Shown: positions 1 to 64,000 of the stretch, one piece after another
How positions within the stretch are numbered: the first letter of the stretch is position 1
Layout: the number at the start of each line of letters is the position of its first letter
NCBI GenBank assembly: GCA_965235115.1
Contig: OZ249436.1
Coordinates: forward strand, 23,438,001 to 23,502,000
Length of the DNA: 64,000 bases
DNA from: Laetmonice hystrix
Lineage: Eukaryota
Direction: 5' to 3'
Made by a program: the position numbers and the translations under genes
The notes under the pieces: generated by a model
Seen by the model: the letters and a program-made list of their open reading frames with translations, nothing else
The model's database searches: none
Told to the model about the DNA's origin: nothing

Positions 1-1213
1 CCCCCCCCCATAAAAACAAATCCGGACAAATCCCATGCCTAATATAGTAATGAGTTACTATCCAAAATTACGCTAATTTCGCTTGTAATGAATTTGTACA
101 TGAACGCGAATCCATGTTCAACAAATTCATTGAGGCCGGAATCGCAATTTTAAACACCCAGATAAAAGCTCCAAGTGCATTTACATATTCGTCTTATCAA
201 TTTTATGTTAATTATGCTAATTAAGCATGCAAACAATATACAAATGAGTCTGAAGATACGTTTAATCAAATCCTTGGGGTCGAAAACATAGATTTAGACA
301 CAAAAATTGGGATTCTATGTTGATTTATAGGGAATCTATGATATATTCCTTTTTTGGGCGACCAGTAGGCCTCTGCTAATTAGGCTAATTACACTAATAC
401 TATCCAAAATTATGCAAATTTCGCTTGTAATCACTTTGTACATGGACTTGAAACCATGTTTAACATTTTCATTTAGGCCGTAAATGCAGTTTTAAGCACC
501 CTGATAAAAGCTCCAAGTGCATTTACATAGACTTTATCAATTTCATGTTAATTATGCTAATTAAGCATGCAAACAATATACAAATGAGTCTGAAGACACG
601 TTTAATCAAATCCTTGGGGTCGAAAATGTAGATTTCGACACCAAAATTGTGATTCTACGTTGATTTACAGGGAATCTGTGATATGTTCCTTTTTCGGGCA
701 GTCACTAGTTTGATGCTAATTAGGCTAATTACACTAATACTATCCGAAATTATGCTAATTTCGCTTGTGATAACTTTGTACATGAGCTTGAAACAGTGTT
801 CACCAATTTCATTTAGGCTGGAAACACAGTTTTAAGAACCCAGATATAACTTCCACGTGCATTTACGTAGAATTTACCATTTGTTTTATCAATTTTATAT
901 TAATTATGCTAATTAGGCTTTCAAATAATTAGCAAATGGGTCTAGAAATATGTTTAATGAATTCCTTAATTGCTACCGAAAACATAGATTTAGACACCAG
1001 AAATGTGACTCAAAGTCCATTTATAGGGAATCTATGATATATGCCTTTTTCGGGCTAATTAAGCTAATTACACTAATTGCCCAACATATACAAATTAGCA
1101 TGCGGCGGTTTTTGAGTCCCCACACATCATAGATTACATTTCCATCAAAATACCTTTGGGTACTCAACATTTCTGGGTTCACTATTGGCCATATAGGGCT
1201 GGCTACTAGACTA
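1..1213. repeat. ~340-bp diverged tandem repeat (about 3 units), possibly the subterminal array of a DNA transposon ending in ...CTACTAGACTA
   Basis: The motif ctatccaaaatta(c/t)gc(t/a)aatttcgcttgt recurs at about 58, 400 and 740; the array is followed by ctactagacta at 1203-1213. Confidence 0.7.
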
Positions 1214-1989
1214 CTTAGGGGTCGGGTTTGTTACCCACTCAGCTATTAAAACACACAGCTGAAGACGTACGAAGGTCCTATCTAGAATAGGCGAATGACG
1301 TTATGACTCCAACAAGTGACGTCACAGGAGAAAATTTTCATAAATTTGGCTTATCATCCCACCCTCTTTAAGCACTACAATTCTCATTAAGATCTGTTGA
1401 AAACTGCCAGAGATATGACTGCTTTCTGGTAAACTGACCATAGGCCTACATTCAAACTTTGATGTCACGTGACTCCGTTAAAATATGTCATATCGCTAAA
1501 TCCATGCTACAACTTCTGTGGATATCTAGGAGCAACCATTCTATGCAATTTGGCCCTCATTTAAAGAAAGCTACTTCAAAATGGTAGATTTATGTGAGAG
1601 ATGACCTGTGAGCCAGTTCTTAAGAAGGTCAAAGGTCATCAGTGAAACTTTGGTAAACAAAGTACATGTATTAAGGACCCATCCTTTTTTCTACTATATG
1701 AGAGATAGTTGCCCTGTTGGTATTTCTTTGGTCTCCGAAGAACATTTTTATAAATTTGGCTCAACATCCCACCTGTTTTAAACCCAAATAGTTTCATAAA
1801 GATCTCTTGAAAACTGCAAGCGATATGACTGATTTCTGGTAAAATGGCCATAGAACCCATCTTTTAGGTCATATGACTGACCATCAAATTGAAAGAGATA
1901 ATATAGGCCTACGGTAGCTCAAGAGTTGTCCTAAATATGAAAATTTGCATTTTGACGTTTTGAATACGGAAAATGTCACATAAAAATAC

Positions 1990-2062
1990 TTTCCCTTAGA
2001 TTCGAACCCGTGATCTCCAGCTTTTCGGTCGGGTATGTTACCGACCCAGCTATAGTGACACA
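1990..2062 (-). repeat. Degenerate tRNA-derived sequence (SINE-head-like)
   Basis: Minus strand has an A-box-like tagctgggtcgg and a B-box-like gggttcgaatct; no clean acceptor stem. Confidence 0.3.
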
Positions 2063-2343
2063 CATACCCAGAAGTATGAAGGTGCTATCTAGAATAGGTG
2101 AGTGACGTCATGGTGCGAAAAAGTGATGTGACAGGAGAAAATCTTCATAAATTCGGCTTATCATCCCACGCTCTATAAGCACAACAATTTCCATTAAGAT
2201 TTCTTAAAAACTGCCAGAGATATGACCGATGTGTGATAAACTGGCGATAGAATCAAACTTTGATGTCACGTGACTCCGTCAAAATAGATCATAGGGGGTA
2301 TCGCTAAATCCATGCTGAAACTTCTGCGAATATCTAAAGTGCG

Positions 2344-3440
2344 GCACCGTAAGTTGGGACCTTGGGAGGTCATCCAGTTTAACCCCCACTTGAAACTCCA
2401 GAAAGTGATATAGGCTACATGTATATTGTTCTAGTTGATAACAGTCTGAAGAGTTTGTCTTAATATTGATGTAAACCTGAATGTCATTAAAATTAATCCT
2501 TATTTTTTAGTTATAAACAACATTATTTTGAAGCGCTGATGCTTTGAGCTGGCCGAGTGTCTTGGGCTGGTAGACCCGTAAACACGTTCATTGTAGAGAC
2601 TGGCCGGCGACAACGTCATCATAATCTGCATTGGCTACAATTTAATAGCCTGGGTTCAATATGTTTGTGCTTTCATTGTCACTTGTGACATCATTGTTAA
2701 CTACGTATTTTGATACATAATATTACAATGTTTCACTGGCAAAAAGACACTGGGTGCCTCGTTAAGTCAACTGTGGCTGTGACGTCATAGACATGACGTG
2801 CGGTGCAGTCTTGAATAGAAGGCTAGATCTAACGTAGACTGCACTCTTTTGCTGTCTAGCTCTCGTTTTATCAAAAGTTGCATTAAAATACTACATAAGC
2901 AGAAACTTAAAAGGTCAGTAGATATTCTCAGTTTAGTATAGCATTGTAATTAACCTTTTTAAACATCACCGTAGGCCCCTGATCCGACAGAGCTTGGTTT
3001 GGAACATGGCTTTCTGTTGTGATATTTAACGTTATTATCAAGTTTTGGGCACTTTTGAAATTTCCATACAAAGCTCGCTGTGTTCATAACTATAAGGAGT
3101 CTCACTAAAAGGAAGACATCCTCGGAGACCTTATGATGTGGGGAATAATTCTGGCTACTTTTTTGTATAGGTCGTCGCCACAGATTTTGTGTGGCAGCCT
3201 GCCAAACACGGAAAGGTCACACGTTTTTGGAAGTTTTCATAAAAAGTTTCTATGGTTTATATACCTAGAAAGAAATGAAAATGATATGTATCTGTCTAAT
3301 TTCTATACTAGCTCATAGCCTCGAATCTCTACTTTCATTTGCCACCAGTCCTGTCCCGATCGACCAACTATGCACACCACGAGCATAGGATCTACTTTTA
3401 ATCAGCTGAGGTATCAAAAACTAAGATTTTGGGTCCCACG
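2344..3440. mobile_element. Diverged copy of TIR element A (see 4351-12232), right terminus lost
   Basis: Starts gcaccgtaagttgggaccttgggagg and is colinear with 4355-5340. Confidence 0.75.
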
Positions 3441-5575
3441 TGACCTAAAAAAATAATGGTTTCAAAAGAGAGAGCATACGACTTCCTATTAGCATTTACT
3501 AGTAACTGTGGCTCTACGTTGAACCATTCACAAGTTATAGTCTTGTGAATACAGATAATCTCCTGGTGACGTCATAGGTCATGCGACATAAAAATAATGG
3601 TGCCAAGCAGAAGAGAATATATGACTTCCTATAAGTGTTCAGTAATAAGTATAACCCTATGTTCAACCATTTACAAGTTATAGCTCTGTGAATATATAGA
3701 CAATCTGCTGATAACTTCATAGGTCACGTGACCTGAAAAATAATGGTGTATAATGAAAGAGCATATATGACTTCCTATATGCTCTATAGTAAGTTTGACT
3801 CTATCTTGCACCATTGTTCAGTTATAGCCCTATATTCAGACCCATGTTTGAGGTCACGTGACTTCCTTAATGTATACCATCGTTAGGAGGCCTGTAAAGG
3901 ACGCCTCGTGGTGGAGAATTGTGCTATTATCGTTAAATATTACAGTGATTCAGCCAACTTCCTGATTACATGCAAAATATACACATTTCAAAGTCACGTG
4001 ATTCAGCCATATGACGTCATATTTTTAAATAGCTGCCATCAACCGATCAGGTCCAGTATGTGGAAGGTATAAATCAAATTTGGAGACGATTCTGCAAGAA
4101 ATGAAGGAGTAGATAGATTTTGACTGTTTTCTATGGCTTGACCTGTATGTCAAAGGTCAAAGGTCAAATGTATGTGGTAAATGATAAAGGTACAAGTCCT
4201 AAGTAAGATGACATAAATAAGTTTTGTCTATCTCTAAGTGGAAGTGTACCACGTGATCTCAAAGTTGCCGAATATAATACGTCATAACATGACGTCATCA
4301 CGTCATATGACGTCATATGTTGAGGTCTCCATGTCATGATGTATCTATAGTCCTGCACCGTAAGTTGGGAACTTGGGAGGTCATCCAGTTAAACCCCCAC
4401 TTGAAACCCCAGAATGTGTTATTATATCGTTCTAGGTGATAATAGTGTGGGCAGTTAGTCTTAATATTTATGAAAACCTGAATGTTATAAAAATGAATCC
4501 TTATTTTATAGTTTGAAACAGTGTTATTTAGAGTGCTGCTGCTCAAAAACCTGTACTGGCCGGGTGTCTTGGGCTGGTAGAGCTGTCAACACGTTCATTG
4601 TCATCGCTTGAGCCAGAGACTGGCCGGCGATAACGTCCTCATAATCTGCATTGGCTACAATTTTATAGCCTGGGTTCGATCTGGTTGTGCTTTCATTGTC
4701 ACTTGTGACATCATAGTATAGTTAACTACGTATTTTGATACATAATATTACAATGTTTCACTGACATAAAGACAGTTTGCCTCGTTAAGTCAACTGTGGC
4801 TGTGACGTCATGGAGAGGACGTGCAGCGCAGTCGTGAAGACTAACGTAGACTTCACTATTGTGCTGTCTAGCTCTCGTTTTATTTAAAGATGGTTAAAAA
4901 TACTATAGAAGCAGAGACTTCGAAGGTCAGTAGATATTCTCAGAAAATGATAGCATTATAACACCTCTGTAAACAGCCAAACAAAACTCGCTGTATATAA
5001 AACTATAAGGAATATTGCTAAAAGAAAGATAGCTATGAAGACCTTACGATGTGGGGAATAATTCTGGGTACTTTTTTGTATAGGTCGTCGCGACAGATTT
5101 TGCGTGGCAAGACCGGCTAGGTAGAAAAGTCACAAGTTTTCAGGTTTTTTATACTTTTTTCATGGTTTTTAAATGGCCATACCAAAAAGAATCCTTAAAT
5201 CTATTTATTAAATTTCATACTGGACAAAAGCTGGATATCTCTAGTTTCCTTTGCAACAATTTCCCTGCGAATTGATTCATTATTACCACCGCGAGCATGT
5301 TTTGAAGCACCCAAGGTCAGAAAAACTAAGCTTTTAGTCCCCAACTTACGGTGCAGGGGCCCGTTTCATAACTAAGTTTGTGCGCTCGCTAAGGTCTAAA
5401 ACGCGTTAATCAACGAAAAACGCGTTAAACCGTTGCATAACTAGTAAAGCGGGCGTTTACTTACGAAATTTTGCGTTATTTCCGTGTTAAATGGATTTTT
5501 TTTAGCGCGGATAAAAAAGGTGTGGATTAAGTCTTCGCTAACTGATTTATCGCTAATTAACGATAGTATCGTTAA

Positions 5576-6227
5576 CCCTTGTAAGGGCACGTGGGGTATT
5601 TTTTGACCCCAAGCGGGTATTTTTGAAAATATTTTCATTAACACTGAAATTTGAATTCATCACTTCTATGATATCGTTTCCTAGTTGATTTTTAACATAT
5701 TCATTTAAAGATTTTATTGTCATGTCGACAGAGTCGGCTGGCATGCTTATTAGTTTCATGAAAAAGCTGTTGCTGGGCACCAGGGGTCTTTTTGGACCCC
5801 AAGCTTTGAAAACGCCTTTTTCCACTAGATGTCTCTTACTCAAGACGGTTAAAATGCCACCTGCTGACTTTGGGCCAAAGTCTCCTCATCTTCCATGTAT
5901 AACAGTATTCAGGAAATGCGTGTAACTATGAAGCATTTGATGAAGCTTTTTCTGGTATAGGTGCTTGTAAGGGCACGTGGGGTATTTTTGGACCCCAGTT
6001 TCTACTGTCCATCCTGATTTTGTCAAAGTTCGAAAAGTGTTAAGATGATTTTTTGGTTAGGAGTTTTTGGTACAGGTAAGTCTTTAGAATGTTTAGTTCG
6101 AATAAAAAAATATGTTTTAAATTATTTGTCTGTTTAAATTTTGCAAGTTTTGATAACCTAAAATGTGGGGTCTAAAAAAAACCCTTGTGCCCTACAAAGC
6201 AACTCCCTGGACGTGCCCTTACAAGGG
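5576..6227. mobile_element. piggyBac-like MITE
   Basis: TIR cccttgtaagggcacg; TTAA on both sides; absent from the second copy of element B. Confidence 0.85.
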
Positions 6228-8587
6228 TTAATTAACACATTATTTACACTGAGCACATCAACAAATGTGGCGGCTAGGACAGTGCAATACCAACGTAATG
6301 CCATCCAAAATCCTGATATTGTGGATAATGAAGATTTTATGTCATATATTATATGACATGAAATATTTCTCATTATTCACATATGTCTTGATGACAGTGG
6401 GGGTACCATACAGAGTGACCCGGGGACATCTAGTATAGGATTGTATTGGTACGAAAGCCCAGAAGGCTCATGCGAAATTCGAGATTCGAAATTCGAGATT
6501 CGAAATTCGAGATTCGAAATTCGAGATTCGAAATTCGAGATTCGAAATTCGAGATTCGAAATTCGAGATTCGAAATTCGAGATTCGAAATTCCATATCTG
6601 ATCTGACCAATCGGAATTCTTGTTTCATATGCCCTATACCTAGATCTCTTTTATTAAAGGGGGAGCTGGAGTATAAATAGGGCGGAACAGCCTTTGAACC
6701 AGTAGGGTGCTAATGATGTCAACCAGGAAAGAGCTCCGCCTGAATTTACTGAAATATCGCAGATATAAGTGGAACAAAGAAGGTTAACTCGAAAATTTTA
6801 TGTCACATTTGTTCATGAACATCTTAAGAAACGTCTGTATTAATATGAAAAAAAATGGCCAGCTAAAAAAGGTACTACCAGAGATTTTTCCATCGCTTTC
6901 GTCAGTTAGATTCAAATGTTGTCGCTGTTCCCCCTGCGGCTTTACACCCCCTGGTTATGTAGCCATTACGGCCCACCCTCCACCCGGTGACCGCTGGACT
7001 TGCTGCAAGGAGGCCCTGATGGGAGATTACCACCCAGGTTACTTGGGGAACTCGGGCACAGTCACTGAGTATGCATCACATAAAGGATTTACACAACCAA
7101 GGAGTGCCATTGGGAAGTGATGTATGTCTTCTAGGAAGCATAGGATCTAAGTTGATTTTTAAAACTTTTTCTGAGAATGCTCAGGGCCTAGGGCAAATGC
7201 GTATTGTACTTCAGTTGTGACAAATGTGTTTTCTCCCAACCCGACCCGACCGTATTGTACTTCAGTTGTGACAAATGTGTTTTCTCCCAACCCGACGCAT
7301 GTGTATGTGTAGGCAGGGCTACCACAACATACAGTCTTGTCCCCACACAGGGCCCCCCTTATGCTAGACAGTGGGGACCGTGCGGGCGGGCTCCTGCCAG
7401 TGACTACCGCACACTTGATGGTTATCTAATAGGTCTAATGGGAGACCCAGCAGGGCTCCAGTTGTTAGGGTCCTAACAAAAGTTACCCCTTTAAGCCCCT
7501 TGGACGAACGGACTCAGAAAGCTGTTTCTTTAGGCACGGCGCGGCCTACGCATTTAGGTCTTATAGCATAACCTACTTAGGTCTAATCTATGCACGCAGT
7601 TAATTAGGCCATGGCCTATAGATCTAGCTATATCCTCGTAGGCCTAGTGGCGGGCTTTATATCTCTCCTATAGCCTAGGCCTATTAAAGCAGTTTAAAAC
7701 TTAAATATTAGGCCTAGGCCTATAGACCTATCTAGGCCTAGGCTAATCTAGCGTAGTAGGGCTAGGCCTACTAATCAAATTCGCAAATTAGGCCCAACGC
7801 CTGGGACTTACGTGTAGATCTAGGCCCCATATAGGACTATAGGCTAATTAAAGACTATAGGCCTATGACGCAGTCACTGGCGCCGATCGGGGCCGATTAT
7901 GACCCGATTGCCCCATTCGGGCCTATAGACCATCTAGGCCTAGACTCATTGGCCGTGTTATCTGATTGGTCGATTTCATGGTAGATATGCAAGCTCTCTA
8001 TATAGGATTGGTCAAATCAGATTTCGAGAATCAGATGACACGGCCAAATAATGAGCCTAGGCCTAGGCCTAGATATGTCTATCTAGCCTAGGCCTAATAT
8101 TTATATTTAAGTTTTAAACTGCTTTATTAGGCCGAGGCTATAGCACAGATAAAGCCTGCCACGAATACGAAGATATCGCTATAGAGTCTCGGCCTAATTA
8201 ACTGCGTGCGTAGATTAGACCTAAGCAGCTTAGGCTAAAGGCCTAAATGCGTAGGCCACGCTGTGCCTAAAGTAAAGAAACAGCCTTCTGGCTTCATTCG
8301 AAATTCGAGATTCGAGATTCGAAATTCGAGATTCGAAATTCGAAATTCGAAATTCAATATCTAATCTGACCAATCGGAATTCTTGTTGCGTAGGCTAGCC
8401 TATAGATGTAGATCTAGGCCTACGCCCTTGTACGAAGGGAGCCGTTTCTATAGGCACGGCGGCCTACGCATTTAGAATCTAGGCCTAATAGACTTTTTAG
8501 CTGCTTACGCACGCAGTTAGGCTATCTTCGTAGGTCTAGACGTAGGCGGGCTTTAGGCCTATCTCATAGGTTCCTCTGAGTCCTAGC

Positions 8588-8715
8588 CAGGGCCGGATCC
8601 AGGATGAATGGACTACCTGACATGGACAAGGGTCAGTAGGCCTATATGGGGGGACAAGAACCCTGCTTTCGAAAAATTTCGGGGGGGGGGGCTGCGCCCC
8701 CTAAATCCGCCACTG
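8588..8715. mobile_element. Small CAG..CTG MITE with 5-bp TSD (hAT5-like)
   Basis: cagggccggatcc...aaatccgccactg flanked by ctagc/ctagc. Confidence 0.6.
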
Positions 8716-9146
8716 CTAGCCTAGCCTAATAGGCCTAAAGCAGTTTAAAACTAGGCCTAAATATTAGTAAATTTATTAGGGCCTAATCTCGTGGAGAGAA
8801 GATGCATGAAATTATTTTGCCGTGATCAGCTGGTTGACAGATCAGTAGTCATTCGTAGCATACTGGGTAGCGTGGCCTGCTGATGATCAGAAGGTCGTGG
8901 GTTCGCGTCCAGCCATAACTATGATTTTTTTGTTGTTGTTGTTTTCCCTCATTTTTCAAAAAGGGTAAAGCCCGACCATCGGCCGATCATCGCTGAACGT
9001 TAATAGGGACCTAATAGTTGCAGCGATCCGGCCGTCGGCTGACCGATTGCTGAGAGTTAAGTGACGTGAACTTTGACCTGACGTCGAGCGATGGTCGGCC
9101 GATGGTCGGCCGATGGTCGGCCGACGGACCGGCCTTTGCTAGTTAA

Positions 9147-10453
9147 AGCCCCAGTCCCACCAAAGCCGAATTAGCTACGACGTGTCACGATCTGATAAAT
9201 CGTGTAGAATCGGGAAAGGTCCTAACTCGGTCGTAGAGTAGTCTTGATAGATCCTCATAGGTCGCGACAATTTTGAACTGTTCAAAACAATCGGCATTGG
9301 TCGGGAAAAAGCTCAGATCGGGGCTATATCGTAGGTCAAACGTTGCTCAGTCGGGAATATAGTCGGGGAACAATCGGGATAGTTCGTTGTTCAGTCCTGG
9401 TTTATCGTAGGACAATTGCCAGAAAATTAATCCCCACTCCCACCAAAGCCGATTGTACTACGTTCCATGCCGTTCTATCAAGATCTAAAATTTATTTTAA
9501 GTCGTGATGAATCGTGATGAAATAATGACAACCCAAAGACCTAGCTACGAATTGTCACGTTCAACGGCGACTGGGCAACGGTTTTCCAAAGATCTCTCAA
9601 CGATCACGCTGCGTGCTATCATGTTCTATCTCGACATCCCCCCGACCTTCCCGACCGAGAAACAATTCTCTGCCGACCTATGCAGATTGAGCTACGTCCT
9701 ATCAAGAACCCGACCCGATGTTCGACCAACGATGTAGCAACGTTCTATGCCGTCTGAGCCCCAGCCGAGCTACGACCTGTCACGATGACGTCAGGGCTAG
9801 ATCTAGGAAATGTCTGGCGATTGTCCTACGATCAACCAGGACTGAACAACGAACTATCCCGATTGTCCCACGACTATTCCCGACTGAGCAACGTTTGACC
9901 TACGGTATATCCCCGATTTGAGCTTTTTCCCGACCAATGCCGATTGTTTTGAACAGTTTAAAATTGTCGGGGTGCAATCGTGGCCTATCCCGACCTATGA
10001 GGATCTATCAAGACTACTGTGCGACCGAGTTAGGACCTTTCCCGATACTACACGATTTATCAGTTCGTGACACGTCGTAGCTAATTCGGCTTTGGTGGGA
10101 CTGGGGCTTTAGCCCTGATCTAGACCTGTTGTCATCGGGACAGGTCGTAGCTCGGCTGGGGCACGGCATAGAACGTTGCTACATCGTTTATCAATCTTGG
10201 TATAGGTCGCCATACATCGGGCCGGGATCTTGATAGGTCGAAGCTCAATCTGCATAGGTCGGCAGTGAACGTTACTTTAGTCGTTGTGCTGTCGGGAAGG
10301 TCGGGCCGATGTCGGGATAGAACATGATAGATTCGTAGCTAGGTCTTCGGGTTTTCATGATTTCATCACGATTCATCACGACTTAAACTAAATTTCAGAT
10401 CTTGATAGAACGGCATAGAACGTCGTACAATCGGCTTTGGTGGGACTGGGGCT
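9147..10453. mobile_element. Harbinger-like MITE D containing an inverted copy of itself (9430-10108)
   Basis: TIR agccccagtcccaccaaagccga; TWA flanks; the inner copy is the reverse complement of the outer and is flanked by tta/tta. Confidence 0.8.
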
Positions 10454-10456
10454 TTA

Positions 10457-10620
10457 GGCCGGTTTATAGTCCGTCTGCCGACCATCGACCGACCATCGCT
10501 CGACGTCAGGTCAAAGTTCACGTAGACTTAACTCCCAGCGATCGGTCGGTCGACGGCCGGATCGCTGGACACGTTCAGCGATGGTCGGCCGATGGTCGGC
10601 CGACGGACTATAAACCGGCC
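10457..10620. mobile_element. Short palindromic MITE
   Basis: ggccggtttatagtccgtc ... gacggactataaaccggcc; related partial copy at about 8970-9135. Confidence 0.7.
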
Positions 10621-12313
10621 TTTATAGCTACAGGGAAGTCAATCAGCATGACATTATCTGATTGGTCGATTTCATGGTAGATATGCAAGCTCTCCTAGGA
10701 TTGGTCAAATCAGATTTCGCGAATTTCGAATTTCGAATTTCGAATTTCGAATTTCGAATTTCGAATCTCGAATTTCGAATTTCGAATTTCGCATGAGCCT
10801 TCTGGGCTTTCGTATATTGGCAATAACATGTCTTCATCGCGGGATACCAATAATTATACATGCCTCCTCCTCTCTATCTAGCCGTCGTTTAGCAGAGGTT
10901 CAACAAGGAGACGGGGGGGTAGACAATGAATTATCGCGGTTTTCATACCAAAGAACCTGTCATTCAAACATTTAGATAATATATTTTCTTGCAATGAACA
11001 CACTATACATACAGTTCGTGTCACCAACACATAATATTTTATTTAAATTTTAGCAACGCTTGGTTCGTTTCCTTTTAGGATAGGGGCCATAGGCGTGGGA
11101 ACCATATTTTCATTGGAGGGGAGGGAGACTGGGGCATGGCCCGGCAAAGCGCTGGGGGGGGGGGTCAAACCCACCTTGGCAACCAATGTCTCTTTTTCCC
11201 CGATAGAACATCTGAATTGACCGTGCTGACCCCTCTCCCTTAGCAAATTTTACCTCTGAACCCCCCCCCCCCTTACAAAATCCTAGACCCCCCCCCCCCG
11301 CATCACTGCAGTGCCGTCATGAAATGTGCATCAACAAGTAAACTTTGTCTCCTTACTGCTGCCACTGAATAGGACATCATAATATTGTGATGCTTGGAAT
11401 CCATTTTTGGTTTCCTGGCAGTGGCATATCTCTGTTATTAAAATATAACTGGCAAATAATAGGGAGGGGGCGAAACTCAATCAAATTAAAATTAGATCTT
11501 AGTTGTTCCATACTAGGCCCCTATATAGGTATGGAGCGGAGTCAGCACTGGCACAACCGATATAGACGTGGAATACCAATAACTAATTTTAATTAGATTG
11601 GGGCGAAACAATATTATTCCCGCCAATACAAAGTTGGCGAATCGCCACCTTGCCCGCACCCCTCGGTTCCCACACCTGGCACAACGGAGGTGAGCCCCTG
11701 TGTTTGTGAATCCTCTTCCACCAAAACTTGGCCCGTTACAAGCGTTGGCGCTACAAAATAACAGTAGGCCTAATCAAAATATTATGATAACACAGATTCA
11801 GAGATGACTATTGGGGGCGCATTACTAAAACCTGATGACAATATATTATTCTGGAAAGAACGCTCCTCTCCTTTCACATCCGCGTCCTCTGACGAAATGT
11901 ATGAGATTGCACTACTAAGCATTATACTCACCTCTTCACACTAGAACATTTTGGGGATGATTAGGGCCTACTTAAGCTGATAATCTTCTAATAAATCTTG
12001 TAGTACGCAATCGAACCGCAAGGTGGTGATTGGTGACGCAAGCACAAGCGGCCTTTTCAGCGTTAAATAACGAATGCGTATATTAACGAACCCAACGTAC
12101 ATCTTTTTACGCGCGATCATTTTACGAGTTATGAAACGGCGTTACGCAAAATGCGTTAAACTTCGCGCTAGTATATAAACGAGCGCGTACTAATTAGCAT
12201 TTTCTTAACGAGTTATGAAACGGGCCCCTGGACTATAGCCTGGAAGTTTCATCCAGAAATCTTGAAAACTGAGGGAGATATTCACCAGACCTTAACTACT
12301 ACTACCACTACCA

Positions 12314-12349
<36 letters not shown>

Positions 12350-13437
12350 CTACTACGACTACGCCTATAATAATAAAAATGGGTCAAGTTTTCCATCCTA
12401 ACCCCAATGGTGAAAACCAGACATTAATACCTTTAACCGTTTTCGAAATATAATTGATTTTTGGTTGAAAATGAAATAAAAAGGGTGATGGAGCCAGATG
12501 GGGTCACGTGACAGCACTTAAATAGGGAAATGAAAGGTCATATAAGATGTCCCATGAGTTTAATTAGTAACCATGTACCCATCTGGCTCTTTCTCCAAGT
12601 TATGGTCATCTGAAAATACCAATGACGTCATATAGTCACATAGAGTCACGTAACCTAATCAAAAATGGTGTCATTTGAAAGGCCATATACGACTTCCTAT
12701 CTGGCTTCAATAGTAACTATGGGCCTATCTGGCTATGTTTCCAAGTTAGTGCTAGCTGAAAACGCTGATGACGTCATACTGCCATATACGGTCACGTGAC
12801 CTAATTAAAAATAGTGTCATTTAAAAGGCCATATATGACTTCCTACCTAATTAAAAATGGTGTCATTTGAAAGGCCATATATGACTTCCTATCTGTCTTC
12901 AATAGTAACTATGGGCCTATGGCTCTGTTTCCAAGTTACTGCTAGCTAAAAATACTGATGACGTCATACAGTCATGTAGGGTCACGTGACCTCATTATAA
13001 ATGGTGTCATTTGAAAGGCCATATATGACTTCCTATCTGTCTACAATAGTAACTATGGGCCTATCTTATTGCCATATATGTGTCATGAATGTGTAAATTG
13101 ACCCATTTACCAAAATTCAAGGGCCCATATCTGGGTCAATATGGGTCAAATGGAATTTATGTGACCTTCACCTTTTGAATCCGGCCATGTAGTCTCCCAG
13201 TAGTCAATTTCAGCCTCATTTCACTAAAATTCTGGGGCGTGAATCGATTTTGTCACGTTTAGACCTATGACCCTTACCCCCAAGAAGGTCAAAGGTCAAA
13301 GGTCAAACTATACTCCACAATTTTGTAGGCCACTTGTCCAATAATGATTATGGCAATAATTTTACCATGAATAGAGGCCCATATATATCTGGAACCGTTT
13401 TAACGTCATTACGTCAAGACCTTTCGTCATATGACGT

Positions 13438-14090
13438 TGTGTTGGCTCACACTTACATGTATTACCAATTAAACTAGAAAACAGGGATAGAAATATAGGA
13501 GTTTAATTCTTCACAGAGAAGTAAGTTCATATAAGACGTAAGAGGTAGTTCCTGGAGTACAGACGTACCAAAATGACTCACATCCATAATTCTGGGTACA
13601 AACGGACGAAGATGACCGAACCTGTCTAGACGTCTGGTGACCGACATCATTAAATATTCGACAGGAGCACGGGACTTCCAGGAATGGGCATAGAGGTAAA
13701 CCAATGAGAAAGAGGCAGGTAGGAGGTAAGGTAAGCCAATAAGAAAGAGACACGTAAGAGATGGGATTTTACCCTGGAGAGAAGGAGAGGTATAAGTAGT
13801 TAGGACTTAACGGAAAAGGGGATAGATAGTGCGGGCTTACGAGAGAGAGAAAATGAGTGAAGGGAGTTAACAGAGAAATTCCCGCCAGGAACTTGTGCGG
13901 GAGTAAACTGTTATTCCCGGAGTATGGAGACGTATTGGAGGATTGTACGTGTTCGGAAGTTATTGTGGGAATAGACAACATCATATGGATCATATATGTG
14001 TGAAGCTTTATGCTACCATGTTGATTACATTCGTCAACAACAGGAGTTTAACTACTCAATGCGGGAGATAAATAGAAACCCCCCAACACA
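13438..14090 (+). repeat. 5' LTR (653 bp)
   Basis: tgtgttggctcac...gaaaccccccaacaca; the first 544 bp match the 3' LTR at offset 5622. Confidence 0.9.
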
Positions 14091-14092
14091 CT

Positions 14093-14103
14093 TGGTGGAG
14101 AAT
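14093..14103 (+). promoter_or_regulatory. Primer-binding site, tRNA-Ala-like
   Basis: tggtggagaat lies 2 nt after the LTR and is complementary to a ...ATTCTCCACCA 3' end (recalled tRNA-Ala type). Confidence 0.7.
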
Positions 14104-14173
14104 CCAAACGGCGGAACACCACGGAAGCTAAGTTAACTACCACATTTAGGGGAGAGCCTGAAGTTGGATTTCC

Positions 14174-14653
14174 GTGGATATCACATCTAGTCGAGAGAGC
14201 AAACTATGGTGGAGAATTATACCTACGAAACTTTTCAAGGGTGAGATGGATTCAGCCAACTATGTTATGGATATACGGTTCTACAGAGACGGCCGTCCAC
14301 TGAGAGAGGGTTACTACGGTGGCTTCCCCCGACGGGGGCGCGGAGAGCACACCCCGGAGCGACCGGGCGGCTGCCGTGATGGCCCCTCCTGGCGCGGCCG
14401 GGGCCGGGCAGTCACAGGCTGGAAACAACCGCTCTGTGACGGCCAGCCATATCATGGAACAACGGCCCACTCGACGGACGTGTGCCGCCGGCTCCGAGCC
14501 TGGAGGCCCGGAGACAGACGCTATCAGGACGACCGGGACAACAGATATCTCACTACTGGGTTCAAAGGTCAGGCAAATATACCCTCCCCCACGGTTAACT
14601 TCAGAGACAAGGGAAACGCCAGGCGCGTCCCTCGACAGAGGCCAGGATTTTAA
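14174..14653 (+). pseudogene. Possible gag C-terminal remnant (Arg/Gly-rich, His/Cys knuckle-like)
   Basis: Positioned just after the PBS; RGRG repeats; C..YHGTTAHSTDVC motif. Confidence 0.4.
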
Positions 14654-15775
14654 ATCTCTGTCAGAGGGACGGGAGTTCGATAGTTGTGCCGTTTGACAAC
14701 CAGGTTTCTCAACTACCCATTCTGAAATTAATGTTTGCTAGACACGACGTCTGGGCGGCTAGAGTAGAGCCACCCCTCCTTACATTTCCGCTGCTGTGCT
14801 CGACAGACTACCTGCTGATTTATTACTTGAAACTCAATCCGCCCAGGACTCACTAACTGACAGGACACGTGTGTTAACGACCGCCGAGGTTTATGGTTGA
14901 TGCAACGTAGATGGTTGGAAAGTTCCCTATGTGTTTGGATTTCACAGTTCTTTCACAGTTATTTCATTTTCATGTATTACCTTTTGGGATTGTGTCACGG
15001 TACACACTACACGACATACACATTTGCCGCCTGTCTCTGAGGTACTGTTATTCTGTGCCGTCTCGCGGGACATTCCGGACGGGACGGAGGTATTGGTTAC
15101 ACCTACGGGAGCAGGGCCAGGCACGTATACATGTCACTGGAAAATCGCTTAACACAAGGTACGACGGCGGAGTTTATGTATCTGTCATCAACGCCACGGA
15201 TACGGTCCTTCAGGTCACACCTTCTATATGCTTACGGCATACGCCGATGTCAGCTCCCCTGCTACAATGGAAAATAATGGCTTCCGTTCACCCAAGCAGC
15301 AGCTCTGGACGATGGCTTCCTCAGAAACGTCCAGGGAGCATATAATTATATGGTCACGCTACCAGCGCCTGCAGATGGCTACATGGAGATTACAGCCAGC
15401 TGGACATAAAGCCCCAGCTGGGATTCTGTAGGCACACTTCAAATACCGTTCAATCCCAACGCTGGCTATGCTCGTATGGGACACGGGAGATTCGCCCCTC
15501 GGCAATCAAGGGAGCAAACCCTTGTCCGAGGGACGACTATGCAGTCTTGGTTGGTACTGTGATCAGCCTCTGTGAGAATATAGGGGGGCTGATGCCCGAC
15601 AACCAAGATTGCAACAATATTTATCGTAGAAGTAGTTTCCACCCCTATATACTCGCGTGGGGTGAAGCCTCATTGCAGCACGAGCAGCATACAGTCCCGT
15701 TCCGGGCGCCTAAAGGAACGTCGGACCGGTATACAAAGTCCCACCTACACAGGCAGGTTTGCACACGCGAAGAAG

Positions 15776-16110
15776 CGTCCAGCCTACACAGGTGAAGTTA
15801 CACGCTACAAACAGCGTCACGCCTTCTCAGGCCCAATCACAAATTACTAGAAAAGTCCCACCTACACAGGCAGTTTTACACACGCCTACACAGGTGAAGT
15901 TACACGCTACAGACAGCGTCACGCCTCCTCAGGCTCATCTACAAATCCCACCCACGCAGGTGAAGTTACACGCTACAGACAGCGTCACGCCTCCTCAGGC
16001 TCATCTACAAATCCCACCCACGCAGGTGAAGTTACACGCTACAGACAGCGTCACGCCTCCTCAGGCTCATCTACAAATCCCACCCACGCAGGTGATGTTA
16101 CACGCCCCAT
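15776..16110 (+). repeat. 66-bp in-frame tandem repeat (PPTQVKLHATDSVTPPQAHLQI)
   Basis: caggtga(a/t)gttacacgc at 15891, 15957, 16023 and 16089 (period 66), plus a further copy at 15789. Confidence 0.9.
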
Positions 16111-16597
16111 CTAGCGGCGAATCTCCGGAGATCAATTTACACGCTTCACACAGCGTTTCAGTCACAGAAGCAGAATCACAAACGATGTCTAGCTTCCTAT
16201 ATACCTTCAACACGTTGGTTGTGCCCCACGGTTGAAGAAGGCTTACCTGCTGGCCATCCCAGGTTAAGCAATATTAAGTGCCCTACAGTAAACGGCCTAC
16301 CTGCTGGCCAACCCAGGGAAGCCAGGGCACAAGAATCAGCTGGCCGGCACAGCCAGTTGTACGATGACAGTCGAGATTTACAGTCACCAGCAGTGCACCT
16401 CCGACAAGCGAATAAGCACTGCTTCCAAACGGAAACTTGGGCCACCGTACGGGGGTGGAGGACGCTCCCCCCACCCGGCGGCCAGGAGGGGACAGCGGGG
16501 ACACCCAACCCCGCCGCGAGAGAACGAACTTGTCAGTTGAACGAATCATGCGGGAACAGGCTGCATGGTGACACCGAATGTTAAGTACTGAGCGAAT

Positions 16598-18486
16598 ATG
16601 TTTTGCTTCACAGCGTGCCATATGATACCCTGCACGTGTCCAAAGTCTCACTATGGCCACACTCAGCACGCTTACAGCATCAGTCAAATCCTCCAGGGAG
16701 TTCCAGACCTAACTCGAGGTGAGCTTTCTCCGTACCTCGTGTCACGTCAAGCTTTAGTTGGCGCCTTGTCAAATATATCAAGGTACCTCGAAAACCATTT
16801 TCCACATCACAAGTTAGCATTTGACACGCCGGCGTATTTTTACGACAACGCTAGTCCCGTTTTTTCTAGACGGGGACGGAAGTTGGATATTCTTATTCGG
16901 ATACCCATCACCTCACAGACACATCTGTTTCGGATTTATCATGTACATCCGCTCCACATCCCTATTCATGTCGTCAATGACACGCGAGTGGATGCTACGA
17001 TTATCAACAATTTACCCTCTGAGGTTGCGGTTTCTATAGATAAACAATATATTATTCCTCTCTCCGATCATGATTGGCAGGATTGCACTGGGGATGAGGT
17101 TCAAATATGCCCGAACCTCTGGTATATGCGGTATATCTCCGCTGATGTCTGCATTGCAGCTTTGTATAGGGACGAGGCCGCACAACATATCTCGTACGGG
17201 CATCATTCCCCGAACGGTTTCTCTACACAGGCAATGGTCATGCTGTTGTTAGCTCATTAGCTACAAAGGCGGATGTTTTGTGCAGGGCGGAGCCACTGGT
17301 CGCGCTGGACATTTCACACCTAGCCTTGATCACACTGGGTTGTGATTGTGCTTTGCGATCGAAGGACACATGGATTCCGTATCAACTGAGCGGGTGTGAC
17401 ACTCGAACATTTGATACCACTGTTCAGTACCCCGTCAATTCGCTTTTGATGGGGGCCATGGGAATCCCGCTTCCTGGCGGCCCGCCCGATCACATGCTCT
17501 TAGAGCCATGGGTAGTTGACGACCCCATCTTGCCAGATGACGACCTACGGACACCGGAATTCAAGGCTGACCAAACCAACTTCAAGGTTTCCCTTCGCCA
17601 GCTACAGGACGCCCGAGATCACCATACCCCATTGCTGTATAACGAATTGGATGGAGTATCTGCGGCACAGGCTAATATATCTACCAGGTCCTGGATACCT
17701 TTGGGCCTTTTACCTGCGTTAGCTATGGCATTGGGGGCCGCATTTCTGCTGATTCAAAAACATAGGGCTGCTATTATTGCTCTATCGACATTGGGCGCGC
17801 CTAGGGCTACGGCAGATGTGTTATTGAGCCATTCTTCACCGGCACGAGTGGATTTACCAGAAGTCGGGCGCCTGACCATGTACGCACAGGCCACCGTGGC
17901 GCTTGGGGCTTTACTCCTTCTGGTTACTGGCATGGTTTTTGGACTGTTATGCTACCATGTCACCGGCAACGACCCAGCGGCAGGTTTGGCGTTACAAGTC
18001 TACACCGGTTCAGAATTACTGACCATACGCTTAGGAATGACGAACTTTGCTACCGAAACACTGACTTTGTCTCGGTTACCCTTATTGACCCACTATGCCG
18101 TTACATCACACCGCTTTTCTGCCTCCATGACGCTGGCGTGGGCTTCCACGCTAATTGTTCAGCATCATATGAATCGCCAGGCTGACGGATGTACGGTTCT
18201 GTCCTTACCACGGACAGTGCCTATTTCAAGACGACAGGCGCTGGCCTTGGGGTCAGTGCATCCTTCCCGTGTGCTGGTCCGTCTCCTGAGGTACGACCAA
18301 GGCCTAGCAACCATAATCCCTTCAGACACTGTGGGCACCGTGGGCAGTTGGTCCCACGTTCCGGCGGAGCCAGGCCAAGACCAGCCCGCCGCGCTCAACC
18401 CGAAACTCAATCCCGCTGACTATCACCTCAGTACTTTCACCACACGGGACACCGCAGCAACACGTGACGTCCGTGACGACGTATAA
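16598..18486 (+). pseudogene. env: Envelope/fusion (F-type) glycoprotein, frameshifted near 17190
   Basis: LTRGELSPYLV...YFY...LDILIRIPI...FRIYHVHPLHIP, then a Cys pattern (C..ICP..VCIAALY; LGCDCAL..WIP..LSGC) and hydrophobic segments (WIPLGLLPALAMALGAAFLLI; VALGALLLLVTGMVFGLLC); lies last before the 3' LTR. Confidence 0.7.
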
Positions 18487-19059
18487 AAACGGACACCATT
18501 AATCGATTTATTGTGTGTATTTTACTCTGGCATTATATAAGCCCGGATTATCTAAAGAGTTTACTCAACTTATTATTTGTGTGACATTTATATGCTCAAC
18601 ATTTCGCAAGTTTCGAACGTGCCAGCAGGACTTTATCATTGGCGCCCTTCTTTTGAACTATTGGTGTCTTTCATAGGAGGCTTCTCTCCTGACACGAACT
18701 TTTTGCCATAAGGACTCTGCCTTAGTAATACGCGTTATTATCTAGTTATTAGTAGAGACGAAGGTTCATCCTCTTTTTATGTATTCTTGTTCGCATGGAT
18801 GTGCATGTCATGTGTATTTTTGTACTTTGGGTATTGGTAATTAGCTTAGTACCATACTTAATCCAGCGTACTCCGATGTCTCATCCTGTATACCAGGTGT
18901 TTTACTGATGAGTCAAGCCTCGGACTCACGGGAATACCTTTAGGATAGATCATGGTTCGTACACAAGGAACACGGTACCCCTACCGTATAATCGCCCCCG
19001 GGCATATATTTATAACAAATAATTTTCGTTGAAAATTATTTTAAGGGGGACCGCGCGGG

Positions 19060-19907
19060 TGTGTTGGCTCACACTTACATGTATTACCAATTAAACTAGA
19101 AAACAGGGATAGAAATATAGGAGTTTAATTCTTCACAGAGAAGTAAGTTCATATAAGACGTAAGAGGTAGTTCCTGGAGTACAGACGTACCAAAATGACT
19201 CACATCCATAATTCTGGGTACAAACGGACGAAGATGACCGAACCTGTCTAGACGTCTGGTGACCGACATCATTAAATATTCGACAGGAGCACGGGACTTC
19301 CAGGAATGGGCATAGAGGTAAACCAATGAGAAAGAGGCAGGTAGGAGGTAAGGTAAGCCAATAAGAAAGAGACACGTAAGAGATGGGATTTTACCCTGGA
19401 GAGAAGGAGAGGTATAAGTAGTTAGGACTTAACGGAAAAGGGGATAGATAGTGCGGGCTTACGAGAGAGAGAAAATGAGTGAAGGGAGTTAACAGAGAAA
19501 TTCCCGCCAGGAACTTGTGCGGGAGTAAACTGTTATTCCCGGAGTATGGAGACGTATTGGAGGATTGTACGTGTTCGGAAGTTATTGTGGGAATAGACAA
19601 CATTCATGGATTATATTTGTGAAGGGTTATATGCCAACTCGGATTGTGTTCTTCGATATACGGATTTAACTACTCGGTATGGAGGATGTGGAGTATAATA
19701 AAGGATCGAACCGGATTTCCTGAAGTGTTGTTCATCTCACCCAAACCAGCGAAGCTATACCAGAGTTAGCTCACCCTTATTACGACTCTGGAACTTTATT
19801 GGGGTAGACCTCTCGCACTGCTAACGGAATACCAAACGGACTTTACACCAAACCCGACATACGATACGATATACGAAACATAAACGTAATTGAAACCCCC
19901 CAACACA
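19060..19907 (+). repeat. 3' LTR (848 bp)
   Basis: Same termini as the 5' LTR; carries an aataaa near 19697 that has no counterpart in the 5' LTR. Confidence 0.9.
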
Positions 19908-20299
19908 ACGTCATGGGTTACATGGCCAACTCATCTTCCTCCTAGGACTCGACAATGAGGCAATGAGGCAGCTTCCAAACCCCTAAAAACGTCGTTATTA
20001 GGACATAAGGTCATGACCTTGGGTCAAGTGACATCGTACTTCGAGATTTGAGGTCTCCAGACCATGGCCAACATCTGTGCCAAGTTTCATTAAGATATGT
20101 CCAATAGCAAATGAGATAATCACCCAGTTTAACTACGACAATAACTAGAAACTCTGATTGCCAAGCAATACAGGTGGGATCCCATTTCCCCAATGGTTTT
20201 CTATCATTACCTACATTTTTCTCTCCTTTTTGAAATGTAACTGTCCTGTGTTTCCGCCAACTGTTCCACAGGTATACTTGACACTGCCGTGCCGTGAGC

Positions 20300-20863
20300 A
20301 ATTCGTGGGCGTGAGCAAGAAGAGGTGGGTCTCCGCCTACCTATGCCTAGTGGATGACAGCCCCATTCTCCAAGTGTTCAGTCGCTTGGGAGACGGGCCC
20401 ATGGATATCACACACACACAAGATGGGGATGTTGCAAAACATCTGGAGGCATTCGTGTGTCAGGTCTATGCTCCTAGTAGCACGCATCGAAACCTCAGCC
20501 AACTCCAATGGGAGCTTTTCAGGTCCAAAAACCTAGAAAGCGAAATGCTCCCTCCGACACGTGCTACTCTCATACCTCACATCCAGCGGGAAAACCTGGT
20601 GGCCATGCGGGACAAGGGCTACTCTACCGCCACCCCCTCTCTCCCCTCTCTCGAAGGAAACGGGTGGTCAAATGGACAACCAGTCACATGCCTCGTTCCC
20701 CCTGCCCCTCACGGGGTTATTGAAATGGTGAAATGTGGGTGTCACGGGGGATGTAAGGGAAACTGTTTGTGCCACAAGAATGGGTTATTCTTGTACACCA
20801 CTGTGCAAGTGCTACGAGGGCGGGTGTAGCAACATCCGGGACTACCATATGGATATAGAGTAA
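20300..20863 (+). pseudogene. Academ-like transposase C-terminal fragment (XPG-like tail plus Cys-rich finger)
   Basis: LEAFVCQVY...LPPTRATLIPHIQR...PSLEGNGW...PPAP...KCGCHGGCKGNCLCHKNGL, continuing after a frameshift as CTPLCKCYEGGCSN. Confidence 0.7.
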
Positions 20864-23098
20864 GGGGAGGACGAGGATCAACTGGATGAATAATTACTCC
20901 AGCCTAGAATATTCAGTTATAAGTGTATATTCATGTTGACCTACATGCACAGTATGGACGTTCTTGATGTCATGCTATATTCAGATGTATTTGGGTAGCT
21001 GATTATCCGTCCTTATAGTGTCTAGAATGCAGTTTATTAGTTGTACTTCGAGACATCGATTTACGTCACACTCCATGACCACAATAATATTCAAAGTGAC
21101 ATTATGGAATAAAGTTGGGCTCATAAATCGTACCATCGTATGCAATTGTTTTAGGCAATATCATTGATTTTCAATATCGGTTTTGTTGGCGGCCATCTTG
21201 GATTTGGTGGCCATCTTGATTTTCGGAAATGTCATAAGTCGATTCAGCACAATCACAAACCCCACAATCGAGGTTAAAACTCGATAAAGGCTCTGGTGGC
21301 CAAAACAGGGCTACTTTCGGATTTCATGGCAACCATCTTGGATTTGGCGGCCATCTTGGTTTTCGAAAATGTCAGCAATGGACTCGGCATCCTCAAAAAA
21401 AACAAAATCGAGTTCAAGATCGTAAAATTCGGCCAAGGTGTTGCTGAGATAGGCCTATGGCCAAATCCTTTTTGCCGTGTGAGTGAAAATGATGTGGTAC
21501 CCCAGTCAAGACACAGACGCACACTGAGACAATCGGATTCTATTCTTAAGGATCGCAAATTGACTGCTGAGGCTATCTGGAGCCTATCTGGTGGCAGTGA
21601 TACGGTTAAAACCGGCAAGAGAAGATTATCACGTTCATTCTTAATCTGTAAACATAAATATGACGTAGGCACATCGAATACACTTCTCACTATGACCGCA
21701 AATGGAGAAAACAAAACTGAATTTCTCGCTAACCACTTTATCATCTTAACAGTTAAAGACATGGCAAAAACCAAACTCAGAAAGAGGAGAACTCTTGTGA
21801 AGCCTACTTCTTGCGATAAATAAACACCGTACTAATACTATACACACATAATATATCCAGCCCTGTATAGAACCAGGTCCTTATTGGGTCGTGACTATGG
21901 GTACTGCAATGTGATAAACGTTTAACTCATGCTAACTCTTAAGTGCTATATGACGCACGTGCAGCATATCGTTAATGGTGCACACATGTTGGTAGTCAAC
22001 TGGGTGCCCCTTGATAGGCGTATGTTTATAATGAGACATTCCCCGCACCGGACATTGGCACGGGCATCGGACATCTCCCATCCTGTTGTCTCCGGGCGAC
22101 TCGGTTGTTTACGCCATGGGTGTTCTGAAACATGGCTTAGGCATATTTGTCACCGTTGTTTTATTTATCTTATAGCTAAAAGCTAAGCGTGTGGGCTTAG
22201 TTCCCTGGCTCTTAGTCCCATATCATCCACTGATATACCACGTGGGGTATTTACGTTGCGCTGCAGCCTGAAATGCAATTCATATTATACCACTATATCG
22301 GGCTGTTATTTGGGGCTTTGTTGTTTAAATGGGTATTCGATGTTGGGGTAGAGCTTTGGCTATTGCGAGAGGGTTTTGCCCGACAATATCTTCTAAGCGT
22401 ATGGGTAAGCTAGGCTCTATCATATGGCTTCCGTGAGATGGGGTCCAACTCAGACTGAGGGATGACTAACGGTCGAAGGTTCAAACGTTTATTAAAACAA
22501 TCCGGATGTAGAGTCCGTCCGTGTGTAGGGTACAGATATCTCCTTGTGGTAGAAGTAAAGTACAAGTGTCTCCTCTGAAGTTGAAGTAAAGTACAAGTGT
22601 CTCCTCTGAAGTTGAAGTAAAGTACAAGTAGATATTCACATACGCTATAAGTTTTGACTCTCACCTCCCTTTCTGAACTTCCCTAGTAGCTGTGATGTGT
22701 AATGTCTGAAAGTCCGAATCCGAAACGTTTCCCAGTAATTCCGAAGAATCTGCAAAGTCTTGTTCCCGTACTGATCTCCTATTGCTAAGGGTGAATGCTG
22801 AAAACGCCCAAGTGCGGACTGATGAGAAAGCTAAGTGCTGAGCGGGAGAACTCCACGTCCGCTCGTATCCCAAGCTAAAACCACATACGACTACTGCAAG
22901 GTTGCGCGTCTATATATATCTACCAGCTTTCGGGGGATTTTCTTGGTTCGTGACTGAACCTGCACTACCTGAACCTATGGAGGGGTTTGGGCTGGTAAGG
23001 TGGATGAGTTATTGCTTTTCTGCTGTACCTGCTGAACCTTCCTCCTGTAGGCGAATGATTTATGACTTTGTAGTTGGACCTGCTGCACTTCGGGCTAA

Positions 23099-23853
23099 GG
23101 CCCGGCTCCCACGATCAAGAAATCTTGTCAAGTTTTCTTGACTCAAGGAACTTGTTGTGTGTGATATGCCCGTCAAGGTTCTTGCTCAATATTGACAACG
23201 AATATTGAGCAATATTGACCAATATTCTTGTTGTGCCGTGGGAATCCCGTGTGAAGGTTAGTCGGCAATAAATTGCGCAATATTGACGTAATAGAACCGT
23301 GTTCTAAATTCAGCAATATATTGCTGGACTTGAAGGACCCCAGAGTACACTGGAAACACGAGGTGAGGTGAGATCTCAGGCCTATTCCTCCAATTTGAGA
23401 TAGTGAAACTGGGTCGGAATGTTTCCTAGGTGTTAGTCAGGTGTTACTCTGGCATTAAGTAGGTGTTAAAACGGTGTTAATGAAACACCCAGCAGGAGGT
23501 GAATTCTTGTATTTACGAAACAATTCTTGTATATGAAACACTTTCTTAACACCTGGTGTTAACACTTAATTAACTTTCAGATTTGACCTTTTTGAATTTT
23601 AAAATTGCTACAGACCCTACCATGTCTGCGGCAAGAATGAAAACTTGCTCCTGTATGCACAAATATTGAGTCAATAGTAAATACCCTTGATCGTGTGAGT
23701 CACGCGGCAAGAAATTGCCCAGGTTTCCTTGCCAAGAAACTTGGGCAATATTTGCCGGCATGTTTTCAAGAAATTTCTTGATGCCGTGTGAAGTACCCGA
23801 CAAGATCTTGCTCAAGAAACTTGACAAGATTTCTTGATCGTGGGAGCCGGGCC
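23099..23853. mobile_element. Harbinger-like MITE
   Basis: TIR ggcccggctcccacgatcaagaaatcttgtcaag; taa/tta flanks. Confidence 0.85.
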
Positions 23854-23856
23854 TTA

Positions 23857-24770
23857 TGCTTAGGTCCCACTGGGGAAAAATCATCGGCGATGTAGAAATA
23901 CACAAATCGGCTCCCGATGGCTCCCGATGCTCCCGAAGTTTTTGGCCCAAACAACGGAGCTGTCCCATTACAGATGGCACGCATTAGGCATCGGGGATGG
24001 TCCAGAGAATGTCCCCCGAACAATGGCCATGAATCATCGGGGATGGCTCCCGATGGCCGGGAAAGCCCCGGGGTACCTTCGGCGATAATCGGCGAAGGTG
24101 CCCCGGAGCTACCCCGAATTTAAAACACCATCGGGGAAATATCCCCGTAGATTAGGGGAAGCATCGGTGAGTACTTGCGAACCATCCCCGGTGCCTCCCC
24201 AATAACCCTTCCCCGAGGCACCGGGGATGGTTCGCAAGTACTCACCGATGCTTCCCCGGTGCCTCGGGGAAGCTTTGGGGAGGTATGGGAAGAATGCACT
24301 TTCAACCATCACCGACATTTCGGCGAATATTCGGGAATGCAACCCCACATCGGGAATGTATCACCGACAGGTCGCTGATAGGTCGCCGAACATGCGGCGG
24401 AGATCAAAATATCCCCGGAGGTTCCCTGATCCTTCGCCGAAACAACACACGAGGTTCGGGGGGACGAAGGTTTCGCGGAAGCTTAGGGGAAGCATCCCCG
24501 GGGCTTCCCCGGGCCTCGGGAAAGCTACGGGGTTGCCTCCCCGGCCTGTTTTACTGACAAAACGTCGGGAACACATCAGGAAAAATTTCAATGCAGACAT
24601 TGAAATTTTGTGCAGTTCTCCCGATGCCTCCCGATGGTTCCACATGGCTCCCGATGCTCCCGAGGCTTCCCCGGAACACCGGGGAACCTGTTCCCGACGC
24701 CTCCCGAGGCTCTTCAATTTACATCGGGAGAACATCCCCGAGGCCAAAAATGCCCAGTGGGACTGAGCCA
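23857..24770. mobile_element. Harbinger-like GC-rich MITE adjacent to the previous one
   Basis: Imperfect TIR tgcttaggtcccactggg / cccagtgggactgagcca; tta/tta flanks; internal inverted repeat at about 24155-24270. Confidence 0.75.
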
Positions 24771-25136
24771 TTAGGCTTGCTGTTGGTTTGGATACTCTAA
24801 CATAGGGAATTGTGTGACTAGCTAAAACTGATGTATAAAACCGTATTTGTTAGAAGTTACTAATGGTGTACTCCAACAACCACCATACTGACGGCCAACG
24901 TGTTTGGACTATGGTGTCCATGTGCGAGGGCGGTTCATTATACTGTCCCTTTTTGTTTAGACGTTTGTATCCTTCTGTCAAGCCTGTATACGAATTACCC
25001 TTTTACTCTGCTGTTAAGGATCGGTGTAGTATGCAGTGGATAACACACACACGGCCTAGGATTCGTACGCAACCCTTTGTCCCACCGAGTGAACGGCCAA
25101 CTAAGGCAATTAACCCGGCGGTAGACTCATGGCTGT

Positions 25137-25370
25137 TTACTGCCGTCTCCCGATCATTCTGACTGGGTGTGAAAAGATATGTTCCAGACACGCCTCATTC
25201 AAATCCTTCTTCCTTACATAGGAATTATGAATGGCGGGATACCCTTTCCACTTTACAAGGTATTCTTCGTTACCATTTGACCTGTATCTCCCGTGAATAA
25301 TCTTTTCGACTTCATAAACTTCTGGCTCGTTCCATAATTCAGCCAGATCGGGAAGTATGGTTTCGTCCAC
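25137..25370 (-). pseudogene. Chromodomain at the integrase C-terminus
   Basis: YEVEKII...EYLVKWKGYPAIHNSYVRKKDL. Confidence 0.9.
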
Positions 25371-25380
25371 ATTTACTATA

Positions 25381-26830
25381 CTAGCCTTCCCTAGCTTTCA
25401 CAAACGAATCCCACGGGAGATCAGATTCTTTCAGGTTTTTGATCGGATGTTCGCGTTGGCTATAAATATGCACTCGATCTTCTTCGTCGATGTTTTCGCG
25501 TATTTTCCCATGTTTCAAGCGTTGTGCATGTATTGGAATACTCATTAGGTTGTTAGTGTGGTATTCTCTCAATTTATAATGTAGTTGGCCCTCTTCTGCA
25601 ACAATAACATAGGGACCGTGCCAATTGTGGCTTAAGGCTTTCGAAAAACCTTTTTCTGTTTCTAGGAACGTACACATATACTAGATCGCCGATTTTGAAA
25701 TTTGCGGGGCGGGCTCGTTTGTTGAACGCTCGGCGGTATTTATCTCGGCTTTCTTGCGATGTTAGTCGGCCAGCTTCTCGTGCCTTCTCAAGGATAGCAA
25801 AGAAACCTTCGAGATACTGACGAATTGAACGTTTTGAATTTGGTGGTGGTCTAATGACGGTGTCGACCGGCTTAAGTGGTTCGTGGCCTAGCATGAGGTA
25901 ATTCGGGGAGAACCCAGTGGAGGAGGATGGCATCGAGTTTATACAACTCACCACTGCTTGCATGGCTTTGTCCCACTCATTTTCAAAATGATCCAGATAA
26001 AAGGACAGGACCTGTTGTACTGTCTCCTGTAACCGTTCCACAATCCCATGTGATCGTGCCACATAGGGGCAAGAAAACTGTTGGTCCACTCCATAAATTC
26101 GACAGATTTCACGCATGATCTGTGAGGTGAACGCGGGACTTCTGTCTGATGACAGACTACGAGGGGCACCTAGTTTACTTAGCCATTCATCAAATTAAAC
26201 AGTGGCCACCTGCTCTGCTGTGGTATCCTTTATAGGCCTCAAAACACAATATCGTGTGGCATAGTCCATTATGACCAACGCATGCATGTTTCATACCGGT
26301 AGATGTTTCTTTAATTGGACCTAGTATATCAAGGGTCACCAGCTCTAAGACCTCTGGTTCTGGCGTTGTTCCAAGATCGGGGCGGCGTTGATTGGTGTCA
26401 CGCTTATGTGACTGGCATTCTCTGCAGGTATGGACGTAATGAGCTACGTCTCTCGCTACTGTTTCCCAGTAATACCTTGCCAGGATTGCTTGAAGTGTTT
26501 TTTCAACTCCGAAATGGCCTCCCTGAACACCATCGTGATAATCATGTAGGATTCTACCGCGCAGAGACTTGGGGATTACCAAGCAATGGTTTTGCACACC
26601 ACCTTTCCCGTTGGCCCTACCAATGCGGCACAAAATTTGGTTCTCATTTACAAAATATTCTGGGGCATGTAAAATTGTTTTTCTAGTCTGATGATCATCG
26701 GCTGGCAATTGCCCACTTTCTATATAGTTTATGACATCTGCTACATCAGCATCCTCCAGTTGGAGTTTCCGAATGTCGGCGGCTGAGTATTCAGAATCGA
26801 CTGTACTTTCCCGGACCTGTCCTATAAATA
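25381..26830 (-). pseudogene. pol: Integrase (HHCC finger, DDE core, GPY/F module), frameshifted
   Basis: HDGVQGGHFG..C..C; TLDILGP; HGIVER; FSPNYLMLG; NWHGPY. Confidence 0.92.
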
Positions 26831-27358
26831 GACAGGTTCTGCTATCCCGTTCCGTCTCCGGCTCCGGGATCGGCTATGCCGATCTCGGAATAGGAAGTGG
26901 CCAGGTTACCATAACAACAACATAACAACAAACACAAGAGTGAATATGGCAGGTGATTTGACTTTGGTCGGGTTGGCTGCTCTGACAGATTGTGTCACCC
27001 TGCGAGCGCCATGCGATGACACGGCCTAGCTGCAGTGAATGCAAAACAGCACATCACTTTATGATCAAAATAGTTGAAAATACCACGAGATAATTGTGCT
27101 GACAGCCGATTCACTAAAGTCTTCAAATATTGATCCAACTACTTGACACTTCAAATCCATTGTGTCAACTCATGGAAAGAAGAAATCGAGGAAAACCCTA
27201 CGCCGTTAGACACTTACGGGACAGAGCCGATCTATCTCGGGACCCGGGAACGGCTCAGTTTCAAATACGCGCGTATCGATGACGTCACGGTATTTTCTGA
27301 TGACGCGACGCTGTGCTAAGCCGGAGCCGGAGACGGAACCGGGATAGCAGAACCTGTC
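26831..27358. mobile_element. MITE inserted in pol between RNase H and integrase
   Basis: TIR gacaggttctgctatccc(g)gttccgtctccggctccgg; aata on both sides; the joined flanks read open (QRLFIGQVRES). Confidence 0.85.
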
Positions 27359-27418
27359 AATAGTCTTTGGGTCCTCTTTACTACACCCAGGTCTATCGTT
27401 TAGTCCCTTTTTGGCCTC

Positions 27419-28692
27419 TTAACTCTTTGATCTTGTAAGGACACTAACAATGGGTTCCTTGGCCGGTAGGCAGGGGTCGCTCTCAACCGTTCGCTCATAC
27501 TCGCGTCTTGACATGGCATCGGCATTTCCTAACTGTTTTCCCGGTCTATTTTTCACTATGAAATTATAATTTAGAAGCTCTGTGGCCCATCGAGCAAATT
27601 TTCCTTTTAATTCTCTTTGTCTATTCAGGAGAGATTGGAGTGCACTATGGTCTGTTATGAGCTCGAAATGGTTGTGCCTGAGGTAGTGATCAAAGTGGAT
27701 CACTCCAGAATAGGCGGCCAGCATTTCTTTCTCGGTTACTCCATAACTGAGTTGATATTTTTGCAGGGATTTCCCTCCATAAGCCACAACTCTCTCCTTG
27801 CCTGAATCGTCATCCTGAGTACAAACCCTACAGAAAAATCTGAACTGTCTGTATAGAGCCTGAAAGATTTATCCAGATTTGGATGTGCGAGAATGGGTGG
27901 ACTGGTCAAAGCGTCCTTAATAATTCCAAATGATTCCTCGCATTTGTCAGTCCAGACAAATTTCTCACCTTTTTTCAAGAGATTGTTTAAAGGTTTAGCT
28001 ATCTTCGCATAGTCCCTAATGAAGCGTTTGTAGAATTGTGCCAGGCCTAGGAAGCTTCGCGTCTGTTTCACTGTCTCTAGTCTGGGAAATGCTTTAACAT
28101 CCTCACATATCCTCGAATCGGCTTTGATCCCCTCGGATGTTATGCGGAATCCCAAAAATTTCAGCTCATTCCGAGCCAACTGCGTTTTGGCCGCCCGAAG
28201 TTTTAGGCCTGCTTCCCGGAGTCAGTTGAACACGCGCCTTAAAGCATCTAGGTGTTCGGGGAAGGTTTTAGAATAAACCAGCAAATCGTCTAAATATAAT
28301 ACTAAAATAACATTTATCAAGTCCCTAAAAGTCTGGTTCATGCATCTTTGGAATTGGGCCGGGCTTGTGCTCAATCCCATTGGTAGTCGGTTAAATTCAG
28401 ATAAATTGTGAGGAACAGAAAACGCTGTGTACTGTTTTGTTGAATCGTCTAATTCCATTTGTAGGAAACCTTTTTCCAGATCAAAGCTTGTCAGATATCG
28501 TGGTCGGTTTCTCCCTACCTGGTCCAGGCAGCGGTCCATTCTAGGAAGTGGATAGGAATCTTTTTGGATCAATTTGTTTACCTCACGAAAGTCCACAACT
28601 AAACGTAAATCACCTGGTCTATTCGGTTTGGGTATTACTATTGCTCGGGCCGTTTTGCGCATATCCCTTTCCTGTGGAGCCCTGAATCCCAT
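27419..28692 (-). pseudogene. pol: Reverse transcriptase and RNase H, frameshifted; RT N-terminus apparently deleted
   Basis: RLVVDFREVN, YPLPRMD, DLEKGFLQ, LPMGLSTSP, YLDD; FLGLAQFYKRFI; YTDSS, EKEMLA, TDHSAL, NADAMSR. Confidence 0.95.
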
Positions 28693-28699
28693 GGTAAAG

Positions 28700-29190
28700 G
28701 TTCTACCTGTCCAACTGTTTTGTCCCTATACGGTCCATCCACAAAACACGGCACACACATCCTCGATCGAGGGGGAATCACTGTTCGTTTGACAATGTAC
28801 ACCTTACTATACGGCTTAAGGTGGATTACATGTCTTGCTAGGTTCAGCACAGCCTGATGCTGACGGAGGAAGGTGTCCCCTAGTACAATGAGTAACTGTC
28901 GTGAGTCCACAACATAAAGTTTTACTCGAAACCAACTTTGGTCCACAATAATGTTTAAATATACTTTACCAGCCACAGTCGCTCTCTTAGCACCATCTGC
29001 TAATAACACTGCCTTATATTCAGAAGAATATATCTTCACGTTATTTCGGCGCTGTAGCTTTGTTAATAAAGCTGACGAGATTGTGCTAATTTGTGCACCT
29101 GTGTCCACTAACGCGGTAGCTGATAGTCCTTCTACTGTCACTGGAATACAACTTTCTTCATTCATGTTCACTTCAACATAGCTGTCGTCC
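28700..29190 (-). pseudogene. pol: Retropepsin protease
   Basis: ALVDTGAQISTI ... IVLGDTFL. Confidence 0.9.
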
Positions 29191-29271
29191 TGGATGGTTC
29201 CTTTGTCCGCAATTCCTGATTCATACTTTTCCCTTGCCGACCCACAGTCACCAGGTTCCCTGTAGGTACAG

Positions 29272-30176
29272 CTAGCTAGTTTTTTGGGTAGTTCCGACGT
29301 GTCGGCCATCCTGAATGGCCCTGGGGTTGTGGCTGGATCCCCGCCGCAGATGTGTGGCACTGCCTTGTTGCACGTGGGATTCCACACGGCGTCCATCTTG
29401 CTGTCTCCTATATCCCCGATGCCTAAATTCCATCAGCTCTTCATGCCTTGTCTGTCGGTCGTGCTCCCCTTGTTGAAACTGAGGTGACGCCCGCCATTCA
29501 GGACGTCTGGGAGGTAGATATTTCGCAGGGGGTTTTCCCGCTCTGGGGCCTGGAGGGAATAATATGAGCCCTTCATGTGCCAACTGAAGCGCATCTCCCA
29601 GATCGGTCATCACTGAGTTATTTACCCAGCGATACACTGGATCGGGGAGACCTAGAATAAATTTCTTCACAACTTCATCGTTCGTCTTTTCCAGGCGTGC
29701 CTATCTTCTAGATAGTCGGCAAATTCTTCTAGATCGCCGAACCTGCTGTATTTGGCATGGGCAAAGTCCTACTCCATTTTGTGTCGATCACTCGCTCCTT
29801 GGTATCTTCTTATAAAAGCGTCTTTTAGTTTGCTGAAGTTGGTTTTGGATTCCCCGTCCAAGTTTGAATACCACTGAAGGGCAGATGCATGTAGATACGT
29901 CGGAAAGGCCCTGGCTTTTCTTCCATCGCCCCATCTATTAAAATTAGCGATTGCTTCAAAGTGCATTATGTAAGTCATGGGATCATCTCGTCGATGAAAA
30001 CGTTGAGGGTGTTTCTTAACCTCAGGCATTGCGTCTTCTTCCATTTTAGGCGATTGTTGTTGTTGCTGATGTTGTTGTATCTGTTGATGCTGTATCACTT
30101 GAAGGTTTTGTACGCCTTCATTTAGACCTTGTATAGCCTCATCTATGGTACGTTTCCACTGTATCTCTTCCGCCAT
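29272..30176 (-). pseudogene. gag: Gag (capsid-like), disrupted
   Basis: HFEAIANFNRWGDGRKA...ALQWYSNL...LKDAFIRRY; KFILGL...ALQLA. Confidence 0.85.
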
Positions 30177-30576
30177 TGTACTGAGTGTTATTGCTGTTAA
30201 AGATTACCCGGCTGACCCACCATGTCGGGATCTCTCAACGCGTCCTTATTAAGCTTTGCCTTTGGGGAGCATAACTCGCTTTCCGGAGGTACTTGAATTC
30301 CGTCTTTATTCGCACTTGCCAACTCTCTCCATCTCTCTCCAATACAACTTCTCAACTCTGCCCATCTGCCCACCTTCTCTCTCCCACTAACTTTCAACTC
30401 GCTCTAACTTTAACTTTTCCATGCACACCCGTCTGACCAATCTCAGACCTTGCTGCCGGGCGGCTCCGCCCCCTGCTCACCCCCTCACTGGGGTGTCACC
30501 TTATCTGACCTTTCGCCCGCGCTGGGGGAGCCTCGCATTCTATAGTGCCAGCTTCTGTACGTGACACTATGTTCAT

Positions 30577-32480
30577 AACCAGAGTTAATTCAGTTATGTC
30601 AGTTCTGAATACACATATACCTCCAACCCCACCCTGACTGGGAGGAAAGGGGGAGTATCCAAAAACATGTATTAGACAGTTACACCTACAGTTTAGAGGC
30701 ACAGCTAATTCAGTAATGTCAGTTTAGAATACACATTCCTCCAACCCCACCCTGACTGGGAGGAAGGGGGGAGTAGTCACGACCGACCGGCGGGGGGCCC
30801 TTATCACCAGCCCTTACGTGACTCTGCCGACCCCAGGCGTCCGCGTCACAGTAGGAGATCTGTGTATTCAGAGATGCCAAGTTCCGTCAGAGTGCAAAAA
30901 TATTATTGTGAAGACTATACCCATTAAAAGTTACAATTCTGGCCAGATTACCTTTCCCCCAAAAGAACTAAACAAGCAGTGGTTTACATGAATCTATACA
31001 CTTTACAATAATTACAACAATTATCGTTGTATTTGCATATGGCTATCTTAAAGCTGTTTCAAGATAGAGCCCATCAACATCAAATTACATATTTCATCAT
31101 CAATACACAATTATTGTCTATTGATAAATTTATGAAAAAATCTATGCAAAGTTACCAATCGTTAATAGCAGCAGAAATCTGGTGAACAAATACGCGATTC
31201 CTATCTGACTGAAGCAATTTTAGCAAAAAATGTCAAAAGTGACAAATTTTAAAGGCACGTGACTCTTAATATCTAGTCAAATTCTTTATTTCGAAACGCC
31301 CCAATAAAGAGCCACATTATGAGACTTTTCAGATACACTTTGGCTACATATTGAAAAATATCAAGGGAGGAGATGCAATTTAAGCTGTTTTCCATCTTTG
31401 ACCTAGATCTCCAAAAGATCAAAGGTCAGAGGTCAAATTCAGGTAAATGGTGATTAAGGCCTAAGTGCTTACCTACATTTTTCTCTACTTTAATTTGACT
31501 GTCCTGTGATTTAGCCAACCGTGGAACCATCCACACCAACCTGCTGGCTCACTCAACCAAGGGCAGAGCTGGCCAAGAGTTCTCTTGTTCTCCTCCAATA
31601 TAAGATTCAAGAATATAATATACTCTTCCAATATAAGATTCAAGAATATAATATCTTAGACAGTTACACCTACAGTTATAAAGACAAAGTTCCAGCTATT
31701 CAATTAAGTCTGTTCTCAGCAAGGGTCCACCAACCCACCCTGACTGGGAGGAATGGGGGAGTCACCGCGACCCCGACCTTATCAGTAGCAGTTACGTAAC
31801 ACTGCCGACCCCGGGCGGCTGTTCACAGCCGGTGGTCTGTATACACTGACTATATTACCTTTCCAAGAAAAGAACTAAACGATCAGTGGTATCCTGACTC
31901 TATACACTTTGTAACTGTTATATTTGTAGATGGCTATCATACACACGTTTCAAGATAGAGCCTGCCAACGTCAGATTACATATTTCATCATAAATAAAAA
32001 GATATTGGTAAATTTATGCAAAAAATTATGCAAAGTGATCAATCTTAAATAGGAGCACACATCTAGTGACCAAATATATTATTCCTATCTCGTTGAAGCA
32101 ATTTTAGCCAAAAGGGCCAAATTTCAAAGTCACGTGACTCTCTTAAGATAAGTCAAATTCTTGATTTCTAAACGTCCCCATAAAGTGCCACCTTATGAGA
32201 CTCTTCAGACACACTTTGCCTACATATTGCCAAATATCAAGGGAGGAGATGCAATTTAAGCTGTTTAACATCTTTGACCTATATCTCACAAAGGTCCAAG
32301 CTCAGAGGTCAAATTCAGGTGTATGACGATTAATGCCTAAGTGCCTAATTAGAAACAATCATGTAGATTGCTCCTAATTTTCCAGAAATTCAAGAAATGA
32401 GCCCTGCTTTAAGAAACTTTAACACGTCATAAGTCATTGACGTGACGTCATATGACATAATCAGTCAATAGCTGATCATT
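30577..32480. repeat. Diverged ~0.95-kb tandem duplication (LTR-like fragment plus interspersed repeat body)
   Basis: ccaacccaccctgactgggagga, gacagttacacctacagtt and the following ~600 bp occur at about 30.7-31.5 kb and 31.65-32.35 kb. Confidence 0.65.
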
Positions 32481-34020
32481 TTAGTGGATGATCAATGTTC
32501 CCTGCAAGTTTCATGACGATACCTCCATAGATAACCGAGATACAGCCATAGTCTTACTACGCCAATAATCAGAAGAAGAAGAAGAAGAAGAAGAAGAAGA
32601 AGAAGAAGAAGAATAGTGTAGACGAAACCAAGTAATTTCAAAATCCCATTTCCCCCTTGGGGGGGGGGGGATGGGATAATGATAGGGAACCCCAACGCGT
32701 ACAACAACAAAATCCCGTTCCCTATGGGAAACGGGATAACTATGCACCTATCTGGCTCCATTTCCAAGTTATAGCCACCTAAAACTACTGATCACGTCAT
32801 GCACCTATGTAGGGTCACGTGACATCATTAGGAATGGTGTCAATTGAAAGGCCACATATGACTTCCTATTTAAGTTCAATTGAAACAATGTGCCTAACTA
32901 GCGCCGATGTGGCTAGGGCCAACATCTTGTATCCCATCCCCTGGCAATGAAAATCCATTATTATGTTAGATTACTTCCTATATGGCCTCAAAATTTAATA
33001 TTGGTAATCTATCAATGACGTCATTGTCACATAATACGTCACCCTACATCATAGATTTTGGTATCTTTTGAAAGAACATGTTCCTATTATTGCTTCAATA
33101 GTAACCATAGCTCTATTTGGCCCCGTTTCAGAGTTATGGCTGTTTCAATAATATTGGTGATCTATCAATTATGTCACTATGACGTAATACATCACTGTAT
33201 ATTCATCGATTTCGGTGTCATTTGAAAGAGCATGTATGTCTTCCTAGATGGATTCAATAGTAGCCATAGCTCTATCCTGTCCCGTTTAGGAATTTTTGCT
33301 GTTTAAATAATATTGGGGATCTATCAATGATGTCATTGTGACGTAATACATCACCTTTCAGTGCTAGCGCAAGACTACCGCCTGGCAATCATTTTTTTTC
33401 TTTACTACAGCTATATTCAGTTCACATTTGTTTTTGGTAGTTGGAAGAATAAGTCAGTAGAGTCGTTTCTTAAGTTTTGAAACTTTAATTTCTGAGGCAC
33501 ACATGTCTTCTTCGACCCATGTAATGTATTTATTATACCTTTGCACGAAATAACGAGCGCTGATTGGCTGAGCTACGAGTGTGATAAAAAAAATCTGTAT
33601 TACCCCTGTCCACTGACCTAAAAATAGTTCGACCCAGTTTTGTACCAATAGACATCCGGCATTTGAAACGTGACTCCACGTGACTCGTGTTTGGCCTACT
33701 TGAAATCCTGTATCACTACTGTTTACTGACCCAGATATGGCCCGACCTCATTTTTCCACCAATGAACGGAGGGTGCGTGTTTTAATACCTACGTCACAAT
33801 TCATTTGTTCGACTGTTACCTGACGTCACAATCCGTTTGTTGAATTGTTACCATGACCAATGTCGTCAAAATGACCTACGTCATAATTCATCGTCATAGT
33901 TATGTCCCGGCGTCACATAAAATAGTCGCCAATACAGCGCATTCTCACTAAGTTAGAAACAATTAATCCAACTTAAATATATTACCATTAATTAATTTAT
34001 GAAAAAGGTATAATAAATAC

Positions 34021-34178
34021 AGGAACAAACTCGTGTGTGATAACGGGATTCTGTATCAGACTCGACGGCAAGCGCGGAGATTCACATCAGCACTCGTGCT
34101 TCGCACTCGTGCTGATATTACTCCGCGCTTGCCGCCTCGTCTGATACAGAATCCCGTATCACACACTCGGTCGTTCCT
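34021..34178. other. Long imperfect hairpin, possibly the end of a non-autonomous Crypton-like element
   Basis: Arms of about 75 nt around the loop gcttcgc, with three CTCG/CTCG internal mismatches; the family assignment is from recall only. Confidence 0.55.
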
Positions 34179-34345
34179 GTGTATGCACCACGCGGTCAAT
34201 GTCTATATGTTCCTCATCGTCAACTATAGTATCCTTTCTCTCCTCCTTCTTCCCTAGACTCTCTATTGGTGCCCCTATATATCCCCTCCTTCACGGTTTT
34301 CCCCCGTCCCAATCTAAAAGGATGGACAATGGTCACTGGCGGGCG

Positions 34346-36484
34346 GGCCTTGCAACAACCCACTTTGAAAAAATTACGCACTTTGAAAATGTTATTTTCA
34401 AAGTGGGTTAACATTTGGGACCAACTCAACGCACTTTGAAACATTTTTTCAAAGTGCGTTAAAATGTGGGTCCACCTCAACGCACTTTGAAAAAAAAAAT
34501 TATTCAAAGTGCGTTAAAAACAACCATCGTGACGCCCTTTGAAAAATTTAACTTAAAGAAAGATTGGTTCATGGTGGCTTTTGCATTTGACATGAATGTT
34601 CTTTGTAGACAGCCTAAGAGCCCCACGCATGGAATAAACGGTCTGACTTTAGGCCCTACTTCACGTTTTCAATGAAAACCTTTGCAATTTTTAGCTGACT
34701 CTCAGGCTTTGGTTTTTGTTCCCAGATGCCAGGATGGACAGGCCTATGCAATCCCAACTTGTCGGGCTTTTCAAGGAAAAACGCTTCGAATGTATATCGG
34801 GCGCTGCCATGATCAATGGAACCTGCTAAAAGTCCCAAGAATTGCTCAAGAGGCCATAAATTATTAAACTTTATTCTATTAAGCCTAATGTAAAGAAAAA
34901 GAAATGTTAAAGTAAAATGAGTCAATTAAACTCAGAAAGGTAAAGTATAAGCAAAAAAGTATGTTCTAAGGAATTTGTATATAAAACAAGAAAACGTTAC
35001 TTAAGTAAAGTTTACTTTACTAAAGTACATGAATTTTTAAAAAACCGGACACAGATCAATGTCTCAATCATTATCGGCAAATTCACTTGAGGCTTCCAGG
35101 AGGATGAGAAGGGGCCTCCCCCTTAAAATAAATGGTAGGGAAAATGTTTACTCTCCCGCTGGACGAGTAAATAGGCCAGTTCACTCGCCCAAGCTGCAAG
35201 TTGGTCGCCATTTGCGACCGGGCGAGTTTTAAGCTGAAGCCCTGCCTATATCACAATTTCCATGCATTATAGATAACGGTAAATGATACAGTTTTACCAT
35301 TGAGACAATTTTGTCGTGGGCATTGTCAGCGAGAAATTCCTAAAACATCATTGGGGCCATATCCACTAAGGCGATTCACTATAAGACGACGACCCCAAAA
35401 ACGACTACCCTGTTCCGGTTAGATACGTCCGAACGGCTAGTTATGTCCGATAGGAGATATGTCCGCAAACATCAGCTAGATATGTCCGAAGAAATGGATA
35501 TGTCCGCAAATATCAGCTAGATGTGTCCGGTACCGGACACATCTAGCTGACATTTGCGGACATATCCAGATTACCGGACATATCTAGCTGACATTTGCGG
35601 ACATATCCAGATTACCGGGCAAATCCAGCTGGGGAACTATACCTACTAGTCCGGGGGGCCACTAGTCCGAGAGTCCACTAGTCCGAAGTTGACAGTAGGC
35701 ACAGGGGAACATGAGGCAAATAGGGGATTAACCTTAGGGGGCGTTAGTCCGACAGCCCAGTGGTGCGACAGACCAATCCCCTATATGGGTTAGAGTTAAG
35801 GTTAGGTTTAGGGTTAGTTATATTTGGTTTTTGGGTTAGGGTTGCCTATTGCCCACTTCGGACTAGTGAACCCTCGGACTAGTGAACTTTCGGACTAGTG
35901 AACCCTACCCTCTAGTTGATATTTGCGGACAGATCCGGATTACCGGACATATCTAGCTGATATTTGCAGACATATCCGGGTTACCGGACGTATCTAGCTG
36001 ATATTTTCGGACATATATCCTCTCGGACATAACTAGCCGTTTGGACATATCTAACTGGAACATACCCTATACGACGAGCAGCACGACCCCCGATCCCGAC
36101 GGAAATGTCACAACATGGATGATCCGATAATTTTGAGGTTATTTTCAGTCCGTCCAGTTTGCCTTGAATCGAATGCTAATTTCTGCCAATTTTCAACAAA
36201 AACACCTCGTTATCCCATTAACGAATGCATAACCGAGCTGGAATTTCTATTTTTAAAAATTATAAAATAGCCGTATATGACAAGAAATAGGTGAAGGCAG
36301 TGCCACAATCGAAGTGAAATATTTCTTTGATGTACTTTTTAACGCAGTTTGAAAAAAAAAATTCAAAGTGCGTTGAGGTGAACCAAAAGTTTGACGCACT
36401 TTGAAAATATTTTTCAAAGTGCGTTGGTTCCAAATGTTAACGCGCTTTGAAAAAACATTTTTCAAAGTGGGTTGTTACAGGGCC
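34346..36484. mobile_element. TIR element with subterminal repeats; contains nested palindromic MITEs (about 35410-36067 and 35631-35910)
   Basis: ggccttgcaacaacccactttgaaaaa / tttttcaaagtgggttgttacagggcc; repeated cgcactttgaaaa; inner arrays of gatatgtccg and actagtccg in inverted orientation. Confidence 0.7.
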
Positions 36485-37365
36485 TTCATTGGCGCGTTGC
36501 CCACGGCCAATTAGCTGGCCATCCTCTCACCGGCTTCTATGATTGACAGCTACAGCCCGGCTGGCATGTCATGATGTGTTATATGCGCTTGCTCAGTGGT
36601 GCATAGTGGTAGCAGCGGAGACAAACATACAATAGATAGTATACCACAAGAAACCTCAAGCTGTGTCTACCCTACAACAGGTTAAATGGTTAAAATACCA
36701 AATGATATGTTATCCCTCTCTTAGCACGCTCCCTAATAATATTTGAGGCCCAGGGAGGAGTCTCACTTATGGTAGATCCGCAGGTTACTGCAAGGACAAT
36801 AGATGCGATTGTCATCCACACTAGACTGTTGGCTCAGGCTGAAACCAAGTGCAGCTGACCAAAAGTTTGTCGTGTCACTCCACAACAACAAACAACACAA
36901 TCCACAAACAATCAATTGTATTGTTTTTTCAGCTCTCCTATGCAAGATTCAAAAAACAAATGTATTGGACAGTTACACCTACAGTTCAAAGGCACAGCTC
37001 TGAATACACAATCACATTCCTCCAACAGAAAAGATACGATTTGACCACTTTCGGACAAGTGACCTACTTTTCCATGACATCAAAGGTCAAAGGTCAAAAT
37101 AATGAAGATTAGTAAAAAAGAGTCTATGCCCGATTATTAGGCTATGAAAAGTTTTGGGAAACTATGGAATATGGCTTCAAGAAATGCCTATACGTCTAAA
37201 ATGCAAAATACGTCATGACGTCATGAGGTGACGTCGTATGACGTAATAAATATAGGGGTCGAATCTCTCTACCATGATGAATGTCCCTGCCAAGTTTCAT
37301 TTGGATATAAAATTAATGACTGAGATGTGCGCACAAATGCAACTACTACTACAACTACTACTACA

Positions 37366-37400
<35 letters not shown>

Positions 37401-37944
37401 GCTGGGAATAATAATAATACGGAAGACGAAACCATACAACTATAAAATCCCATCCCCCTCCATGGGGGATGGGATAATAATAATACAGAAGATGAAACCC
37501 CACAATTTCAAAATCCCATCCCCTTGATGGGGGATGGGATAATAAAAAGGAAGACGAAACCATACAACATCAAAATTCCACTCACCTAGAAGGTGATGTA
37601 CACACATGCAATCCTTGATCGCTGGACATTTTAAGTGTAGCGCCCACCCCAACCAGAGTTGGATCAGTTGGGTGATGCTTCCTACATAGGCCCTTATCAC
37701 CAGCAGTTTTGATGCAGTGCAATGTTGAGGCAGATGCTTCCCCAGTGTACGAACCCAACGTTCTCCGGAGTGTTGTTGTAGGTACACCTGTAACAAAGTG
37801 GTTCAGTTTTAAAATTCAATTTCATTGATCCAAAATTATGTAATATCTATTTCCAAAGGACGCATTTCATCCCTGATCACCAAATTTCATGAGTCGAAAA
37901 TTATATTTTTGAAACATACACACCGCAAGTATGTAGGGTCTACT

Positions 37945-38215
37945 CTCTATCCTTATTGACAAGATACTATACCCCCAGCAATTTCCAGCCTTACTGACAC
38001 AGTACTATACACCCAGAGATCCATATCCTTACTGACATAGTACTGTACACCCCATGATTTCTATCCTTATTGACACAGTACTGTACACCCAGAGGTCCCT
38101 ATCCTTATTGACACAGTACTGTACACACCGAGATCCCTATTCTTACTGACACAGTAGGCCTACTGTACACCCCGAGATCCCTATCCTTAGTGAGACAGTA
38201 CTATACACACATAGA
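37945..38215. repeat. ~39-bp minisatellite, about 7 units
   Basis: Unit ctatcctta(c/t)tgacacagtactgtacaccc(c)agagatcc. Confidence 0.85.
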
Positions 38216-38339
38216 CCCTTCCTAAATATCACGGTAGCCACACTCACTTGATTCCCTTTCTGGTGACCACATCGGGATGCTTCTTCATGTAGGGCCTATC
38301 CCCCGAGGGTCTCAGAATTCACTGTCCTGTAGACAGCTG

Positions 38340-39575
38340 GGGCCTGTTTCTCGAAGGTGTCGTAAGTTCAACATTACGCAAGGATTTACGCAAGGCATTA
38401 CGAATGGCATAAGTCATGGCGTAAGATGGTTTCTCGAGAGGTACTTACGCAAGACCTAACCTGAGGACTTGGGCATAACAGGGTACTGCAATGACACACT
38501 AGGTGGCATCAAAAAGAGGTCAAATAAGTGCGTTTCCATGGCAATCTATTGTCATTGAAATAGCTTCACCAGTTCGGAGTGGGTAACACATGAGAGGAAG
38601 GTCTGAGGACAGGGGATAGAGGTGTATAAAAATCTGCCACGCGGTGGTGCATTATAATCTTTCTGGGGGTAAATCAGAGGTACACATTAGAAATGAACAT
38701 AAGAATTGTCTCTGACATAAAATGTTTATCCATTATTTTGAACAAGAGTAGCCCATAGCAGTAGTGTAGGAAGGAAAAAAATATTGGGGGGGGGAGAAGT
38801 GACGTCATAATGACTTAAGTGCTGAACCCACCAAGGCGATTCCCCTTGCGATGCCCATGCGATTTTCACACCACCCTTTTATTTTACTGTAATTTTGAGA
38901 TTAAAGGATGGAACCCATTTCCTGAAAATTTCAGAGTGAAATTCCACCATTAAATCAAAAACCGCATGGCCGCCGCAAGGGGAATCGCCTTGGTGGGTTT
39001 AGCACTTTACGCCTATGGTTTTGCATTGAGCCATGCGGTCATTTTATAAATATTGGGGGCAGCAGCCCCCTCTGCCCCCAACTTCCTACGCCCCTGCATA
39101 GTGAAACTAGGGGTACGGTAGTGCATTCAAATGATACAAATTCATTAATACGGTACTAAATGTCGTTATCAGTAAAGTGCTAAGTTTATCTCTCTCTCAT
39201 TTTCCTGTTCTATGTATAGCTTATGTTCGATTACGTCCGATTCATGAAAATAATGTTCATCGTTTTTCAATGTAGCAAATGATGCTACATTGAGGAAAAT
39301 CAAAGTAAAATCAAGTTTACTGCTAGCACTTTTCTACCCATAATTTGGACTTATATTGAGTATACATGTCTTTTAACCTGCCAATGTTTTCCTGCTTCAC
39401 TGGTCAATGGTCACTTTCCACAAACCACTCAGAATCGGTTGCGTACGTCACCTCGCTGGTCGTCGTAACTTTAGACCTGATTTACGCAACGGCGCAAATT
39501 TGCGCAGCCGTCAAGAAACACCAACGACAGGATACGCATGGCGTAACTGATACGACGCTTTCGAGAAACAGGCCC
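38340..39575. mobile_element. Harbinger-like element E, copy 1 (contains 38759-39096 MITE with catag TSD, which itself contains a ~190-bp palindromic MITE)
   Basis: TIR gggcctgtttctcgaa; ctg/cgg flanks; colinear in reverse with copy 2. Confidence 0.85.
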
Positions 39576-39858
39576 CGGGTCTAGATTTCTTGTCCGCGTC
39601 AAAGACTGCCACTACGGGCTGTTACGTATCTCCGACGGGTTATTACGGATTGAACGGTTTGGGATGCTTGCCGATATATAGGCAAGCGTCACCACGTAAC
39701 CCACGCGTTGGCTACCTTGATTCGTAGCAACCCGTAGCAGGCCAATACCAACCCATCACAATAGGTAGGGTACCACCCGTAGCACGCCGTATCAACCCGT
39801 ATCAAGCCGTAGTGGATACGTACCAATACTTGGTGTGATCCGTTCCTATACCAACCAG

Positions 39859-42800
39859 GGGCCTGTTTCTCGAAAGCGTCGTATGAGTTACGCCATGCGT
39901 ATCCTGTCTTTGGTGTTTCTCGACGGCTGCGCAACTTTGCGCCGTTGCGTAAATCAGGTCTAAAGTTACGACGACCAGCGAGGTGACGTACGCAACTGAT
40001 TCTGAGTGGTTTGTGGAAAGTGACCATTGACCAGTGAAGCAGAAAAACATTGGGCAGGTTAAAAGACATGTATACTCAATATAAGTCCAAATTATGGGTA
40101 GAAACGTGCTAGCAGTAAACTTGATTTTACTTTGATTTTCCTCAATGTAGCATCATTTGGCTTGCTACACTGAAAAACAATGAACATTATTTTCATGAAT
40201 CTGACGTAATCGAACATAAACTATACATAGAACAGGAAAATGAGAGAGATGTAAACTTATCGCTTTACTGATAACGACATTTTGTTGCGGCTAGGCTTCG
40301 CAGCCGCTGGACATTTAGTATAGTTGGCCTCCCCCGTATATATATGTATGCCTATATATTATTACTGTATACTTTACTATCTGTATATGTTAGTATAGTC
40401 GAATCCTTGTTCCCGTTTGTATTCCCTTAAGGATGGGCGGCTCGGATGTCGTGTATATATTTAATCATGTAGTTGCTGGAGTATTGGGTTCCCTTAAGTC
40501 GGATGCTGGTGCGGGCTGGAACCGGGGACGCTCGGGCCGTCACCTCCCAAGTTGCGTAACGGGTGTATCGATACCGATGTCGTGGTGAGGTGACACCAGC
40601 ACGTACCCAGCGTCTTCCGTCCGTGTTGGCCTCCATGGCGGACCCCCGGCTGGGCGAGCGGTGTCACTGGGGGCCGCGAGATCCGGACACTGACCGACTG
40701 GTGACACGATGTCATCACGCGGGTCCGTGTCGGTGACCGCGGCCACCGGGGTCTACTGCTGGCAGAGCGGAGGGGGTGGAGTTCCGGCCGGGATGCCGAC
40801 ACGGACGGCGTTTAGTATATATAGGGGCACCGAATATCCAGTTAGATATAGTTTGTCTAGAGAGCTAGTTGTTCGGAGTATGTGCCCGAGCTGAGCCGTG
40901 GCTCAGTCTCGGGTCCATATAGTTCGTTTTGGCGCTCACCGACTTGACTCCTACTCGGGGAGTTGGTCAGTGAGAGAGTTGTTCTCGGTTGGTCAGTAGC
41001 ATGAGGTTCGGCCTCTAGGCTAGTAGAGTATCCCGCGATACTCTATACCATGTATCATGTCTGACAATACAAGTATCATCACCGCCAGCCGTCGTTGACT
41101 TATCTTCCCCTCGCCAGGGTGGGTCCACAACATTTTGGTGACCGCGATGGGACGGTCTCTTTGACGGCACCGCGTGGCGCTGCAGTGTGGACATACACAC
41201 TCCACGCGATGCCTGATCTCATGACCGTCCAGTACACGGACCCACGGCCATGGAATTCGAAGGCACCCTGGTTGAGTGCACGAAGCTGCAGCGGAGCATA
41301 GCGAAAGGTAGGAGGATAGTCTTGATGGCTCCCATCTATATTGCGGAGACGGACCAGCTATGAAGCGACGCTGGTGGAGTTGGCGGGCCGTGTTCGAACG
41401 TTAGCAGGCTGGGTGTGGACCCTGCCGGGTGTAGCGTTGCAGTAATCACCGAGGACGATGGCACCGAGGACGATGGCGCCGAGGACGATGGTCTCGGCGA
41501 GGGCGATGGCGCCGGGCTGGGCGACAACGGTGGTACCGAGGTATGTGGGTGCTCTCTGGATGGCCCAGCGGAGGCCCCTGTGATGCGCAGGTGGATGGCC
41601 GCGGCGAGGATGGCCATGCGAGGCGGGCGTCAATGATGCGGGCAGTGGACCGGATCAGCTGGGAGGCGTGACTGGCCGCATTGGACCGGGGGCGGGGGTG
41701 CGCACCCCCGCACTGGCCCAGGGCAGGTCAGGCGGCGTCACCGGCTGGTCGACGAGGGCGCTGGTGCCGCCGAGGGCGATGGTGCCCTCGAGGACGATGG
41801 TGTCGCCGAGGACGACGGTTCACCGGGGGCGAACGGTGCCGCATAGGGCGATGGACGCGCCGACGACACTGGACCCATGGGATGCCAGTTTGAGACGTAG
41901 CCTCAGCGGAGGAATGGACACTATAGACGATCTATATATGTATATAATGTGTATTTACCGTAGGCCATTTCTGGGCGAGCCTTTGTATAGCTAGGCCGTA
42001 ATTCGTGGTGGCGATTTGTGTATTTTGTATTCGCCACATAACGGACGCTATAAACGGTAGGGTTTGGTTTTCTTTTAATTTATAACTGTGTGTTTTGTAT
42101 AGGCCGTAGTAAGCTTCGATTTATATATTTGTGTATTTTGCGTGCCTGAACGGATAGGCTATGTGTTGGATCCCCGACGTGGATCGAGGGGGTCGGTCGG
42201 CCAGACATGATATCGTCTGGCTAGGCTCGACAGTGAGACCACTATAGGGTGGTGCGGCTTAACCTACACGGAGGCCGGCTGTCGGAGCATACAGCGGTTG
42301 CCGGGAGGACCGCCTGGCGGCGCCCAAGGAAAATTGGGCTGGCTAGGCGGCGTGATCCTCCGTCGTGGCAAGGATTGGCGGGCTACCAGTGGCTAGGGCG
42401 GGAGCGCTGATCACGCTCCAGGTGCGCCCCCCTGGTGGCCATCAATACAAGGCAAACGAAGGCCTTGGGAGCGCGCTCCTGTCGAGGAGGCGCTACCCGT
42501 CTGTGCGACGGGCGTGTGAGGACCAGCCGGTCCTGGGAACTTGACTTTGTAGGTGGGGTTACTCCACGGTGTGATGTGGAGGCCGCAGCGCCTCCGGCAC
42601 TATTGGGAGTTTGGTGGCGCCAGTCGTTGCCGTAACCCCACCGAGGTAACGAAGGTTCCCGATACATGTACGTGCAGCGTGGGATGTGGCAGCTAGCGGC
42701 AGGATACCAGCTGGAATGGGAGGCTCACGCACCTCCAAGGTAGCATCAGGCTACTCCAGGCTGACGTCGATTCCACCGCATGCAATGGCCACTACCGTAG

Positions 42801-44189
42801 ATTAAGAATGGACATACAATAGATTGAGAATGGACTTCAATCTTTAAGGGGGGGAGGTATGTTGCGGCTAGGCTTCGCAGCCGCTGGACATTTAGTATAG
42901 TTGGCCTCCCCCGTATATATATGTATGCCTATATATTATTACTGTATACTTTACTATCTGTATATGTTAGTATAGTCGAATCCTTGTTCCCGTTTGTATT
43001 CCCTTAAGGATGGGCGGCTCGGATGTCGTGTATATATTTAATCATGTAGTTGCTGGAGTATTGGGTTCCCTTAAGTCGGATGCTGGTGCGGGCTGGAACC
43101 GGGGACGCTCGGGCCGTCACCTCCCAAGTTGCGTAACGGGTGTATCGATACCGATGTCGTGGTGAGGTGACACCAGCACGTACCCAGCGTCTTCCGTCCG
43201 TGTTGGCCTCCATGGCGGACCCCCGGCTGGGCGAGCGGTGTCACTGGGGGCCGCGAGATCCGGACACTGACCGACTGGTGACACGATGTCATCACGCGGG
43301 TCCGTGTCGGTGACCGCGGCCACCGGGGTCTACTGCTGGCAGAGCGGAGGGGGTGGAGTTCCGGCCGGGATGCCGACACGGACGGCGTTTAGTATATATA
43401 GGGGCACCGAATATCCAGTTAGATATAGTTTGTCTAGAGAGCTAGTTGTTCGGAGTATGTGCCCGAGCTGAGCCGTGGCTCAGTCTCGGGTCCATATAGT
43501 TCGTTTTGGCGCTCACCGACTTGACTCCTACTCGGGGAGTTGGTCAGTGAGAGAGTTGTTCTCGGTTGGTCAGTAGCATGAGGTTCGGCCTCTAGGCTAG
43601 TAGAGTATCCCGCGATACTCTATACCATGTATCATGTCTGACAATACAAGTATCATCACCGCCAGCCGTCGTTGACTTATCTTCCCCTCGCCAGGGTGGG
43701 TCCACAACAATTTGGTACCGTATTAATGAATTTGTATCATTTGAATGCACTATCGTACCCTATAGTTTCACTATGGGCTACTCTTGTTCAAAATAATGGA
43801 CAAACATCTTATGTCAGAGACAATTCTTATATTCATTTCTAATGTGTACCTCTGATTTACCCCCTGAAAGATTATATGCACCACCGCGTGACTGATTTTT
43901 ATACACCTCTATCCCCTGTCCTCAGACCTCCCTCTCATGTGTTGGCCACTTGGAACTGGCGAAGCTATTTCAATGACAATAGATTGCCATGGAAACGCAC
44001 TTATTTGACCTCTTTTTGACGCCACCTAGTGTGTCATTACAGTACCTTGTTATGCCCAAGTCCTCAGGATAGGTCTTGCGTAAGTACCTCTCGAAAAACC
44101 ATCTTACGCCATGACTTATGCCATTCGTAATGCCTTGCGTAAATCCTTGCGTACGTGTTGAACTTACGACACCTTCGAGAAACAGGCCC
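39859..44189. mobile_element. Harbinger-like element E, copy 2 (inverted), split by an LTR element
   Basis: Same TIR; cag/ctg flanks. Confidence 0.85.
40283..43709 (+). mobile_element. Young non-autonomous LTR retroelement (LTRs 40283-41132 and 42860-43709)
   Basis: TG..CA 850-bp LTRs that look identical (ORF translations identical at offset 2577); TSD attt, single in copy 1 of element E; PBS tggtgacc (tRNA-Trp-like) at 41136; polypurine tract at 42846-42857; no gag/pol ORF. Confidence 0.95.
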
Positions 44190-44263
44190 CTGGGAAGGAT
44201 ACCTAACAACCCGTAGTGGATCCGTCACCGATCACGTGATCACAGCTTAGTAGGGAAGCGCTA

Positions 44264-46728
44264 CCCAGATAGCACACAGCCGATGGCCCACTGTTGGGCC
44301 ACTCAAAGCACCAATGGCTCCCTGTCGGCAGCCGCTGGTGGCCCACTAGTAGCGTGGCCAGCTGGTAGCCGTTGGCCCACCGGTGGTTATCTACACCTGG
44401 GGCCCGTTTCATAACTCGTTAAGAAAATGCGTTAATTAGTACGCGCTCGTTTATATACTAGCGCGAAGTTTAACGCATTTTGCGTAACGCCGTTTCATAA
44501 GTCGTAAAATGATCGCGCGTAAAAAGATGTACGTTGGGTTCGTTAATATACGCATTCGTTATTTAACGCTGAAAAGGCCGCTTGTGCTTGCGAAAAATAT
44601 TAAATTTAGAGATCATACCAGGGCTGCGCCACCAATCACCACCTTGCGGTTCGATTGCGTACTACAAGATTTATGAGAAGATTATCAGCTTAAGTAGGCC
44701 CCAATCATCCCCAAAATGTTCTAGTGTGAAGAGGTGAGTATAATGCTTAGTAGTGCAATCTCGTACATTTCGTTAGAGGACGCGGATGTGAAAGGAGAGG
44801 AGCGTTCTTTCCAGAATAATATATTGTCATGAGGTTTTAGTCATGCGCCCCCAATAGTCATCTCTGAATCTGTGTTATCATAATATTTTGATTACTGTTA
44901 TTTTGTAGCGCCAACGCTTACGGGCCAACTTTTGGTGGAAGAGGATTCACAAACACAGGGGCTCACCTCCGTTGTGCCAGGTGTGGGAACCGAGGGGTGG
45001 GGGCAAGGTGGCGATTCCCCAACTTTGTATTGGCGGGAATAACATTGTTTCGCCACAATCTAATTAAAATTAGTTATTGGTATTCCGCGTCTATATCGGT
45101 TGTGCCAGTGCTGTCTCCGCTCCATACCTATATAGTATGGAACACATGCGATATAACTAAGATCTAATTTTAATTAGATTGAGTTTCGCCCCCTCCCTAT
45201 TATTTGCCAGTTATATTTTAATAACAGAGATATGCCACTGCCAGGAGACCAAAAATGGATTCCAATCATCACAATATTATGATGTCCTATTCAGTGGCAG
45301 CAGTAAGGAGACAAAGTTTACTTGATGCATATTTGATGAAGGCACTGCAGTGATGCGGGGGGGGGGGGGGGGTCCAGGATTTTGTAACGGGGGGTTCAGA
45401 GGTAAAATTTGCTAGGGGGGAGGGGTCAGCACGGTCAATTCAGATGTTCTATCGGGGAAAAGAGACATTGGTTGCCAAGGGGAGTTTGAAACCCCGACCC
45501 CCCCCCCCCGGCGCTTTCCCGGGCCATGCCCCAGTCTCCCTCCCCCCTCCAATGAAAATATGGTTCCCACGCCTATGGTCCCTATCCTAAAAGGAATCGA
45601 ACCAAGCGTTGCTAAAATTTAAATACAATATATGTGTTGGTGACACGAACTGTATGTAGTGTGTTCATTGCAAGAAAATATATTATCTAAATGTTTGAAT
45701 GACAGGTTCTCTGGTATGAAAACCGCGATGATTCAATGTCTGCCCCCTGTCTCCTTGTTGAGCCTTTGCTAAATGACGGCTAGATAGAGAGGAGGAGGCA
45801 TGTATAATTATTGGTATCCCGCGATTAATTGCAATATTGTGAAGACATGTTATTGCCAATACAATCCTATACTAGATGTCCCCGGGTCACTCTGTATGGT
45901 ACCTCCACTGCCATCAAGACATCTGTGAATAATGAGAAATATTTCATGTCATATAATATATGACATAAAATCTTCATTATCCACAATATCAGGATTTTGG
46001 ATGGCATTACGTTGGTATTGCATTTTTTGTCCTAGCCGCCATATTTGTTCAGGGGCGTAGGAACAGGGGGGCCAGGGGAGCATTGCCCCCCCCCCCCACT
46101 TTCAAATGAAGGGGGCCAGAGTATCTTTTGCCCCCCCCCCCCCCCCACTTGTCCCCTCCCCTTTACTTTTGCCATTGGAAGTCTATGGGGGAGGGTATTT
46201 TCTCACATTTCAGACCTTATTTTGTGCTCTAAGATGCACCAAATGTCACCAAATTACACTATAAATTTCAAATTTTTTCGGGGGAGCATGCCCCCAGACC
46301 CCCTAGCTGCGCTTCGCCCCTTCGGCGCTTGCCCAGTCCCCCCGCCAAACTGTAATCCCCCTCGAAAAAAACCTGCACATGGCCCTGTTGGTCCCCGCCC
46401 CACTTTTAAAGTGCTTCCTACGCCTCTGTTGTTGATGTGCTCAGTGTAAATAATGTGTTAATTAACGATACTATCGTTAATTAGCGATAAATCAGTTAGC
46501 GAAGACTTAATCCGCACCTTTTTTATCCGCGCTAAAAAAATCCATTTAACGCGGAAATAGCGCAAAATTTCGACTTTTTTTGTTGATTAACGCGTTTTAG
46601 ACCATAGCGAGCGCACAAACTTAGTTATGAAACGGGCCCCTGGTGGGCCAACGGCTACTAACTGGTCACGCCACTAGTGGGCCACTAGCGGCTGTCGACA
46701 GTGGGTCATCGGCTGTGTGCTATCTGGG
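44264..46728. mobile_element. CCCAG..CTGGG MITE with TA flanks, hosting copy 2 of element B
   Basis: cccagatagcacacagccgatg / catcggctgtgtgctatctggg. Confidence 0.8.
44400..46639. mobile_element. Element B, copy 2 (inverted relative to 5357-12227), with a CAG..CTG MITE at 46050-46428 (TSD ttgtt)
   Basis: TIR gggcccgtttcataact; ctg/ctg TSD; reverse-complement colinearity with copy 1. Confidence 0.9.
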
Positions 46729-47715
46729 TACCGTTGACACACTGAGATTTTGTAGCGCTCTCAAGCCGATATAAAAAGTTATTACGTTATAAAATGTTGG
46801 TGTGTCACGCCCGATATGAAACGATAGCGCAACGATAGCGTAATAAGAAATTCCTGCTCCTGAGGTGCTCTGATGCCGCTATATGTTCATAGCGCAACAC
46901 CTTATAGCGGAATAGTTTCGGTGTATCAGCAGGAACATGACTATAGCGCCACGAACTCGCTTCAGACCACGTGACAACCCCCCTTTCGGTCGTGATGACG
47001 TCATGCGTTCCCGTAATAGCCCTCGTAATGGCGCATTCGTTTTGCTACTGGTGACACACCAATATCGGAATGATAGCAGAGCGGTTTCGTTATAAGTGGC
47101 AGTGTGTCAACGGGTTCGAGAGTTATATCGCTTTTGTTGCGCTATCGTTTATACCGCTTTGATAGCACTACAATATCGCTTGCCATCACACTTGTTGGTG
47201 TGTCAACGGTGTGTCCACTAAGGGTTGCTATATCGTCTATGGGTAGGTACGGGTCCGCTACTGGGTTTTTATCCGTGGTCGAAATCGCACTATTTGTGAA
47301 CATGTTCAAAACTTTTCCACGGATCGAAAGGCCGCTACGGATCGGTACGGGTTGCCACGGGTACCTACCTAATACCGGATCACGCCGTAGGCCGTAGGCC
47401 CGTAGCCCCGATCCGGCAAGACCCGGCGCGCGAGAAAGTGTGACGGGGGCTTTAAGCTCCCCTTTTTCTAGTCAATGTTCAGGGAAGAATATTAAAACAT
47501 CACATTTTCTTGTAGGCCATACACCGACCTGCTCCCTTACGACGTCAACTTATAGATCTATGAGTGTGACATGAAAAAAAAGTAGACCTATTATGGCAAG
47601 CTTCTTTTCTTCTTTCAAATCCACAAAAATATTACCTGGTGATCAGGTAAAGCAGATTGCAGCATGGAGAGGCCTAGAACAGTTCCCGTGTAAAACATTC
47701 TAAAGTATAACCTCC

Positions 47716-48432
47716 TGTCACGTTAGGTCAATGGGGAGTTTTGTTGGTAGGGTGTGTCAGGGCAGAACGATGTAGTCGTCACGGCGGAAATCCATCGACT
47801 GCGGCCCGCCAGCGTTAATTGTGCGAATCAGAAAGCGTAAGGTTTGCTGGGTGTCAGAACCGGTTTGTATGCATGGGTGGACACAAGGGGGACGGAGGGA
47901 CAGTCGGCCGTGGAGACTGATAGGCAGCAGCGGAACCTGGCTCAACACCAACGGGCTCCGGCTTAGCGAACGCGGGTGGTAACGCACTGACTCGTGGGCT
48001 GTCAGAGGGGGACGCTAGGGTGACGCTCCCTGGACGACAAAGTCCACGTTGTGTGGTTTGGGTTGGGAAGGAATGAAGTGAGCAAGATGGAGGAACACTA
48101 CGTGCCGCCCAGACAAGTAAGTTGTTTTTGTCCTTCAACGGTGTGAACTTCTAGGCATGGAAGGTACGATTCCAGGGCACACGGTGTTCTTTGGTATAGA
48201 TTATCTGTACCAATGTTCTTGTGCTGCGAATATCATACGTGTCGGTCATGTCTCACCTCATTTGCCCCTTGTGGCATTGGGCCACGCTGTGAACAGCCGC
48301 TCCATGCCTGCCAGAGAAACACATTTTTGTCCCTGGTTTAGTTTTAACTGTCTGGAGAATTCAAATCTTCTTAATACTACCCATTTAGTTTCGTACACAT
48401 AAGAATAAACGTTATCCTATGGCTTTATCACA
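47716..48432 (+). mobile_element. Possible solo LTR
   Basis: tgtcac...atcaca termini and an aataaa near the 3' end; GC-richer than its flanks; no matching TSD. Confidence 0.35.
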
Positions 48433-51400
48433 GGCCTGAATGTTATCTGGTTATCTGTATCAACGTATATACTGAGTGTGTAATATTATAGATTCTGTTC
48501 TTTGTTTCCCAAATTGCTTTTTAAGTAAGCTATGGTCACTTTCTATATGGATGCAGTTTCAATGTGAATATGCCATTTTTTTAGCACTTTTGCAACCCTC
48601 CAAAGTGGTTGAACTTTTTTCAACGTTGTTCCCATAACCACGATTGACACGGTCTGCTGATTTCCCCTCGACCGCGACGCCAGGTCGCCCGACATTTTGC
48701 GTGACCCTTGGGTTACAAAGAAACCCTCACGGTAAACAATTTATGCCGACAACCTCCCTCGACCTACCTTAACTTCAAGTCTATGACGTCCAGTCTGCAT
48801 ACTTAAGCCCAAGGTTATTGTCGTGGTATATTTGTCCCTAGTTAGTAAAATTCATGGAAATTCATGATTTTCTCTCTCAATTTTTACTAATATTAGTAAA
48901 TTTCACCAGACCCCGTCAGAGTCACAGCCCACCAACTGAGTAGGGACTAATTATCTGTGGGTCCAGGAACTATGTATACTTTTGGCACGCTTGTTGCCCC
49001 TCATGCCTTCTGTCACCAAGAAAGAAGGACAGAAAATGTCAGAGTTATTGTTTCGAATTTCTATCCAAGATGGCCACCAAGCAGCCATTTTAATGATATG
49101 TGTGACCTGTGTCTTCCTTAGACTGTCCCTGGTTATTATGTAATGTTTCATGCAAGATTAGATGTTGTTATCTTCAACTGGTTTGGAGGTACAGGCCATT
49201 AAAATATGCATGACCTTGATTGACCTTTCAAGGTCGCTCAAGGTCATGGGAAATGGTGCCAAATGAAACTTCATATATGGCTTCCTATCTGTCAATAATA
49301 GTAACTATTGCCTTATCTTGCACCGTTTTCGAGATACAAGCCAAAACAGTGTTACGAGGGGAGTAAAAATATTAATATGGCCGCCATGTCGCTATATTTG
49401 CTCTGATCTGGGAATACATTGGCATATACATTGCCCCTCATATGCACCTTCTTTCTACCAGATTTGAAAGAAATCGGGATCGTTTTCTCTGAGTTATTGC
49501 TCCAACTGTAATTATATCCAAGATGGCCACCACGCGGCCATTTTGACTGATGTCAAAAATATCTTTGACCTGCCTCTACATTGGACTGTACCTGATCATT
49601 ATGTCATGTTTCATGCAAGATTATGTTGTTATCGTCAACTGTTTTAAAGATCCAGGCTATTGAAAATCTGCATGACCTTGATTGACCGTTCAAGGTCGCT
49701 CAAGGTCATGGAAAATGGCGCCAAATGAAACTTCATATATGACTTCCTATCTATCAATAATAGTAACTATTGCGTCATCTTGCAATATAAGCTCGAGATA
49801 TAAGCCAAAACAGTGTCATTGTGGGGGGTCAAGAAACAAATATGGCCGCCATGTCGCCATTGCTGATCTGAATTGAAATTGTATTGCGATGCATATTGGC
49901 CATCATTATGCCTCATCCCTGGACCAGGTTCGAAAAAAATCGTGATTGTTTTGGCTGAGTTATTGATAAAAATGTGTTTACATCCAAGATGGCCGCCAAG
50001 CGGCCATTTTGAATGATGTCAAAAATCTGTTTATCATGCATCATACTCACTCAGATCATCCCTGATCATTGTGTGAAGTTTCAAAGAAATCGACCCATAC
50101 ACTTCTGAGAAATCCATGTCTACGGACATACGGACGTACGTATACGGCAGAACCAGCATGTGTCAAGGGGGTATTCCCGGAATTCCCCTCCTGACGTCAC
50201 TATTCAGTTCATTCAACTGGTTCCCGGTGGTCTTACCCAGGGTCGACGAGGAACGATTTTCAAATATGTAACGATTTTGATTTTCTTCAACGATGCACTT
50301 TATGAAACGGAACCGATGATATATCGTAACGATTATCGTTCCTGCTACGATTTTTTAAGAATTATCGTTCTTTTTTGGTCGTGGTTTATGAAACAAGGCC
50401 CTGGCCTTTTCGGCCCACAGAACGATCGATGTGGACCGTCCACGAGCTACGACTGTTGTGATGAGGCGATGGGCGGGGCTTGGCCTTTTATAAGACGCAG
50501 CCGTTTTGTTCGATACTCATACTTAAATAACTCATACTTAATCGGACGTTTCTCAGACGTATTTAGACGTTACTTATGCTTTTCTATCTACCGTTCATGG
50601 CCGAAAAAATTGAATTTGCCGCCGTTTGACACCGTCTGACGTAAATATTTAGACGGAGGCAGACGGAATCGTTAAACGGCAGTATGGGACATGGCTTAAA
50701 GGTCATGCGCAGCACTATCAAATCTCTCACCATATGTTTTTTGGTTACATTGGTTACCATGGTAACCCATGGTAACCAATGTAGCCAACCCAAAAATACT
50801 ACATATCAAATTAATGCATTTCAATATAAATTATTTTTGAATTAAAAAATGTTAATTATCTATATGTCACCGTGGTTACTTTTTTGTTATAAGCCTAGGT
50901 TTATGGGAAATAATGCCTGTGCAAAGTCTTGGGTTTACCATGGTGGCCCCCAGATAGACTAACCACACAAAAGTCACAATGGTAACATATGGATATTTTT
51001 ACCTTTTTAAAACCAGAAACACTTGTTCTTTCTATCAAAATACATACTATTTATATGTAGTTGGGTTGACTTAGTGTAGCACGTGAAAAATAGGAAATAT
51101 GCAGGGAAATTGGGAAAAGTTCAGCTTAACAGAAAATTCAGGTAAACCGAGTTGAGTTGAGTTAAGTTGAACAAAATTTATCTCTTTGTTCATCTGGAAG
51201 GCCTAAGGGGGTTCCAGCCCCCCCCCCCCCCCCATTCTAGACGACGCTATTCCTACTTTCTTTTATCCTCCAATTATGATCATATTTATCATAATTTGTT
51301 TTAGGCCTATGCCTAATAATGTTTTTGGCTGATGGTTAGCTCCCCCCCCCCCCGCCTAAAAAATCCCTGGATCCGTACATGGGGTTATTTCACTGAAGCT

Positions 51401-54400
51401 GAAATTTCGGTTAACTTAAACCTTTCCCGATTTCCATCAAAATGCAGGTGAAGTGGAACAAAATGCACCTCTATGTTTGAAACATCGATAACGGTCCTAG
51501 GGAGTCTATGGCAGGAGAATCCCTTAGATCCCGCCTAGTTTTCCAGCTTTAATAATGCTCATTCAGAAGCCTACGTTATCTGTGGATGGAGAATAATACG
51601 CGATGGATACATCACGGCCGACTTATAACCAGATCAAACAGACAGATCTATATTATCTGCTCATGTAGGTTATAGATAAATATCGATTTTCCAGCAGAAA
51701 TATCTTATGTAAACTCATAGGCTATTTCCGTGGAAGCGTTCAAATAAGGCCACATGTGTCAGAAGAAAGCATTTCAGAAACGTCACATGTGGCTGGCTTC
51801 GTACTGCCTCAAAGAAAGTAAATGTGCCTGGTACCTACTGCTTCATTCCTATACGGGCCAATAGGAACATGTTACTATCACACAGTTTAGCTACTCTCAG
51901 TTCTGTTTGTAGTGTACTTTTGATTGTCTCCCAGGCATTTTGACACTTTTCTTTGTCATGATGCAAAATGTGTCGTGCATTATAGATAGGGGTGTCTCCT
52001 GACACCCTCTATCAGCTCCCTCACCTGTTGCTTTGTCAGGTTTGTATATTCCCGCGGCATGGTTGGTGTGAGGGCTTCCCGAATTTGACGTCATAATATG
52101 GAGTTCCCCTTGCGTTTACCGGCGCGTTCATCGCAAAAATTGAGCAATGTTCAAAAATTGCTATCAACGGATCCGTTTGATCGCACCCGATAATCGTGGT
52201 CGGAGGTATGTGTCATGCTTGGTTGTAAACCATAATGTCCAAACCCATTTGGACGGATGCGATGACTGGACGCGGTGTACGGATGCGGTAAACGCTTGTA
52301 TGTGTCTCCAGCTTGATGTGTTGCCGCATGTTTGCCGTCCGTTCATCGCATCCGGTAACCGGGTGCGTCAAACGCTACTGCGATTACCGCAGGTATGTGT
52401 CACCGGCTTAACTTTGAATTGCTACTGACGCCTGGCGGAAGTGAGTGACCTAGATATAGGGCTCCAGTACAGAGGGTCGCTTCTTGTGGTAAAAACTATC
52501 TAATTTCTACCTGAAACTTGGGGAGTACTTCTCGGACATAGCTCAATACCAGGCAACTTTGGAGAGAAGATTCCAAGTCTCGGAATGGAGCTCGCGATGT
52601 GAACTCCAAAGCTATTTACTAACATTAAAACAAATCTCACTTAAAAGTCCAATGGCATTCTCCATATAGAGAGGTCCACACTGCAGACAGTGGCGTATAT
52701 ACTGTATATTTCGGTATTAAACGTGAAATACAGCTGTAAAATATCTGGCAATTGTCAAGGGGAGAAACATAATATTTTTTCGAATTCAGTCGAAAAAAAA
52801 CAACATGAAAACATGCACTGACTTAATGGGGAATCGAACGACAGACCTGCCACGTATCAAGCACAGACTCTTCTCAAGAGCTATCCCGTTCGGCTTACTG
52901 ATATTACTTTCAATTGCTACTCACGCCTGACTTTGTAGGTAGCTGGAGTAACTTCAAAAATATTAAATCTTTTGCTTTGAAAGTCTATATATATATTAAA
53001 CATGTATAGCTCCTTGTGTGTAAAGTTTGAAGTATGGCTGCGTGCGTAAATGGCTAGAGTGAGAAATGAATTCCCGCCCCGTTGGCACACAATCAACCGT
53101 TTGCCACCAGGTAGCAGCACGTCTCGACTATAATATATACAGGCATGTCAGTGTTTCCGAGATCCGCCCAATTTCCGAGAATTTCGAGGAATAAAAGCCT
53201 AGCTGGGCCTAATTCAGAGCCCCAAAACATAGCATCCAGCGCATTTTTGCTGACACTGTGCACACCTAGATATCTTCCATCAATAGGCCTACCGTGCCGT
53301 CCTGGGCACCCTCACCGGCCTCGGAAGGGCCGAGGAAGACATTGGCATCAACACGTGCTTATATTTACAAAATTTCCGAGTCAGCGGAGGACTTTGCGTC
53401 CGCTGAAAATCTACGGAGTGAATGGCGTCTATCTGCTCTGGGATTGGCTAAAGATACATGGAAATTAAGTTGATATTATTTCCTCCAATGAGAACGCATC
53501 GTTTATTCTCTCCCCTATTTGCAAACACAAATGTGATGGCGCCGACTGATGGATGGTGGTGCGAGTGTGAAGATCCACGGCTCCACGTATTCGTCTGGGT
53601 GTTACCCAAAATCTAAGCCAAAGGAATGGAAAAGTCTATGTGAAAAAATTCTATTTGGTCTAGTTAAGGGGATGAGAGGTGGTGTAGGTTTGATACCTAG
53701 GCTAAGCGAATCAGTCATGTGCACTAGTCGGTTGGCAGGCGTCTAGCCTACGTAGTAAGCCTTGCCTCACCGGCATCCATTTATCTCGACAGTAGGTGTG
53801 ACGAGCCCTGAAGCAGTGTTTCTAATAGTACAACGTCAAATTTAAAATTCATGTCAGATTATCGTTCTACCGGCCGCCATGTTACCGTTACCCGCTCGGA
53901 AATCCTGAACAGCGACCTTCGGCTCTGTTGGCTAGCAGGCGTCTGGCTGACAGTGCCGGGAGAGGCGGTGTCGCTGCCTGGGGTGAGGTGTGAGTTGATT
54001 GGGGGAAAACATTGCAAAATACGCCTTGCAGATCAGACAACCCAGCAGACCTTGCCATTATTAGTCTGCCCCATGTCTGGACTGGAGCAGTGTTTAGGTC
54101 CACCCAGCCTAAGATGGCCACCAACTGAAAGCGAAAAAATAATTAAGGATTTTAATTTTTTTTAATTTAAAACAATTCTCCCGGGTTGAAAACCTTCATT
54201 TTTGATGGGGGTTTTTCATTGAAATGGGGGGGGGGGGGGGGTTACCCATGTATTACAGCTGCCAAAAAAATTCAGGGAATTTTGGTCTGGGCCACAGACA
54301 TGCCTGCTATATAGAACTGCTTCACTGTACTCCCGATAGGGGGCCGGGCGCTGGCGGCGGCAGATGGAGTGAGCCGTGCAACAGTGCTACTACATGTATA

Positions 54401-55927
54401 CTATACTATCCCTGACCCTGTTCCTTTGCCTCGATCGAGGTTGTGAATAAACATATTGTATTGTATTGTATTGAATTGTATTGAGAATATGTGTTGCAGG
54501 GATGGTCACATATCAATATGTCGGCTAAATATCAGGGACCCCCTAACTTCCACATATTGGGACTAGAACTTCCTCACTCAATATTAAATATGAGGGACCC
54601 CCTACCTGCCACATATTGGGACTAGCGTATCCGGGACCCCCTACCTACCACATAGCGATATGTGGCAGCCCCCGACCTGGGATATTGGCGAGGCGTGCTG
54701 CGACCTGGTACTAAACTTCGAAACTAGCCATTGTTGAGAAAGAAATGCCTATTACTCTGAAACCGTGTAAGATAGAGCCATGGTTACTATTGAACATGAA
54801 TAGGAATATGCTCTTTCAAATGCCACGTATTATTTCATGACGTCATTGGCATTTTCTAAGAATTTCCACAGGCCTGTAACTCCTAAACGATCCTAGATAC
54901 GACCATACTATTGTACACGAGTAAGAACTCATAATGTACTAAAGCCAGTTGTGCCAATGCTATAGCCATACTAATCCCCTTGTGTGGTCTTGGCTAGGTA
55001 CAAGTCACGGCTAGGTACATGTATGTACACGTCATGGCTAGGTACACGTCATGTACATAAATGGGAAATGGGATCCGGTGTTGCCCAGCAACACCTATTG
55101 CCTCGTTATACATGTCGTAGTAGTAGTAGTTAGACTCATGCCCCATTTTGATATTAATGTTAAAAGAAAAGACCATCGCCAGTCTGTATAGGCCAGGCAC
55201 ACATGCCGTGATATTCTAAGCAAGTTAAAAAATATTTGAACAAAATTGGTGCTCAGATGGTTAAGATATAGGCACTTTAGTGCCGGAGGCTTCTTACAAC
55301 CTGCTCAGCTGGTAAAGGCCGCCATTCCTTGGGCTAATCTCAAAGTGCGCATGCTCGCCCTAGGCGAGCATGCGCAGCACGACTGCTCCCCAGTTTGGGA
55401 GGAACTCAAAGCTGACGCACCTGTTGCGTTGATCGATTTGGAAGGCAGCGAACGTTGACAGCTTATAAGCAAAATTTGTTAGAACATAGACGAAAACCAT
55501 CGATAGTGATGAGGAATGGCTAGGAAAAGCCTACCGATGTCAGGGGACATATCAGGGTGGACACGGATCTGGACAGCCGTGGGTTTCGGCCGCCTGCATT
55601 CGTCCCACTTGGATTCGTGCATGCGTGGGATGTTGACGGGAGCTCTGGCCTGTGAGGCCCGGCGCCACTCTGACTACGACCGCGAGCAATGGCAGTGTCA
55701 GCATGGTCAGTACAGACCTGCTGCGTTTAGTTGTGACTGTGACTGTGACTGTGGGACTGACCCCCGTCGATTTGCCACCCGCCTCGGCTGCCGTTTAGCC
55801 TAGTATAGCCTAGCCCTGGCATGCAAAAGATTTGCCCTGGAACGTCACTTCCGGTCAGCCCAATAGCAACAAATGGCTGCGCTGCTGAAGCCAGTGATTT
55901 TGACACGGTTGTCATGTTCAATATTAT

Positions 55928-55962
<35 letters not shown>

Positions 55963-56354
55963 AATACGAATACTTTAATACATAATACGTAACATACACA
56001 CAGTACAGAACATACAGAACACATACAGTAGGACAATTTGATAATTCAGGATTTACACTCTGCTGAGATTTGGACACCAGGAAGTTTAAAAATAACTTGT
56101 GATGTCGTCTGTTCTTACGGATTTTAAAACAATTTCACTTGATGGATAGGATATATTTTTGTACATACTGGAATTTTCTTTAACTTATATAAACATACAC
56201 CAACACGCATACAGGTGTGAACACAGCCACAATCAGACAAACATAAAGACAATATAGACAAAGACATGTAACAAGATATTTTAACTATGATAAGCTAGAT
56301 AAGATTCCCTAGATATTCATTAGTACGCAGAGAACAAGGTAGATGTTAAGGATA

Positions 56355-59300
56355 TTAACTCATGTTTGAGAAAAATAGGCTCTTTACCATTCTTTTATAT
56401 GTTCCAATACTACATTGGGTTTCCAGCACTTTTTTATATTTGTTAGCAAATTTTGGGCCTTGGATGATGATGGTGTTTTCGAAATATTTGGTTCTATAAT
56501 TTGGCACATGATATAAACATAGATTTAACTGTCTAGTGTTTCTTACGGCAACGTCCTGATATTCGATAAAGAGTTCGGTACAGACTTCAGGGAGAAGATC
56601 ATTTCTAAGCTTGAACATAAATGGGTCATTCCATGTCAAATCGACCAGTGGCTCCCGGGTGACCATCTCCAATTTTTTTCTTATTTGGCATGTAGTTAGA
56701 TCTATATATCTGAAGTACATTTCTGAAATTTTTCTTCCAAATTCCCAACGGTTCCCATGTTATACCCCCATGAGCCGTTTTTAGAGAGCTGCCATTCAGA
56801 AATTATAAGAGCTGGCAACTTGTATTTTTGCCCACTGAAACTTTAATATGTAGAGACCAGGAAAAAGTAATAACATTTTAATTCTCTGCTTATTCCTTGG
56901 AGTACCATGCCCCCCAAAATAGAAAAAAACACATCGGAGAAAAAAAAATTCAATATTCAAACATTTTTCATGCAAAAGTTCCTTCTTGTAACTTCTTGAT
57001 CTTTGGGGATTTGATTTATGGTTATATGAGGTGCATGCAAACACCAAAATAATCTTCTAAAAATAGACACAGGTGGCGCCACTAGTGGTCAAAAATGGCC
57101 GATCGCTAAATATGACCCATTTTGAGGGGCCATTTTGCCTATGTTGCCAAGGTGGAAGAGCACTGTGATATTTTTTCCTTGATAAAGCACATTTTGGACA
57201 TTAAAGAAAACTAAGCCCCTAATCCCTTCCATACTTCCTTCTCTGTCAAATAGTTTTTCAAATAATATCCATTTGAGTAAAGTTCACGCTGTGACGAGAT
57301 ACAAGGTACATTGTTTTTATATCATAAAATTTTTATTATTTGCCACAGAATTCTTGAAAGTGGTAAATAGCTTAAACTGTTGGTCTTTTGAAGATTTTTG
57401 TATTTAAATTAATTATTAAAGTAATTAATTAATTATAAAATAAATTTATGATTTATTTTTATATTTTATTTTATATTATTATATTTTATGATTTTAAGTT
57501 AATAAATCAATAATTTAATTAATTAATTAAATTAATTAATTAAAATAAATTTATAAATTTATTTATAATTAATTAATTAACTAATTAATTTAAAGACAAA
57601 AATCTACAAAAGACCAACAGTTTAGGATATTTACCACTTTCAAGAATTCTTTGGCAAATAATAAAAATTTTATGATATAAAAACAACGTACCTCATATCC
57701 CGTCACAGCGTGAACTTTACTCAAATGGATATTATTTGAAAAATTATTTGACAGGGAAGGAAGTATGGAAGGGATTAGGGACTTAGTTTTTGTTAATGGC
57801 AAAAATGTGCACTATCAAGGAAAAAATATCCCAACGCTCTTCCTCCTTGGCCACATAGGTAAAATGGCCTCTCAAAATGGGTCATATTTAGCGATCGGCC
57901 AACTTTGGCCACTAGTGGCGCCACCTGTGTCTATTTTTGGAAGATTATTTTGGTGTCTACATGCACCTCATATAGCCATAAATCAAATCCCCCAAAATCA
58001 AGAAGTTACAAGAAATAACCTTCGCATGAAAAATGTTTGAATATTGAACTTTTTTTTCTCCGATCTGTTTTTTTCTATTTTGGGGGGCATGGTGTTCCAA
58101 GGAATAAGCAAAGAAATAAAATGTTATTGCTTTTTCCTGGTCTCTACGTATTGAAGTTTCAGTGGGGAAAAATACAAGTTGCCAGCTCTTACAGTTTCTG
58201 AATGATAGCCCTCTAAAAATGGCTCAGAATTAAACGTGCTTTGTTCAGGGGTACCCCCACCCTCGCTTATCGGGGTGTAACTCGGAGACCGTTGGGTATT
58301 TTGGAGCAAAATTTTAGGATTGTACTGCAAATACACAGGTCTAACTGCATGCCAAATTTGAAAGAAATCGAAGATGGTCACCCGGGAAGATTTTCCAAAA
58401 TTGGTCGATTTGACATGGAATGACCCAAATATGAGTACGTTATACGCATATAGCCACTTGAGGGGAAGTATATTTAAATTTCTAAAAAGCGGTAGCGTAT
58501 GTTGACGTCTGCTATTATTGGTAAGTATTCTCACAGCTCTTTTTTGTAATTTAACTAAGGGATTAAGGGTATTTGTACTGGATGTTCCCCAGATCGTGGT
58601 ACCATTAATAAGGTATGGGTAAATAAGGCTATAATAGAAATTATGGAGATTCTCTCTATCAAGTATCTTGACAAGTTTATTTAAGACGGCAATATTTTTG
58701 CTAATTTTTAATGCGATGTAATTTACATGCCCTTTCCAAGATAGTTTTTCATCAATAATGTACCCCAGATATTTTATTTGTGCTACACGCTCTACTTCTA
58801 TATTATTTAAGTATAGTTTTAAGTTACAGTTAGGGTTAACACCTTTTCTGGAGAAGAGGATATATTTAGATTTTTTAACATTTAGAGATAATTTATTCAT
58901 TCTAAGCCAGTTGACAATTTTCTTAAGCTCTTGGTTAGCCATGCTTATTAAGTCAGCAGGGTCTTCGCCCTGTAAAAAGAAGGCACTGTCATCAGCGAAT
59001 AAGTTTAATATGAATTCGGAAGATACATTCGATAGATCATTTATGTATATAAGGAAGAGCAGGGGCCCTAAAATAGATCCTTGTGGAACGCCTGTAGTTA
59101 TTATTTTGTTAAGCGACGTGGCATCGTTATATTTAACGTGTTGGTGCCTATCCGATAAATAACTTTTGAACCAATTTAAAGGGGTTCCCCTGATTCCATA
59201 GTGGTTTAATTTTTCTATTAGGATACCTAGGTTAACAGTATCGAAAGCCTTACTAAAATCTAAGAAAATTCCTAGAGTATACTTTCCATTTTCAAAGGAG

Positions 59301-59442
59301 CTTGCAATGTAATTATTTAAGAAGTTCAGAGCTAATTCCGTTGAATGTTTTTCCCTAAATCCAAATTGGTAGTTATAAAGTATTCCATGACGTTTAAGAA
59401 ATTTAAGTAATCTTTTATGAACCAATTTTTCAAAAAGCTTTG
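56355..59442 (-). pseudogene. LINE ORF2 reverse transcriptase fragment, interrupted at 56623-58426
   Basis: QFGFR, FLDFSKAFDTV, GVPQGSILGPLLFLIYINDL, FADD, KYLG; removing the insertion restores the frame (YNVLIF-MFKLRNDLLP). Confidence 0.92.
56623..58426. mobile_element. Foldback (near-palindromic) non-autonomous DNA transposon, Sola2-like
   Basis: TIR gggtcattccatgtcaaatcgacca; 4-bp TSD aaat; arms inverted over about 0.8 kb; AT-only core at about 57400-57595. Confidence 0.85.
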
Positions 59443-61460
59443 ATGACTTCTTGGAATAGGGGGACATTTATTTCCAACCACTACTCTGAAAGGTGAGTAT
59501 ATATAGAGGCCTTGCAGCTGTCCAAATGTGATTTTTGACTGGTCTTCTCCTTTAAAGATATTTTAATGAAACATGGTGTGCTTGATAAGTATTGTGATTG
59601 TCGACTATACAAATGAGTTATGAGTAAAAACTGTTCCATATATATTGGCCGCTCTTTCACAGGAAATTGGGACTTTTGAAAAACTCTATATACCAGAATT
59701 ATTCGCTAAGGGCCTGATAACATGGCCTTATGCACTTTGACCTTTGTTGTTTATAGGTTAAACTTTAGGAAACGGTTAAATCCTATCTACTCTTCTAATT
59801 TTTAAGGAAATTTAATCAAATTCGGTCTAGAGCATCCCGTTAGATGGGTCATGAAAGTGGAGGACGAACCTTATCGATTTGACCTATATTAAGTGAGTCA
59901 CGTGACCTCAAAAACGGTAGAAGACAGAGGCAAAGTTACTATAGAAAATGTATAGGAAATCATATATGGTATTTTATTATAACCCTTTATTTTTCAGGTC
60001 ACGTGACCTGTGATGTCATAAAGAGGTCACCTGTATTTTCCCAGGGCGATAACTTTTAACTGGTTGAAGATATAGCCATAGTTACTATTAAACACTAATA
60101 CGAAGTCATATATGCTCTTTCATGACACACCTTTATTTTTTAGGTCACATGACTTATGACGTCATGAGGAGGTCACCTAGATTTTCCTAGGGCTATAACT
60201 TCTAAATGGTTGAAGATAGAGCCATAGTGACTATTAAGCACTAATATGAAGTCATATGTGCTCTATCGTTTGACAGCATTATTTTTAAGTCACGTGACCT
60301 GTGACGTCATAAGGATGTCAGTAATATTATCAGGCAAGTAAATAGAGCTACGGAACCTAATTTTCGTACATTATTGAAGCAATGTTTTTGCCACTTTGTC
60401 CGATGTATAGGAAATATTTCATATAAATCCTTTAACCCTCAGAAACGGGTGAATGGGATCTGATGGTGCCCTGCAACATCTTGCCTCTAGTTTACTTTTG
60501 AGATTGTACTTTGGTTTCCTGGCACGGTTAGGATTCCAAATGTCACATGTATTGCTGCACTTCCTTTTTATGCCCCTCTCAAGCGCAGTGGTTCCACACC
60601 AGGAATGCCTGTAAAATGAAGAAATATTAATGAAAAAAATACATGTATAAACTCTACGTTAAAAGTCATATAATAGTATATAGAAACAACTATTTTTACC
60701 AAATACAATATATGTAAATACCATAAATGAATTGAATAATATGTAGAGGATACCAGTAACATCTTCTACGCGGGGCCCCCATAATCCAGTCCCATTTTCT
60801 ATGTCAAACTTAACTTTAGCACCGAACATCGAATATGTTTCCTTAATCTTTGGAGTAGATGAAGAATAACTTGTATATTAAGCGCATACACATTATGTGC
60901 GATCGTATGATAAAAAGGCTATGAATTGTACTGGGTGTTGTGCGACAGTAATGACGTCACGACCATTTTTATCCTGGTACCTGCGCACTTTCGATTGCAG
61001 AATTAGGATTTTGCGATTAACGATCGACTTCGATCGTAATCGCAAGCGACAAACAATATTGTACGTTTATGTTTTTGGGACTGCGACTTTCGGTTTGGAA
61101 CCACGCTTCGGCAAAACCCTCCAACGTCACTCGCAATTTCAATCGCTTTTTCAGGAACTGCAACAGTGTCAAAGATTGTGATTACTCGCGATGAGCTTAC
61201 TACTTCCATTAAAATTGTAATGATTTTAGTCAGTCTTTTGAGGCGTTACAATGCAAGGTTTTACTTGTGCAACACTACACAGGGAAAATAATAAACATTT
61301 TTAGACAATTGTAGAAGTTATAGTCAAAGAAAAGAGTGTTCCAGTGTTTTTGGCCCACCCGATATATAATACAGCCCTGTCTGAACCGATATAATATTGG
61401 TTAGAATGATAGTCATGCTCCAGTTATTACTTCGAAGGTTTTACCTGTTTCAACTTCCAG

Positions 61461-61503
61461 GCTCGGTTTCTCATCACAACTCTTGGGCTACTGACACTTA
61501 TTG
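61461..61503 (+). CDS. Exon encoding a probable signal peptide of the vWA gene (ARFLITTLGLLTLI)
   Basis: ttccag acceptor and gtaagt donor; phase 1 joins in frame with the next exon. Confidence 0.7.
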
Positions 61504-61854
61504 GTAAGTTATCAAGTCTCAAATGAAGAGTAGTAACGCTAGCTTTTTACTGTTGTCTGAAATATTTGTTTAAGAAAGGCCCTCATCCAATAATTATTCT
61601 AAATTAAGCCGAGATGCAATGTAAATGTTGTTTTTCGATAGGCCTATGGAACTAGGTCTTATATTAAAGGTGCTTCTGAGAGACCCCTATTTGTGCCGTC
61701 ATCCATGAAAAAATTTGATTTCCTTGGTTGTGAATCTATTTCCATGATAGGGAATCACATAAACATCAACAAAATTAAAAATTAAAAAATGGAACTTTTT
61801 CCCAGCAATAGCACCTTTAAGATCAAAAATCGAAACTTTTATTTTTGTTTTCAG

Positions 61855-62496
61855 GATCTGGTGTTTACACCCAAGAATGTGTCCAGACTAGACCACTTGA
61901 GGTTGTGTTTTTGGTCGATTCATCTGGCAGTATCCAGGACCAGCCGGATGGAAGCCGTGACCCAGAAGACTGGCTTCGCCTACTAATTTTCGTCAAGGAA
62001 GTTGCTGAAGAGCTCCGTAGTAGGATAAGCCAAACCCGTTTGGCCCAAATAGTCTTCAGCGACCGAGCCGAGGTGCACATCCCATTCGTAGATGATGACG
62101 CCACGCAGAGAGGCCGTTCTTTTAATGTAAGCGTGGATGAAACGCCCTACTTTGGGTCGACGACGAATATTTCGGGTGCATTGCTAACAGCTGTCGAACT
62201 ATTACAGAGTCAGTCCCGCTTATCAATGGAACAACGGCTTATAATGCTTATCACGGATGGTCAGGCCAATGTGGACACAGCCCGGACACTGACGTCCGCG
62301 GCGGAAGCTCGCCGTGTAGCCCAGGTTTTTGCAGTGGGAGTCACAGATTCGGTGGATATAACGGAGCTGCGTGCGATCGTCAATGAAGTTCCTAATGCGC
62401 GAAACAGCAGGGTGATCACTGTAGACGACTTCAAGGGTTTGACACAGAGGACTGGAGACGTTATCAGGGTCGTTTGCCCCACTCAACCGCCACCTG
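61855..62496 (+). CDS. Exon: von Willebrand factor A domain 1 (collagen VI/matrilin-like secreted protein)
   Basis: VVFLVDSSGS (MIDAS), TNISGAL, LITDGQAN, VFAVGV; tttcag acceptor and gtgagt donor. Confidence 0.92.
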
Positions 62497-62740
62497 GTGA
62501 GTGAAACTAATGGTACCTAAACAGTCGACCTGCCCGTTAATGCCTCGGCTAGAAAGATACGCAGATAAAAGTTATGATACAGGGCCTACGTCTTTGCCCT
62601 TTCCCGGACCTTTTGTTTGCCTCCACTCACCCCCCCCCCCCCTCCCCCGCCGTAAAGTTTTAAGAGTGACGTCGCCACTGGGTTGTAGTGCATGATTAAG
62701 AGAGCTCATAAGGCCTAAGTGCGTTTCTTCTACTTTTCAG

Positions 62741-62880
62741 TTGTATGCAATTCCAGGGCAAACATAGTGTTTGTGTCAGATTCGTCAGGAAGCGTGGTTG
62801 ATCTAGGGTTGTGGCAGTTTATCCTTCGAGTTCAAGCCGACATCGTGGAACGACTAATTATAGGCCCACAACATTTCCAG
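62741..62880 (+). CDS. Exon: vWA domain 2, N-terminal part
   Basis: CNSRANIVFVSDSSGSVVD...IGPQHFQ; ttttcag acceptor and gtttgg donor; phases compatible; not in the ORF track. Confidence 0.85.
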
Positions 62881-63021
62881 GTTTGGCCTTAGGCTTATTG
62901 GGCTCTATTTTACTGTCTACATTCACGGTGTATTCTTGAAAACTCTACTCTATTTGGCCTATACGTCTTGGATGAAGATACGGATGGCACAGCTAAGAAT
63001 CGGTGTCTATCGTGTTTTCAG

Positions 63022-63290
63022 GTTGCTTCTATACAGTTTAGCGACCAGGCGACAGTGAACTTCGGCCTTAACCGGTTTCTGACTCAAGTCTCGCTGGTAC
63101 GCGCTATCCTGGCCACAAACTTCACGAACGTGGGCCTGACAACACGAGCTTCCGGTCTGATCGCAGCCAGCGACCTTCTGGCGTCTCACGAAACGGCCCG
63201 GACGCTGAGAGACGTTCCCAACATCGTCTTGCTCATCACTGACGGTTTCTCGGACCAGGCCACCGAGGACTTCTTGGACGCCGCTAGGAG
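63022..63290 (+). CDS. Exon: vWA domain 2, middle part
   Basis: VASIQFSD...NIVLLITDGFS; ttttcag acceptor and gtacga donor; the gene presumably continues downstream. Confidence 0.85.
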
Positions 63291-64000
63291 GTACGACTGG
63301 TGGCACTTTGCGAGTTCTAAGTGCCCTTAATCCATCTTCTGGTTTTTAGTTGCATTTATTGTAGTTATGTAGGCGTTATGTGCCTAGTCAACATATGATT
63401 TTCAAGAGAATTTTTTCAACCCGGAATCCATATTCTACAGGGTGCATAAACAAAGGATAGGCTACACTCAGAAAAATTAACCAGAAACGAACCTTTCATC
63501 GTTTTCAGCAAATCCGTCCATTAGTAGATGAAGGTTTCACGCATTTATTAACATCACGATCATGTACAGCATGTCACGCCTGTGTGAACAGGGGCCAGTT
63601 TAGTAAAGACAAAAATGCAAGGTTTAAAACAGGATAAGAGAACAGAGGAGGGAAATTTAACATGTGCTGTGTTTACTACAAATTCCTTGGAAAAGAAAAA
63701 GTGTTAGTCCTCCACATGACCGCCATTTCTTTACACACATCTTTGCACCCTCCCCAGCATATCTTCCGAAGCGGCCAGATGATCACCCTGGCAGTTAGAA
63801 CACTTTGCAGTGTTCTGACAGGTGTTGCCGAAACAAACCTATGGCCGCATCAAAGGATATGCTCTACTCTGACATGGCAAATCACAGTAACTCCTATTTT
63901 GGTGATTTTGAGTTTTCTTCAAATACATACATCACTAGAAATGATGGACGTTAGGCTGTGCATGGATAGCGCAACAATTAAGTTGAGCCGGTGCGGTTGT

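Follow-up and report, generated by a model that had tools for sequence, protein, structure and literature searches.

How a single insertion can carry two unlike long terminal repeats (LTRs) is the question raised by the element at 13438-19907 of the window, the whole stretch of 64,000 nt of Laetmonice hystrix DNA that was analysed. The marks of an LTR retrotransposon are present, namely TG...CA LTRs, a primer site, a polypurine tract (a run of this type, short and recognised by eye, lies immediately 5' of the 3' LTR at 19043-19050, + strand) and a target-site duplication. However, where two LTRs identical at insertion are the canonical expectation, identity is here confined to 544 bp, which agree letter for letter between 13438-13981 and 19060-19603 (both + strand) and extend no further on either side. 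This shared part comprises U3 and, as we infer, the first ~160 nt of R. In the 5' LTR (13438-14090, 653 bp) it is followed by a short R-U5 tail of 109 bp (13982-14090, + strand), and in the 3' LTR (19060-19907, 848 bp) by a long R-U5 tail of 304 bp (19604-19907, + strand), which leaves a length gap of 195 bp. The tails align between 13982-14057 and 19604-19676 with 52 of 71 columns identical (73%), at a local score of 49 that was equalled in 0 of 2000 shuffles (shuffle maximum 38), and the first ~75 bp of both are, judged by sequence, truly homologous. At the termini, 19 of the last 20 bases are alike in the two LTRs, the terminal 16 bases are the same in both tails, and the LTR ends form 8-bp inverted repeats (TGTGTTGG...CCAACACA). 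Divergence of the LTR pair over the shared part is below 0.55% (95% bound), and neither tail recurs within the 64,000-nt window, nor does the LTR. The preliminary description of this locus had reported the exact shared part, the loosely homologous tails, the shorter 5' LTR and the common terminus, and these observations are borne out.

Copies of ACGT at 13434-13437 and 19908-19911 flank the whole element, as had also been described. Contigs from three sequencing runs (X1, X2, and X3) of one sample add evidence for this duplication, in that loose contig ends before 19908 in two of the three runs represent repeat copies free of the element, with sequence like the left flank running into 19908. 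The intact 4-bp duplication together with these copies resembling an empty site argues for a single integration event, and the duplication rules out an ectopic crossover between two separate insertions. Simple ageing, which had been rejected before, is ruled out as well by 0 differences in 544 bp against 19 mismatches in 71 columns. Such complete identity beside 27% divergence in the following 75 bp points to one template for U3 and the start of R and to two lineages for the tails, and the last parts of the two LTRs derive from two different sister lineages.

Behind the 5' LTR lies a single primer-binding site (14093-14105, + strand), a 13-nt perfect complement of the tRNA-Ala 3' end. Supplement 1 of a study of the 'ancient errantiviruses' of non-insect animals (PMC13524379, eLife 2026) lists primer sites like this one for ENV_F elements from corals, a sipunculan, polychaetes, and molluscs. 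The decayed internal region that follows (14162-16660, + strand) includes a 66-bp tandem array at 15735-16105. By eye, and without significance, one may also recognise an Arg/Gly-rich stretch that resembles a gag end and contains a His/His/Cys motif (14453), and an LLDT motif like that of a protease (14735). No Pfam reverse transcriptase, RNase H or integrase was found in nine internal ORFs, protein searches returned no homologues of two internal ORFs, and there was no match in word-index protein searches, Rfam or ARAGORN and no usable match in the Atlas. At 16667-18321 (+ strand) lies a broken F-type (baculovirus-F-like) envelope gene, which has lost its first third and has a frame break near 17180. 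It has 535 relatives at E<=0.001 and aligns to profile positions 234-402 and 410-795 of 798; Baculo_F scores over the cut-off in 2 of 14 env relatives and under it in 2 more, and among solved structures a 'fusion protein' (9w4d, E 1.4e-13) is what the profile of these relatives matches best. The env relatives sit on long ENA contigs. A comparison of the env ORF with viral contigs gave 0 loci, and three DNA-pattern matches (one viral and two metagenome) have no other likeness to the element and are put down to chance. On sequence grounds, then, the element is a pol-less, internally deleted derivative of the Ty3/gypsy 'ancient errantiviruses' with F-type env, and not an intact member. Its F-type env remnant, its multi-copy state and its LTR length range are common to that group, but it differs in the missing pol, the internal deletions, the broken env and the unlike LTRs (PMC13524379). 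Since pol is not recognisable, a helper would be needed; a gypsy remnant at 25574-29432 is not demonstrable in this role, having no significant likeness to the internal region.

In the sequenced sample the element belongs to a family that has multiple copies, numerous LTR variants and a very variable U3. The long tail is the main LTR form of this family: depth in its bin at 19638-19839 is 5.9-7.8 times the internal median, and relative to U3/R it is 0.89-1.17. Solo LTRs are probably common, as the depth of the long-tail LTR lies far above the internal depth. A long-tail-like LTR variant leads into the primer site in one contig of one of the three runs (depth 47), all three runs have another type of leader that branches off behind 14124, and the deepest contig of the family has the primer site doubled in tandem, where the element has a single one. 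No tandem primer site was found in the open-access literature, the nearest case in the accessible text being the 5'/3' pair of Drosophila gypsy (PMC1635307). The base shared by the two LTRs at 13934/19556 is missing from all depth in two runs and from ~91% of it in the third, which indicates that both U3/R copies came from one source and places the crossover within 13935-13981. The internal part is ~1.7% off the majority contigs (10 of 24 listed pieces, picked by hand), a distance to collapsed contigs that may show subfamily differences rather than decay. Taken with the broken env and set against the close LTR pair, it argues that an old template was recently re-copied. Residual depth for the short tail is nil in X1 and 181-332 in X2 and X3 under generous assumptions, with up to 380-1280 under lean ones, while internal subfamily contigs have a depth of ~160-300; as an estimate that spans nil to ~1280, it was not used for the choice between models. 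Among the joints listed none connects 19603 to 13982. The 18 of 250 loose ends listed include none behind 14090, but the numerous flanks that are bound to exist behind 19907 and before 19060 left no loose end in this list either. A second asymmetric copy was not seen, in contigs that would have had no power to reveal it.

The position of the switch can be related to predicted signals in the LTRs. A promoter-like layout at 13701-13795 (+ strand), predicted from its motifs, has CCAAT at 13701 and 13736 and TATAA at 13791, so that transcription likely starts near 13820, ~160 nt upstream of the identity switch, and this stretch of R would be identical at both ends. Two stem-loops lie in the putative R region (13874-13981, + strand), and the switch coincides with the 3' foot of the second, where a pause of the reverse transcriptase would be expected. 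The fold of 13850-13990 has -41.4 kcal/mol (z -3.78), and 0 of 200 shuffles were as good. AATAAA occurs at 19697 and is confined to the 3' LTR, in agreement with the earlier claim that the 5' LTR lacks it. However, GATAAA (14067) and AATAGA (14071) lie ~20 nt from the end of the short tail, and CATAAA (19879) lies at a similar distance from the end of the long tail. We take all three to be weak variants of the poly(A) signal, and a 5' LTR without any such signal is therefore not established.

The explanation that we favor, and to which we give somewhat better than even chances, is that the insertion arose sporadically, through reverse transcription inside a particle with two different RNAs and a Ty3-type plus-strand jump through R-U5. 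A non-autonomous, internally deleted element of the errantivirus type would lately have been re-copied beside a second RNA of the same clan. The long-tail RNA, as the main form of the family, would have been primed and would have supplied the R-U5 of the new 3' LTR, while a plus-strand jump through R-U5 would have kept a different R-U5 at the 5' end, and integrase could have inserted the molecule normally owing to the same terminal bases on both tails. From such an origin one would expect U3 to be identical, R-U5 to differ and the target duplication to be intact. The asymmetry would be a by-product of mixed packaging that may recur when unlike RNAs pair, and the element's own RNA would erase it. 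Against this explanation count the heteroduplex of 109 and 304 bases, a large mismatch to be carried through integration and repair, and the residual short-tail depth, whose range takes in that of a single internal subfamily, in line with what a self-renewing asymmetry predicts. Reviews, too, assign mosaic but identical LTRs to mixed packaging. Moreover, no symmetric short-tail element was seen, such elements being assumed, and the start site is predicted from motifs. As a one-off, the insertion would be a clear record of reverse transcription from mixed RNAs with a second jump guided by R-U5. This route has been shown in the Ty elements of yeast, and the present case suggests it for an animal gypsy element with an envelope gene.

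Partial precedents exist. The original paper on plus-strand transfer through R-U5 in Ty3/Ty1 is reportedly that of Lauermann and Boeke from 1997, and 'LTR swapping' is said to appear in the title of a soybean study on recombination within LTR clans. In Ty3, plus-strand strong-stop DNA is transferred to R and U5 at the 3' end of the minus strand and not to the primer site (PMC5371799), from which a foreign 3' R-U5 and an own 5' R-U5 are expected after a single cycle. The Ty3/Ty1 route resembles the present case in that the 5' and 3' R-U5 can come from different RNAs while U3 is copied once; it was shown in yeast with like RNAs, however, and the accessible text describes no natural insertion with two subfamily tails (PMC5371799). 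Recombination within the Onsen and Ty1 clans also returns old or defective members to the cycle, often via R (PMC5668417, PMC6894440), and in Onsen it was pairwise recombination, for the most part within R, that rescued old members (PMC5668417). The products are described as mosaic, yet with two identical LTRs (PMC5668417, PMC6894440). For HIV-1, unlike LTRs from two co-packaged genomes are reported in 26 of 88 proviruses, with deletions (PMC9278108). Unlike LTRs within one integrated copy and strand transfer between two genomes are common to both cases, but in HIV-1 one LTR, mostly the 3' LTR, is deleted, whereas the present element has two complete LTRs whose tails are homologues that have diverged (PMC9278108). 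No description of a heritable form with identical U3 and subfamily-different R-U5 was found in the open-access literature, most subscription papers lying outside this search.

The preliminary description had gone further and proposed a parasite that borrows the R-U5 of a helper for its 3' LTR, with the asymmetry regenerated in each cycle. Helper-derived R-U5 is compatible with the absence of a recognisable pol, the dominance of the long tail and its occurrence before a primer site, and the known Ty3 jump (PMC5371799); regeneration in each cycle is not supported, since with a start that likely precedes the switch and an intact primer site of its own the element could make symmetric short-tail progeny. 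We consider unlikely a parasitic subfamily in which the 5' end retains the short tail and every productive cycle draws the long R-U5 from a helper packaged with it, either because short/short progeny would be unable to end their RNA properly or because a start at the switch would block the subfamily's own strong-stop jump. Under such a scheme the ~160 identical nt should drift apart if both ends of R were inherited separately, although the divergence of the tails does need long separate descent. AATAAA in the 3' tail only would suit it, but the variant hexamers of the short tail would not, and the perfect primer site leaves the element able to prime itself. The short-tail depth possible in two of the three runs is close to that of one internal subfamily, while X1 leaves nothing certain for the short tail, and ordinary mixed packaging would also yield long/long progeny with no trick required. 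Similarly doubtful is an obligately 'two-parent' errantivirus subfamily with a private short R-U5 at the 5' end and a 3' LTR rebuilt in each cycle from helper strong-stop DNA by an R-guided plus-strand jump, for which unlike LTRs would be normal and heritable and the doubled primer site part of the priming scheme. A heritable layout would mean a new parasitic strategy among LTR elements, and the 'two-parent' form would be a class of retroelements that breaks the rule of identical LTRs by design, is missed by LTR finders demanding full identity and would allow Ty3-type strand transfer to be followed in animals by a natural marker.

Other routes need no such cycle. Gene conversion after insertion could have overwritten the tail of the 5' LTR of a young, symmetric element, perhaps with the region of the primer site, from a short-tail sister, or an intra-element tract could have homogenised the first 544 bp of unlike LTRs. 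Conversion leaves the target duplication intact, homology is available on both sides of the tail (upstream in R; downstream in the terminal 20 nt, the primer site and the leader), one tract could also have covered the single primer site beside the short tail, and plant LTRs are reported to have inter- and intra-element tracts of 100-1000 bp (PMC7251063). We nevertheless give it a low probability, as a very young insertion would have to be broken within a target of 300 bp, the tract would have to cross diverged DNA of unequal length, and the switch at the foot of the stem-loop would be unexplained. The structure can also be read as a solo LTR plus one inserted unit: a long-tail solo LTR, already flanked by the ACGT duplication, would have been resident at the site and have taken up by recombination the cDNA or a one-LTR circle from a short-tail element. 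For Tf1, integrase-independent insertion into resident copies is shown, with hybrids (PMC11042837), and solo LTRs are probably plentiful here; a crossover should give reciprocal mosaics, however, whereas the two LTRs share 544 identical bp and minority bases despite the very variable U3 of the family, which makes this route very unlikely. An assembly error, in which two different copies were joined via the 544-bp repeat, is hardly to be expected: none of the sample's contigs spans the element, but a single target site accounts for the duplication and the two flanks, and the long genome piece suggests a long-read assembly, to which 544 bp would be no obstacle.

The locus also cautions that young copies can defeat both the dating of LTR pairs and the calling of LTRs. 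In the study of 'ancient errantiviruses', LTRs were called only as repeats more than 99% identical, and those called for several of its tRNA-Ala ENV_F elements are short (PMC13524379). A layout like this one would presumably enter it as an LTR of 544 bp.

The two LTRs of the retrotransposon at 13438-19907 are mismatched, and this feature is real. The preliminary description of the pair proved exact: 13438-13981 matches 19060-19603 without a difference across 544 bp, the identity stops at the very next base, and among the two LTRs an AATAAA is confined to the 3' copy (site 19697). At 653 bp, with its end at 14090, the 5' LTR is the shorter of the two; the 3' LTR is 848 bp long and stops at 19907. 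Past the switch, homology between the short tail of the 5' LTR (13982-14090, 109 bp) and the long tail of the 3' LTR (19604-19907, 304 bp) extends over some 75 bp (52 of 71 aligned columns identical; 0 of 2000 shuffles reached the local alignment score), and the 3' LTR has about 195 additional bases beyond this homologous stretch. The final 20 bases of both LTRs agree at 19 positions, and ACGT stands on either side of the element as target duplication. Element-free repeat copies enter 19908 from left-flank-like sequence in two of three sequencing runs of one sample, which is consistent with a single target site. Close to its end the short tail has GATAAA and AATAGA, and the long tail has a similarly placed CATAAA; we take all three to be weak poly(A)-signal variants. 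Given these hexamers, the short tail may not be a crippled R-U5 but the full one of a sister lineage.

CCAAT boxes at 13701 and 13736 and a TATAA at 13791 form a classical promoter layout by motif, and the transcription start is predicted near 13820, which would place about 160 nt of R inside the identical part. This stretch, delimited by the predicted start, is predicted to fold as two stem-loops (z -3.78; 0 of 200 shuffles as good), and the switch coincides with the second one's 3' foot, which reverse transcriptase reaches first.

The primer site (14093-14105) is a 13-nt complement of a tRNA-Ala end; the same end is given for F-env errantiviruses from corals and one sipunculan in the excerpted supplement 1 of PMC13524379, among 28 of 35 places for that tRNA class. 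A broken envelope gene, recognized by relatives and profile, occupies frames 16592-17257 and 17170-18483, with 535 relatives at E<=0.001; Baculo_F exceeded the cut-off in two of 14 scanned envelope relatives and fell below it in two more. A profile of 27 relatives matches 16667-17182 and 17182-18321, which spans profile positions 234-795 of 798; the gene thus lacks its first third, and the frame breaks near 17180. Neither the nine internal ORFs nor homologue searches yielded an RT, RNase H or integrase; motifs resembling a gag end and a protease are visible by eye only. We therefore class the element as non-autonomous, derived from an 'ancient errantivirus' but no longer intact. It also contains a 66-bp tandem array (15735-16105), one frame of which reads as a Pro/Thr/His-rich repeat. 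The decayed Ty3/gypsy pol remnant at 25574-29432 (-), with protease-like and integrase-like frames by eye, has no significant likeness to the element.

Contigs of the three runs contained 0.55-0.60 of sampled words, and 363, 408 and 406 of them aligned to 13982-20020. They describe a multi-copy family with at least two internal subtypes and many U3 variants. Depth in the long-tail bin is 5.9-7.8 times that of the median internal bin and about equal to U3/R, as summed contig depth rather than copy number. One contig (one of three runs, depth 47) joins a long-tail variant, by way of the LTR end, to the primer site, and thus 5' LTRs of long-tail type exist. A second leader type, a candidate pol-bearing helper or sister family, diverges behind 14124 in all three runs. 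The primer-site region, single in the window, is tandemly doubled in a deep contig of every run (depths 949, 380 and 844), which may hint at a second jump independent of the primer site. The doubled stretch comprises 28 nt (14088-14115), with the CA end and the tRNA-Ala primer site and 14 letters between the copies, and its contig is the deepest over the primer site in all three runs. Our literature search found no report of a tandem primer site; in Drosophila gypsy the arrangement is a 5'/3' pair (PMC1635307, in excerpt).

The base at 13934/19556, common to both LTRs of the window, disagrees with the whole contig depth of two runs and with about 91% of that of the third. The internal part lies about 1.7% from majority contigs (10 of 24 listed pieces from one sample, hand-picked as close subtype, omitting distant-subtype pieces, duplicates and three that differed at 0-1 positions), versus a divergence below 0.55% for the LTR pair, a bound from 0 of 544 differences. 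The contrast points to recent copying from an older template, although the 1.7% may instead be a subtype difference.

Textbook reverse transcription, even with two unlike RNAs, yields two identical LTRs (PMC6894440, PMC1950507, both in excerpt). We lean slightly towards a sporadic recombinant, produced by reverse transcription with unlike RNA partners. The primed RNA would supply the R-U5 of the new 3' LTR, U3 would be copied a single time, and the 5' R-U5 would be a heteroduplex in which repair or replication fixes either version; the observed element is precisely one such possible product, and its target duplication would be normal since the integrase end is retained in both tails. Old Onsen members are reported to be rescued when they recombine pairwise, for the most part in R (PMC5668417). 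In HIV-1, unlike LTRs marked by deletions were reported in 26 of 88 proviruses and attributed to transfer between co-packaged genomes (PMC9278108). Searches of open-access papers gave no account of identical U3 with subfamily-different R-U5 as a heritable form. The stronger proposal of the preliminary description, a parasite with a helper-derived 3' R-U5 whose asymmetry is regenerated each cycle, is not supported and appears unlikely: it requires failure of the element's own strong-stop DNA, whereas that DNA should jump normally and give short/short progeny, the primer site being intact and the predicted R beginning with about 160 identical nt, and ordinary mixed packaging should give long/long progeny. 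It would be workable if the true start were the switch or if symmetric progeny were dead ends, and a short-tail depth that is possibly at subfamily level in two runs keeps it viable.

Conversion between elements, for which tracts of 100-1000 bp are known in plant LTRs (PMC7251063, in excerpt), is an equally doubtful source of the mismatch. A cDNA that recombined with a solo LTR already in place would have a precedent in Tf1, whose cDNA enters resident copies (PMC11042837, in excerpt), but this reading is weakened by complete identity over 544 bp despite a U3 that varies across the family, and we consider it improbable; misassembly is the least credible reading, and very improbable. The joint from 19603 to 13982 is absent among the listed contig joints, and none of the 18 of 250 loose ends listed lies behind 14090; but the contigs show none behind 19907 or before 19060 either, where many flanks are to be expected. 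The depth assignable to the short tail, depending on assumptions, ranges from nil to 380-630 in run X1, from 181 to 520-620 in X2 and from 332 to 1060-1280 in X3, which leaves room for a multi-copy short tail.

Elsewhere in the window, a second pair of identical direct repeats of at least 300 bp at 40283 and 42860 (2577 apart), nested in long inverted repeats (38375-44153), may be a further small LTR element inside a foldback or DNA element. An inverted repeat of 715 bp (56771-58226; 89%, 26 nt apart) adjoins a 447-aa reverse-transcriptase frame (58124-59467 (-)), LINE-type by eye, and 61821-62504 (+) is a host exon whose frame resembles von Willebrand A, again by eye.
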